From Azolla caroliniana (Eukaryota > Plantae > Polypodiophyta): DNA of 64,000 nt. The notes beneath the pieces were generated by a model. That model was not told where the DNA came from, did no database searches, and worked only from the letters and a program-made list of their open reading frames with translations. The translations under genes were made by a program, and so were the position numbers. Within the stretch, counting starts at the first letter, position 1. The number at the start of each line of letters is the position of its first letter. The stretch covers positions 17,918,001 through 17,982,000 of the forward strand of contig JBHGNT010000006.1 in assembly GCA_043228905.1 (NCBI GenBank), read 5' to 3'. Below are positions 1 through 64,000 of this stretch, piece after piece.

Positions 1-945
1 TGGCCCGGTAAGCCTTCTATTGTATGTTGATGATTTAGTCATCGCCGGTGCCGATCTAGAAGAAATCCGCCGCGTAAAGTCTCAACTTGCGGCATCATTC
101 GAAATGAAGGATCTCGGAGACCTTCATTACTTCCTCGGGATCGAAGTGATCCGCAACCCCAAATGCATCTTGATCAGCCAGCGTCAATACGCGCTGAATA
201 TGCTCTTCAAGTTCGGGATGGAAAATTGTAAGCCCATCTCGACCCCTCTGGACAGAAATGTAAAGCTTCGCCGAGATTCGGGAAAGGCGTGCGACCCAAC
301 ACGGTTCTGACAGATTCTCGGCAGCCTTATCTATCTGACGATTACTCAGCCGGATCTTAGTTATCCAGTTGGCCTAATCAATCAATTCATGTCGCAGCCT
401 TTCAGTGCACACAACGGATACTGTGTTATGTCAGCGGCACGAAAGACATGACATTGTTTTATCGGGCAGGTATAGCCGAACAGTTAGTCGGCTACACGAA
501 TGCCGATTGGGCCGGAAACGCCCACGATTGTCGATCCACATCCGGATACGCCTTCTCGTTAGGAAGTGCGGCAATCATGTGGAGCAGCAAAAAGCAGCCG
601 ACAGTAGCACTGTCGAGCACGGAGGCCGAATATCGAGGGGCGACTGTCGCTACATACGAAGTCATTTGGTTGAAACGGCTATTACGGGTTTTGCAGGTAG
701 AGGTGTCTGATCCGACGACGATCTATTGCGACAACCTCAGCAGTATCCACCTTGCGAAAAACCTTGTGTTCCACGCTCGGACCAAGCACATTGAGGTGCA
801 TTACCATTTTGTCCACGAGCGGGTCCTTTCAGGAGAAGTCGAATTGGTGCATGTTTCGACTGATCGACATATTGCCGACATCTTCACAAGTTATGACATT
901 TCTCAGGTGCGCTTGGGTTGCGTCACCTCGACACGCCGAACTTGA
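1..945 (+). pseudogene. Ty1/copia (family A) reverse transcriptase C-terminus and RNase H, degenerate
   Basis: YVDDLVI, FEMKDLG, YTNADWAG, SSTEAEY and RTKHIEVHYHF motifs, broken by stops and frameshifts. Confidence 0.95.
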
Positions 946-1482
946 GGAGGAGAAAGGAAGAACAAGGGGAGTGTGAAAGGAGCGGAGGTAACCATCACGA
1001 GGGAAGTGACTTAGATGCGAAGTCGGATGGAGAATTTGACTTCGAACCGGCTGAAGAAGCCGAAGACGGAAGCAAGGGCCGTAAGCATAAGAAGGAGAGG
1101 AGGACAACCGAAACAAGGGGAGATAAGGCCAAGACTAAGACGTGGTCGGATGTTGTCAGGGCCTGAAGATTGAGAACGAATTGGAGACAACCAATTCGGA
1201 TGAGAGTGAAATTGAATCGGAAGAGTTCGATTCAATCGGTATGTTCGATTCGGATACGCCGAATAAACTAAAGGCCATGTGGAGAAAAGGACAGCGAAGG
1301 ACGCGCCGACACCGTGACAACAAGGGACCTGAGAAGGGCCAGATAAGCAGACAAGCCGACTGGAGGGTCGAAGCACGAGGAATCGAATGGGTCGAGGAGC
1401 GCAAGCGAGGCGTGAAGCCAGAAGGAACCAGAGTGTAGATCCGGAAGAGCAGACGAAACCTCAAGTTGAGCTGGAGGGGGAG

Positions 1483-1885
1483 TGTTGAGTGACAAGCTCA
1501 ACATTGGGTGCGTAATACGGTGCATAACCCAGTGCGTAGACTGGGTGTGTAAAACAATACGCATAACATGGCCGTAGCGGTGCGTAAACTGCAAGGCTGT
1601 TGGAAAGATATTCCACGTAGGAATATTATTTGGAGTTAATGTAGAGCTCATTTATGAGCAGTCAAGTACAATCAGTACTTGTGTCAGCTTGATTGTCAGG
1701 GCTTGTATATAAGGTGCTCACTGAGCACGAAGTATGTACAGAACAGAGAATTATTTTGAATTTGATCTATAGTGTCTCTCTATCTCTGTCTCTGTCTCTG
1801 TCTCCCTCTCCATCTCTGTGTTTTCCGTGTTTACTGAACTACTCTACGTTTATGCACACGCTTCCGCACAACCTATTCTTTTACA
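1483..1885 (+). repeat. 3' LTR of copia family A
   Basis: Purine tract gctggagggggag directly before TGTTG; ends TTTACA; similar to LTRs at 48342-48763 and 57031-57464. Confidence 0.9.
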
Positions 1886-2115
1886 AGGGCTTAGTGTGAT
1901 TTCATTGTCACAATATTCATTGGTTTGACAAATTCATTCAAGATAGTTAATCAATAGGATACATGAAGGATGTAGTTATAAATGTCTAGCTAAGAATTTG
2001 GAAACTAAAGCTATTTGTCAAGTGAAGACAATCACACTTAATGAAGTTGTCAAGATTTGTACAATGATGTTGTTTCATTTGATGAAAGGAAAGTTGTGTT
2101 ATTTTGTTTCAATAT

Positions 2116-2457
2116 TGTTGAGAATCAAACTCAACTTCCCGAGTGTGGGAACACACCCTAGTGTGTGAATACCCCACCACATACTATAGTAACTAGTGTG
2201 TCATAGAATCTTATAGTTCTATGACACATATTTAGTGTAGTTAAGTCTCCACCACTCTTTAGTAAGTGGTGATTGTATAGAGAGAAGGTGACTACATAAG
2301 CACCTCTCTCCTCCTCTTTGTAACTATTGGTTGTCTTATTCTTGTTAATACAATTTTCAGTGTTTTTTGTATCACTATGTTCTCTCCCTCCCTCTCTCAT
2401 CTAGACGTAAACACACATATCCCTTCCGCTGCACAGAATCATTCCCGATTCTTTACA
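2116..2457 (+). repeat. 5' LTR of copia family B
   Basis: TGTTG...TTTACA followed by PBS-like TGGTATCCGAG (tRNA-iMet type) at 2458; related to the solo LTR at 12968. Confidence 0.85.
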
Positions 2458-2739
2458 TGGTATCCGAGGATTGGCAGTATGTTCCAAGCCCATCCATGTG
2501 TGTTGCTTCTAAGCCAACATCCACAAAGAACTAGTCGATCGCTGTAGCAGCAACCTGCACAGTTTATATAGAGAGAAGAAGAAGAAAACAAAAACTCGCT
2601 CCATACAAATAAGCCAACATGAATACTCAGATGGGAAGCACTCTTTCCAATGAGAATCTCGATAGAAACAAATTTGCATCTTGGGAGTACAATATGCACC
2701 AATAACTTGTTAGCTAAGGCTATTGGGGTTACATCGAGG

Positions 2740-4839
2740 GAGCACAAGAATCTCAACCCAACCCAACACATGCCGACTACCCAACTTGGGAGCAAGTGGC
2801 GAGTTGTGTGTTATACTGCCTTGCATCATGTGTCCATGATCACATGCTTGGTTATATCCGAGAGGCCAAAATGTCAAAGGAGGCATGGGGGAACCTCAAG
2901 AAGATTTTCGCTGCCAACACAACCGCAAGAAAGCTTCAACTCTGTCAAGAGTTGAACGGTATACAACAGAGGGACATGTCAATCGGCAACTACACCTTGA
3001 AGATCAAGGAGTTGTGCGATGCCCTCAGGTCGATCAATGTTAACATTAACGACGATGAAATGGTGCAGATTTGCCTCGGAGTCTTTGCACCTCGGTTCGG
3101 AGCCATTCGGTAGGTAGTCCTCACGAGGGAGAATCCTCCCTCCTTCGAGCTCTAGTCGATGTTGCTGGTCGAGGAGAATCAGTTCAAACAAGAAGCAATG
3201 CACAAGAAGGACACATGCTCTATTCAAACTTTGATGGAGGAAGAGGCCAAGGTTTTGGAACAGGAGGCCGATTTGGCCAAGGCCGACAAAACCAAGAGAA
3301 ACCCTGAGAACATAACTTCTACTATTGAAAAGACACTTCGAATGCGTGAGGCGGAGCATTCGGAAGAAGGGGGAGCAATCATGCCGGACACAGCCGACAA
3401 AACAATTCTACCCAGTGCGGAGACTGCCACAGTGGTAAATTCGGCCACGATGAGGCATAGTGTCGGAAAAAGAAGAGTGAGTCGGCCTCCACAAGCTGAC
3501 AACTCACCAACTACGCCTCAAACTCTGACTATGACGATTGTGGCGGAATCTTCATGATGCGACACAGAGTGAAGTCGACAAGCACCTCCAACTCGGAAAA
3601 TGTATGGTTTGTCGATTCGGGTGCATCCAATCACATGCTGTCTCCTGAAGATTGGTTTCGAGGGCTATGAAAGCCCGAATGACCCGGATATGTGGAAACT
3701 GGGGATGACAATATTCACCCCATTCAGCATGTCGGAAACGTTCCTTTCGACGAAGAAGGGAATCAGACCTACATCAAGAACGTCTTACATGTTCCAACTA
3801 TAATGAAGAATCTAGTCTTGGTCGGTCAGATCGTGGAGCAAGGCATGCAAGTTCGATTCAACGACAGTCGTTGTTTCATCGAAAAGGAAGGCCGAATTAT
3901 CAGTCATGGTCGAAGAGAAGGCCGAATGTTCATCCTCGATTCTCACGAGATGAAATCGACAATGTATGCCAAGGGCAGAAAGGCCGACACTGACATAGAG
4001 CTATGGCATAGACGAATTGGCCACTTCAACCTCCAAAAGCTCAAAGGAATGCAATCAAAAGGAGTCATCATTGGACTCCTGAATTTTACCGAAAAGGAGA
4101 GTGCAGGCGCATGCGAAGCCTGCCAGTTTGGCAAACAACATCGTCAACCGTTCCCGAAAGAGAGGAACGTGAGCAAAGGGATCCTGGATGTAATACATTA
4201 AGATGTATGGGGACCAGCCCAAACGACAACATTTGGTGGTTGTTGATACTATGTAATGTTCATCAACGACTTCTCGAGGCATACCTGGATCTAACCTATT
4301 CGGTAGAAGAACGAATTGTTCAGACACTTCCAAAAACTCAAAAACGAAGTTGAAAAGGCAACCAGTCGGCATGTCCGATGCCTTCAATCGGATGGCGGCA
4401 ATGAATATAGAGAGAGTTTACCTGCCGACACACACCTCATTAGAATGGAGTAGCCGAATGAAAGAATCGACATATACTTGAGATGGCAAGGGAAATGATG
4501 AACGAGAAACATCTATCGAAATCATATTGGTCTGAAGCGGTGAACACGACCGTGTATCTAATGAATCACTAAACAACATCTGACGTGCACGATATTACCC
4601 CCCACGAGAAGTTCTATGGACAGAAGTAGGATCTTACGGATATTTGGATCTATGCCATTTGTACACATTCCGGATGAAAAGTGACATAAGCTCGATCCGA
4701 AATCTGAGAAGTGTATCCTTGTGGGGTACTCGCTCGAACAAGGGGTATAAGTGCTTCAACCCCTCTACCAAAAAGGTGCGAGTGAGTAGGGATGTCGTAT
4801 TCGACGAATCGATATCCTGGTACACGGTCAACTCGTCTT
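2740..4839 (+). pseudogene. copia family B gag-protease-integrase, degenerate, interrupted by a gypsy LTR
   Basis: gag AKMSKEAW motif, WFVDSGASNHM protease, LWHRRIGH and CEACQFGK, DVWGP; many stops. Confidence 0.9.
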
Positions 4840-5302
4840 TGTTACCGGTTGGCAAGAAGGCTTAAGGAGGTCCAAACCAGAGTGTGAAAGAAATAGTTAT
4901 TCGGGAACTGTTGTAATTAGCAGTCTTAAAATATATAGTAATATATGAGAAGATGTGGACGGACGGACCGGAATCGGTATGCCGGTCCGGATTCAGACCG
5001 ATCCCGAAAAGGTACCGGTTGGCACCGTTTTGTATTTTGCACCGGGGACCTATATAAAGGCCCGGTTACAATTTAATCGAGAGCGGATAATTAATAGAAC
5101 TTATTGCTTTAATCTTTTAGCATTGATTACCGTTCTGTACTCATTGTTATATCTTACGCATGTTAATGATGTGTTGCTAAGTAATCGATTAAGATCTAAT
5201 TAAATGTTGTGTCGCAAGTCATCCGGCCGTAACACCCTTTGGTGAAGTGTCTTAAGTGGAAACCCTGTGTTAGGCTGTTGTCCGGCCCTTAGGATTAACA
5301 CA
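4840..5302 (+). repeat. 5' LTR of G1, followed by PBS TGGCGACCACG (probably tRNA-Arg)
   Basis: TGTTAC start and AACACA end; homologous inverted copy at 28096-28557; tRNA identity is inferred. Confidence 0.85.
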
Positions 5303-5381
5303 GTTTTTGGCGACCACGATTCCTGCACAATCGCAGTGAACAATGGCAGGAATGGATGACTAGGCCACAGACGACCCAGTT

Positions 5382-8300
5382 ATGGAGAGAGCACGAAGAC
5401 TTGCTGAACGGAGAAGGCGGCCAGAGGCTTTCCAGCAAGCAGCGGAAGAAATCCGATCGGATCGATCATTTTCCAAAGTGATCCGGAAAGTGGTGGAGGA
5501 GTCGCTCCGTCTGCACCAAAACGCCCACCCGCACGAAGGAAGCAGCTTAAGCAGCCTTCGGGAAGCGGAAACCCTTCTCCAGGCCTTGGCCGAAAGAGAC
5601 GGCGAATCCGAAGCATTTTCAACGCTGGAATCGGATTCAGAAGGGGGTTACAACGCGCACACGAACTATCGTAGCAGTAATGACACCCCAGGAGGACTGG
5701 AGGACGAGGAGTCAGATACATTACCGACACCGGAACCAGAGTTGGCAGACCGAGAACCTCCGACACTAGACGTGGAGCAACCTCCGGAGACGGAAAAAGA
5801 CCGGAAAAAACCTCCAACACCGGAAGTTGAGCCGACAACACCAAAGGAAGACCGGCAAAGACCTCCGACGCCGACGGAACAGCAGGAAAGACCACCGACA
5901 CCGCCAGCCCGCGTACCGACACCGGACGACAACATGCCGTTCTAGTACTCCAAGTATAGGGATGATCCGGACGTGGAGGCTCATGTTCACGCATTTCAAC
6001 AAACATGGGAGGCGAACCATGTGTCACAACGGTTAACCGCGGCAGAAGAGGAACGATCTAAGATAGCCAAATTTGACGTGACATTGGAAGGACCGGCCGC
6101 TAGATGGCACCGGACACAGGACCCCAGCACCATCACCACCTTTGCGGACCTGAAAGACAAATTCTTGCACTTCTTTCAAAAGGAGGTGGACCAACGAGAA
6201 ATGGTGGGCTTATTTTATACTATCCGGCAGGACCCCGGGGAGAGCATTCCGCAATTTTTCATCCGGTTTCAACGGATGCACTGTCAACTTACCCGCGCAC
6301 CTCCGGAGGAAGAAACACGGGCTATATTCTTAGCCGCGCTCCGGGAACCTCTACGAACGGTATGCACGGTCATCGACTTTCGCACAAGCACCGTCGACCA
6401 GGTCATCGACCGGGTTAGAGAAATGGAGAAAATGAGCTCTTGGCTAATAATGGGATCCCTCCAACGAGCGTTACCAACCGATGAGGATCTCCGGTTCCGG
6501 CAAGCAATCCAATGCACGACTTGCTTGAATTCCGAACACTCGTCACTGGAGTGCACCATGCGGACGCAATGCTTACTCTGCCAATCTACGAGCCACACGA
6601 TGGACCGGTGCGAATATAACTTATTGAACCGGCAAGCACCACCAGTTCGGCAAATCGAGCCACGTAGCAGCCGAGACGAAGAAGACGAACGCTGGCGGCG
6701 AGAGGAGCGATATCTACCAGCACAGGATGTCCAGTACGACAATCCGCGAGAGAACTATGACCGGTACAAGAGATATGACGGGTACCGAGATTACAACGGA
6801 CGGTACGAGCATCACAACCGGGATCACTCCCCCAGGTATCACCAACGACGGGAAGATTACAGGAGATATGACGACCAACCCCGTCAAGGGTACCGCAACA
6901 AAAAGAACTTTAATAAAAAACGGCATTTCAAAAAAGGAAGCCACCCACGTGAACCGGAAAAAGGCGCCTCAAGCAGCCAATCGGACCAAAGCCCCGCGGT
7001 TACCACGGGTCCTCCACCGGGTACAACAAACAATGCCGAATCCAGCAATACCTGGAAAGCATATTGCTAATATTGCCGGCAAGAAGGAAATTATAGTAAT
7101 CAATGTCCGGCAAAAAGCTATGAGAAGCGACCGACAGTAAACATGGTAGTCGCCGAAGTCGCAGACCTACAACAGGTCACCACAAGGTCGAAGGGCAAGA
7201 AGACGGAATGGGAGACACAAGAGGCCATTCGGAAACAGGCAACGAAATGGCTGAAAAAGGCAAATGAGCGAAACGTAGTAGAACTTGCGCAGCAAAAGGA
7301 GAACACCGAAGAGCTCGCCGGCGGTAGTCAGTCCGAAAACGCGACACGACAGGCATTGCAGGAATGCCAGATCACGCTGCCGTTAGGACGACTCTTGCAG
7401 CTAGTACCAAGATTCACAGAAGGACTCAAGCCCGGCATGACGATAGGTGGCACACCACCGGCTCCGGTATTCTTATCAAATCTGGAGGAGGGACTGGTGG
7501 TGGTGGACACCAACAGTCCGGCAATTACTGCCATTGTGAAAGGGAAAGAACTCCCCGGCACGATAATAGACGGAGGCTCCGGCATTAATGTAATAAACCT
7601 CCGGACGTGCGATGCTCTTGGAATCCAAGAGTGGGAGCCATGTCTGTTTTGTCTCCGAATGGCGGACACAAGCTCGGTGCAACCGAAAGTATTAATACGG
7701 GACTTAGAAGTAACCATCGGGGGCCACACATTCCGAATCTCAGCCGTAGTTCTCCAGTTGCAGGCTCAAGGAGCGTACCCATTATTGTTGGGACGCCTTT
7801 GGTTAAAGACGGTACACATCAAGTAGAACTGGAGGAGGAATATGATTACGTTCCGACGGGGAAAAGCGAAGGTACGGGTACCAACACAACCAAGGAAGGG
7901 CACCGGCAAGGATCTGACACCGTTATATGCGGAGTGCGTCAATATGCTGGAAGGATTAGTAGATGAAGAAGAAGATCAGTACTTGCAGGAGAACCCGAAG
8001 ATTATACCCCTATTCGAAATTGACATCACTGAAGCGGTATCACCCTACTTACTGCAACTGGACGGAACCGAAGCGGAACCAGATAAAGAAGCAATCCAGG
8101 AGTTATGGCAAGCACAGGAGGCGTTGGAAAGAGAAATGGCCGTATCACAGCGCGTAAAAGCGTCTCAATTAGAAGAGGTAAATCTAGGAACGGCAGAGGA
8201 GGCAAAACCGGTGCACGTCGCCAAAGAAATGAATGCAGAGAACAAAACGGCAATAAGTACACTCCTCAACGAGTTTCGCGACGTATTTGCCTGGTCTTAT

Positions 8301-11097
8301 GAGGATATGAGAGGGCTGGATCCTCAGTTGTATCAGCACCAGATACATCTGAGTAAAGACGCCAAGCCGGAAGCACAGCGTCAGTACCGGATGAACCCAA
8401 ACTACGCTGCCAAAGTCAAGGAGGAAATCGACAAATTGTTGAGGGTTGGCTTCATCCGTCCCGTAAAGAAATCTACATGGCTAAGCCTGATCGTAGTTGT
8501 ACCGAAGAAGAATGGCAAAATTAGAGTTTGTGCCGACCACCGGAAGCTCAATGCGGCAACGATAACGGATGCATTTCCACTTCCGTTTACGGATGGAGTT
8601 TTGGATGCTGTTGCCGGCCATGAAGTCTACAGTTTCTTAGACGGATTCAGCGGGTATAATCAGATCCGGATGCACCCTGATGATCAAGAGAAAACGGCTT
8701 TCATCACCGAATGGGGAGTGTTTGTTGCCGTGGTGATGATGTTCGGACTGAAAACGGCACCGGCAACATTCCAACGGATCATCATGGAGATCTTTGGCGA
8801 ATACATACCGGCTTTTATGCAGGTGTTCCTTGACGACTTCGCCGTCTATAGCCGAGAAGAAGATCATTTGCAGCACCTCAGACTATGTCTAGAGAAGTGT
8901 AGGGCATACCGGATAAGCCTGAATCCGGCGAAGTGTGTATTTGGAGTGTCCAGTGGAACGCTACTAGGGCATATTGTGAGCAAGGAAGGCATTGCCGTAG
9001 ATCCGGACAAAGTAAAAGCAATCCTGGAGGCACCGGCACCAACAACGGCAAAGGCATTGAGCCATTTCTTAGGACAAATCCGTTGGCATAGCCGAATGCT
9101 CTGGTATTTGGCGGACCTAGCTACACCACTACATGCTGTGGTACACCGAACACCGTTCCAGTGGACCGACACCGAAGATAAGGCATACCGGGAACTCAAA
9201 GTTCTATTGTCGCAAGCGCAGGTAGTGCAACCCCCGGATTGGGCGAAGGAATTTCATGTGTTCGTGGATGCGTCTGACATTGCAATCGGGAGTGCGCTGA
9301 TGCAACTTACGGAGCCAAGATGGTACCGGCCTGTATATTACGCAAGCCGGAAGTTATCCCAAGCCGAACGAAATTACTCCACCACGGAAAGGGAAGCTTT
9401 AGGCATGATCTACAACGTAACAAAATTCAGGCACTATTTATTGGGGAGAAAGTTTTCCTTCCATGTAGATCATTCGGCACTCCTCTACCTAGTTTCCAAA
9501 GCGTCACTTACCGGTAAGTTGGCCCGATGGACTTTGCTGTTGCAGGAGTTCGAATTCGAGATATTCCACTGACCCGGCATACAACATGCGGCAGTAGATT
9601 ATCTAAGCCGGTTAGATTTCGATGAAACGGGTGACGGAGTACCGGACGAGTTTTCGGATGCAGAGCTTTTTCGAGTCACCACGGAAATGGCAACAGATGA
9701 AACGGTGACACAAGAAGATAAGTGGCTAACTAATATGCATCAGTTTCTGAGTACTGGATTGCCTCCGGAGGAGATGAACCGGGATGAGAGAAAATGCCTG
9801 GCGGTACAAAGCCGGCACTTCTGTTTACTCCGGGACACACTTTACCACAAAGGCGCAGACGGGATATGGCGACAAGCGGTGCACAGCGACGAGAAGGAGG
9901 TAATACTACGGGAAGCACACTGCGGAGTCGCCGGAGGCCATTATGCCGGAGATGCGATGACAAGGAAAGTATGGCAAAGTGGCCTATGGTGGCCGACTAC
10001 ATTGAAAGACGCAGTCCGGTAGGCGAAAGACTGTGATCTATGCCAGGGAATGGGCCAGTCAACGGAACAAGCTAGGATGCCGCACCAACCAGTACTACCG
10101 CTAGAACCATTTCAGAAATGGGGACTGGATTTTGTCGGACCATTTAAACCACTGGCAATGAGAACTAGCAACCGGTATATGATCGTCGCGACAGACTACT
10201 GCACTAAATGGGTGGAAGCCAAAGCCTTACGAGATAACACCACGGCGTCGACGACAAAATTCTTATATGAATGCATTTTGTGCCGATACGGATGCCCCAT
10301 AGAGCTGATAAGCGACCAAGGAGGGCACTTTCTTGGACAGGTGGTGGAGAGCTTGACGTCATTCTATGCGGTAATACATAAACGGAGCACCCCGTACTAC
10401 CCACAAGCCAACGGATTAGCGGAGTCAACAAACAAAATGCTACAAAATATCCTGCGCAAGATCGTCAATGAGAATCCGACAGATTGGGACACGAAGCTGC
10501 ACAGTGCGCTCTGGGCTTACCGGACAACGTACAAAACAAGCATCCAAACAACACCGTTCCGATTAGCATTCAGATTAGAGGCAGTCATGCTGGTCGAATT
10601 CCAGGTACCGAGCTTACGGATTCAGATTCGGGAACGACTCAATGAGAAGGAATCGAAGGCAATTCGGTTAAAGGCTCTAGGTGAACAGGAAGAACACCGG
10701 TTGGCGAGCATTATGCACCTGGAATTGGAACAACGGCGACGGAAAGCGTTTGTAGATTGGCATCGGAAAGGAAACGAAAAGATGTTCGAAGTCGGCAAGC
10801 CGGTACTAGTGTTCCAGACCCGGATGGGTAAAATTCCAGGCAAACTACGGTTTAGATGGACCGGACCGTACTAGATTACACGCGGGTTCAATGGGTCTTA
10901 CCAGTTAGGGACACTTGCAGGCGAGGTGCTGGGTAAATGGGTCAACGGATTTAGACTAAAACCATACAAAGGACCTATGCCAAAGAACCCATTTGAACAA
11001 AGGGCCGACGCCGAATCGGACGCCGGCAGGCCAACCACAACAGCAACCACCAAGCCGGTAAGGAGGAGCACGCGCCGGCAACCGGGGAAAGCATAAC
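5382..11097 (+). pseudogene. G1 gag-pol, a single frame broken mainly by point stops
   Basis: CX2CX4HX4C-like knuckles, IIDGGSGIN protease, LDGFSGYNQI and FLDD RT, VDASD...EREAL RNase H, KWGLDFVGPF and ISDQG integrase, GKLRFRWTGPY. Confidence 0.95.
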
Positions 11098-11315
11098 GAC
11101 GACAAACCGTCAAGGTGCGCGTTTCGGGTAAGGGTCTGACAGAACCGGAGAAAATTTAACCACACAATTTACTTTATAAAAAATAAAAAATAAAAAAAAT
11201 AAAAAAAATAAAAAAAATAAAAAAAGGGGCGAATCAAATAAATCATGGAAAGGAGTGGTGGAAACGGCCATGCAAACGAGGAGTAAAGAGGCACGTCGAA
11301 AAGGTACGAGGGGCT

Positions 11316-14300
11316 ATGAATAGGACATTAAACCACCGCCACATGGCACGCAATGCTATTATAGTACACGACCTGCACATGCGGAGGCTCGAAAAAGGCG
11401 CCAAGATGCAGAGAGAAAAACCCCCACACATCGAGACCTTCTCCTATCGCGAACCAAGGAGAACAGACGCAGACAGACGCGTGAAGATCAATCGCAGACA
11501 ACTCGCACACAGAGAAGCCCCTCCCTCAGAACTTTCTCTCTCACACTCTCCCCACCACCAAACCTCGCCAATGCTCTCCGACCTCAACGCAGATATGGGC
11601 TGCCAAACGCTGTTTGAAGCCGCCAAGAAATGGCTACGGTAGCACAGACTGGAGGGTTTCTTAACGATCATGGAGGTGGCGCCACATAAGGAGGCCGAAA
11701 AGATTATCAAAGAAATCGACACAGAGGTGATCACAGAGGAGGCGATCCGTGCGTTAATAGGCCTTCCGGAGGGAGGCATCTACACGATCGACAATCCTAC
11801 CTCCGAGCAACTCATCAAATATTTCGGTGAGTACTCTCTCGCCAACAAGGGCTACAGGACACAGGGCGGCGAAGATATGCTATTCCGCGAAATTGCCCGT
11901 GTGCTCCATGAGTTCGGCCACGTGTACCCTCGACCCCCTGTCATGCCTTAGAACTGAGCAGGCTTGATCATCGCAACGTATGAAGGGGTCAAGGTGGATT
12001 GGCCGGTGCTGATCGCCGACGGGCTGTGTACGACCATTGATATAGTAAGAGGAAAGGACGGCAAGGAAGGCCGGAAAATATGGCATGCGGTGACGCAATG
12101 GCTCACCCTATTGGCGCCGCCGGTCGAGCCCGTCCAAACCAAGAAGCGGGGAAGAGCAACGGACGGCACCCCGAAACCTGCTTCGAAACGACAACAATTG
12201 TTGGCCTCCAAGGCCACTAAGGGGAAGACGGCTGACGCAGAAAAGGCGGCAAAGGAGTGCACCAGCCGGAAGCGGCCGACGGACACACATGAGGAGACAC
12301 TGGCACGGGCCCTGAAGAGCCCACTCCACCGACCGGTGCAGCAAGAAACGGACACCCTGGCGGCAAGAATGAATGCCAGGACTCAGGCGGAGGAAATGGA
12401 GGAGGAACCCATGGAGCACCTCCAGCGGCGGCCGGTGAAGAGCACCGCTTAATCAACCGGGAAGCGTTCGGACCCACAGAAGGATGGAATGCTCGCAACT
12501 CACACTGAGCATCCCACGCCAAGGGAGGCACCGGAACTGGTTCAGATGGAACCGGTCACAGAAGTCCCTGCACAACAGGCAACACTGGCAAGCCCCGTAA
12601 CTCAAGAGCCGGTTATACAAAGGCCAACCTCCTCAGCCGACCAAGAACAAGTAGACAAGGGGCGGCTAGCCGGAACACACTTAGAGTGGGAACGACAAAG
12701 TGGTCAGCAAGCAGAACCAGAAGTGTAGCTCGACGCAGTAAGGCGGGACCAGCCACCGGCGAGTGAACCCATTAGCCACCCTGCCGTGCAAGCACAACAA
12801 CAGTGCACCGACAACCAATGGCTCCGGTGGATAGGAGAACAAATTGCCGGAGTAGTCGGATGCATAGAGGCGGAGGAAAGAGCACAAATGGAACGGTTGC
12901 TCGTCACAACCGATGAATTGGAGACGGCCCGGTCAAGGATCCGGTGCCTCGAACAAGACTTGGATCGTGTTGAGAATCAAGCTCAACTTGGTCTAGTGTG
13001 TGAACTCACCTTGAGAGTAAAGAGACACTCCAACGGTCAAGAGTCACCATTATGTCACCACTTTGTATTCTAGCATTTAGTATGAGTCATAGAATCATAT
13101 TCTATGACACATAACTTATGAGCTTTCACATTCCCCATGCTCCATGAGGCTTGTTGTTAATCAAGAGAGAGGGTGACTACATAAAGCACCCTCCTCCCAC
13201 CTTGTATAATATTGAGTCTTTCTCCTTTGTCAATATACTTTTACCTTGCGTATTCCTTGTCTCTCTCACTCCCTCTCTCTCTCATACACACACATAACTC
13301 ATATCTCTTCCGCTTCACAAGAATCCATCTCTTGATTCTTTACAGATTGGATCACAGGAGACATGGCCAAAATGGCCTTAACCGCAACGTAGATCCAAGC
13401 ACCGGTGACTCCGGTTGATGTACATATGAATAAGACCCCGGAGACACAAAGTGTCCCAGAAAAAGATGCGGCGCAAGCCCAAGAGCTTGCGGAATTATGA
13501 GATGAACTTGCCGCACAAGAAGCATTACGGAGCCGCAAACGCGACTTGAAGAAGGCGGTCGAAGAAGAATTAAAAAAGACTGCTGAGAACCTTCGCCGGG
13601 CAGAGGAAAACTTGCGTAAAGCACATCATGCTTAGGACTGGCTAAAGGAAGAAAAGGAGAAATTGCTGCAGGAAAAAGACAAGCTGCGATGGATGGCGGA
13701 GATGGAAATCGAGAGGCTGAAGGAAGAACTCCGTCAACAGAAGGACCGGGAGGACCGCGTGCGCCGGCAGATCAACTAGAGGCTGAAGCAGAAGACCGAT
13801 GATTTTGATCATCTGCACCGGGACTACAAGCAGCTGGAGACGGAGTATAAGAAACAGCAGGAACGATGGCCGAGCTCTGGCAAGAAGTTGATAGGGCCAC
13901 AACGGCACTCGCCGAAGAACGAGCTGAGAGTTCCAAGCTATTGGAGGAAGCGGCGAATGACCGGATGGAGCTCTACAAACAGAACCATGAAGACAAGGAA
14001 AGAGCGACAATGGTATTACAGAGGTTGCAAACAACTTATCAAAGTCAATTGTCGCATTATAGGGAGTAGGAGGCGGACACGGTCCGAATCATCAAGCAAT
14101 TGAAAGAGGAGCGACAAGCCGCAGAAAATAAATCACGGATGGGAGCCGAACGGATCCAGTGCATCCTCCGGTCATGGCTTACTAAGACCAAAAGTTTGAT
14201 TGATGATAGCTCTGTGCGTTGGTGGACAAAATGGGCGCCGAATATGGTGGAACTCCAATTGCTCAGGGCGGACGTGGAAAACCGGCGGAAGGAGGGTGAC

Positions 14301-14656
14301 GACTGTTATACACTGACATCGGAGGACTTCACCGCCATAAGGGATGAGCTGGCCGAAGATTTCACAGCCTTGGCAGATGAACAATTGGTGCAGGTCCGGC
14401 AACTCGTAGCTCAACTGGATGACGATCGGCTGGAGGCTCAAATCCAGTTTGAGAGCTATGAGCGGTCCCGGCTTCGGGAAGAAAAAGCGAGAAAGGCGGC
14501 ATCGATCAACCTTAGTGATGAGGAACCGTCGCCAATACTAGGACCAGATGGGGACCAGGCCGGGGTCAGTCAGCCAGAGACAACTCCGACGGAGGAACCA
14601 ACGAAGGAAACGCCGGTGCTAGAGCAACAAACAAAGCCGCAACCCCAAACGGAGAA
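11316..14656 (+). pseudogene. G1 accessory ORF3 (conserved N-terminal domain, low-complexity linker, coiled-coil-like region, conserved C-terminal block)
   Basis: Consecutive reading segments separated by stops; homologous to 24766-25490, 29715-32301 and 50110-51290; start uncertain. Confidence 0.75.
12968..13344 (+). mobile_element. Solo LTR (copia family B-like) inserted in ORF3
   Basis: TGTTG...TTTACA; flanks GATCG/GATTG form a 5-bp TSD with one mismatch; ORF3 resumes afterwards. Confidence 0.85.
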
Positions 14657-14900
14657 AGCACGTGAAGCAATTTGGTTCAAGAGACTATTTTAGGATCTGG
14701 GCATTCCCATCAAGGATCCGATTTTCCTGTATTGCAACAACATGAACATCCACCTGGCCTGCAACCCAACCTTCCACGCTTGGACTAAGCACATTGAGGT
14801 GCACTATCATTTCATTTGAGAACGTGTCCTAGTCGGAGATATCGATCTACAACACATAAGCACGACCCTCTAGACGGCTGCCATCTTCACGAAGGCACTC
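14657..14900 (+). pseudogene. copia RNase H fragment
   Basis: EAIWFKRLF, TKHIEVHYHFI, IFTKAL; possibly the remainder of the family B copy. Confidence 0.85.
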
Positions 14901-15485
14901 AGAGTCTGTGGGACTGCCCAAAGACCCGTTGAATATGGTGGGGGGTTGGCCGCCTATTGCAATTATGCCAGGTGCAAGCCACAATCAAGTGGGAGAATGT
15001 ATGTTGGTTATCATGGTAGGCCCCAGTTGACAAGTATGAACATCGAGAGGAGGGGATGACACATGTGATAAAGGCAGAAGAATTTTTTTTTCCACCATTG
15101 ACAATATTCACTCAACTCCTACTAATGTCAAAGCTCAAGTTGTGCTGGAATTAGTCAGCCCAATAGCTCTTTGGATTCTTTGGAAACAACGGTGCAGACA
15201 AGAATTTTCCAATCAAACCGTGCATCAAGCAACGTTATTGTAGGAGATATGGAATGATGTTGTAGCCACTCTAAAGAGCCAATATGATGGATCCGATGGA
15301 GTTGAAAGACAACGATTAGCCTTCATCCAACAATGGTCGTCCTCTCCCTTTCTTCAGTCAGTGGCCCACCATATAAGATGGAACTATTGAATCCCTATTG
15401 GGATTTGTATATAACATTCTCATATGTAAAATTTTATAACTAATGGACGGTTTTTTTTTGAAAAAAAAAGAACAAAGAAAAAAAG
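14898..15485 (+). mobile_element. L1-type LINE 3' fragment
   Basis: Translates to LWDCP and IALWILWKQRCRQEF, typical of the plant L1 ORF2 C-terminus; A-rich tract near 15461-15484. Confidence 0.65.
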
Positions 15486-17828
15486 ATGTGTTTTTGAGTT
15501 GAAACTAGCTTTTAAGAAATTAAGCCCACATTGAGGAGGTAGGAATAGAGTGTTGATTCTAATTAAAACAATGTACAATGATGCAACCAAGTAGTTCCTA
15601 ACAATGTCTTTAAAATGAGACACAATGTCTCTTAGATAAGGCACCATATGCTTTTGTGTTTACATTTTTATTTAATTATTGTTACAATAATTTCATTATT
15701 TATCGTTTGTTTATTTTAATAGTGCAACTATGTGCATCTGATGCTTTTCTCTAAGTTCCCATCCAACATGAAACTATGACCCAACATTTTTAACACCTTT
15801 TATTCCTATAGAACATGTTAACGAGAATTGTTTCTATTAGCAGTTTACCTAGTTAGTTAATAAACAGTATGGTAGACACTTTTTAGCACCTAGAAACAAA
15901 ATTGATATCTCCTTCACAATGAAGGGGACAATTGTAGCATCCATAGTTTCCAAAGGATAATTTCCCTTGACTTGCTAATTCTTGTTGCCTAATACGCCGA
16001 TTTCTATAACGTAGAGGGCATCATGGAGAGATTGAATGGTTGGTGGCCATTTCTAATGTCCATCCTCAGAGTTCTTTGGTTAAGTCAATGACAACTTCAT
16101 CCATAATAATATGGATGATGGAGATGATGATGTCATGGATGCCATTAATGATGATAAATTGTAAACCTCATTTAAGAGGTCGAGATGCTCAGAGAACTTC
16201 TATGCAACTTGCAACTGTAAGGGCATTATGCTGCTAAGGTAATTGTCCTAATATTGCATAGTTTGCATCTAATCAAAGTCAAAGAAGACGTTCAACCTTG
16301 AATTTAGAGGTAGAAATTCGAAATGCATAATTACATACCTAAATAATGAACAATTAGAGTGAAAAAATAAATGAATACATATTTCTATACACTTCTAATC
16401 TTTCACTTCTAATGTGACGTAAGTCTATAAGTTTAAACTCGAATACATCAAGGAGAATGGAAATTCTTACTAGTACCAATATAATATACATGGGAAACCG
16501 ATAGTGATGTCATAAATATTGGAGAAGCACCCAATGGCATAGTCATGGAATGTTTTTCCAAACTGAAGACTGTAGGTTTTGAGGTGGTTCACGAATGTCC
16601 TGTTTTTAGTATCACACATCGAATCACCAACAAGAACATGGTTATTATTAACAAGTGATCTTCTTCTTTTGATCGGCTCTGTCCTTCTTGACTCTGCCAC
16701 TGTCGCCGCTTGTTCCGACTTTTTCGGATGTGCCGACTTCTTCAGTCGACTTGACTCCCTTTCACTTCTTGTCTCCCCCCTGTTTCGGTCATTTCCTCCC
16801 GCTCTTTGGTTTCTCCGGTGACTTTACCTGTCATTTCGGTTTTTGTTTCGGTTTTCCCCCTCAAGTGCGACATGTTGTCGTGAAGATTCTTGGCTATGGT
16901 AGGGAAACCGGGTGGAGTGAATAAAACGGAGATGTGCACCGTTTGCACATCCTCAATAAAATGTGGATATTAGTGGGAGAAAGGGGAGATGTACCGCTCA
17001 GATCTAGGGTTTGGTAGTTTTCTTCGTCTTCTTCTTTCATTGGGGTTCTTCTTTGAGGGGAGGTTTAGGTTTTCATTAGGTTCTCCTCTCTCTTCTTGGG
17101 TAGGGTTTTGGTTGTTCTAGGTTTCTTCTTCTCCCTATTTTGAGTTTAGGGTTTTCAGGTTTCTCCTATCTTGTCGTCTTGGTGGGAAGAAGTAAGGTTT
17201 GTTCTTGATGGGTTTGGTGTTCTTCACTTTGTGAGGTTCTTCGTTTTATGTAAGTTAGGGTCATGTTAGGGTTTCGGGTGTTACTCTCTTCTTCTGCTTC
17301 ATGTGAGAGTTTGGTTTGGTTTAGGGTTTCTACAACGACGGCTCTTCGGCATTCTAGTGGCGGCACTTGGTGGTTTGTCTTCCTCTCCTCGATGGTGAGC
17401 ATTTCGCGTGGCGACCGGTTCGAGAAGGGGAGGGCAAAGTGGCACTGGAACACTCCACCATCTTAGGGGTGTGACCAACAGTGGACATCGTGGTCCTGGC
17501 GGCGCACTTGACTTGCCTTCGCCGGCCATTTCTTAGCGTTGTTGTATTTAGCCGATTATTTGGTAATAGCCACCGGATTCGTGGCATGTAAGCCGATTTG
17601 TTGCAAAAGAATTTGTAATATATATACGTTTGTGTACATTCCTCTTCAAGTTTAACATATTTGAGTTGAGTCCTTAATCGCGGCCAATCGTCTTCTTGAA
17701 ATCAGAATCTTCGTCAATCGGAAACCGATCCGATCGTAACTAATCCAGGTGTAGTCGATCTGGTCAAGAATCGAAGCGGCCGGAAGCTGACGGGCCGAAA
17801 CCCATAGAGCAGAAGATCTTCCTCCCTT

Positions 17829-20106
17829 TCACTCCCTAGTCTCAGACCCCCTGTGGTCCCGCCCAATCCGACACGTACGCGCGAATTTCCGCGGCAACAT
17901 CAAGATGCTGTAGCCCAAGCATGTTTGAAAAATGCTGCAACTTGTCTGATCCGAGTGGCTTGGTGAAGATGTCGGCAACCTGCCGATCTGTCTGAACATA
18001 TCGAAGTTCGACTTCATCGCTGAGGACCCGCTCGCACAGAAGGGGTAGTGCACCTCAATGTGCTTGGTGAGAGCATGAAACACAAGATTCTTGGCCAGTT
18101 GCATGCTACTTATGTTGTCACAGTAGATCGGGATTGGAGTCGGTACTTCGATTTGGAGGTCTTGTAGCAGCCGTTGGAGCCATATGGCTTGATAGATCGC
18201 AATGGTAGCGGCTCGATACTCAGCCTGAGTGCTCGATAGAGCGATTGTTAGTTGCTTTTTGTTGCTCCATGCAACAACCGCGCTCCCAAGAGAGAACATA
18301 AAACCGGAAGTGGACGGACGATCCGATGCGTCACCGGCGTAGTCGGCATTTGTATAACCGACTAGCTTTCCAGTTATACCATGTCGGTATAACACTCCCC
18401 GATCCTTAGTGCCGCACACATATCTCAATAGTTGGTGCACGCATTGAAGGTGCTCGACAGCCGACTTCTGCCTAAACTGTCTGATTGCTCCGAACGGATA
18501 ACTGATGTCAGGTCGGGTGATAGTTAAGTAAATAAGGCTTCCGACAATTTGTCGGAACCGTCTCTCGTTGCAAGCCGGTCCGGAGTAGGGACGAAGCTTC
18601 AGGTTCTGGTCCAGGGGGCCATTGCCCACTTGTTCATCTCTGACTAAAAACCAAGGGGCTGAATCATGTACACTTGTTCTTCAAGATCGCCTTGAAGAAA
18701 CACAGTCTTCACGTACATTTGGTGAAGATTCCACCGCCTTGACCAACAACAACCAGCACCACACGGACTGTCATCATCTTTGCTACTAGAGAGAAGGTCT
18801 CATCATAGTCGATTCAGTGGGTCTGTGTGTATCCCTTTACCACTGGCCAGGCCTTGTACCAGTTGACGGATCCGTCGGCATTATACTTTACCTTGTATAC
18901 CCACTTGCAGCCAATCAGTTTGCAGTGTCGGGGAGGGTCAACCAGATCCCAGGTGACGTTGGTATCGAGTGCCCACATTTCTTCCTCCATCACGACACAC
19001 CAGTTTGCATCTTTCGCCACTTCCGCATAGCTCTCTGGCTCACGCAATTGCACCACTTTTGTCATGTAGTGATGTGCCATGTACTCATTATAACCGTACA
19101 GTTTGACAGGGTTCTTCTGGTGGGTAGATCGACATAACTTCTCATTAGCAGATTTAAGGGTCTTGTTGGCCGATTCAGACTTCGTCACCGAAGGTCATTC
19201 TTCATTCCTTCCGAAGTCAGATTCACTCGGCTGCTTGTGTGGGGAGAGCACAACTGAGTCTCCACTACTTGATGATTCATCATCATGTTGGTCATTTTGT
19301 CTCAACTCTTCATTCAGCCCGCTTAGCCGGAATGAGATCAGACTCTCATCTCGAGTACCAAACTCTCCTTCATCATCTTTTGCCTAGATCATTTCAGGCT
19401 CACTGGCCTCATCCTCTGTGACCGGGTAGTTGGAGTTGTCGAGGGTTAGAGCCGGAGTTGCCAAGGAGTACCATGATGCCCACTCATCGAACTCGACATC
19501 GCGACTTACTCACACTTGTTTGGTCCGGGGGTTATAACACACTTGTACCCCACCCCTTCTGTTCATATGAGTAGCCGACCAAAATGGACTTCTCTGACTT
19601 TGGGTCCAACTTTCTCCGGCTCTCAACCAACACATGCACATAGGAAATATTGCCGAATATCCGTAGGTGTCATAAATTTGGCTTTCGCCCGAAATACAGT
19701 TCGTATGCCGACACCTTCTCCCCGATCCGATTTTGGATGTAGACGGCCGTTCAGACTGCTTGAACCCAGTAGAACTAGAGCATGCTCTTCTCTTCCAACA
19801 TTTCCCGTGCCTCCTTGACGATAAACCGATTCTTCCTCTCAGCTATGCCATTCTATTCCGACGTGTATCGGCAGCTGAATTCCCTTCAAATTCCTTTCTA
19901 CTGCAAATAACTATTGAATTGGCAGGAACTTGATCTTCCTATCCGTTTCCCATTCGACTAAATTCTGTAAGTTTTGGAAACAGTCGAAAACTTCGCTTTT
20001 CTTTTCCATTAGGTAGATCCATGTGTACCGGCTATAGTCATCGATGAAGGAGACGAAATATCGAGTCTTGCCAAAACTAACATTTTGTGTTGGTCCCCAT
20101 ACATCC
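17829..20106 (-). pseudogene. copia C integrase-RT-RNase H, degenerate with internal deletion
   Basis: GCKWVYKVK, VGSLIYLTITRPDI, YTNADYAG, TKHIEVHY motifs. Confidence 0.9.
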
Positions 20107-20542
20107 TATCATGATATGGCATGATATGGCTTCGAAAGGATTCAGAACCCATGACCTTGTGTTACATGGGCTAAAACCTTGCCATTAAACCATGAATTGT
20201 AATATGAAAGATATTAGTTTCATTTATTATTTCTATAGGAAATTCATGTATATTCTAGATTACTTTGGAACATTCTAGAAACTTCAAGAGTAATCTTGAC
20301 AACACTATAAATAAAGGCAAAAGCCATTATTCCGAACCAATTCGGTTCAACTCCAGTCTTAAGCCTCCTAGCTGTTCTTGTATCTCTCTTCTTATAATAT
20401 AATATATATCTTGTTGTCATCATTATCTCTCTCTCTCCTCTCACGTGGTTGTCACACACTTTTTCCCTTCTTAGTACTAATCCTCATTCTTCTTCTCTAT
20501 CTTTAATACTAATTCTCCTTGCCTCTAGTACTATCCTTGACA
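20107..20542 (+). repeat. Chromovirus 5' LTR
   Basis: Aligns over its full length with 47468-47909; start reads TA rather than TG; TATAAATA at 20306. Confidence 0.9.
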
Positions 20543-20679
20543 GTTTGAACCGAATTGTCTTCAACTTCGTATCCCTCCTTCTCTTCATACTAATCTTCTT
20601 ATCCTTCCTTCCTCTAATACTATGGCAATTGTTAGCGCTCAAGAATACCAATCTGTTTTCTCGGAGCTGTAGTGCTTGA

Positions 20680-21114
20680 AAGAAAGGTTTGTCGCATTGG
20701 AACAAGAAAATCAACGATTGTTGGGGGATCTTCAACAAATCTCGTTAGAAAAGCAACAAGTGCAACAACAACATGGGGAGTTAGCATTACACGTGTAACA
20801 ACTTGAAGCAACCATTGTAGCATTGCAACAACAAGGATCAAGTACTCAAGGGATTCATAAAGAGTCCAAGATCGGCCTTCCTATGAAATTCGACGGAACA
20901 CGATCAGAGTTCAGAGGATTCTTTAATCAAGTATGATCAATCCTTCAAATGTATCCTTCCAGATATCCCACCAATGCATCATGAGTGGGTCTAGTAGGCA
21001 CATTACTGAATGGCTCTGCTTTGGCATGGTTCGTGCCGTTGTTGGAAAAAAGTTCTCCATTACTAAATAATTTTGAAGAGTTTATAAGTTAGTTTAAATC
21101 CTGTTTTGGAGATA
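20680..21114 (+). pseudogene. Chromovirus gag N-terminal half
   Basis: Coiled-coil-like segment, then PMKFDGTRSEFRGFFNQ and LNGSALAWF, with stops. Confidence 0.8.
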
Positions 21115-21701
21115 TGACAGGAATATGCGAAATAATCTTCAGACATAACTGAGAGTTAGGTCACTTTAATGATAATCAAACACAGAAAGATGAGAAATGG
21201 AAGTAAGTACACAAAACAGAAGAGGATGCACAAGATGTTAACATGGAAAACCCTAAACGGGAAAAAACCACGGGAGTCCACAAACTCCAACTCTAACTAT
21301 GCAAAGAGAATACAACAGGGGAACACAGAGGCAACGACCTCGTGCTCACAATCTTCACCTAATGGCGGTTACAAACAGAGACTCACTCTGTCTCTCTATC
21401 TCTCTCTGGTACGCTCTATATAACAATTACACCAAAACATAAAATCTATACAAAATAAGGACAACACTATAATACTGTTTGCCCTAGGTCATATTTATAC
21501 TAATATAACTTTTGGTCTATTTACAAATATAGCCCCTTTGGGCTCTCTGGAACAAATTTACATATATGTCCCTTCATCCGGTGAGAGGTTCTCACCGGGC
21601 CTGCAACATCCGGTTCTCACCGGGCCTTCATAATCCAGTTCTCACCGGGCCTTCCTTTGCTGGGTACTCATATCCCATCCGGAGGGACCAAAATCCTAAC
21701 A
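21115..21701 (-). repeat. 3' LTR of Tork/Tnt1-like copia (family D, copy 1)
   Basis: Adjacent to PPT complement aactcccccttc; shares GTGGAAAACCC and CATCCGGAGGGAC motifs with other D LTRs. Confidence 0.85.
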
Positions 21702-21711
21702 AACTCCCCCT

Positions 21712-24700
21712 TCACTCCGGCATGGGATGCCTCGTCAATCCGATCCTCTTCCTGCATGCATCTAGCTTGTCGGGTGTCAACACTTTGGTCAGCATCTTCG
21801 ACCCGTTCTCCTCCATGTGGATCTTCGTTAGGACGAACTCTCGCTTTTCCACTCGCTCCCGGATCCAGTGGTACCTCCGCTGGATGTGCTTCGTCTTGGA
21901 ATGATACGCTGCGTTCTTCGCAAGGTGGATGGCACTTTAACTGTCGTAATAGAGCTGGTATTCCTCTTGCCGGATCCCTAGCTCTTCGATGAAGTCCTTC
22001 ATCTATAGTATTTCCTTGCCGGCTTCAATAGTCGCCATGTACTCCACCTCCGTGTTTGACAACGCAACTGTCTTCTCCAACCTCGACTGCCACGAAACAG
22101 CTCCCCCTGCATATGTCATAACATATCTTGATGTTGACCGGCTAGTATCCACATCAGCCGACATATCCAAATCAGTGAAACTGTCAAGTTGGGGTTTACC
22201 GGAGCTAAATCGGAGATACATACTTGAGGTGCCTTTCAAGTATTAGAGTATCCATTTTACCGCATTCTAGTGCTCCTTGCCGGGATTGCTCATAAACCGG
22301 TTCATCACTCCGACTGCATATCTGATATCCGTTCGGGTACACACCATTGTGTACATTAAGGTCCCGACGGCAGAGGATTATGATATCTTCATAATATCCG
22401 CCTTCTTTGCCTTCGTCTTCGGGCTTTGCTTACCGGATAGCTTGTAGTTTGCCGGAAGTGTCGATCCGACCGGTTTCGCGTCCGACATGTTGAACCGCTG
22501 AAGCACCTTTGTCACGTACTTTTCTTGTGACAGCCAGAACTGCTTCGTTGACCGGTCGCGGATGATATGCATCCCCGGTATCTGTCTTGCCGGACCCAAG
22601 TCTTTCATTGAGAAGGTCCGGTTTAGGGCCTTCTTCAGCATCCGTATCTTGACTTGGTCTCGTCCGACGATAAACATGTCGTCTACGTATAGGAGGAATA
22701 TCAGGAAGTCTCCCCCTTCGAACTTCTTCACAAATACGCAGTGATCGACCTGTGTCTTATGGTACCCTTGATCGGTCATGAAGGAGTCGAGAGCCTGCTT
22801 CAAACCGTAGAGGCTCTTCTTGAACCGGCAAACCAAGTGCTCCTTCCCTTTCTTCACAAATCCCTCCGATTGTTGCATGTAGATCTCCTCTTCGAGGTCG
22901 CCATGGAGGACTGCCGTCTTCACGTCTAACTACTCTACCTCGAGTTCCATGCTTGCCGCTATGCTCAACACCGTCCGGATGGAAGTCATATTTACTACCG
23001 GGGCAAATATCTCGTCGAAGTCCATGTCCTTCTTCTGCTGGAACCCCTTCACCATGATCCTGGCTTTGTATCTCGGGGGGTTACCGACATCTCCCGGTTT
23101 TAGTTTGTACACCCACTTGTTCCAGAGTGCCCGCTTTCCTTTCGGCAACTCCACCAATTCATATGTGTGGTTCTCATGCAGGGAATCCATCTCGCCCTGC
23201 ATTGCACTCAACCACTTGTGCCTATGGGTGTCATCCTTCGCTTCTTCGAAGCTTTCCGGCTCCCCCTCATCGATCAACAACACATGCTCTGCATCTGGAA
23301 ATCTTCGGGGGCCTCTTCTTTCTCTGAGAGGGTATCTCCATCTTTGGGTTTTAGCAACCGGCTCCTCTATTTGTTCTTCATTCGAATCTGATTCACGGTC
23401 TTGGCCGGTTCCGGTTTTAGCTTCCTCTTCTTCTTCTTTTGCCGGTTCGTTATCCTCACCGTAACCGACTAGTTCCTCGAGTGTCAACCGGCTCTTAGCC
23501 GGGTAGGTCCGAATCTCATCGAACCGGGCCTTACCGGTCGACTCGGAGTTCATTATCTTCTTCTCCGACTCCTAGTCGGAAAGGGTCTTGTCCTCCATGA
23601 AGATAATATCTCGACTCCGGAAAACCTTCTTGTCGACCGGATCCGACACTCATCATCGCCGTATTCGAGGAATATGCAAGGCCGGGACTTTGGATCCAAC
23701 TTCTCTCTCCGGTCCTTTGCAACAATCCAAACACCTTTAGATGCTGGTAAGACACTTACCGGTGCACACTCTCTGCGGCGTGTCTCCATCCAAGGGCACT
23801 GAGGGTGATCTGTTTATCACGTACGTCGCTGTCGCTAGCGCCTTAGCTCAAAACTTCTTGGGTAACCTTGCATGTGCCCGCATACTCCGGACCCTCTCCA
23901 TTATGGTCCGGTTCATCCTCTCGGCTAGCCCGCTTAGTTCCGACGTCTTTGGCACGGTAAATTCGAGCCGGATTCCCTTCGAATGGCAATACTCCTCGAA
24001 CTGCCCCCAATATTCTCCTTTGTTATCTGCTCGAACCACCTTCAGCTTCCGGCCGGTTTCTCTTTCCACTCTTGCGTGGAGCTCCTTGAAGATGGATAAC
24101 ACCTGATCCTTCATCTTCAACGGTGTGGCCCACAACTTCCGGCTGTGGTCATTTATGAACGTCACAAAGTACTGCGATCCAGCATGTGACTTCGTGTCCA
24201 CTTGACACACATCAGTATGCACCAGCTCCAGTGGTGCATTACGTCTCATCGATGCCTTTGATAGGAAGGAGGTCCAGTTTTACTTACCGACTAGGCAGTC
24301 GGTGCACCTCTCAAGATGGACGTCCTTCACCGAAATGAGTTTGTCATCGGCAAGCCTCTTCATCCCCTTGACACTCATGTGACACAGTCTCTTCTGCCAC
24401 AACTCACCGTCAGTGTCGGATGCCACATTCACTTCTTCTAAGCATAACCGGGCATTCATTAGATACATCGTGTTGACTTTCCAAGCCTGAGCCACTATTA
24501 GGCTCCCTTTGTTGAACTTCATAACACCATTCCGGATGTTACCCATGTAGCCTTCATCATCTAGCCGACCGGCTGATATCAGGTTCAGTCGAACCTCCGG
24601 AACGTGTCAGACATCCTTTAGCAGCAACTTGCATCCGGTTGGTGTTGCCAACCACATGTCTCCTATGCCAACAATTCGGCATGTCCCTTCATTCCCTATC

Positions 24701-24765
24701 TGGACATAACCGTGCTCACCGGCTGTGTAGGATGAGAAGCATTTCCTATCCAGGGTAAGGTGGAA
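21712..24765 (-). pseudogene. copia D copy 1 pol (PR end, INT, RT, RH), degenerate
   Basis: Colinear with the intact ORF 61167-63998; YVDD, LVHTDVC, many stops. Confidence 0.95.
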
Positions 24766-27700
24766 TGATGCTGGTTTCGGGATGTCGTCCGTTGCTCTTC
24801 CCCGCTTCTTGATTTGGACGGGCTCGACCGATGTTGCCAACAGGGTGAGCCATTGTGTCACCGCATGCCATATTTTCCAGCCCTCCTTGCCGTCCTTTCC
24901 TCTTACTATATCAATCGCCGTACACAGCCCGTCGGCGATCAACACCGGCCAATCTACCTTGACCCCTTCGTACGTTGTGATGATCAAGCCTGCTCGGTTT
25001 TGAGGCATGATGGGGGGTCGAGGGTACACGTGGCCGAACTCATGGAGCACCCGGGCAATTTCTCGGAATAACATATCTCGCCGCCCTGTGTCCTGTAGCC
25101 CTTGCTGGTTAGAGAGTACTCACCGAAGTATTTGATGAGTTGCTCGGAGGTAGGATTGTCGATCGTGTAGATGCCTCCCTCCGGAAGGCCTATTAACACA
25201 CAGATCGCCTCCTCCATGATCACCTTTGTGTAGATTTCTTTTATAATCTTTTCGGCCTCCTTGTGTGGCGCCGCCTCCATGATTGTTAAGAAACCCTCCA
25301 GACCGTGCTGCCGTAACCATTTCTTGGCAGCTTCAGACAACGTTTGGCAGTCCATCTTTGCGTCGAGGTCGGAGAGCATTGGCGAGGTTTGATGGTGGGG
25401 GGAGTGTGAGAGAGAAAGTTCTAAGGGAGGGGATTCTCTGTGTGCGAGCTCTCTACGATTGATCTTCACGCGTCGCTCTGCGTCTGTTCTCCTTGGTTGT
25501 GTTGGTACTCGTACCTTCGCTTTTCCCCGCTGGAACGTAATCATATTCCTCCTCCAGTTCTGCTTGATATGTGCCGTCTTTAACCAAGGGCATCCCAAAA
25601 ATAATGGGTATGCTCCTTGAGCCTGCAACTGGAGAACTACGACTGAGATTTGGAATGTGTGGCCCCCGATGGTTACTTCCAAGTTCCGTATTAATCCTGT
25701 TGGTCGCACCGAGCTTGTGTCTGCCATTCGGAGCCAGAACGGACATGGCTTCCACTCTTGGATTCCAAGAGCATCGCACATCCGGAGGCTGATTACATTA
25801 ACGCGAGAGCCTCCGTCTATTATCGTGTCGGGGAGTTCTTTCCCTTTGACAATGGCCGTAATTGCCGGACTGTTGGTGTCCACCACGGCCGGTCCTTCCT
25901 CCGGATTTGAGAAGAATGCCGGAGCCGGTGGTGTGCCGCTTGCCGTCATGCCGGGCTTGAGTCCTTTTGTGAATCTTGGTACTAGCTGCAAGAGTTATCC
26001 TAACGGCAGCGTGATCTGGCATTCCTGCAATGCCTGCCATGTCACATTTTCGGACTGACTGCCGCCGGCGAGCTCCTCGGTGTTCTCCTTTTGCTGCGTG
26101 AGTTCTGCTATGTTTCGCTCGTTTGCCTTTTTCGCCCATTCCGTCACCTGTTTCCGGATGGCCTCTTGTGTCTCCCATTCCGTCGTCTTGCCCTTCGACC
26201 TTGTGGTGATCTGCTGGAGGTCTACGACTTCGGGGACTACCATGTTTACTGCCGGTCGCTTATCATAGCTCTTTGCCGGACATTGATTACTATAATGTCC
26301 TTCTTGCCGGCAGTAATAGCAATATGCTTTCCGGGTGTTGCGGGATTCGGCATTGTTTCCTGTACCCGGTGGAGGACTTGTGGTAACTGCGGGGCTCTGG
26401 TCCGGTTGGTTGCTTCAGGCGCCTTTTTCCGGTTCACGTGGGTGGCTCCCGTTTTTGAAATGCCGTTTTTTATTAAAGTTCTTTTTGTTGCGGTACCCTT
26501 GCCGGGGTTGGTCGTCATACCTCCTGTAATCTTCCCGTCGTTGGTGATACCCGGGGGAGTGATCCCGGTTGTGATGCTCGTACCGTCCATTGTAATCTCG
26601 GTACTTGTCATATCTCGTCGATTGTCGTACCGTCCATAGTTGTCTCGCCGATTGTCGTACCAGACATCTTGTGTCGGTCGATATCGCTCCTCTCGTCGCC
26701 AGTGTTCGTCTTCTTCGTCTCAGCTGCTACGTGGCTCGATTTGCCGGACTGGTGGGGCTTGCTGATTCAATAAGTTATATTCGTACCGGTCCATCGTGTG
26801 GCTCGTAGATTGGTAGAGTAAGCAGTGCGTCCACATGGTGCACTCCAGTGACGAGTGTCCGGAATTCAAGCAGGTGGTGCATTGGATTGCTTGCCGGAAA
26901 CGGAGATCCTCATCGGTTGGTAATGCTCGTTGGAGGGCTCCCATTGTTAGCCAAGAGCTCGTTTTCTCCATTTCTCTAACCCAGTCGATGACTTGGTCGA
27001 TGGTGCTTGTGCGAAAGTCGATGATCGTGCATACCGTTCGTAGAGGTTCTCGGAGTGCGGCTAAAAATATAGCTCACGTTTCTTCCTCCAGAGGTGCGCA
27101 GGTAAGCTGATTGTGCATCCGTTGAAACCAGATGACAAACTGTGGGATGCTCTCCCCGGGGTCTTGCCGAATTGTATAAAATAAGCCCACCATTTCTCGC
27201 TGATCCACCTCCTTCTGGAAGAAATGCAAGAATTTGTCTTTCAGGTCCGCAGAGGTGGTGATGGTGCTGTGATCCTGCGTCCAGTGCCATCTGGCGGCCG
27301 GTCCTTCCAATGTCACGCCGAATTCGGCTATCTAAGATCATTCCTCTTCTGCCGCGGTTAACCGTTGTGACACATGGTTCGCTTCCCATGTTTGTTCAAA
27401 CGCGTGAACATGAGCCTCCGCGTTCGGGTCATCCCGATACTTGGAGTACTGGAACGACATGTCGTCGTCCGGTGTCGGTACGCGGGCTGGCGGTGTCGGT
27501 GGTCTTTCCTGCTGTTCCGTCGGTGTCTGAGGTCTTTGCCGGTCTTCCTTTGGTGTTGCCGGCTCAACTTCCGGTGTTGGAGGTTTTTGCTGGTGCACTT
27601 CCGTCTCCGGAGGTTGCTCCACGACGAGTGCCAAAGGTTCCCGGTCTGCCAACTCGAGTCCCGGTGTCGGTAAGGTATCCGACTCCTCGTCCTCCGGTCC

Positions 27701-28557
27701 TCCTGGGGTGTCGTTACTGCTGCGATAGTTCGTATGCGCACTGTAACCCCCTTCTGAATCCGATTCCAGCGCTGAAAATGCTTCAGATTCGCCGTCTCTT
27801 CCGGCCAAGGCCTAGAGAAGGGTTTCCACTTCCAGAAGGTTGCTTAAGCTGCTTCCTTCGTCTGGGTAAGTGTTTTGTTGCAGACGGAGGAGCGACTCCT
27901 CCGCCACTTTCCGGGTCACTTTGGAATATGATTGATCCGTTCGGATTTCTTCCGCTGCTTGCTGGAAAGCCTCTCGCCGCCGTCTCCATTCAGCAAGTCT
28001 TCATGCTCTCTCCGTAACCGGGTCGTCTATTGGCCTAGTCATCCATTCCTGCTGCTGTTCACTGCGATTATGCAGGAATCGTGGTCGCCAAAAATTGTGT
28101 TATTGCTAGGGCCGGACAGCAGCCTAACACAGGCTGTCCACTTAAGACACTTTACCAAAGGGTGGTACGGTAGAATGATTTACGACACAACGCTTAATTA
28201 GACCTTAATTGGTTACTTAGCAATCCGTAATTAACACGCGTAAGATATAACAATGAATACAGAACGGTAATCAACACTGGAAGATTAAGACAATAAGCTT
28301 TATTAATTATCCGCACCTGATTACATTGTAACTGGGCCTTTATATAGGTCTGCGGTGCGAAATACAAAACGGTGCCAACCGACACCTTTACGGGATCGTT
28401 ACGGATCCGGATCGGCATACCGATTCCGGTCCGTCCGTCCACATCTTCTTATATATTAATATATATATTAAGACTACTAATTATAATAGTTCCCGAATAA
28501 CTATTCCTTTCACACTTTGGTTTGGACCTCCTTAAGCCTTCTTGCCGGCCGGTAACA
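24766..28557 (-). mobile_element. Second G1 copy, internally deleted (LTR-gag-PR fused to ORF3 start)
   Basis: Reverse-complement homology to 4840-7896 and 11452-12185; RT, RH and INT absent; LTR at 28096-28557. Confidence 0.9.
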
Positions 28558-29374
28558 ATGGGCTTGGAACCAGAAGACGAATCGGGAGCAACCGATTCGG
28601 ACAAGAGCTGGAACGAATCAGAGACAGTCAATTCGGTTCAAAAGACAGATTCGGAAGAACCGGATCAATTAAGGGCCAAGCATACACGGATGCAGCGGAA
28701 GTCGATGCCATCGCGGAGGAATCGACGGATCGGCAAGCGCCGGAGTCATAGCAGCAAAGAAGCTGAGAGGGGCCTATTGAGCAGACATGCCGACCAAGAA
28801 GGTCGAGGTGTGCAGAACCAGAAGGGTCTTGGCAAACGGGACCAGACCAGACGAGGAGCGCAAGGAAGGCGAAGCGATGCCAGGAGAAGTCAGTTGGAAG
28901 AACCGACTGCCACAGAGACTGACCCTAAGATCCAACCTCAAGTTGAGCTTGAGGGGGAGTGTTGAGCGGCAAGCTCAACTGGAGCCGGATCGTCTGAATA
29001 AGCCTGAGCCGGCAAGCGAGATAGATCGGTAAGCTGCGAGCAACCGAGCGGGCAAGCAACAAAGCCGGTGAGCTGGGGAGCCAGTTTGCTGGATCCAATC
29101 AGTAATCGAAAGCCTAGTACTAGTGTAGACTACTAGGCAATTATAGTCTCGTAGTAAGTGTTAGATGCTCGTGTGAGCATTGAAGTACGTGGTACTTCTG
29201 TCAGTCCCACGAGGACTTGTATAAATAATGCTATTGAGCATAGTTGTAAATACAAAGTGTTTTATATATTTTCGAATATAGCTTTGAGGTTCTGTTGTCT
29301 CTGTCTCTCCCGAGTACTCTGTGTATTCCCTAATTTCTCTGTTTTTCTAACGCTTCCGCAAGTTATCGTTTACA
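28558..29374 (+). mobile_element. copia 3' extension, PPT and 3' LTR (28960-29374)
   Basis: Charged ORF ending PQVELEGEC*, PPT gcttgagggggag, TGTTG...TTTACA; LTR related to 58735-59158. Confidence 0.8.
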
Positions 29375-29714
29375 CGTTTTTACTATATTCTATATGTCTG
29401 CGCTCCTGCCCATCGGTTACTATTCCAACGGACAACACCTGGCACGCTTGTGGGATAGTGCCATGGCACGTTGAACCCACCCCTTTAATCTTCCTCCAAA
29501 ATGGCCCGGATGTTTGGTTCCGCCCCGGTGTCTCGGTCCGGGGACAGTGTAATATCCATAGGCGCGTCGTTGCGTGGTTCCAAGACTAGGTCGATAGGGC
29601 TTTCCAGGGTGCCATTGGCTTCCTGTGTGGGCGGTCCGGGGCTCCACTGTCTCGTCCTGGTCTACTGTGGCTGGCTAAGCCGTCAGTGGGCTCTCAATAG
29701 GTTGAGGTTCTGTC

Positions 29715-32301
29715 TCATTCGTAACTTCCTCCGTGGTGTCGGCCGTAGTCGTATGCTCCGGTGAATGGGGATGAGGTTCGTCTCACTTTCTGGTATCGCG
29801 GTGTCTCCATTTGTTGTTCCGTGTTGCCCACCGTAGTGGTTAATTCCGGTGACTTGGGCTGAGGTTCCTCTCGTTCGGCAGTATCCTTTACTGGTATCGC
29901 GATGGATTGTGCGTTTGGTCTCATGCTACCGGCTTGCATTATTTGGTGAAACAGGTCCTCTTGACTTTCGCCAAAATCATATAGTAGTTGTCCGAGTTCC
30001 TCGGAGTGTTGGTCCGCTAGCATGCGATAATCCTGCGCTAGGTCCTCGCGTATTGCCGCAATGCTTTCCTCACTGAGTTTGTAGAACCCTCGACCGTCTT
30101 TTCTTCGGTTGTCCTAGTCCGCCCGGTACGTATGCAACTCTGCCGCTTGTGCAACCCACACCATCCAACCTTTGTCTAGTGCCGCTTGTAATTGCGCCGT
30201 AAACCTCTCCCGATTTGTTTGAAGAAGTATGCGCACGTTGTCGGTTATTGCTTGGCAACAGTTGCGTGCGTCTTCTACGGTTTTGGATTTCTTGTTTACT
30301 GACCGTCGCCGCTTCCTCATCGTTGCTCCTCATTCCTGCCCATAACTGAGATTCCTAATTCTTCTAGCTTTCCCATTTCATTTTTCAGGTGAATTTCGAG
30401 CTGATGCCTCCTCTCCTGTTCCCCTAGAAGCTGCTCGTTGAACCATGCTTTCTTCTTTTCTAATAATGCCCGGAGTCCCGTAATCACCACTTCCAATTTT
30501 TTCGCTTCCCCCCGTAGTTTAGCGTTTTCTTCTTTCGTGCGGGTGTGCTATGCTGCCTCCGCTACGAGTTTCTCTTCAAGGGTCTTCATTAACTTTCGGC
30601 CGTTGGCCCGGATGTCCTTTTCTCTGTCCGAGGACTGGCGAAGTTTGGAGCGGAGGCGGTCCATCTCTGATTCCACCAGTTGCACGACCCGTTTTGCTTT
30701 CAAGGCAATGGCAGTCTATGCTTCAATTTCTTCTCTCAGGGCCTCGATGGCGTTGTCTGTTGGTTGAGCTGCCTGCTATGCCACAGTCGCGTTACATTCC
30801 AACTCCGCGATGCGTTCGTTGGCCTTTTGTAGCTCGGCTTGGGTCGGTTTAACTGTTTTCCAGACATTTTTATTTTTAATCGCCATATCCTTGGCGCCAA
30901 TACTGACCTTAGCCAGTTCCCTATGAACTTCGATGAGGGCCGCATTTAATGGGAGTAGTTCCATCCCCATTCGGCGTATATTGGCATTCCGTTGTCTGCC
31001 GAGTCTGGCTAGTTGCTCCTCATCATCGCTTTCCGCCGTTTGCGTTAAGGCACGCTCAATCATATGTCGGTCCGCGTGGTCCTCGGCCATTCCTGGGAGA
31101 CTTTTATTTGTTGTGTTGCCAAAAATTCCATGAGTTCAAAAGTAGTTTTGAACTGTAATAGTGCGCCGAACTCATGCGCCGTGTCCAGAATGTCCAGATA
31201 CACCAGGACCTCGCTTTCCGCCATAAATACGCCTTTCCCCCACTATGACTGGCCCGAAATGATCGGCCGTGGTTCCTGGATTATTTCGAAGGTTGTGTTG
31301 GGCTCCGTAGCTACGGAGCTATCGACCATGATCATCGTCTCTGTGGCCGCGAGTGTGTGTTTAACTAACCCGCACCCATCTTTCTTGTCCAGCCTCCGCG
31401 GTTTCAGCCTTCGGCTTTCTTGACGTTGCTCAGCTTCCTACTCCTGCGAAGCTTCCTCCTGTGTTGTTCACGTGCTGGGCTAGGCTGATTGCGGTTCATC
31501 CTCCCACTATGTGGTGGCCAACTCCGCTAACCTTCGTTTCGCGGATCGTGACGGCGGCGTAGGTTTGCTGGGCTGTGGTGCCGGTAGACCCCGGGGTGGG
31601 AATAGTATCATCAGATACTGCTGTATGATAGGCCTTAGCTTTTTTCCTCCTTGATATGCGTGCAGGCTTTCCCGTAACGCTGGTCTTGTAATGACCCCCC
31701 AATCGACCGTGCACCCTTCAAAGGTATCGATGATGATAGCCGCCTTCTGCTTGGGCATCCTGTATGCATTTACATGCACGCATCCAAACTCCAACAGGAA
31801 CTTGGCTATTTCGCGGAAGAAGGGGTCGGGGATTTCCTTCGTTTTGTATGCCTTGGCAAACGTCGAATATGGCCCGAAATATCTCTGCAAAGTTTCCGTA
31901 GGAGGGATTTCAAAATGCCTTTCTCCCAGTGATGACAAGGCAAGCTTTTTCCGGATGGATGTGTTGGTGACCGTGTCAATATTAAGCTTCCTAGCAATGT
32001 CCACGGCTTCAGGGTGAGGGGGTGCCTTGGCGACTTTGATGTATCCATCCAGGCGTTTCTCCACGAGCCATCGATGCAAGGCGGCAGAAATGGGGATCGG
32101 CATAGTAGGATGGTGAGACTCGTGGCTAGTGGGTGAGGACTGATGGCTATGGTGAAGTTGAGCTCTGTGATAGGATGGAGAGGAGGGTGAGTGAGGGGAG
32201 CGATGAGAGCGATGAGAGTTAGAAGGTTGGTTTTTGTACTGTGTAGAAAACCTTCTATTTTCTTCTTTTTGTGGCCTAGGGTTAATTGGTCGGTGAGCCA
32301 T
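29715..32301 (-). pseudogene. G2 accessory ORF3
   Basis: YFGPYS, FREIAKFLLEFG and EGCTVDW match G1 ORF3; C-terminal ELHTYRAD...IREDLAQDY block. Confidence 0.75.
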
Positions 32302-32445
32302 CGTGGTCCCGTGTGTTCTTGGTCTAGAAGTTTGTGCATGCCCTAAGTCCTTTTAATAACGTCTCTATCTTCTCTTTTTTTTTTTCTTTTGTAACGGTTA
32401 CATACAATATTAACTTTACACTATAGTACAAGTAGGGCCCTATAC

Positions 32446-35190
32446 CTACTCCGCGGATTCTCCGGCTTTGTTCCGTCCGGTGGGGAATGGGTTAGGTGGC
32501 GTAGGTCCCAGGTAAGGTTTAAGGCGAAACCCATTCACCTTTTGTCGTAGCACTTCCCTGGGCAAGGTGCCAAGTTGAAACGTGCCCTGTTCCTCTCCCA
32601 CTATCCAATACAGGCCTGTCCAGCGGAATCGTAATTTTCCTGGCATTTCCCCCATCCGTGTTTGAAACACTAATACTGCTCTCCCCACCGTAAAATCCTT
32701 TTCACGCGCATGCCGATGTCGGTCCATGAATGCTTTGCGCCGCCACTGTTCTTGCTCCAATATGGCCATACTGCAGACCCTTGTTTCGCCTAGTTCTAGC
32801 AGTTGTTATAGCCGTATTAATTCGGATTTTCCCTCTGGCAGCCGGGCTCGTACTTGAATCTGCAGACAGGGTACCTGGAATTCGACTGGCATCACGGCCT
32901 CCAGCCCAAATGCTAGCCTGAAAGGAATGGATTGTATATTGTTCTTATAGCTGGTTCGATACGCCCATAATGCGCTGTGCAATTTGGTATCCCAATCTGT
33001 TCTGTTTTCATTGACTATCTTTTTGAGGATAGTTTGTAATGTTTTGTTCGTGGATTCGGCCAAGCCATTTGCCTGTGGGTAGTATGACGTACTCTTTTTA
33101 TGAACCACAACGTAGTGTTGGGTCAACTCGTTGATGACCTTGTTCAGAAAGTGACTCCCTTGATCACTAATGAGCTCGATAGGGCAGCCGAAACGACACC
33201 AGATATGTTCGTAAAGGAATTTCGCCGTGACTGCCGCGGTATTCTCGCGTAGTGGTTTTGCTTCTACCCACTTGGTGCAGTAATCCGTGGCCACTAGGAT
33301 ATACTTATTGCCTGTTCGAGCAGCTGCCATGGTAAAGGGTCCCACAAAATCAAGCCCCCACTTTTGGATCCAGTGGCAACACCGGTTGATGTGGCATTCT
33401 CACGACTTTCGTGGGCTGGCCCAATCATTGGCATAAATCACACTATCTGCAATATTCATACGCATCCTTTTGCATAGTCGGCCACCAAAGTCCTGTGTGC
33501 CAGATTTTCCGGGCCGTAACATCGCCCGCGTAATGTCCTCCCGTTGTACCACAATGGGCTTCACGTAAAACCGCAACCTCCAAATGTCGTCATTGCCTTT
33601 GTGGTATAGGATGTCTTCGACTAAACAGAAATTCTGACTCCGTACGGCCAACCGTTTTTTCTCGTCCGTCCTTAATTGGGGTGGTTGTAACCTCGTGGTC
33701 AAGAAGTAGGTCATTTCCATCAACCACCGATCCGGAAAAGTCTTTTCTGTTCGTTCTGCTAGTGTTGCTATACGTAGAATGTCCGCATCCGGAAAGTCGT
33801 CGTCATCTTTTTGCGTCCTTTCTCCATTATCTAGTCTACTCAAGAAATCTACCACCACGTGTTGCATACCTGGTCGGTGCTGAATTACAAAGTCAAATTC
33901 TTGGAGCAGTAGCATCCATCTAGCCAATTTTCCCGTCAGTGTCTGTTTCCCTACCAGATATAGCAATACTATATGATCCACGTGAAACGTGAATTTCCAC
34001 CCTAGCAGATAATGCCGGAATTTATTGATGTTGTATATCATACCCAACGCTTCACAATCCGTTGTGGAATAGTTACGCTTAGCCATTGATAGTTTCCGAC
34101 TAGCATAGTACACTAGTCGGTACCAATTCGTCTCAAGAGCTGCATCAACACACTACCTATTGCTATCTTCGAGGCATCCACGAACACGTGAAATGGTTTC
34201 GCCCAAACTGGTGACCTTGTACGACTAGTGCTTGCGTTAACATTATTTTTAGCGCATCATATGCCTTCTCTTCCGTTGTTGTCCATTTGAAAGGAGTACG
34301 GTGAACGACGGCATGTAATGGTGTGGCGAAATCCGCCAAATAGCGTATCATCTGGCTGTGCCATCATATTTGTCCCAAAAACCGGCTGAGTGCTTTCACG
34401 TTTGTCGGTGTTTTTGCGTGAGTAATCACGGAGATTTAGTTCGGATCGACCGTTATCCCCTCCTTACTGACGATGTGGCCGAGGAGAGCCCTGTTGGTGA
34501 CGCCGAAGGCGCATTTGGCGGGATTCAAGCTTAAGTGTGCAGTTTGGCAACGCTCCAGGCAAAGCTGTAGATGTGTAAAATGGTCGGCTGTTGTCCCATA
34601 TACCGCAAAATTGTCTAAAAAGACCTGCATGAAGGCTAGTATATATTCCCCAAAAATCTCCGTGATTGTCCATTGCAATGTAGCCAATGCCGTCTTTAGC
34701 TCGAACATCATGACGACCCCGACCTAGACTCCCAGTGCGTGGCAAACACCGTCTTCTCTTGGTCGTCGGGGTGCATGCGTACCTGTAGATGTGTAAAATT
34801 GTCGGATGTTGTCCCATATACCGCAAAATCGTCTAAAAAGTTGTAGATGTGTAAAATAGTCGGCTGCTGTCCCATATACCGCCAAAATCGTCTAAAAAGA
34901 CCTACATGAAGGCAGGTATATATTCCCCAAAAATCTCCGTGATTGTCCCTTGCAATCTAGCCAACGCCGTCTTTAGCTCGAACATCATGACGACCGTGAC
35001 ATAGACTCCCAGTCCGTGACAAACGCCGTCTTCTCTTCGTCGTCGGGGTGCATGCGTACTTGATTGTAGCCACTGAAGCCATCTAAAAAGTTGTACATGT
35101 CATGCCCTGCGACGACATCCAGTATGCTGTCGGTGAACGGTAAAGGGAATGCGTCGGTAATGGTTACGACGTTCAATTTCCGGTAATCCG
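32446..35190 (-). pseudogene. G2 RT-RNase H-integrase, degenerate
   Basis: FLDGFSGYNQV, YYASRKL, ATDYCTKWVEA, GKLRFRWTG. Confidence 0.92.
34568..35060. repeat. Local tandem duplication inside G2 RT
   Basis: Segment beginning gtagatgtgtaaaat occurs at about 34568, 34785 and 34843; about 215 bp is repeated. Confidence 0.75.
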
Positions 35191-35191
35191 T

Positions 35192-38100
35192 CTTCTACAG
35201 CCTCGAGTGCCACGAAACAGCTCCCCCTGCATATGTCATTACATACCCGGATGTAGACCGGATGGTATCCACATCAGCCGAAATATCCGAATCGGAAAAA
35301 CTGTCAACTTGAGGTTTACCGGAACCGAATCGGAGACACATATTCGAAGTGCCCTTCAATTACCGGAGTATCCATTTGACCGCATTCTAGTGCTCATAAA
35401 CCGGCTCACCACTCCGACTACGTATCCAATATCAGGTCAAGTACACACCATTGCGTACATTAAGCTCCCGACGGTACATGCATATGGAACCTTCATCATA
35501 TCCGCCTTCTCTGCTTTCATCTTCGGGCTTTGCTTACCAGATAATTTGCAGTTTTCCGGGAGTGTCGATCTGAACGGTTTCGCCTCTAACATGTTGAACC
35601 GTGGAAGCACCTTTGTCACATATTTCTCTTGTGACAACCACAATTGCTTCTTTGACCGGTCCCGGATGATGTGCATCCCAAGTATCTGTCTTGCCGGGCC
35701 CAAGTCTTTCATTGCGAAGGTTCGATTCAGAGCCTTCTTAAGCATCCGTATTTTGGCTTGGTCCCGTCCGACGATCAACATGTCGTCCACATACAAAAGG
35801 AGTATCAGGAAGTCACCTCCTTCGAACTTCTTCACAAACACGCAGTGATCGGTTTGCATTTTGTGATACCCTTGGTCGGTCATGAAGGAGTCAAACTTCC
35901 GGTACCATTGTCGGAGAGCCTGCTTCAGTCTGTACATGCTCTTCTTCAAGTGGCAAACCAGGTGCTCCTTCCCTTTCTCCACGAATCCTTCCGGTTGCTG
36001 CATGTAGATCTCCTCTTCGAGGTCACCGTGAAGGAATGTCGTCTTCACGTCCAACTGCTCTACCTCGAGGTCCATGCTTGCCGCTATACTCAGCACCATC
36101 CGGATGGAGGTCATCTTTATTACCGGGGCAAATATCTCGTCGAAGTCCACGCCCTTCTTCTGTTGGAACCCCTTGACGGGAACTCAGCGCTCCTTATGTC
36201 CAACACTCGACCGCAACCAAGATTCTTTTCATACACAGAAAAACAGGAAACAAAATGCACGCGACACAAAGGAGAGAAAAGGGTACACAGAATGTTTACG
36301 TGGAAAACCCAAAGAGGGAAAAACCACGGCAGCCCAAAGGCTGCAAACTATCACTATATTGGAATGTACAAACAATGAGTTCACGAAGGCAACGACCTCG
36401 TGCTCACGATCTTCGCCACAGGTGGCGGTTACAACAGAGGCAACGACCTCATTCACTCTCTCTCTCAACCTGTACATTGTTACACGCTCTCACTTCTTGC
36501 ACCAACAAGAAAATGACAACAACAATAACTACATCCTAAAACTCTGCCCTAAGTCATATTTATACTAATATAACTTTTCGGCTATTTACAAAAATAGCCT
36601 CGATGGGCTCTCAGAAACATATTTACGAATATGTCTCTTCCTCCGGTTCTCACCGGGTCTGCGTCATCCGGCTCTCCGTAGCCGGGTGCTCCTCATCCGG
36701 TTCATACCGGGTCTGCACCATCCGGCTCTCCGTAGCCAGGTACTCCTCTTCCGGTTCTCACCAGGTCTGCACCATCCGGCTCTCCGTAGCCGGGTACTCC
36801 TCTTCCGGTTCTCATCGGGCCTGTATCATCCGGCTCTCCGTAGCAGGGTCCAACTCATACGGATTCGGCCTCGACCTATCGGCCTCGGCCGAGTTTGTTC
36901 GTCGGCAATATTCTTCTCCCTTCCCATCCGGAGGGACTTGTCTCCCAACACCCCTTCACCAGGATCCTGGCTTTGTATCTCGGGGGGTTGCCGGCATCTC
37001 CCGGTTTCAACTTGTACACCCACTTAATTCGGAGTGCCCACTTTTCTTTCGGCAACTCCACCAATTCGTACGTATGGTTCTCATGCAGGGTTTAGGTGTG
37101 ACTGCATGTGACTTGGTGTCCACTTGACACCCATCAGTATGCACCAACTCCAATGGTGCATTACATCTCATCGGTGGCCTCGATCGGAAGGAGGTCCGGT
37201 TTTGCTTTCCGGCCAAACAATCAATGCACTTCTCCAAGTGCACGTTCTTCACTGGAATGAGGTTGTCATCTGCAAGCCTCTTCATCCCCTTCTCGCTCAT
37301 GTGCACAACCTCTTTTGCCACAGCTCACCGGCAGAGTCGGTTGCCACGTTCACTTCCTCCGAACATTACCGGGCATTCATCAGGTATAGTGTGTTTACCT
37401 TCCGGGCCTGAGCCACAATCATGCTCCCTTTGCTGAACTTCATAACACCGTTCCAGATGCTACCTGTGTAGCCTTCATCATCTAGCTCACCGGTTGATAT
37501 CAGGTTCAGACGAACCTCCGGAACGTGTCAGACATCCTTCAGCATTAGCTTGCATCTGGTTGGTGTTGCCAACCACACCTCTCGTATGCTGACAATCCGG
37601 CATGTACCTTCATTCCCCATCCGGACACAACTGTGATCACCAGTTGAGTAGGATGAGAAGCATTTCTGGTCCGGGGTAAGGTGGAACGACGCTCCGGAGT
37701 CGACCACCTAGGTCATCTCGTCGCCGGCAAGGTATATCTCACTCTCCTCGATGATGATCATCAACTCTTCTTCACTTTCCGCGATTGCCATCGTTCCCTT
37801 CTGGTCCGGCCCCCTCCGGTCTTTACCATTCCGGTCCGGTGTTCGCTTCGGATCGGTACCGTCGATTTCCTTGTCTTTTCGGAAATGCCAACAGTTCTTC
37901 TGGAAGTGTCCCGGCTTGCCGCAATAGCAACAAGTAGGCCTCCCCCTTGACTTTGACCGTGTCCCCGACTTTTCCCGGTTCTGGGGGCTACGGTTCCTTT
38001 GTCTTCCACGTTCCGATTCGGTAAGGAGCACTTTGGAGTCGGAGCTCGTATCCTTATCTTTCCGACGCGCCTCCTCATCTAGCAAGCTCGACTTCACTCT

Positions 38101-39198
38101 TGCTAGGGATAACCGTTTCCCTTCCGGCCCAGTGTTGACCAAAGTGACGACCAACGTCTCCCAGCTATCTGGGAGGAAACCGAGCAGGAATACTGCTAGT
38201 ACCTCATCGGCGAGAAGTACTTCTAATGATGTTGCTTGGTGGATCAGCCCTTGCAAGGAATTCATGTGCTCCGCCATGCTAGAGCCATCTTGGTACTAGA
38301 GTCTTACTAGCTTCCGAAATACCGAAACCAGATTAACAACATTTTTGTTCTGAAACATAATATCGATCTTCTCCCAGAGCTCATGAGCCTTGCTCTCTTC
38401 ATTGAAGTTATTGTATAGACTCATGTCGATGAAGCACCATATGTACGCCGTTGTCTTCATGTGCATCACATCCCATATCGTGGCATCGATTTTGTTCGGT
38501 CTCTTGTCCCGGAACTGAACTGGCAACCAAAGATCTTAAACCATGAGCATGTCCCTCATCTTCGACTTCCACACTGAATAGTTGGAGCCTGTGAGCTTGA
38601 ACATGTCTCCCAACGAATCGTCCATTGTTCTGTGTCGATTCGCTTTGATACCACTTGCCAGGAATATACGCGGAATAATCTCCGGCCACAATTGAAGCGT
38701 AGATCACTTGATAACAATCGAACACAAAAGAAATGGGAATGGAGTTAAGTACACGAACAAAAAAAAAGGGGAATACACAGGATGTTAACGTGGAAAACCC
38801 CGAGAGGGAAGAGAAAAACCACGGGAGCCCACAGACTCCAAACTATCACTATGCCAATGATTACAGCAGGGAGCATAGAGGCAATGACCTCTTGCTCACG
38901 ATCTTCACCTGGCAGTAGTTACAACATTGACATGCTATGTATCGCTCTCTCTGTCTCTCTCTGTACAGTTGTTACACCAAAATTACACACACTACTAAGT
39001 TTGCCCTAGGTCATATTTATACTAATATGACTTTCGCCTATTTACAAAATATAGCCCCAGTGGGCTCTCTGGAACATATTTACATATATGTCCCTTCATC
39101 CGACGAGAGGTTCTCACCGGGCCTGCATCATCCGGTTCTCACCGGGTCTTCCGATGCCGGGCCTGCGTATCCCATCCGGAGGGACCGAGATCCTAACA
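35192..39198 (-). mobile_element. copia D copy 2, deleted internally and at the 3' end; 5' LTR 38656-39198, PBS 38642-38653
   Basis: gag MDDSLGDMFKLTGSNY, zinc knuckle, VDSGAS protease, RT; PBS TGGTATCAAAGC. Confidence 0.9.
36174..36950 (-). mobile_element. Solo LTR (D-related) with four 54-bp repeats
   Basis: TG...CA ends and perfect TSD CCCCT/CCCCT; host RT resumes on both sides. Confidence 0.92.
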
Positions 39199-39392
39199 TC
39201 CATACACGTATTTTGCCATTTTTCTTTGGTACGACTACTATTGGGCTTAGCCATGTAGCTTGTTTGACTGGTCGAATGAATCTGGCCTAGAGGAGTTTGT
39301 CAATTTCTTCTTTTACGCGAGCCGCGTAATTTGGGTTCATGCGGTATCGACGCTCTTGGACCGGTTTTGCATCGGTTGCTAAATTGATCTTA
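38575..39392. repeat. 818-bp direct duplication, left copy
   Basis: Matches 44042-44859 at constant offset 5467; two mismatches noticed by eye. Confidence 0.95.
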
Positions 39393-39488
39393 CTAGGACC
39401 AAATGGTCGAAACAAGGAGTGCGTAGAGATAGGCACAAGACGATTAGAGGGTGCTTAAGCTAAACAAGAGAAAGTAGGCAACATACAC

Positions 39489-39491
<3 letters not shown>

Positions 39492-39544
<53 letters not shown>
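39492..39544. repeat. (GA)n microsatellite; a second one lies at about 39736-39760
   Basis: Direct read; the two tracts flank the hammerhead motif. Confidence 0.95.
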
Positions 39545-39546
<2 letters not shown>

Positions 39547-39567
39547 TTTTTAATTCAAAGAGGGTGG

Positions 39568-39622
39568 TGGTCTTAGGCAAACTAGTTTCGCTCAATAGTG
39601 GAGCTCTTCAGTGCAAAGACCA
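39568..39622 (-). ncRNA. Minimal type I hammerhead ribozyme
   Basis: Minus strand reads UGGUCUU-U-GCA CUGAAGA GCUC-CACUAUU-GAGC GAAA CUAG UU UGC-CU-AAGACCA: full core, stem II, palindromic short stem III, bulged stem I. Confidence 0.85.
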
Positions 39623-39864
39623 TTACAACAAGAGAATGTGATTTATAAAGGGGTGGGAAGGAAGAGGGAGTGAGAGAAAAAGGAGTGGGGAGGATTTGAT
39701 TTGTGTAGTAGATGAGAGAGAATAGAATGTGGTGATGAGAGAGAGAGAGAGAGAGAGAGATGTGTGTAGGAAAGTGATAGGGAATGAGAGAAGGGAAATT
39801 AGTATAATGATGATGGTGAGGGGGGAGTTTTTAATGTGATGAAAAAGGGGGATTTGGGATAATA

Positions 39865-40077
39865 TTAAGTGGGGGATGTGGGTGAAATATTTGAAAACTT
39901 AGTGTTAAGTGGGGGATTTGGGGGATTTGGGTGGATTGTTTGAAACTTTAGTCTTAAGTGGGGGATTTGGGTGGATTGTTTGAAAATTTAGTCTTAAGTG
40001 GGGGATTTTGGTGGATTGTTTGAAAACTTAGTTTTAAGTGGGGGATTTTGGTGGATTTTTTGAAAACTTAGTCTTAA
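39865..40077. repeat. Five copies of a ~40-bp unit containing the RT C-terminus and stop codon
   Basis: ttaagtgggggatt...gaaaacttagt units start at about 39865, 39905, 39954, 39994 and 40034. Confidence 0.9.
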
Positions 40078-42019
40078 CTAGGAGGGCATGTAAGGACTTA
40101 GATTTTGTCCAACATACGAAAGGGCGTGAGATGCTTGTAAGCTCGGGATCTAACATTAAGTCATTATAGAGATTTTTTAGAAAACTATGAATGCCTAGTT
40201 TTGGGGTATGTTTGGTGTATCTAAGTTTAAAGATTGTGGGGTTAAGGGAAGTAATAGTTTTGGGTTGATATAGGAGTGTTTTTCTAAGACTAAAAGGTAT
40301 TTTCTTATAGCTTTTTAGTATAAAGGATGGAGGGTAACCACGGTTAACTAGTCTATTGAAAAAGAGTTTTTTCATTTGGTAGAAACCTAATGGGGTGCTT
40401 TCTCTAATAAGATATCTCTTCACTTCATTAGTGATAAAGTGTTGTTTCGTATGGGAAGGATGATCCGATGAAAAAGGCAAGTATTGGTATGAATTGAGAG
40501 GTTTTTGAAAACAATTGAATAAGAAAGATGAATTTTCGAGGTTGATCCATATGTCTAAAAAAGGTAGCCGAAAGGGGGAAGTTTGAATGGTAAGCTTGAT
40601 GGAGTTATTTGTGTGTGAAGGGTAAAAGTCGAGATATTCTAAAAGTTGAGATTTGGTGCCTGTCCAGACCCCAAATGCATCATCAATATAGCGGGTGAAG
40701 TAGAAGAGATGGGGGGGCGATGGTTGTAAGTTTTCGAGATATACTAAAAAGAGGCATGCATATACGACTGAAAAGTTGCTACCCATGGCCGTACCTTTTA
40801 TTTGTTGGTAAACTACGTCATCGAAAGTGAGATAGTGATATTCTAAAATAAGGGCACTAAGGGTATAGATGAGATTTGTTTTCGAAGGGGAAAAGTGGGG
40901 GGTGATTAGACTACGTAGGGCTTGGAGTCCTAACTTAGGGGGGATACTAGGATAGAGAGATTCAACGTCAAACGTGAATAAGAAACTATTAGATGGTGGG
41001 TGTAGGTTTTCTAGTGATTGGATTAGTGTGTGAGAGTCTTTTAGATATTGTGGTTGGAGAAGGAGGATTGGTAAAAGTTGGTGGTGTAACCACTTCGATG
41101 TTTGTTCAAATAAGGAGTTATTATATGAACAAATGGGCCGGAAACCTATAGGTGTTTTGTGTAATTTAGGGAGGAAATAGAGGTTGGATACTTGATATCC
41201 TTTTTTGGGTTTGTGGAGGATGAAATTAGCTTCAATTGGGGAAAGTGTACCTAAGTGGTTTGTTATTATGTTATTAAGGCGGTATAGTAACTCTTCCAAG
41301 GGGAAGTGGCTGACTCTCTTATAGGTGGTAGAATTCGAGAGGTGTTCTATGGCTTTGGTGTAGTATGTGTCTTTATCTAGAACACATACTCCCATATTTT
41401 TATCGGCTGGGAGGATGATAATGTGTTTGTTGTGTTGGAGGCTTTTAAAGGCTCTAGAGAGGTGGTATGGGATTCTAGTGTTTATGGGCTTAGTGTTGTG
41501 TGCTATTTGGTTAAGGATGTGTTGGTGTTTTAATATTATGGAGACTAGGGGTGGATATTCTGTGGGTGGCATCCAACTAGGGTTAGGTAGTTTGAAGGGG
41601 TTGAGAGGAAGTGAAGGTGTATTTCTAAAAAAATGTTTTAGCTTGAGGGATCTCGAGAGGTGGGTGAATTCTTTTAGGATATTGTTGGGTGAGGGAGGTG
41701 GGGATGGTAGGATATACTTAAGGCCTAGGTTTAGCAATTGTGTTTCATTTTTAGTGAGGTTATGTTTAGAGAGGTTATGGATTTTACTATGAATTACTTG
41801 TGTACTAGTAAGAGGTTTCCAGAAGTTGGTTCTAGGTTTTTTATTTCGGGATTTGGGGTGTGAAAGGAAGGGAAATAGTTTCTGTTTTCCCCCAAACCAC
41901 ATATATGTGTCTTGGGTGGAGGGGGATCTATTAAGTAGGTAGAATAAACGTTTGCTAGGGTGTACGACGTGTCTAAACCGTTTGTTAACGCGTTTAGTAC
42001 GCCTAGCTAACCGTTTTTT
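40034..42019 (-). CDS. Penelope-like reverse transcriptase, intact, no endonuclease (frame open from 42019, first ATG at 41902)
   Basis: NLS..L...E..LL.LGL, PADKNMG, LPKLHK..RPI, FDVESLYPSI, QIKGTAMGS, RYIDD, FLD, KP...YL...S.HP, RGYP; ends where a GIY-YIG domain would begin. Confidence 0.92.
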   Translation of the reverse strand, partial: KKRLARRTKRVNKRFRHVVHPSKRLFYLLNRSPSTQDTYMWFGGKQKLFPFLSHPKSRNKKPRTNFWKPLTSTQVIHSKIHNLSKHNLTKNETQLLNLGLKYILPSPPPSPNNILKEFTHLSRSLKLKHFFRNTPSLPLNPFKLPNPSWMPPTEYPPLVSIILKHQHILNQIAHNTKPINTRIPYHLSRAFKSLQHNKHIIILPADKNMGVCVLDKDTYYTKAIEHLSNSTTYKRVSHFPLEELLYRLNNIITNHLGTLSPIEANFILHKPKKGYQVSNLYFLPKLHKTPIGFRPICSYNNSLFEQTSKWLHHQLLPILLLQPQYLKDSHTLIQSLENLHPPSNSFLFTFDVESLYPSIPPKLGLQALRSLITPHFSPSKTNLIYTLSALILEYHYLTFDDVVYQQIKGTAMGSNFSVVYACLFLVYLENLQPSPPHLFYFTRYIDDAFGVWTGTKSQLLEYLDFYPSHTNNSIKLTIQTSPFRLPFLDIWINLENSSFLFNCFQKPLNSYQYLPFSSDHPSHTKQHFITNEVKRYLIRESTPLGFYQMKKLFFNRLVNRGYPPSFILKSYKKIPFSLRKTLLYQPKTITSLNPTIFKLRYTKHTPKLGIHSFLKNLYNDLMLDPELTSISRPFVCWTKSKSLHALLVKTKFSKNPPKSPT
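41954..42019 (-). promoter_or_regulatory. Putative -1 programmed ribosomal frameshift signal
   Basis: CCA_AAA_AAC_GGU_UAG, 5-nt spacer, then hairpin GCUAGG/CCUAGC, GUAC/GUAC, UAAAC/GUUUA, CGUU/AACG; the -1 frame is the RT frame. Confidence 0.75.
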
Positions 42020-44041
42020 GGTCTACTAGGTTGTGGGTCTCCTAGTGGTTTTGGGGGAGGACAAGGTTTTGATGTATTTTGATAGTGTTTATAGTTTTTA
42101 TGTGAGGGAGTGTTAGAAGAAAAGTTGGGGGTTTTTGTGTTAGGAAGAAAGGGGGTGTGAGAATAAAAGTTGGGGGTTTTTTTATTAGGAAGAAAGGGGG
42201 GGGGGGTTAGTGTAATATGGAGGATGTGTAGGGGGGAGATGAGTTGAATATGGAGGATGTGTTGGGGGGGAATGATAAGTATAATGAGAGTGATGTGGGC
42301 TAATTAAAGGGGTATGGGTAGGGTAAGGATTTGAAAAAAGGTGGGGAAGGGCATTATGAAAATTAGATGATAATGGGGGAGGTGTAGAGTGATAAATGGA
42401 AGAAAATTGTGGGGGGTTTGAATGGAATTCTTCAACATAAGGGGGGTGGGTAGAGTAAGAATTAGACAAAAAGGGGGAGGGGGTATCCATGTAATATTTA
42501 GAAAGTAGAAAGGGGAAAGGGGGTAGGAGGAGGAGGATGGGGGAACGAGTGAGAGAAAGAGGGAGGGGGGGGGGGAGGAGGAGGAGGAGGGAGTTGTTTG
42601 TACAGAGAGGTTGCGTGGGGGGAGAGAGGAGTGGGGAAGATTAGGGTTACGTAGGTGGGAGACATTGTTTTCTTCATAATACATGTGTGGGGTTGGGAGG
42701 AGAGGGGGCATGTATCCATGACGGCTGCCTTATGCAGTCCCGTGCATCATGCCATGGAGGGGGGGTTGTAGATCTATAGGCCGGCTGTCATACACAGTCC
42801 GGAGCCTTACATTGGAGGGGGAGAACGGGTACGTATGATGGTTTCCGTTTCCATTTCCATAGATATGGTCGTTACCGGGTCGAAGATGGAGTGGCGGCCA
42901 TGCTTGTAATTGTGAATGGTACCGGTCGCGTTGGCGTTCGTTGTGAGTGGGTGGCTGGTTCCTGTCGAATGTCGGTACTGGAGTATGTGGATCCGACATA
43001 TATGGTGGATGGTGTCCGGCGTTGATTGTGGTATAGGGATGTGAGGGAAGTTTATTTTGGTTAATAAATGTAACCCTCGGGCCATTAAGGTTAAAGGGGG
43101 GGACGAAGTTCTTACTGACTTCGTTTGTGGCTATATTGCAGGTAAATCGGGGGAGGGAGTGATGATTGGTTGGTCGGAGAGGCTTTTGTTGCAAGGGTTT
43201 AGGGTTAGGTTTATGGTTGGGTTTATGGTTGGGTTTATGGTTGGTGTTATTTTTAGGGTTAGGCTTATGGTTGGTGTTATTTTTAGGGTTATTGTTAGGG
43301 TTATTGTTAGGGTTAGTAATAGGGTTGGTTTTAAGCTTATGATTAGTATTAGGATGTATCTTTTTAGGACCAAATGGTCGGACATGCACATCACTGTTAT
43401 GTTTAGCACTACTAGTGTTATCGAGAGTTGTAAAGTGTGATAGACTGTTATAATAATCTTCATAGTCATTCTCTTCACTCATCTCTATATCTATTTTTCT
43501 AATGTTTAACTTCTTTGACGTATCTGCAATACTTATGTGTGTTTTTTCTAAGAGTTCATTGTTTGTGAGTGATTTTTCTTTATATTTAGTAGCATTTAAA
43601 TGTATGGCAGTTTCGATTGTGTGATTCATTGCAAAATCATCACATGCTTGTAAAATTTCCATAGCAAAGGTTTGTTGCCATAATGCTAAGGTTTCTTTAA
43701 AAGTATTACTATTAGTATTCGAAGATATTGATTGCAAATATAAGGGCTCTTGAATGACTTCAGCGATCTTACTTATATCTAATATAACTTTATTAGGAAA
43801 ATCATCCAAGTCTTTAGCATAGCTATGAGCGAGTAAGTCTAGATGTTTAATATAACATCGGGTTAGTTCTTTATTATATTGTTTAGTGATAGTATTAAAC
43901 TCATTATGCATACTAATATTTAACTCCTCATGTTCTATATTCAAGTTAGGTGGTTTGGTTCTTAAGCTAGGAGGTGTAAGATCGTGTTCATTTAGATTTA
44001 AAATACGAGTATAAGTAGTTTTGGTTTTCTTAGAGCGCCGA
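42007..44041 (-). pseudogene. PLE ORF1 (helical N-terminal part, Asn/Pro/His-rich C-terminal part), 5'-truncated and disrupted
   Basis: Open 44041-42733, in-frame TAA at 42730, continues as MPPLL; frame changes at or near G11 runs at about 42570 and 42200; last segment ends PSRPKNG*. Confidence 0.7.
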
Positions 44042-44859
44042 TGAATAGTTGGAGCCTGTGAGCTTGAACATGTCTCCCAACGAATCGTCCATTGTTCTGT
44101 GTCGATTCGCTTTGATACCACTTGCCAGGAATATACGCGGAATAATCTCCGGCCACAATTGAAGCGTAGATCACTTGATAACAATCGAACACAAAAGAAA
44201 TGGGAATGGAGTTAAGTACACGAACAAAAAAAAAGGGGAATACACAGGATGTTAACGTGGAAAACCCCGAGAGGGAAGAAAAAAACCACGGGAGCCCACA
44301 GACTCCAAACTATCACTATGCCAATGATTACAGCAGGGAGCATAGAGGCAATGACCTCTTGCTCACGATCTTCACCTGGCAGTAGTTACAACATTGACAT
44401 GCTATGTATCGCTCTCTCTGTCTCTCTCTGTACAGTTGTTACACCAAAATTACACACACTACTAAGTTTGCCCTAGGTCATATTTATACTAATATGACTT
44501 TCGCCTATTTACAAAATATAGCCCCAGTGGGCTCTCTGGAACATATTTACATATATGTCCCTTCATCCGACGAGAGGTTCTCACCGGGCCTGCATCATCC
44601 GGTTCTCACCGGGTCTTCCGATGCCGGGCCTGCGTATCCCATCCGGAGGGACCGAGATCCTAACATCCATACACGTATTTTGCCATTTTTCTTTGGTACG
44701 ACTACTATTGGGCTTAGCCATGTAGCTTGTTTGACTGGTCGAATGAATCTGGCCTAGAGGAGTTTGTCAATTGCTTCTTTTACGCGAGCCGCGTAATTTG
44801 GGTTCATGCGGTATCGACGCTCTTGGACCGGTTTTGCATCGGTTGCTAAATTGATCTTA
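44042..44859. repeat. 818-bp direct duplication, right copy (contains D LTR 44123-44665)
   Basis: Matches 38575-39392; native G2 pol continues to its right. Confidence 0.95.
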
Positions 44860-46844
44860 TGTTGATAGAACTTTGGATCTAATCCCTTCATGTCCTTGTG
44901 GGACCAAGAGAACACATCTTTGTACTCCCTGAGTAGTGCTATCATCGTGTCTCTTTGATCCGGCAATAATTCTTTTGCGATGGAGAGGAATCAGGGGTCT
45001 GATGTTGTACCCATGTTTACTTCTTCTAGGGCTAAGGCAGTGACTCGTTGTGAAATTTCCATTTCCCTCTCAAACACCACCCGTGCTCTACATAGTTCTA
45101 AAATTGACTTTGGGTCTAGTTCGTAAGCCTCATCGTGGAGCGCAGTGGGTGTGGCGTACTCCGCCGCGGTTTCTATGACATCGATTTCGAATAGCGGAAT
45201 GATCCGAGGGTGCTCGTTTAGGTATACTTCTAATTCTGTATCATCCACCCCAACCAACATATTTATATCTTCCGTGTATAACGGTGTTATGCCCTTGGGT
45301 TGTGCTGCCATTTCCTCTGTAGGTATGCGAACCTTGGTGCGCCCACGTCGAAAGCTGATGGACTTATGTTGCCAGCTCTGTTTGATATTCGCTAAATGAA
45401 GCCACGGTCTGCCAAGCAGCATAGGATATGCTCCTAGGGCGTCGAGGGTGAGGACTACCACCGAGATGTCGAAGTGATGTCCGCCAACGAGAATGCCTAA
45501 TTTTCGTATTAAGCCAAAACGGGCAAGCTTCCCATTCTGAAATTCCCAATTGTTCGCATGTCTTCACGCTAATTACATTGACACTAGAGCCGTCGTCGAT
45601 TATGCATGCTGTGATTTCCTGACCATGTAATATCAACGTAATAGCCGGATTATGGTGATCCACCACCGTTGGTCCGACGCTGGTGGAGACGGTTACCCAT
45701 TATGCGATCCTCCACGGCCTGGCGGAACTGTGGGACTAGTTGAAGTAACTTCTCCATGGTTAGTGTTATCTTGCAGCCTGCGAGTGATTGCCATATGGGA
45801 TCCGGAGATTTTACATGTCCCTCCAAACGCCCCACATTGTTCACGGACTCCTGCCGCTTGCGTTCCGCATTTGCCGCGTTCGCTTTTTTGACCCATGCTT
45901 GGGCCGTCTGACGTATCTCATCTTGCGCGGCCCAATCAACATTTTTTGTTTGCTGCCGTGTCGTATTGACAACATGCGCCTTGCCCTTGTGTAGTGGACA
46001 TTGCGTGGCATAATGTCCGGGTTGTTGGCAAACAAAACAATGGACGCTAGATTTGCCTTTCTCGGCAACTGGTGGTGTGTTCTGATCCCTAGGTGTGACT
46101 TGTTCCTCCCGGTCTTGGTTTGTTCTTTTGAGCATTCGCAGTGCTTGTTATTGGTCCCGGCGCGGCTCCTGGTGCCGGTCATCGTCCGAACTTTCGTTGT
46201 ACCGCCGTTGGTCCCGATATTGACGATGTTTCCCGCGAGGCCCATTGAAGCCGCCATGTTTGTTCGTCGAACGGTAATTATCGTAGCGTCGGCCTCCTTT
46301 ATGATACCTGTGGTTGCCTCGGTAGTCCTCGTCCTCTGGCTCTTCTTCCTCGGAATCGTTGGTATTCCGGCAATTCTGGTAGTGCCTGTCATTGGGTGGG
46401 TTCCGATCCGTATACCGGGGTCGTTCTTCTTGGCGCCTTTGCTCATTCCGGTGAGGTGGGCGCTGTGTTTCCACGCTTCGTACTGTGAGCGTGGATCTAT
46501 TCAACATATTGTACTCACACTGCTCGACTGTGTGTGCTTTCAAGTGACAGATTGGGCAGTGGATTCGCATGTTTCATTCCACTACGGAATGCCCAGAATT
46601 GAGGCAAATCATGCACTGGATTGCCTAGCGAAAATGTCGTTCCTCATCCTAAGGTAACGCTTGTCGTAATGAGGACATGGAAAACCTTTCCTCTTCTTCA
46701 TCTAGCTCGAGTTGTAGCGCTCGTTCTATGACCATATCGGCTATTTCTCCTTTCACGCTGTTGTTGTTGAGTGTCGTCCATATCGGTCGTCGTAAAGCTG
46801 CCAAAAATGTCTCCCGAGCCTCGTCCTCGATGGTATGTGTTTGA

Positions 46845-47467
46845 AACTCTAGAATTACCCACAAATCCTCATGTAGAGGATCATTTCGAGTGGCTACGCA
46901 GGATACAGACAGACCTATCTACCCATTTACATCAAGCTCAACAAACACAGAAGGCTTATACGGATCGTCATCGGCTTCCATCCTGTTTTGACATTGGAAA
47001 TCGGGTATGGCTATTACGACGACACATCAAGACTACTCGACCATGCAATAAATTGGATTATCGACGATTAGGTAATTTTCATATTATCAGAAAAATTAAT
47101 GATGTCACATTTTGTCTTGATCTACCTTTGCAACTACGGTTACATCTGGTTTTTCATAGTTCTCTTCTCGAACCCTACCAAGATAACACTATTCCAAATC
47201 GTATTACACCACCTCCACCCTCGATTGAGCTTAAAGCAAGACTGGCGTATGAAGTTGCTTCCAACCTCGATTCCGAGATTGTTCACAACAAGCTCTACTA
47301 TTTGGTACATTGGCTAGGTTATAGTCCAAGCGAGCGTACTTGGGAACCAGTCGAGAATGTCTCAAATGCTCGAGCTCTTATTTAGGACTTCCATCAACAA
47401 TATCCCGACAAATCGGGTCCTCTATCTAAGAGGACTTGTCACACTCGTCATCTTAAGGGGGGGTAGT
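46845..47467 (+). pseudogene. Chromovirus integrase C-terminus with chromodomain, then PPT
   Basis: KLDYRRLGNF (GPY/F-like), VFHSSLLEPY, YEV...YLVHWLGYSPSERTWEP; aagggggggtag before the LTR. Confidence 0.9.
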
Positions 47468-47909
47468 GTCATGATATGACATGATATGGCTCCGATGGGA
47501 TTGGAACTCATGACCTTGTGTTACATGGGCTGAACCCTTGTCATTAAACCATGAATTGTAATACAAAAAATATTAGTTTCATTTAGTATTTCTATAGGAA
47601 ATTCAAGTATATTCTAGATTACTCTGGATCATTCTAGAAACTTCAAGAGTAATCTTGACAACACATTAAATAGAGGCAAAAGGCATTATTCCGAACCAAT
47701 TTGGTTCAATGCCAGTCTTAAGCCTCCTAGTTGTTCTTGTAAGTTTCTTCTTATAATGTAATATACTTCTTGTTGTCATCATTATCTCTCTCTCTCTCTC
47801 TCTCCTCTCACATGGTTGTCACACAAATTTTCCCTTCTTAGTACTAATCCTCATTTTTTTGCTCTACCTTTAGTACTAATTCTTCTTGCCTCTAGTATTA
47901 TCCATGACA
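47468..47909 (+). repeat. Chromovirus 3' LTR
   Basis: TGTCATG...CATGACA inverted termini; matches 20107-20542. Confidence 0.92.
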
Positions 47910-50109
47910 CATCTTATTGTATGAGGTCGAGCTTGTTACGGCTTCGATTTCGCTCGTTGAGAAATTGAAGTCGGTGTTTCTTTCCGAGCTGGAAGGCTTC
48001 ACAAATTTGGGGCTTCCGGTCACTAAATTTCGGCAATCCGAAAAACACATGTTTCGATTGCAGATCTTGAAGCCTCTGGTAGTTGACGTGGCTTATTCAC
48101 TTGTGCCATAAATCGTTGTCGGACTCGACTTTTTGACCTTTGGTGAATAGCACGGTGCCAACGTCATTAGTGTCGAGGATGAACATCCTCCTGTGCTAGT
48201 GCCCCTACGTGATTATCTAGCGTTCTTCCTCGATGAAGCACCCGAGATGTGTGAACCGTACATGCATCCCCTGGCCGATGATTTGTTCGACCAACACCGG
48301 GTTTTTTTTGTAATTGTCGGGACATGTAATACATTCATTAGTGTAAAAGAATACGTGTGGGGAAGCGTATGCGTAACAGCACAGACTACACAGTTCGGAA
48401 GTACGATAGTTTGGTAAAACACAGAAATCACAGAGAAAGAGAGGGAGAGTCAGAGAGTGTAGAAAAATCAAGCTATATTTAAATAATTCTCTATATGTTC
48501 TCTGTACATATTTCGTGCTTAGTGAGCACCTTTTATACAAGCCCTAACTATCGGGCTGACACAAGTACTGATAGTTCTTGACCGCTCATAAATGAGCCTT
48601 CTACACTAACTCCCAAAACTATGACTTACGAGGAATAACGTTCTAACAGCCTTTCGGTTTAAACACCGCCATGGCCCTATTTTGTGTACGGTTTTACGCA
48701 CCCAGTCTACAGACTGGGGTACGCACCCGTTTACGCACCCAATGTTGAGCTTGTCTCTCAACACTCCCACTCAAGCTCAACTTGAGGTTTCATATGCTTT
48801 TCCGGATCTTCGCTCCAGCTTCTCCTGGCTTCACGCCTAACTCGCGCTCTTCGACCCGTCCGATTCCGTGCGCTTCGACCCTTCCGGTCGGCTCGTCTGC
48901 TCATGTGGCCCTTCTCAGTTCCCTTGTTGTTGTGGTGTTAGCGCCTCTTTCACTCCCCTTTCCTCCACTTGGCCCTTAGTCGATTCGTAATGTCCGAATC
49001 GAACATTTCGATTAAATTGGTCACTTCCGATTCAATTCCATGGTTGCCCGAATTGGCTGTCTCCAATTTGTCTTTTGTTTTCAGGCCCTTGACAACGTCA
49101 GACCACGTCTTGGTCTTGGCCTTTACACCCTTCTTAGCTGCATTTCTCCTTTGTTCGGTTGTCTTTGGTTCTTCCTTGCGATTACGGCCCCTGTTTTCTT
49201 CTTCTTCGGGTTCTTCAGCCGGCCCAAAATCAAATTCTTCATCCGATTCGGCATCACGGTCACTACCGCTCCTTTCACGCTCCTATTCCTGTGCTTCTCT
49301 CCCCCTCAAGTTTGGCGTGTCGAGGTGACGCAATCCCAGCTCACCTGAGAAATTTTGTAACTTGTCGAAACCAAGGGGCTTGGTGAAGATGTCGGCAATC
49401 GGCCAACTTGTCGGAACATACGCCAGTTTGACTTCACCAGAAAGGACACACTCGTGGACGAAATTATAATGCACCTCAATGTGCTTTGTTCGGGCGTGGA
49501 ACACAGGGTTCTTCGCAAGGTGGATGCTACTGAGGTTGTCGCAATAGATCATCGTTGGATCAGACACCTCTACATGCAGATCCCATAATAGCCGTTTCAG
49601 CTAAATGACTTCGCACGTACTGACAGTCGCCCGTCGATATTCGGCCTCCATGCTCAACAACACTACTGTCGGCTGCTTCTTACTGCTCCACACAATCGCC
49701 ACACTACCCAATGAGAATGTGTATTTGGATGTGGATCTACGATCGTGGGCATTTCCGGCTCAATCGACATCCGTGTAGCTGACTAATTGCTCGGCTACGT
49801 TTGCACGATACAATAACTCCATGTCTTTCATGCCGTTGACATATCGTAATATCCTTTGCGCGAACTCAAGGTGTTCGATCGTGGGCTATGACATAAATTG
49901 ACTGATCATTTTGACCGGATAGCTGAGGTCGAGCCGAGTGATCATTATGTAGATGAGGCTTCCAACAATCTGTCGAAACTGTGTGTGGTCGCACGCCTTT
50001 CCCGAATCTTGGCGAAGTTTTACGTTGCTATCCAGAGGGGTCAAGATGGGCTTACAATCTGCCATCCCAAACATGAAGAGCATATTTAGCGCGTAATGAC
50101 ATTGGATAA

Positions 50110-51874
50110 TAATGTGTCAAACACATTACAAGAAGACCTCGAAGCATAGAAAGCCATAGTGGCCAAAGCAAAGAAAGCTACTCAAATTGCCGAAACAGAG
50201 ATTGATCGGCTTCGAGCGGAACTTCGCCAATCTTCAGATAGGGAAGTAGATGCTAGGGCAAAAGGCCGCCTGGCGGTCAAGACATTGGAAGGCAAACTCC
50301 AGGCGGAGGTCACAATGCATAGCAGAACAAAGGAGGAATATGAAAAGTTGCGTGAAGAGGCAAACAAGAAGGACGCTGGAATCACGGGATCACGGGAGCT
50401 CGCGGAGAAAAAGAAGGCCTGGTACGACAAGCAACTGGTACATGAGCGTGCACAGATGCATGAAGTCCAGGTACGACTAAACAATAAGATGGGACGGCTC
50501 AAGGAACTACATTTAAAATATTCCCAGTTATGGGCAAAAATGAAGAGTCTTTACGAAGAAGCCACGGTGGCCAATAAGCGTAAAATAGAGAATCGAACGA
50601 AAGCTTTAGAAGAGTGCCAAGTACGTGCCACCTTGATTACAGACCGGATCCACACCCTCCTACAAACCAGTCACGAGAAGTTTAATACATAGCTAAAGGC
50701 GGCTATGGACAAAGGATGGACCGGATGGGTGATGGAGGCCGCGGAGCTACATATATACTGCGCAGATAGGGAAAACCACCGAAAGGACGGAAAGGGCTTT
50801 TATAAGCTAAGTGAAGACAACATCGCGACCATACGTGAAGACCTTGCGGAAGATTACCAGGTGCTAGCCAATCAGCACTCCGAGGAACTCACATAGCTGA
50901 TGGAGGAGTTCGTGGAAAGCCAGCATGAGACCTTCCGGCAACCGGTGGACATGGGCAACGAAACTCATAGGGCTGAAGAATTCAAAAAAGAGGAGGCAAT
51001 TATTGTGTTGGACAATCACTTCGTAGAGCAAACCGAGTCCCTTCCCAATGACAAACCTGAAGTCACGACGACGGGCAATCGAACGGGTGCCGAAAGCACG
51101 GAGGAGCGGCTACTAGAGGGGGAACCATGCCAAGAAGAGCCCTCGACAGAGCCGGAAAAGGTGCCCCCCCAAGAAGCACAAGTAGAGCAAGCCTAGCCGA
51201 CCTTAGGTGAAGAAGAGAGAGCGGAAACTGCGGCACCGATCGAGCTAAACAACGACGCCCCTACGATCGTCATGCCACCCCTAGACCAAGACACATGGGA
51301 AGAGCCGAACATCTTGGACACTTTGGATGACGAATAGACGGATCGGTTCGACGTGCCATGGCACTGTCCCACAGGCGTGCCAAGTGTTGTTCGCCGGAAT
51401 AGTAACTGCTGGACATAACGTGAGATAAATTAAAATACAAATTAAAATATTGTAAGAAATGAATGTAACGGTTCATGCAAGGAGCATAACCGACGGGACG
51501 CCCTGTGTATATAAAGGGCAGAATTCCTGTGATAAGGGTTAGCATTGTTTTGAGAGCTCTTTTCTAATATAGTACTATCTTCCCTTATCTACTGTGTAAG
51601 TGCTAGTGTGATATTGAGTGAGGGATTATACTCTGTAAGAAGTGCATACCCGTAAACATAAGGTTAAGCATGTTCGCGGAGTTAAACATAAGGTTAAGTG
51701 AATGTAACAGTTGTAGCCGGGAACTTTCACGCCCTGTAGATACGTACCCTTCAGTAACAAGTAAGGTGCGAACGTACGTTGTGCGCCTCTCTATTCCTTG
51801 TAACGCAACCCTTTGACGCCTACCCCGAAGGACTGTGGGTAGACAATGTTCTAGTCGACAGTACACCGACAACA
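50110..51874 (+). mobile_element. G2-like gypsy 3' fragment: ORF3 C-terminal half and probable 3' LTR (about 51464-51874)
   Basis: DKGWTGWVMEAAELHIYCADRENHRKDG matches G2 ORF3; TGTAAC...CAACA; LTR call lacks a second copy. Confidence 0.7.
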
Positions 51875-54800
51875 ATGTGATGCTGCCGAAAATCCTCAAG
51901 TGTGCCAAGTTCACCTTCTTTCCGTAATACAACTCGTGTGGTGACACTCCTCCATTAGTAGAGGTCTGATTGTGCAAGTAAACAACTGTCCTTACGGCTT
52001 CAGCCCAGTAAAATTTTGGCATATCCTTCTCTTCAAGCATTCCTCTGGTGGCTTCTTCGATCGTTCGATTCATCCGTTCGGCTACGTCGTTCTGCTTTGG
52101 CGTATATCTACACGAGAATTCGCATTGAATTCCCTCCTTCTATAGATAACTCGTGAACTGGTTGGACAAGTACTCCTTCCTGCCATCGGACCGTACACAC
52201 TTGATCTTTCGTCTAGTTTCCTTTTCCGCAAGACTCTTCACCTTTAGGAACCATGTGAAGACTTTGCTCTTTTTCGTGATCAAGCACGCCCAGGTATGCC
52301 GAGTGAAGTCATTGATGAAGGTTACGAAGTAATGGCTTCCACTGAGACTCACGTTCTTTGCCGGTCCCCACACATATGAATGGATCAAATCCAGTAGATT
52401 TCGACTACGATTACGCTCATTGGGGAATAGAAGTCGATGCTGCTTCCCGAGTTGGCAGGCTTCGCAGACTTGGTCATTACGGCCTCGAAATTTCAGCAAA
52501 CCGAAAACAATGTTCTTCATCTCCATTTCAAGAAACCGTGGGAAGTTAATGTGGCGAAACCTTTTGTCCTTTCGCGAACAACGCGGTTCTGGCTTGATTG
52601 GTATTGAGGATAAACATCCTCCCTTCTTGGCGTCCTTGCGCGATAACTTGACTTTCCTCTTCGATGTAGCACCCAAGGTGCGTGAATCGAAATTTCATCC
52701 CTTGGTCAACAATTTGACCGACCAACACCAAGTTCTTGGTTATTTTCGGGACGTGCAACACATTCATAAGTTTCCCTTTCTGCCCGACATGGCTGAGAAG
52801 AACTTCTCCGACATGTTTGATGGTATGCAGAGTATCGTCTCCCGTTTTGACCACTCCTTGTTTTTCCGGTTTCTCCAAGTACAAGAACCATTCTTCATGA
52901 CTCGTCACATGATTTGACGGTCCGGAATCAACATACCACACTGCGCTTAATTTCGAGGTGTTCACGGCGAACAAATTGGCCTTGTGCTTTATCATGAAGG
53001 CTGGGCCCGATCCATTTCCAGCTCGTACGGAGCCCTCAACGTAGTGCGATTTCTGACACCTTTCCACGTCTCTTCTGCTCGACTCGGTTTTGTCTAAATT
53101 GGCTCTCTTCTTTCAACACTTGCTCTCCCTGTGGCCTTTCTTGCCACAATACCAGCATTCTATCGCGGCATTCTTTTGCCGGCTTCCGGCGCTGCTATTA
53201 CTCCCCCTACTCCGGAGGGTTCGGAATTGCTTCCGGCATTTCGATTATGCCGCACATTCGGCTCTTTTCGGCCACCTCCATTGCACCCCGATCCGCTTGT
53301 CCGCCACGACTACGGGCCTATCTTCCTTCGTGTATAGCATCTTTCTGTCGATGTGCGTACTCGTTGACGCACCCACGTGATTTTCCTCCGAGAGCAACAT
53401 CGATTGAAGCTCGAAGAACAAACGCGTAATCTCCCTTGTGCCAGACCGTTTAGTTCATCCTCTCGGCCAGACCGTTTAGTTCCGGCATCTTTGGCACGGT
53501 AAATTCCCTTCGAGCGAAAGTACTCCTCGAACTACCCCGGTATTCACCTCCATTATCTGCTCGAACCGCCTTCAGCTTCCGGCCGGTTTCTCTTTCCACT
53601 CTCACGTGGAGCTCTTTGAACACGGATAACCCCTTATCCTTCGTCTTCAACGGTGTGGCCCACAACTTCCGGCTGTGGTCATCTATGAACGTCACGAAGT
53701 ACTGCGATCCTACATGTGACTTGGTGTCCACTTGACACACATCAGTATGCAGCAATTCCAATGGTGCATTACGTCTCATCGGTGGCCTCGATCGGAAGGA
53801 GGTTCGGTTTTGCTTTCCGGCCAAACAATCAGTGCACTTCTCCAAGTGCACGTTCTTCACTGGAATGAGGTTGTCGTCTGCAAGCCTCTTCATCCCCTTC
53901 TCGCTCATGTGCACAACCTCTTTTGCCACAGCTCACCGGCAGTGTCGGATGGCACGTTCACTTCCTCCGGACATAACCGGGCATTCATCAGGTAAAATGT
54001 GTTTACCTTCCGGGCCTGAGCCACAATCAGGCTCCCTTTGCTGAACCTCATAACACCGTTCCGGATGCTACCTGTGTAGCCTTCATCATCTAGCCGACCA
54101 GCTGATATTAGGTTCAGACGAACCTCCGGAACGTGTCAGACATCCTTCAGCAGCAGCTTGCATCCGGTTGGTGTTGTCAACCACACGTCTCCTATGCCGA
54201 CAACCCCGGCATGTACCTTCATTCCCCATCCGAACACAGCCGTGATCACCGGCTGAGTAGGATGAGAAGCATTTCCGGTCCGGGGTAAGGTGGAACGACG
54301 CTCCTGAGTCGACCACCCAGATCATCTCGTCGCCAACAAGGTTTATCTCACTCTCCTCGGTGATGAGCATCAACTCCTCTTCACTTGCCGCGATTGCCGT
54401 TGTTCCCTTCCGGTCTGGCCCCCTCCGATCTTTACCGTTCCGGTCCGGTGTCCGCTTCGGATCGGTACCAACGGTTTCCTTGTCTTTTCGGAAATGCCGA
54501 CAGTTCTTCTGGAAGTGTCCCGGCTTGCCGCAATAGAAGCTAGTAGGCCTCCCCCTTGACTTTGACCGAGTCCCCGACATTTCCCGGTTCTCGGGGCTAC
54601 GGTTCCTTTGTCTTCCGCGTTCCAATTCGGTAAGGAGCGCTTTGGAGTCGGAGCTCATATCCTTATCTTTCCGACGCGCCTCCTCATCTGGCAAGCTCGA
54701 CTTCACTCTTTCTAGGGATAACCGTTTCCCTTGCGGCCCGGCGTTGCCCAAGGTGACAACCAACGTCTCCCAGCTATCTGGGAGGGAACCGAGCAGGAGT

Positions 54801-55549
54801 AGTGCTAGTACCTCATCGGCAAGAGGTACTTCCAATGATGTTGCCTGGTGAATCAGCCCCTGGAAGGCATTCATGTGCTCTGCCATGCTGGAGCCATCTT
54901 GGTACTAGAGTCTTACTAGCTTCCAAAATACTGAAACCTGATTGACAACATTTTTGTTCTGAAACATAATGCCGATCTTCTCCCAGAGCTCATGAGCCTT
55001 GCTCTCTTCATTGAAGTTGTTGTATAGACTCATGTCGATGAAGCACTGTATGTAAGCCGTTGTCTTCATGTGCATCACCTCCCATATCGCGGCGTCGATT
55101 GTGTCCGGTCTCTTGTCCTCAAACTGAACCGGCAGCCAAAGGTCTTTAACCATGAGCTTGTCCCTCATCTTCGACTTCCACACCAAATAGTTGGAGCCGG
55201 TGAGCTTGAACATGCCTCCCAATGAATCGTCCATTTTTCTATGTTGCCTTGCTCTGATACCACTTTGACAGGAATGCACGCACCCTTCCGCCACAGCCGG
55301 CCACAGTCGAGTCTAAAATCGAAACACAGAAAAAAAACGGATAATGAATGCACGACACAGAGGAGACAAAAGAGTAGACAAGATCTTTACGTGGAAAACC
55401 CAAACTAGGGAAAAACCACGGCAGCCCACAAGACTGTAAACTATCACTATATCACAAAGATTACAACAGTGAGCTCACAGAGGCAATGACCTCGTGTTCA
55501 GGATCTTCGCCATAGGCGGCGGTTACAACAGAGGCAACGACCTCTTCGT

Positions 55550-56466
55550 TGAGGAGAACTCAACGCTCCTTATGTGCAATGCTCGGCCACAACCGAGCTT
55601 AAAATCATACACAGAAAACGAGAATGAATGCACGACACAAGAAGAGACGAGTACACAGGATGTTTACGTGGAAAACCCAAAGAAGGAAAAACCACGGCAG
55701 CCCACAGGCTGCAAACTATCACTATGCTAGAATGTACAATAATGAGTTCACGGAGGCAACGACCTCGTGCTCACGAGCCTCGCCACAAGCGGAGGTTACA
55801 ACAGAGGCAACGACCTCTTTCTCTCTCTCTCTCTGTACACTGTTACGCGCTCTCTCTATTCTTGCACCAACAAGAATGACAACTACAAGTTTGCCCTAAG
55901 TCATATTTATACTAATATGACTTTTCGGCTATTTACAAATATAGCCTCGATGGACTCTCAGAAACATATTTACGAATATGTCTCTTCATTCGGTGAGCAT
56001 TCCTCACCGGGTGTGCACCATCCGGCTCTCCGTAGCCGGGTACTCCTCATCCGGTCTTCACCGGGTTTGCACCATCCGGCTCTCTGTAGCCGGGTACTCC
56101 TCATCCGGTCTTCACCAGGTCTGCACCATCCGGCTCTCTGTAGCCGGGTACTCCTCATCCGGTCTTCACCGGGTCTGCACCATCCGGCTTTCTGTAGCCG
56201 GGTACTCCTCATCCGGTCTTCACCGGGTCTGCACCATCCGGCTCTCTGTAGCCGGTTACTCCTCATCCGGTCTTCATCGGGTCTGCACCATCCGACTCTC
56301 CGTAGCCGGGTACTCCTCATCCGGTCTTCACCGGGTCTGCACCATCCGGCTCTCCGTAGTCGGGTACTCCTCATCCGGTTCCAGCCTCGGCCTATCGGCC
56401 TCGGCTGAGTTTGCTTATCAGCATTGTTCTTCTCCCTTCCCATCCGGAGGGACCTATCTCCCAACA
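55550..56466 (-). mobile_element. Solo LTR nested inside a related LTR
   Basis: TG...CA ends, TSD TTCGT/TTCAT; same family as 36174-36950. Confidence 0.85.
56001..56378. repeat. Seven copies of a CCGG-rich 54-bp tandem repeat
   Basis: 18-aa periodicity in three overlapping ORFs (SSPGLHHPALCSRVLLIR x7). Confidence 0.92.
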
Positions 56467-58734
56467 TTCATTTCTTTCTCTCTCTCTCTCTCTCTTTGTA
56501 CACTATTGCGCTCTAATCTTGCACCAACAAGAATGACAACACCCACACACACATATAAACAACAATTTCCCCTAAGTCATATTTATACTAAAATGACTTT
56601 TCGGCTATTTACAAATATAGCCCCGATGGACTCTCAAAAACATATTTACGAATATATCCCTTCATCCGGTGATCACTCTTCACCGGGCCTGCATCATCCG
56701 ACGCTTGCCGGGCACTCATCATCCGGCTTTTACCGGGTCATCCGTAGCCGGGTACTCCTCATCCGGTTCTCACCGGGTCTTCATCATCCGGTTCTCACCA
56801 AGTCATCCGTAGTTGGGTGCTCCTTATCCGGAGGGACCTGTTTCCTAACACATCTTGTACGACCAATATGCGTAGTTGCTCCTGTCGAGCTTCTCAGTCG
56901 GTAGCAAGCTTCCCATTCCTCTATCCATATTGTTGTGTTATCCTTTCCGAAAACAACAACTTAACTTTGTCTTTATCGCAAGCTTTTATGTCGACTGCAG
57001 AGGAGTCTCAACACTTGCGCTCTGATACCATGTAAAAGAATACGTGTGCGGAATCGTATGCATAATAGCACAGAGTAGACGGTTCAGAAGTACGACAGTT
57101 CAGTAAAACACAGAAATCACAGAGAAAGAGAGGGAGAGTCAGAGAGAGTAGAAAAACCAAGCTATGTTCAAATAATTCTCTATATGTTATTTGTATGTTC
57201 TTTGTACATATTTCGTGCTTAGTGAGCACCTTTTATACAAGCCCTGACTATCGGGCTGACACAAGTACTGATAGTTCTTGACAGCTCATAAATGAGCCTT
57301 CTACAGTAACTACCAAAACTATTCCCTACGAGGAATAACGTTCTAATGGCCATTTGGTTTAAACACCGCCACTGCCATATTTTGTGCACGGTTTTAAGCA
57401 ACCCAGTCTACACACTGCGGTACGCACCCGTTTACGCACCCAATGTTGAGCTTGTCTCTCAACAATAAACTTTCCCATTTATTCGACATGACTCAAAGGG
57501 ACTTCTCTAACATGCTCGATCGGGTGAGGAGTGTCGTCTCCGGTTTCGACAACTCCTAGTTGCTCTAGTTTTTCCAAATATGAGAACCACTCTTCATGGC
57601 TCCTCATATTGTTACACGCCCGGAATCAACATACCACACTTCCTCCAATTCGGAAGTGGTCTTCATCATTGAGTCTGCCTCGTGATTCATGACGAAGGTT
57701 GGCACTTTACCAGTGTTCTCGGTTCCAGATCCTTCTGATCCTTCGGCGTAGTGCGAGCGTTTCTGACTCCCTTGTCCGGCCTTGCTCTCCTAGTGGATTT
57801 GTCTAAACTGGTGCACTTCTACCAACACTTGCTCTCCTAATGGCCTTTCTGGCCACAATACCAACATTCCATTTCAATTTTCGATTGGCGGTTCCCAACA
57901 CCGCTCTCCCTGTGCTCGTGGAGGGTCCAGATTTGTTGTCGGCACTATCTCCACGCCTCTGATTCTGCTCTTGTCGACTACCATTGTTACATGTCGATCC
58001 ACCTCTCCCTCCACGTCCACAAGGCCGATCTGCCTCTGTGTACATCATCTGACTGTCCAATTGCGTGTTCCTCGACCCACTTACGTGGTTTTCTTCGACC
58101 ATCAGCATCGATTGTAGGTCGAAGAAGGACGATGGCTTTTCTCGGGTGCAAATTGTCGTCTAGATAGGCTCGTACCTCTGTGCTAGACCACCGAGGTAGA
58201 TCTTCACCAACTTGTCTTCGTGTACTGTCACGTTTACGAAACCTAGTGCATCGCCGGATGGTGTAGTTTGTAACGAACATGTCCCTTTACTGGATGTTGT
58301 TGAGTTGTTGCCGGAGCTGCAACTTACGGGCCGTCGTACTAGCTGTGAAGATCTTTTTCTGATTTTCCTAGGCTTCTTTTGACGACTTTGACTCTCGGAT
58401 GTAGGCCATCATCTGATCGTGCACACAGGCTATGATGCAATACAACACCCAACTCGCTCCTTGTTCTCACACCGGGAAACCCTTGTGTGCTGGGTCTGAT
58501 ACTCCTTTGTTCGCCCCGTCGACATAACTCAAGTAACCGTGCCCAACAGGTACTAGTGCATCTTGTAAAACGAAGATGCATAGTTGTTCCTCTCAAGCTT
58601 CTAAGTTGGAAGCGAGCTTGCCATCCCTCTATCCATATCTTCTTTCTGTTCTTACCGGGTGTTAGGTTTGGGTTTGTCTTTGATGAATCGCTTGTCCGCA
58701 ACAGAGGATTCTCAACCCTTATGCTCTGATACCA

Positions 58735-59158
58735 TGTGAAAGTTAATGTGCGAAAGCTTAGACAACCCAGCTCAGCCGGATAGCAATAGAAAACAGAGAC
58801 AAGGTTCAATTGAAGCTTGGAAAATACACAGTATGTGGGAGAGTCAGAGAGAGCAAAACAATCAACTCAATTTCAAAATGAAAACACTCTTTACATACAA
58901 TGTGCTTAGTGAGCACTTTTATACAAGTCCTTAAAGAACTAACAAAAGTACTGACATGTACTTCAATGCTCGTACTGAGCTACTGACACTAACTCCTAGG
59001 ATACCTAGTAGTCTAAGAGTGTAGACCTCCAACGACCTACCGGTTCACACGTGGGTCTAGCTCTCCCATCCGGCTCTCCCGATCTAGCTATTGGTTTCAG
59101 ATACCGATCCGGCTCTGACTTAGCCAATCCAGATTAGGTTGATTTTTTCCACTCAACA
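58735..59158 (-). repeat. 5' LTR of copia C
   Basis: Adjacent to PBS complement gctctgatacca; TG/CA ends; abuts (TA)n. Confidence 0.85.
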
Positions 59159-60475
59159 ATATATATATATATATATATATCATAATGAATTGAAGAACAT
59201 ACGAGGAAGAGTTCAAGTCACATATGGTTGATTCACATTTTAGGGTCAAGTCAACGACATAAGTAATGGTCGAGCTAGGAGAATATGCAAGACTAGGAGT
59301 AAAGGATTACTGATGTGGCTCGCCTTTCTTATCCACAAAGTTACTAACAAAGTGGTGGCATGGCCACACACAAATGTGATGACTTTGTCTTATTCATTTC
59401 ATTTGGTGTGTCTAATTTTCATTTTTGCAATGCAATATGCTTGGTGTCAAAATCGAAATCATCGACGACAAATGATTCTCAATATATATATATATATATA
59501 TATCATAATGAATTGAAGAACATACGAGGAAGAGTTCAAGTTCACTTGAAAGACAACAAGTGATCACTTCAATGATATATGTGTCTTTTTAGTCAACAGT
59601 TTTGTATTCTGTATTCAATGTATCTTTACCTTAATAACTTGGTAAGGCAATCATGTTACAAATGTGTTGCTTTTATTAGTGAAAAACATTACTACATCTA
59701 CATTGGATAACATATATGTGGCTCCATATGCGACCTCACAACACTTTTGTAGAACCTTTGGACTACACACGCATATTTGATTAACATTCGAAATATGATA
59801 TACATGTTTATGACACAAGAAGGTTAGCTATTTTCGTAAGATGTTGTTATCAACCACACCTCTCAATGTGTCCCCATCCCTCTCTAATTAAATGTCAAAA
59901 TTGTCTAAACTACATTTAAGTCATGTTTAGGTTAAGAAATGATTTGGTTTAACAATTTATATTGGATTGATTACTTGATGGATGCCTACCTTCTCTTTAT
60001 ATAGGTGCTAACATGTATATGATGTACGTGAGGGTGCATGCAATGCATGAAATATATGTGACGTGTGATCGCCACTTGGCACACTTATGCTACATGCGAT
60101 GCATGACATCCATGTTGCTCATTTGAGTCAACATGTATGGAGTATACATAGGACATAAGTAAAATGATAAAAATATATAACCATATAGAATGATCGAATA
60201 TGGGACTAACCACAACCAGTTCACAAGCAAAATGTGAAAAGATAATAACCGAAATAACTGAAAATAGACAATGCACATACATAGAGACACAAGATATTAA
60301 TGTGGAAACCTTGAATGGGAAAAACCATGGGAACCCATAGACTCCAAATAGAATAACTATGTAAAGAGGAATACACAAGAAACCCGCTTATGGATCCAAA
60401 CTATCCATAGAATAACCCATATACTCCGCTTATGTGGTCGACAAAGCCATCTATCCTTCTGCAACCTCAACTACC

Positions 60476-60738
60476 TGTTGAAAAACCCGCTCGGCCACAA
60501 CCGAGGAAAAGGATCAACTCTCAGAAAACGGGAAATGCAAAATGCACGAAGACAATAGAGAGAGAGGTACACAGGATGTTTTACGTGGAAAACCCTAAAT
60601 GGGAAAAACCACGGGAGTCCTCAAACTCCAACTGTCACTATAAACAGAGATGTACAATGGTGAAGCTACAAGGCAACAACCTTGAGCTCACTATCTTCGC
60701 CACAGGCGGCGGTAATACACAGAGGCCACGACCTCTTC

Positions 60739-60769
<31 letters not shown>

Positions 60770-61156
60770 CTGCTCACCTCACTCCCTCTAAGTGGGAAAA
60801 ACAGAAAAATATGAGCAGCAACTTTTCAGCAACTCCAAACAGTTTGCCCTAAGTCATATTTATACACATATGACTTTCGGGCTATTTACAAATATAGCCT
60901 CAAGGGCCCTTGGCAAACATATTCACAAATATGTCCCCGCATCCGGATCTCTCTCCGGGTACATACATCATCCGGCTCCGTAGCCGGGTCTTCATCATCC
61001 GGCTCCGTAGCCGGGTCTTCGTCATCCGGCTTCATGCCGGGTACTCTTCATCCGGCTCCATGCCGGGTACTCTTCATCCTCCGGTTCCGTAACCGCAACC
61101 GGGCTTGCCGTCATTCATCTCCGGACATCCCATCCGGAGGGACCGATATCCCAACA
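60476..61156 (-). repeat. 3' LTR of copia D copy 4
   Basis: TGTTG...CAACA next to PPT complement aactcccccttc; an older degenerate D-like LTR remnant lies at about 60240-60440. Confidence 0.85.
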
Positions 61157-61166
61157 AACTCCCCCT

Positions 61167-64000
61167 TCACTTCGGCATGGGATGTCTCTCCAATCCGATC
61201 CTCTTCCGGCATGCTTCCAGCTTGTCGGGTGTGAGCACTTTGGTCAGCATATCTGAGCCGTTTTCGTCCGTGTGGATCTTCGTCAGCACGAACTCCTGGT
61301 CTTCTATCCTTTCCCGGATCCAGTGATATCTTCGCTGGATGTGCTTCGTCCGGGAGTGATAGGCCGCGTTCTTCGCAAGGTGGATGGCACTCTGACTATC
61401 GCAGTAGAGTCGGTACTCCTCCTGCCGGATACCGAGCTCTCTAATGAAGTCCTTCATCCATATTATTTCCTTGCCGGCTTCAACAGCCGCCATGTACTCC
61501 GCCTCCGTGGTTGACAACGCAACCGTCTTCTGCAGCCTCGACTGCCACGAAACAGCTCCCCCTGCATACGTCATCACATACCCTGATGTGGACCGGCTGG
61601 TATCTGCATCAGCCGACATATCCGAATCGGTAAAGCCGTCGAGTTCGGGCTTACCGGAGCCGAATCGGAGGCACACGTTTGCCGTGCCCTTCAGGTATCG
61701 GAGTATCCACTTGACCGCGTTCCAGTGCTCTTTTCCGGGATTGCTCATGTACCGGCTCACCACTCCGACTGCATATCCTATGTCCGGTCTTGTACACACC
61801 ATTGCGTACATCAAGCTTCCGACGGCAGAGGCATATGGTACTTTCATCATGTCCTCCTTCTTAGCCTTTGTCTTAGGGCTTTGCTTGCTGGACAACTTGC
61901 AGTTTGCCGGGAGGGACGATCCGACCGGTCTTGCTTCCGACATGTTGAACCGTTGAAGCACCTTTGTCACGTACTTCTCCTGTGACAGCCACAACTGCTT
62001 CTTCTTCCGGTCCCGGATGATGTGCATCCCTAGTATTTGCCTCGCCGGACCCAGGTCTTTCATTGAGAAGGTTCGGTGAAGAGCCTTCTTCAGCATCCGT
62101 ATCTTGACCTGGTCCCGTCCGACGATCAACATGTCGTCCACGTACAGGAGGAGTATTAGAGAGTCTCCTCCGTCGAACTTCTTCACAAACACGCAGTGGT
62201 CGGACTGCGTTTTGTGGTACCCTTCATCGGTCATGAAGGAGTCAAACTTTCGGTACCACTGCCGGGGAGCCTGCTTCAAACCATAAAGGCTCTTCTTCAA
62301 CCGGCATACCAAGTGCTCCTTCTCTTTCTTCTCGAATCCTTCCGGTTGCTGCATGTATATCTCTTCTTCGAGGTCACCGTGAAGGAATGTCGTCTTCACG
62401 TCCATCTGTTCTACCTCGAGGTCCATGCTTGCCGCTATGCTCAGCACCGTCCGGATGGAGGTCATCTTCACTACCGGGGCAAATATCTCGTCGAAGTCGA
62501 CGCCCTTCTTCTGCTGGAACCCCTTCACCACGATCCTGGCTTTGTATCTCGGGGGGTTTCCGGCATCTCCCGGTTTCAGCTTGAACACCCACTTGTTACG
62601 GAGTGCCCGTTTTCCTTTCGGCAACTCCACAAGTTCATATGTGTGGTTCTCATGCAGGGAATCCATCTCCTCCTGCATGGCACTTAGCCACCTGCGGCTA
62701 TGGGTGTCATGCTTCGCTTCTTCAAAGCTCTCCGGCTCCCCCTCGTCGGTTAGCAGCACGTGCTCTGGTTCCGGAAATCTCCGGGGGGCCCTTCTCTCTC
62801 TTAGAGGATATCTCCGTTCCGGAGCTTCGGTAACCGGTTCTTCCGATTCTTCTTCGTCCGAATCCATTTCGGGATCGGAGCCGGTTCCGGTATCGTTTTC
62901 ATCTTCTTCGGCCGGTTCTGTTTCTTCACCGTCTTCGGCCGGATCCTCGAGTGCTAACCGGTCCCTTGCCGGTCGGGACTGCTCCTCGTAGAGTTGATCC
63001 TCACCGGTCGACTTGGAGCTCTTCATCTTCTTCTCCGACTCCCAGTCGGCGAGTGTCTTGTTCTCCATGAAGATGATATCACGACTCCGGAATATCTTCT
63101 TGTCGACCGGGTCCCATACTCGGTAGCCGAACTCGTCGTTGCCGTAACCGAGGAATATGCATGGCCGGGTCTTTGGATCTAGCTTTCCTCTCCGGTCCTT
63201 TGCCACATGTACATACACTAGACACCCGAACACCTTCAGATGCCGGTAGGACACTTCCTTACCGGTCCACACTCTCTGCGGCGTGTCTCCGTCCAAAGGT
63301 ACTGAGGGTGATCTGTTTATCACGTATGTCGCCGTCGACATTGCCTCATCCCAAAACCCCTTGGGTAATTTCGCATGCGCCAGCATACTCCGGACCCTCT
63401 CCATTATGGTCCGGTTCATCCTCTCGGCCAGCCCGTTCAGTTCCGGCGTCTTCGGCACTGTAAACTCGAGCCGGATTCCCTTCGAGCGACAGTACTCCGC
63501 GAACTGCCCCCGGTATTCCCCTCCGTTATCCGCTCGTATCGCTTTCAGCTTCTTGCCGGATTCTCTTTCCACTCTCGCGTGGAGTTCTTTGAAGACGGAC
63601 AATACTTGGTCCTTTGTCTTCAACGGTGCCGTCCACAGCTTCCGGCTGTGGTCATCAATGAATGTCACGAAGTACTGGGCTCCGCCATGTGACTTCGTTT
63701 CTACTTGACACACGTCAGTGTGCACCAACTCCAATGGTGCGCTACGTCTCGTCGGTGGCCTTGAGTGGAAGGAGGTCCGGTTTTGCTTACCGGCCAGACA
63801 GTCGGTGCACTTCTCCAGGTGCACATGCTTCACTGGAATGAGGTTGTCTTCTGCAAGCCTCTTCATCCCCTTCTCACTCATGTGGCACAGTCTCTTGTGC
63901 CACAGCTCACCGGCAGTGTCGGCTGCCACGTTCAACTCTTCCGGACACAACCGGGCATTCATAAGGTACAGTGTGTTGACTTTCCGGGCCCGAGCCACTA
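61167..64000 (-). CDS. Intact Tork/Tnt1-like copia Pol (integrase, RT, RNase H), running off the window
   Basis: 943 codons without a stop; LVHTDVC, RADNGGEY, NGLAERMN, YVDD, FTDSD, STTEAEY, CDSQSA. Confidence 0.96.
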   Translation of the reverse strand, partial: VARARKVNTLYLMNARLCPEELNVAADTAGELWHKRLCHMSEKGMKRLAEDNLIPVKHVHLEKCTDCLAGKQNRTSFHSRPPTRRSAPLELVHTDVCQVETKSHGGAQYFVTFIDDHSRKLWTAPLKTKDQVLSVFKELHARVERESGKKLKAIRADNGGEYRGQFAEYCRSKGIRLEFTVPKTPELNGLAERMNRTIMERVRSMLAHAKLPKGFWDEAMSTATYVINRSPSVPLDGDTPQRVWTGKEVSYRHLKVFGCLVYVHVAKDRRGKLDPKTRPCIFLGYGNDEFGYRVWDPVDKKIFRSRDIIFMENKTLADWESEKKMKSSKSTGEDQLYEEQSRPARDRLALEDPAEDGEETEPAEEDENDTGTGSDPEMDSDEEESEEPVTEAPERRYPLRERRAPRRFPEPEHVLLTDEGEPESFEEAKHDTHSRRWLSAMQEEMDSLHENHTYELVELPKGKRALRNKWVFKLKPGDAGNPPRYKARIVVKGFQQKKGVDFDEIFAPVVKMTSIRTVLSIAASMDLEVEQMDVKTTFLHGDLEEEIYMQQPEGFEKKEKEHLVCRLKKSLYGLKQAPRQWYRKFDSFMTDEGYHKTQSDHCVFVKKFDGGDSLILLLYVDDMLIVGRDQVKIRMLKKALHRTFSMKDLGPARQILGMHIIRDRKKKQLWLSQEKYVTKVLQRFNMSEARPVGSSLPANCKLSSKQSPKTKAKKEDMMKVPYASAVGSLMYAMVCTRPDIGYAVGVVSRYMSNPGKEHWNAVKWILRYLKGTANVCLRFGSGKPELDGFTDSDMSADADTSRSTSGYVMTYAGGAVSWQSRLQKTVALSTTEAEYMAAVEAGKEIIWMKDFIRELGIRQEEYRLYCDSQSAIHLAKNAAYHSRTKHIQRRYHWIRERIEDQEFVLTKIHTDENGSDMLTKVLTPDKLEACRKRIGLERHPMPK

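What the first reader, a model, noticed from the sequence alone, without database searches (positions are those of the whole stretch)
38575..44859. 818-bp target-site-like duplication around an endonuclease-less retroelement
Seen: the layout is X-D-PLE-D-Y. D spans the copia gag start, PBS, a whole LTR and 194 bp of unrelated gypsy pol. Native copia continues left of copy 1 and native gypsy continues right of copy 2, and only two mismatches were noticed. Established: retroelement TSDs are usually a few to tens of bp, and EN-less PLEs are best known at chromosome ends. Inference: recent internal integration primed by a top-strand 3' end at 39392 with the second break 818 nt away, as at a replication fork, long staggered break or re-replicated gap. 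That would be an integration route that duplicates host DNA.
Basis: partly seen in the sequence, partly recalled or inferred. Interest (0 to 1): 0.88.

Follow-up and report, generated by a model that had tools for sequence, protein, structure and literature searches.

The report
Nuclease-less retroelement inside 818-bp duplication
A plant jumping gene that carries no DNA-cutting enzyme sits between two near-identical 818-base copies of the DNA it landed in, likely because its RNA was copied onto one end of an existing chromosome break whose repair also doubled the neighbouring DNA, which would show how such elements reach the inside of chromosomes.

Summary
Observation confirmed. 38575-39392 and 44042-44859 match over 818 bp with 2 substitutions; copia gag runs on across the left edge and gypsy pol across the right edge. 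Between them lies a 5'-truncated, two-ORF Penelope-like element with no GIY-YIG domain, a hammerhead motif and an RT in an endonuclease-less land-plant clade. New here: the element's 3' end shares 6 bp with the target, at the same end point as another copy, and the 5' joint is a truncation with 1 bp of overlap. Both joints look biological, so misassembly is unlikely, but no read or contig seen spans them. Best reading: cDNA primed on a pre-existing break, with host repair making the duplication. A family-wide route is not shown: 0 of 2 testable related contigs carry any duplication (a weak, biased test). Duplications of this size are published for Dualen LINEs, which have endonucleases. Unchecked notes of this scan report 137-880-bp cases for endonuclease-less elements on other DNA. 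New variant of a known kind; interest 0.5.

The parts
37102..38574 (-). X: native continuation of the copia element (gag, with stop codons) left of D1
   Evidence: Matches 53710-55530 at 88% across the D1 edge; Pfam Retrotran_gag_2 E 5e-12; frame continuous across the edge
38575..39392 (.). D1: first copy of the 818-bp duplication (gag start, PBS 38642-38653, LTR 38656-39198, gypsy pol 39199-39392)
39387..39392 (+). 6-bp microhomology shared by the target and the 3' end of the element; inferred priming site
   Evidence: Contigs of other copies align from 39387 in X1, X3, X9 and leave loose ends there in X4, X9; L004 ends at the same base; D2 carries the same 6 bp natively
39387..44042 (-). 5'-truncated endonuclease-less Penelope-like element (4649 bp without the two shared ends)
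39387..39590 (-). pseudo-LTR region: the 3'-terminal ~200 bp, repeated at the 5' side of related full-length copies
   Evidence: L003 5905-6111 and L002 1-65 match it upstream of ORF1
39569..39621 (-). type I hammerhead motif (CUGAnGA, 4-bp helix II, GAAA, short palindromic helix III); cleavage predicted near 39580
   Evidence: Pattern match in the window and in L001, L002, L004; all 15 named pairs kept in 3 distinct sequences, no covariation; not found by Rfam
39865..40077 (.). 40-bp tandem repeat at the end of ORF2 and in the 3' UTR
40034..42022 (-). ORF2: intact PLE reverse transcriptase (DKN motif, RT core, thumb), ending where endonuclease-bearing relatives begin their linker and GIY-YIG domain
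42013..42019 (-). A_AAA_AAC heptamer in the ORF1/ORF2 overlap, in the frame of a -1 shift, followed by a predicted stem-loop
   Evidence: Same heptamer in L002; fold -17.9 kcal/mol, no shuffle control
42007..44041 (-). Remainder of ORF1 (806-811 residues in relatives); lacks about the first 130 codons and has a stop at 42730-42732 that four runs and the relatives do not have
43196..43331 (+). Degenerate telomere-like repeats inside ORF1 (C-rich on the RNA strand)
43358..43380 (+). Internal copy (21 of 23 bases) of the element's 3'-terminal motif, inside ORF1
44042..44859 (.). D2: second copy of the duplication (PBS 44109-44120, LTR 44123-44665); its first base is the 1-bp overlap with the truncated element
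44860..45563 (-). Y: native continuation of the gypsy element (protease region upstream of RT) right of D2
   Evidence: Frame continuous across the edge; homologue 8298-8530 aligns across it

Best explanation
An endonuclease-less Penelope-like element lies between two 818-bp copies of its target, and it likely got there by copying its RNA onto one end of a break that it did not make, while host repair likely doubled the target on the other end. Shown: the layout, the lack of a nuclease domain, a 6-bp match between the element's 3' end and the target, and a 5' truncation with a 1-bp overlap. Inferred steps: (1) a break formed at 39392 and exposed a top-strand 3' tail; (2) the RNA's 3' end paired with the last 6 bases of that tail and the RT made 4.65 kb of cDNA, telomerase-style, stopping about 400 nt short of the 5' end of the element body; (3) the other end gained the 818 bases, most likely by invading the sister chromatid and copying leftwards before it let go (an aborted recombination repair, as at a broken fork), or because two distant nicks were filled in; (4) the two 3' ends were joined through one base by end joining, which also primed second-strand synthesis. 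The duplication is then a tandem duplication of the repair kind with a retroelement as filler, and its length is set by the break, not by the element.
For: No GIY-YIG: a profile built from endonuclease-bearing hits found 40 of 123 proteins at E 2e-8 or better and no frame of the window or of L001-L004 better than E 1.5; the six 480-811-residue ORF1 sequences scored at most 2.4 bits. L002 holds a complete unit between two pseudo-LTRs, so the nuclease was not lost by this copy's truncation. 3' joint: same end point as L004 and as contigs in 4 of 4 runs laid; the 6-mer occurs 22 times on both strands of the window, 1.7e-4 per site. In the sister subfamily the 3' joint of L002 also sits in an imperfect match to the element's last bases (read by eye). 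5' joint: contigs of X3, X4, X9 match to 44042 and run on for 267, 444 and 140 other letters; relatives continue about 400 bp to the upstream pseudo-LTR. Same age is possible: 10 substitutions private to this copy among the 40 rows shown of 406 predict about 4.2 differences between D1 and D2; 2 are seen, P 0.21. The one difference that can be polarised is derived in D2, the copy that step 3 makes new. Known chemistry: priming of EN-less PLEs by RNA-DNA homology at exposed ends (PMC13159263, passages; PMC8557442 section 3); tandem duplications from over-extended recombination closed by Pol theta with microhomology, mean 2.7 bp in Arabidopsis (PMC13031629, passages), and from paired nicks (PMC5730883, passages).
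Against: One insertion only. No displayed contig bridges either joint or the LTR|gypsy joint in the 4 runs laid (tables were cut and contigs drop links between repeats). No empty allele was seen. The repair duplications in the paper read are far larger in plants (median about 200 kb in a mutant, and very rare in wild type), and the paired-nick experiments used 46-nt overhangs, so neither precedent matches 818 bp. 0 of 2 related contigs with both flanks carry a duplication, so long duplications are not obligatory. The second D1/D2 difference could not be polarised.
Confidence: 0.58

Rival explanations
1. Element-driven copy-back. After priming at 39392 the RT, or a host polymerase taking over the cDNA end, jumped from the RNA to bottom-strand DNA 818 nt upstream (exposed at a fork or on the sister), or to a read-through copia transcript, and copied D until it rejoined the chromosome. 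Long duplications would then be a regular product of this family.
For: Gives the same layout and also makes D2 the new copy. Template jumps are proposed for Penelope elements (PMC3846280, passages). Unchecked notes report 137-, 252- and 880-bp duplications around other EN-less elements.
Against: Only 1 bp of homology at the jump and none beside it. 0 of 2 testable relatives show a duplication.
Confidence: 0.17
2. Two steps.
For: Produces the same joints; local template switches with 0-2 bp homology are common in repair (own knowledge).
Against: 5' truncation is usual for this family: contig depth is several-fold higher over the RT than over 43524-43951 in 3 of 4 runs and about twofold in X9 (not a copy number), and L001 and L004 are truncated too. 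It needs a second rare event at the same place.
Confidence: 0.1
3. A nuclease supplied in trans (from a LINE or an endonuclease-bearing PLE) made two nicks 818 nt apart, as proposed for Dualen LINEs.
For: Dualen-4b insertions leave such duplications (PMC9977147, passages). Both 3' joints of this subfamily (window, L004) have the same base next to the 6-mer (2 of 2, could be chance).
Against: No nuclease in the element; priming used base pairing rather than a cut-site motif; no partner was looked for because no genome is held.
Confidence: 0.08
4. Assembly artefact: the assembler wrote D twice around the element.
For: D is repeat DNA in a nest of LTR elements; none of the 4 runs laid shows the joints, and the best run holds only 0.60 of the sampled words.
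Against: Both joints have the marks of real insertion ends (natural 3' end with 6 bp shared; truncation with 1 bp shared). Merging a filled and an empty haplotype cannot create the element|D2 joint. D1 and D2 differ by two substitutions and no indel, one of which changes a conserved RT residue in D2 only.
Confidence: 0.05

Closest known systems
EN-minus PLEs of the Coprina type, including Selaginella and conifer EN(-) PLEs (PMC8557442 sections 3 and 12 read; PMC9033089, PMC13159263, PMC4209133 passages)
   Same: RT without GIY-YIG, pseudo-LTRs with a type I hammerhead, an upstream ORF with a likely frameshift, C-rich telomere-like repeats on the RNA strand, priming by pairing with an exposed DNA end. 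The RT groups with Selaginella and Cryptomeria proteins.
   Different: This copy is internal, in an LTR nest without telomere arrays. It paired through 6 non-telomeric bases, its telomere-like repeats lie in ORF1 and not at the 3' end, and it is closed on the far side by an 818-bp duplication.
Dualen-4b_cRei LINE of Chlamydomonas (PMC9977147, passages)
   Same: Non-LTR insertion flanked on both sides by a duplication of hundreds of bases (median 900 bp).
   Different: Dualen encodes two endonucleases, to which the authors tentatively ascribe the duplications; this element encodes none.
R9 rDNA retrotransposons of rotifers (cited in PMC9977147; original not read)
   Same: Unusually long target duplication (126 bp).
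   Different: Site-specific, fixed length, nuclease-made; far shorter.
EN-less PLE-X families of Chara and Selaginella (PMC8557442, passages)
   Same: Green-lineage PLEs that reach internal sites with no identified endonuclease; the authors leave the mechanism open.
   Different: PLE-X belong to the Chlamys group with a CxC motif; P0001 shows no CxC before its DKN motif (read). No long duplication is described in the passages read.
Repair-made tandem duplications closed by Pol theta or NHEJ (PMC13031629, PMC5730883, passages)
   Same: A segment doubled head to tail with 0-3 bp of microhomology at the new joint, sometimes with inserted sequence.
   Different: Here the insert is 4.65 kb of retroelement cDNA and one joint is an RT priming site; sizes in those papers are tens of bases or tens to hundreds of kilobases.

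Membership tests
Penelope-like elements | RT of the PLE clade with N-terminal motifs, DKG/DKN motif and thumb | tested here: met
   Motifs visible in P0001; 169 homologues, among them GIY-YIG-bearing RTs. Pfam itself gave no family for P0001 and the PDB no match.
Penelope-like elements | Pseudo-LTRs from partial tandem structure | tested here: met
   The 3'-terminal ~200 bp recur upstream of ORF1 in L002 and L003; the loose end in X4 is that tandem joint. The window copy has lost the upstream one.
Penelope-like elements | Hammerhead motif in the pseudo-LTR | tested here: met
   Core and three helices in the window and 3 of 4 loci (the 5' pseudo-LTR of L003 begins inside it). No covariation, missed by Rfam, activity untested.
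EN-minus PLEs (Coprina type) | No GIY-YIG endonuclease in the complete unit | tested here: met
   Profile search negative on six frames of the window and L001-L004, with 40 of 123 proteins as positives; ORF1 negative.
EN-minus PLEs (Coprina type) | RT falls in the Coprina clade | tested here: inconclusive
   FastTree on 66 rows puts P0001 in a 32-member EN-less clade (support 1.0) with 1 Selaginella and 5 Cryptomeria proteins, but no named Coprina reference was in the tree.
EN-minus PLEs (Coprina type) | Attachment to telomeric overhangs through reverse-complement telomeric repeats near the 3' end | tested here: not met
   No telomere array in the window; 3 of 3 3' flanks seen in loci (L002, L003, L004) are non-telomeric. 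Short-read contigs under-sample telomeres, so other copies may be terminal.
Chlamys / Naiad / PLE-X | CxC motif before the RT, with or without an N-terminal GIY-YIG | tested here: not met
   No CxC upstream of DKN in P0001 (read by eye); no EN in ORF1.
True target-site duplication | One copy of D in the empty allele | not testable with these tools
   No genome held; only short contigs available. Indirect support: both host frames run on across the outer edges.
True target-site duplication | Recurs around other copies of the family | tested here: inconclusive
   0 of 2 contigs with both flanks (L003, L004); 2 more loci had one flank only. Short-read contigs tend to break at long duplications and may join different copies.
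LTR retrotransposition product (LARD-like) | Unit bounded exactly by the two LTRs, with a polypurine tract before the 3' LTR | tested here: not met
   The repeat runs 81 bp past one LTR end and 194 bp past the other; the purine tract seen at 21701 and 61156 is absent at 39198.

The most novel reading that the evidence does not exclude
Land-plant EN-less Penelope-like elements routinely enter chromosome interiors by catching long-lived 3' ends of repair or fork intermediates through a few bases of pairing, and so leave target duplications of hundreds of bases. Each insertion would record the geometry of a natural break, copy host DNA (here a whole LTR with its primer site, now flanking the element on both sides), and be erasable without trace by recombination between the two copies, so that such insertions are under-counted.
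Probability: 0.3. Interest if true: 0.75.

Novelty: new variant of a known kind. Interest (0 to 1): 0.5.

Why it matters
How PLEs without a nuclease reach internal sites is stated as open in PMC8557442 (passage). This insertion gives both joints at base resolution and points to a testable answer: pairing of the RNA end with a pre-existing 3' DNA end, with host repair fixing the far side. If long duplications prove common, these elements duplicate host DNA on insertion and mark natural breaks in plant genomes. If not, this is a clean single case of a repair-made duplication with a retroelement filler. The size alone is not new, since Dualen LINEs do it.

Tried and rejected
No whole genome is held, so family copies in this assembly could not be collected; the record behind L004 is not searchable. 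Related loci: none in viral contigs or in prokaryote genome contigs. No RNA holder listed, so nothing is said on expression. Absence of joint-bridging contigs in those runs is not taken as absence of the insertion. Rfam gave only two chance matches and no hammerhead. Pfam gave no family for P0001, P0002, P0124, P0127; the PDB sequence search was empty; the Atlas gave one hit at 0.76 for the ORF1 core, a lead of no weight. The first tree did not finish; the FastTree run used 65 of the 120 listed hits plus P0001. I first read the loose end of X4 at 39387 as a genomic flank; it is the element's own tandem joint, so it is not counted as an insertion site, and the two X9 loose ends are a mixed consensus that I could not resolve. 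The plus-strand hairpin at 39397-39408 looks like half a hammerhead but lacks the CUGAnGA core and was rejected as a ribozyme. An LTR-retrotransposition origin and a circle-integration origin were rejected: the first on boundaries, the second because it needs the same joints to exist beforehand. Two papers that may bear on internal EN-less insertions were not held (Arkhipova 2017; Lin 2016); supplements of the papers cited were not read.
Full report
Observation. The duplication is real in the window: 38575-39392 and 44042-44859 match over 818 bp with two substitutions and no gap, and identity ends sharply on both sides. It is the only non-tandem direct repeat of 150 bp or more at 94% or better in the window. 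D contains the copia gag start, a PBS, a whole LTR (38656-39198) and 194 bp of gypsy pol. The copia frame runs on to the left of D1 and the gypsy protease-RT frame to the right of D2, and both are backed by other copies in the window that align across the edges. So the pre-insertion state was most simply X-D-Y, a copia element already inserted in a gypsy element; both hosts carry stop codons.

The insert. It is a minus-strand Penelope-like element. ORF2 (40034-42022) is an intact RT frame. Its homologue search gave 169 hits, 120 listed. A profile of GIY-YIG domains from those hits found 40 of 123 proteins at E 2e-8 or better but no frame of the window or of the four related loci better than E 1.5. 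A FastTree tree of 66 rows places it in a 32-member clade (support 1.0) in which no member has the domain and whose named members are one Selaginella and five Cryptomeria proteins (55 listed hits left out, some members partial, no named Coprina reference). A pattern scan of metagenome contigs gave 4 loci, all of this family: L004 at 98% and L001-L003 at 85-91% DNA identity. They show the full unit: pseudo-LTR, an ORF1 of 806-811 residues, a short overlap with an A_AAA_AAC heptamer in the -1 frame, ORF2, a 3' UTR with a type I hammerhead motif, pseudo-LTR. The host is a land plant by these neighbours; earlier notes of this scan call it a fern, which I did not test.

The two joints. At the 3' end, contigs of other copies align from 39387, not 39393 (pieces in X1, X3, X9; loose ends in X4, X9), and L004 joins a different, non-telomeric flank at the same base. 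The last 6 bases of D are therefore also the last 6 bases of the element. That 6-mer occurs at 1.7e-4 per site in the window, so chance is unlikely even if the end may slide by some bases. At the 5' end, contigs of X3, X4 and X9 match to 44042 and continue for 267, 444 and 140 letters of other sequence; relatives have about 400 bp more body there. The window copy is truncated and shares one base with the start of D2, with no further homology.

Age and assembly. Among the 40 difference rows shown of 406, 10 sites in the element differ from all four runs at about full depth; 6 of the 10 are C-to-T-type changes in the window and one is a stop in ORF1. That rate predicts about 4.2 differences between D1 and D2; 2 are seen (P 0.21), so one event of modest age fits, though the private sites may partly come from the donor copy. 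At 39306/44773 the gypsy homologue and the conserved RT motif side with D1, so D2 carries the derived base; the other site could not be polarised. No displayed contig bridges either joint or the LTR|gypsy joint; the tables were cut and contigs drop links between high-copy repeats, so this neither supports nor refutes. Misassembly is unlikely because both joints have the marks of insertion ends and merging a filled with an empty haplotype cannot make the element|D2 joint. The window has no telomere array, and the notes index places another note 3.7 Mb before it on the same piece, so the site is internal at least on that side.

Mechanism. With no nuclease, the element needed an existing 3' end. 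The 6-bp match says the top strand ending at 39392 paired with the RNA end and primed cDNA, as proposed for EN-less PLEs at telomeres (PMC13159263, passages; PMC8557442 section 3). The 818 bases are best read as the work of host repair on the other end. Over-extended recombination closed by Pol theta gives tandem duplications with short microhomology in worms and Arabidopsis (PMC13031629, passages), and paired nicks give them in mammalian cells and plants (PMC5730883, passages); neither paper shows this size class. I put 0.58 on this class of event, with aborted sister-copying as the favoured sub-route because it makes D2 the new copy and supplies the primer for second-strand synthesis. Rivals are a jump of the cDNA end to upstream DNA (0.17), two steps (0.10), a nuclease in trans (0.08) and misassembly (0.05).

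Is it a family trait? Not shown. Of 4 loci, 2 have both flanks. Neither L003 (flanks 995 and 1442 bp) nor L004 (752 and 377 bp) has a direct repeat of 6 bp or more at the joints, while the same test recovers the window's duplication, and their flanks show no match to each other. The test is weak: short-read contigs tend to break at long duplications and can join different copies, and L003 is cut short within its 3' UTR. None of the three 3' flanks seen in loci is telomeric; that of L003 is the start of a homeodomain gene. So internal insertion recurs in the family, while long duplication is seen once.

Comparison with what is known. It works like a Coprina-type EN-less PLE and meets the tests for PLE, hammerhead and lack of EN, but not the telomere attachment; formal placement in Coprina is untested. 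EN(-) PLEs are listed for Selaginella and conifers (PMC9033089, passages), with type I hammerheads in Selaginella (PMC4209133, passages). Endonuclease-bearing Penelope copies have 8-10-bp duplications or microhomology joints (PMC3846280, passages). Duplications with a median of 900 bp flank more than half of new Dualen-4b insertions, and R9 makes 126 bp (PMC9977147, passages). I found no paper describing a long duplication around an EN-less PLE in the searches (listings; passages read only in the papers named), but two key papers were not held. Unchecked notes of this scan describe 137-, 252- and 880-bp cases in other genomes; they are leads, not support, and my reading was on record before I saw them.

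Verdict. Observation confirmed; interpretation partly supported. New variant of a known kind: a long duplication of the Dualen size around an element with no nuclease, with both joints resolved. Interest 0.5; 0.75 if a family survey shows it is regular (probability 0.3).

Noticed in passing
window 38656-44665: The duplication leaves the truncated element between two near-identical copia LTRs in its own sense, with a PBS after the upstream one. The upstream LTR could drive transcription of the element, and recombination between D1 and D2 would remove it cleanly. No polypurine tract precedes the downstream LTR.
   Followed up: partly
window 43358-43380 and 39387-39409: The 3'-terminal 23-base motif with a small hairpin recurs inside ORF1 (21 of 23 bases). 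The internal copy is conserved in L001-L003, whose own 3' ends have drifted from it. It may be a second priming site or a trace of recombination.
   Followed up: partly
L003 5905-6111 (element 5' side): The upstream pseudo-LTR of L003 begins 11 bases before the predicted hammerhead cut, whereas the 3' ends of the window copy and L004 lie about 190 bases past it, so the downstream ribozyme was not cut in those templates.
   Followed up: partly
L003 1-1442: A 3'-shortened copy of the sister subfamily abuts the 5' region of a homeodomain gene (Pfam E 1e-10); the contig may be chimeric.
   Followed up: partly
window 42013-42019: Slippery heptamer and downstream stem-loop in the ORF1/ORF2 overlap suggest an ORF1-RT fusion of about 1470 residues by -1 frameshift.
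   Followed up: partly
L001 5335-5815: A ~270-bp tandem repeat of the 3' UTR including the hammerhead region, which could allow the dimeric form of the ribozyme.
   Followed up: no
window 36635-36849, 56004-56379, 60955-61095: Copia LTRs of the same group as the one in D carry expanding 25-54-bp tandem arrays, up to 7 copies of 54 bp.
   Followed up: no
window 5492-7896 and 25490-27902: Two gypsy-like stretches in inverted orientation at 90-92% identity; ordinary nested copies as far as seen.
   Followed up: no
window 34561-35059: A 277-bp unit repeated 1.8 times at 91%, possibly another small tandem duplication.
   Followed up: no

Follow-up and report, generated by a model that had tools for sequence, protein, structure and literature searches.

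How an element that encodes no DNA-cutting enzyme obtains a primer inside a chromosome is stated as an open question for Penelope-like elements (PLEs) without an endonuclease (PMC8557442, section 9). For Coprina elements the accepted model is homology pairing to telomere ends (available part of PMC13159263), and endonuclease-less PLEs with a genome-wide distribution have already been reported, in the PLE-X group of Chara (PMC8557442). The question is raised here by a locus of Azolla caroliniana, lying in a stretch of 64,000 nucleotides that was analysed as a whole (the window). The element occupies positions 39387-44042 on the minus strand and is a 5'-truncated PLE with an intact reverse transcriptase (RT) of telomerase fold. 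The first-pass annotation had placed it at 39393..44041, which is right; both ends are ambiguous because of microhomology (39387-39392 and 44042). Its description of a full two-ORF element was not borne out, the copy being a truncated insertion with a broken ORF1. Other parts of that description agree with the analysis. The sense strand is strongly C/A-rich (A 32%, C 31%, T 27%, G 9%), nested LTR elements surround the insertion, and a telomeric array is absent from both junctions and from the rest of the 64-kb window. The copy is young, as judged from 2 differences in an 818-bp target duplication and 25 substitutions in 3086 nt relative to the related locus L001, and the junctions of the window family are at internal, non-telomeric sites. 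A young endonuclease-less PLE that inserts at non-telomeric sites is supported. The annotation had not recorded the target duplication, the 6-nt microhomology, the slippery site between ORF1 and the RT or the fixed order of the 3' module. The features are listed in Table 1.

Table 1. Positions of the features of the element and of its target site in the window
Feature	Position	Strand	Remarks
Left copy of 818-bp target duplication (Copia gag start, PBS, LTR and adjoining Gypsy-like pol)	38575..39392	.	
3' module: box 39423-39414, 4-bp hairpin 39408-39397, slot start 39396-39387	39387..39423	-	
6-nt microhomology, target 3'-OH end / element 3' slot	39387..39392	-	other copies (L001, L003, L004) match the window to 39387
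(CT)n tract of 3' UTR/pLTR	39493..39544	-	also in relatives
Type I hammerhead, with a minimal palindromic stem III; cleavage predicted to follow GUU, at 39580	39569..39621	-	
TATA-like box upstream of hammerhead, predicted pLTR promoter	39642..39649	-	read from sequence
40-nt tandem repeat, RT end / 3' UTR	39865..40077	-	
ORF2: PLE RT, no endonuclease, no IFD, no CxC	40034..42022	-	first ATG 41902
Predicted -1 frameshift signal	41966..42019	-	A AAA AAC 42019-42013; ORF1-frame stop 42009-42007; stem-loop 42003-41966
ORF1, 5'-truncated, broken (TAA 42732-42730; frame breaks near 42592-42502 and 42208)	42007..44041	-	
Internal copy of hairpin/slot motif (43364-43386), then degenerate telomere-like repeats, inside ORF1	43196..43386	-	also L002-L004, L017-L019
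Right copy of 818-bp target duplication	44042..44859	.	overlaps the element by 1 nt (44042)

The RT frame is uninterrupted over 662 codons and carries the PLE motifs DKN, GTAMG and YIDD, as the annotation had said. An AlphaFold model from a 92-row alignment reached a pLDDT of 92 (36 for a single-sequence fold), and its best 12 Foldseek matches were all telomerase RTs. Against Pfam the window RT gave no match at E<=1, close relatives matching RVT_1 weakly; a single-sequence search of the PDB gave 0 matches and a profile search gave weak RT and TERT matches. In trees built without curated Coprina, Athena and TERT sequences, the window RT grouped with a Selaginella protein and gymnosperm RTs (FastTree support 1.0, IQ-TREE 63). 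These are its nearest named relatives and point to the Coprina/Selagine1 group, the Selagine1 link being a by-eye motif comparison. Over the full length, the window RT and the Selaginella protein are only 39% identical, and the RT3-RT4 stretch is about 55% identical to Selagine1 by a by-eye count (P0024, about 74%). Neither the CxC motif nor the IFD was found in the window RT, in which the spacing from motif A to motif B (59 aa) is like that of rows without the IFD; by CxC and IFD it would not be a member of Chlamys or PLE-X. By eye it is far less like the AthM and AthR rows of PMC8557442 Fig. S1 than like Selagine1, and this comparison, made with no Athena in the trees, suggests that it lies outside the Athena clade. 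The family had been called possibly undescribed. No description of it was found in the literature searched, older primary papers perhaps mentioning internal plant copies or ORF1, but its RT comes from a plant endonuclease-less group that is already described, as the Selaginella Selagine1 row of the same figure. Coprina Sm1 and Sm2 have likewise been named, and the combination of DKN with a two-ORF layout has been described for Coprina (PMC13159263, in the part available).

The homologues of the window RT include endonuclease-bearing PLE-like proteins. A GIY-YIG profile was built from 22 GIY-YIG-bearing PLE matches; it represents endonucleases of the C-terminal type and recovered 53 of 327 proteins. 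The same profile found GIY-YIG in none of the six window frames and in none of 67 related loci, in line with the earlier claim that the domain is missing, and none was found in five longer homologues. In the alignment of 22 close relatives every RT stops just past the thumb, bar one with an unrelated tail, and the GIY-YIG carriers form a separate clade in the FastTree tree. Having no C-terminal GIY-YIG, the window element is not among the endonuclease-bearing PLEs (Penelope/Poseidon/Dryad, Neptune).

An upstream ORF1 had been claimed and is present, but it is not intact: about 130 N-terminal codons are missing, and an in-frame TAA and frame breaks interrupt the rest. The TAA of the window is CAA in read contigs of X1, X5 and X9. 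Mismatches counted by codon position are enriched at the third (22/32/46 against L003 and 48/56/97 against L017). No similarity was detected between ORF1 and the N-terminal portions of P0304 and Closterium P0030, and ORF1 found no match in an Atlas search, which is uninformative. The overlap of ORF1 with the RT, in the -1 frame, is at the heptamer A AAA AAC, which lies in the ORF1 frame in 44 of 50 RT-start rows. The stem of the frameshift site is 95.5% paired, with 5 of its 11 pairs changed on both sides. On these sequence features ORF1 is probably fused to the RT. Contig depth drops about 3- to 4-fold from the RT to ORF1 in X1, X2 and X5 and little in X9; the drop fits a 5' truncation and gives no copy number.

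The 3' region was said to bear a ribozyme, and a descriptor scan of both strands of the window returned one hammerhead match, at 39611-39580. Among the 67 related loci a sense-strand match was present in 44 and an antisense match in 1. The pairing is 99.5%, and 4 of 9 pairs show compensatory changes on both sides. An Rfam search gave nothing relevant (one irrelevant weak match), and MFE folding of the isolated hammerhead sequence gave a weak structure (z -1.96) that was not the ribozyme fold. The putative NUU, dimer-type architecture would be unusual for a hammerhead. TATA-like motifs stand at the equivalent place in L005, L017 and L020. pLTR structures occur in the relatives L003, L004, L017, L019 and L024, tandems occur in L010 and L023, and both are absent from the truncated window copy. 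The hammerhead cleavage site was considered as the 5' boundary of the pLTR and ruled out, the boundaries varying among L004, L005 and L017.

Tandem and pLTR copies have a fixed 3' order: hammerhead, conserved box, small hairpin, a slot of about 25 nt and then the ATG of ORF1. Nine columns of the box are invariant across 13 aligned rows, and the hairpin is 86.5% paired, 3 of its 4 pairs being changed on both sides. A same- or near-family reference was available for 11 of the 3' junctions. Nine of these fall in the slot, 29-50 nt after the box start, short of the ATG at 53-57 nt; the other two (L018, L022) run into ORF1. The slot of a sister family, L027/L028, reads CTAAACCCTAAACCC, the telomere repeat. 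L032 passes straight from the slot into (CCCTAAA)n, which continues as far as the contig reaches; this repeat also caps L033 at its 5' end and terminates L062. The window family has a non-telomeric slot, and its flanks, also non-telomeric, vary. Telomeric attachment through a telomere-complementary 3' stretch is seen in L027/L028/L032/L033 and L062 and not in the window family. The tree leaves the change between telomeric and internal unpolarised, the telomere-slot family being one branch among non-telomeric ones.

The 16 loose-end rows listed (of 20) at 39383-39481 in four runs were all non-telomeric, a set in which repeat filtering may under-show telomeric junctions. Fourteen locus flanks contain at most one CCCTAAA each. 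One locus flank adjoins a homeodomain frame and another (L017) an APE-type LINE. Flank bases 2-8 past seven junctions matched the RNA continuation at 22 of 49 positions, with 12.9 expected (P ~0.004), the interval having been chosen after looking and the continuation for the window copy and L001 having been taken from a 93% sister family. No empty-site paralogues of the locus flanks were found. The related loci come from short-read contigs, the families being multicopy, and their flanks may therefore be mis-joined; many rows are one family in several samples.

At the window locus the direct duplication copies are 99.76% identical, both differences being non-indel. The block is not an LTR pair, because paralogues continue across both of its edges (38574/38575 and 44859/44860). 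Other copies have contigs whose match includes 44042 and which run on for up to 267 nt beyond it. The chance of a given hexamer match, such as that at the 3' end, is 3e-4. Microhomology together with a long duplication comes from one reconstructed empty target, that of the window locus. The flanks of L001 share no duplication, and its contig may merge several copies. Among four runs from three samples no read contig covered the junction at 39378-39381, a blank that proves nothing.

The reading that we favour, and judge moderately probable, is that this endonuclease-less PLE inserts by pairing of its slot with an exposed chromosomal 3'-OH end; since the slot would prime by pairing, its sequence would determine whether insertion is telomeric or internal. 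The element would be transcribed from the pLTR, its RNA would be processed by the hammerhead as a dimer, and -1 frameshifting would make the ORF1-RT fusion. Pairing of the slot RNA with a 3'-OH already present in the DNA, at a nick, a break or a stalled fork, would prime cDNA synthesis. In the window copy, synthesis would have halted about 130 codons short of the start of ORF1, and repair or re-replication would have attached the 5' end to the target 818 nt further back, leaving the long duplication. Microhomology-primed insertion has reportedly been seen with an endonuclease-bearing Neptune element. Kilobase-scale duplications at L1 insertions have been attributed to break-induced replication (available part of bioRxiv 10.1101/2024.12.14.628481). 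More tentative, and somewhat doubtful, is a wider proposal: a land-plant lineage of telomerase-like, RT-only elements would carry a modular primer-capture cassette (box, hairpin and guide slot of about 25 nt), in which a change of slot alone would redirect insertion between telomere ends and the ends at breaks or forks across the genome, kilobase-scale duplications being left at the latter.

The 3'-OH could instead be supplied in trans, by nicks from the endonuclease of another element (a LINE, or an endonuclease-bearing PLE that shares the genome), with two staggered nicks far apart accounting for the long duplication. Slot pairing is compatible with this alternative, which differs only in where the 3'-OH comes from. 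Dualen LINE duplications, with a median of 900 bp, are attributed to that element's own nucleases (available part of bioRxiv 10.1101/2022.05.23.493040), plants have endonuclease-bearing PLEs (Chlamys, Dryad; PMC8557442), and L017 has an APE-type LINE next to it. We nevertheless regard nicking in trans as unlikely: apart from the slot match, the flanks show no nick consensus in common, and the telomeric sister family requires no nicks.

Less probable again is that the duplication arose as an artefact of the assembly, or earlier as a tandem duplication, and that the element is a truncated copy of the ordinary kind whose junctions match by chance. The window locus is known from the assembly alone, and homopolymer frame breaks in ORF1 hint at assembly errors, yet the duplication edges coincide exactly with both element boundaries, with 6-nt and 1-nt overlaps, and the block spans a Copia-in-Gypsy junction, is no LTR pair and differs between copies by substitutions. 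The slot, frameshift and telomere results stem from other assemblies and hold regardless. It is very improbable that ORF1 hides an unrecognised nuclease, by which the family would be autonomous in the usual manner. ORF1 belongs to no known family, is conserved and is probably joined to the RT, but no nuclease family was found at E<=0.05 in eight ORF1s from related loci, none was found in P0310 or P0313, in which no Cys-pair motif was seen either, and the C-terminal half of ORF1 is of low complexity.

Slot pairing, the favoured reading, has partial parallels in known systems. The Coprina-type PLEs of Selaginella moellendorffii share with the window family the lack of an IFD and an endonuclease, the DKN motif and a type I hammerhead in the pLTR (available part of PMC4209133). 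They are described as telomere-associated, with canonical hammerheads, whereas the window family has non-telomeric junctions and slot, a minimal palindromic stem III, a predicted NUU cleavage triplet and a predicted -1 frameshift signal. Athena elements and Terminons of bdelloid rotifers are also endonuclease-less, and their ORF1 may join by frameshift (PMC8557442 Fig. 1 legend; available part of PMC12477314). A pseudoknot accompanies the frameshift in Athena. In these accounts a short 3' RNA stretch near the hammerhead pairs with the DNA primer, as is proposed for the window element. The Athena RT, however, is of a different clade (by eye, from the Fig. S1 rows of PMC8557442), and its pairing stretch, in the part of the account available, is telomeric and adjoins the ribozyme, whereas in the window group the slot follows the box and hairpin, about 190 nt downstream of the hammerhead, and most families have a non-telomeric one. 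PLE-X elements of Chara and Selaginella are endonuclease-less, hammerhead-bearing plant PLEs at internal sites, genome-wide or in 28S rDNA (PMC8557442 section 9), but they belong to Chlamys, with CxC, IFD and CxCX1-8C, of which CxC and IFD are missing from the window RT. Coprina-1_Alen has two ORFs, DKN, flanking direct repeats and no endonuclease, but it is fungal and 13/13 copies in that isolate are at chromosome ends (PMC13159263, available part). The long target duplication resembles those of the Dualen-4b_cRei LINE and L1, as reported in the available parts of the sources; these encode endonucleases, unlike the window element.

The findings extend plant endonuclease-less PLEs beyond Selaginella, to many intact families and to gymnosperm and Closterium relatives. 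Further additions are a conserved -1 frameshift signal and an unusual NUU dimer-type hammerhead, both predicted. Among closely related families, a difference in a single short slot of the RNA goes along with telomeric or with internal junctions, so that swapping slots offers a direct test of the primer question. A source of kilobase-scale duplications in large plant genomes is also suggested. Slot priming, if right, would explain how elements without a cutter spread inside chromosomes. The cassette lineage, if true, would amount to a natural insertion system that works without a nuclease and can be re-targeted, and would represent a living intermediate between retrotransposons and telomerase.

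An uninterrupted reverse transcriptase (RT) frame with the motifs of Penelope-like elements (PLEs) lies on the minus strand, as the first-pass annotation had described. A Pfam search of the RT protein gave no match; its homologues comprised 348 proteins in one homology search and 17,078 representatives in another. The structure model from a 92-sequence alignment (pLDDT 92) gave telomerase RT in all 12 best Foldseek rows. A GIY-YIG profile, built from 22 matches bearing this PLE-type endonuclease and recovering 53 of 327 proteins, found nothing in the six window frames or in 67 related loci from a metagenome scan, many of them the same families from different samples. Nor was GIY-YIG present in five longer RT homologues. 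The proposed endonuclease deficiency is thus borne out, as is the C/A-rich sense strand (32% A, 31% C, only 9% G). A rival reading is that a nuclease is hidden in ORF1.

FastTree analysis of 110 RTs, subsampled from 258 after removal of 16 fragments, grouped the window RT with Selaginella, Picea, Ginkgo and Cryptomeria proteins with support 1.0, Closterium being sister to this group and GIY-YIG carriers placed apart. The same node, however, received only 63 in IQ-TREE (30 rows; L064 and L065 dropped). Unlike Chlamys/PLE-X, the window RT has no IFD and no CxC; compared by eye with Selagine1 as aligned in PMC8557442 Fig. S1, it is ~55% identical over RT3-RT4. The element is a real, Coprina-like plant PLE variant. 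The literature covered describes neither its family nor a slot switch, nor long duplications made by a PLE without endonuclease, and earlier primary papers may bear on novelty; the suggestion of an undescribed family stands to that extent, but the RT resembles Selagine1. A close RT relative in the P0324 protein cluster is annotated Picea glauca 'MTgene', i.e. from a mitochondrial assembly, and the Ginkgo and Closterium gene models have long N-terminal parts fused to RT.

In relatives ORF1 overlaps the RT in the -1 frame with a predicted frameshift signal. Among 50 rows with the RT frame start inside the contig, A AAA AAC stands in the ORF1 frame in 44, G GGA AAC in one and neither in five. The stem-loop that begins 9 nt further downstream is 95.5% paired in 16 rows, and 5 of its 11 pairs have changed on both sides; the shuffle control behind this ignores relatedness. 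ORF1 is coding in the family, since mismatches against L003 and against L017 are in excess at third codon positions and many loci have open frames of 650-930 codons. The upstream ORF1 of the earlier description is present, but broken in the window copy by a stop and by frame breaks in low-complexity tracts, part of which may be assembly errors. The window copy is also 5'-truncated, because the ORF1 of relatives starts ~130 residues earlier and contigs of other copies run up to 267 nt beyond 44042. With 25 substitutions over 3086 nt against L001, it is young, as proposed.

The ribozyme-bearing 3' region was confirmed to carry a type I hammerhead motif, sense in 44 of 67 loci and antisense in one, with 99.5% pairing in 21 aligned rows. 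All 40 matches in L001-L060 have a palindromic stem III and a NUU triplet; in these plant-clade hammerheads the self-complementary stem is kept in four sequence variants. This constancy suggests selection for slow or dimer-only cleavage. A conserved box and a 4-bp hairpin (86.5% paired, 13 rows) follow, and the ATG of ORF1 lies 43-47 nt past the box in tandem copies or those with the repeat-like end structure (pLTR).

Positions of the features; window coordinates unless a related locus (L) is named
Feature	Position	Strand	Remarks
RT frame	42022-40034	-	662 codons; DKN, GTAMG, YIDD
ORF1 stop	42732-42730	-	TAA; CAA in contigs of three runs
ORF1-internal second copy of the hairpin/slot motif, with repeats	43196-43386	-	motif, then degenerate telomere-like repeats, translated as NPKP-rich protein; motif conserved in L002-L004, L017-L019; may be a fossil 3'-end/telomere junction
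818-bp block	38575-39392; 44042-44859		2 mismatches; Copia gag start, PBS, LTR and adjoining Gypsy-like pol
Primer-side last 6 nt of block	39387-39392		also element sequence
Copia-like LTRs	36635-36849; 56004-56379; 60955-61095		tandem arrays of 25-54 nt units; at 56004, 54-nt unit, 7 copies
Inverted LTR-element segments	4839-7896; 25490-28558		90% identical, 3 kb
Direct repeat	59157-59218; 59480-59541		62 bp, perfect, 323 bp apart; possibly a further target duplication
Tandem of two families	L016:1-9654		RT regions 67% alike, pLTR as joint; similar tandem in L010 at 85%
Copy without 3' end	L004:5664-7057		~700 nt from homeodomain-coding frame; pLTR starts within hammerhead
L1-like LINE	L017:1-3130		zinc knuckle, APE endonuclease; head-to-head with full-length PLE copy; same flank in L019
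pLTR telomere-like tracts upstream of box	L023:4100-4280; L027:6000-6210; L030:5650-6070		also in families with non-telomeric slot

Between the hairpin and the ATG lies a slot of ~25 nt, where 9 of 11 terminal copies with reference continuation end; the other two extend into ORF1. In the sister family L027/L028 (RT 64% identical) the slot reads CTAAACCCTAAACCC. The slot of L032 runs into (CCCTAAA)n, L033 is capped by (CCCTAAA)n at its 5' end, and the more distant L062 also terminates in it. The window's family has a non-telomeric slot. Among its loose-end rows, the 16 listed of 20 are all non-telomeric, and none of 14 locus flanks has more than one telomere unit, which agrees with the proposed insertion at internal sites; the 64-kb window contains no telomeric array, at the junctions or elsewhere. 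In IQ-TREE the telomere-slot family is a single branch amid non-telomeric ones, and the tree therefore does not fix the direction of change. When flank bases 2-8 beyond seven non-telomeric junctions are compared with the RNA continuation, 22 of 49 positions agree, where 12.9 would be expected. This result is no more than suggestive, because the stretch of bases was a post hoc choice, four junctions were omitted and two used a sister family's continuation. The L016 and L010 tandems suggest template switching or insertion onto relatives.

The 818-bp block flanks the element on both sides. An LTR pair was ruled out: paralogues of the block continue across both outer edges, and it is therefore a duplicated target. 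Other copies, including L001, L003 and L004, match the window up to 39387; a given hexamer at the junction has a chance probability of 3e-4. At the 5' junction element and target overlap by 1 nt. Less probably, the duplication would be an artefact or an older event, or the nicks would be borrowed from another element, in line with Dualen-like long duplications (bioRxiv 2022.05.23.493040).

In the proposed mechanism, RNA would be driven from the pLTR, trimmed by the hammerhead and translated into ORF1 product and an ORF1-RT fusion. Box and hairpin would position the RT, the slot would pair with an exposed 3'-OH, and the RNA would be copied. Pairing with the telomere is the accepted route for Coprina (PMC13159263). 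With a non-telomeric slot, a few matching bases at any break, nick or fork end would suffice. For the window copy, synthesis would have halted prematurely, the end then being rejoined to the target 818 nt back; a proposal of this kind exists for L1 insertions with kb-scale duplications (bioRxiv 2024.12.14.628481). The element would thus share its mode of working with telomere-attaching PLEs that lack endonuclease, whose attachment to telomeres is seen in its sister family but not in the element itself.
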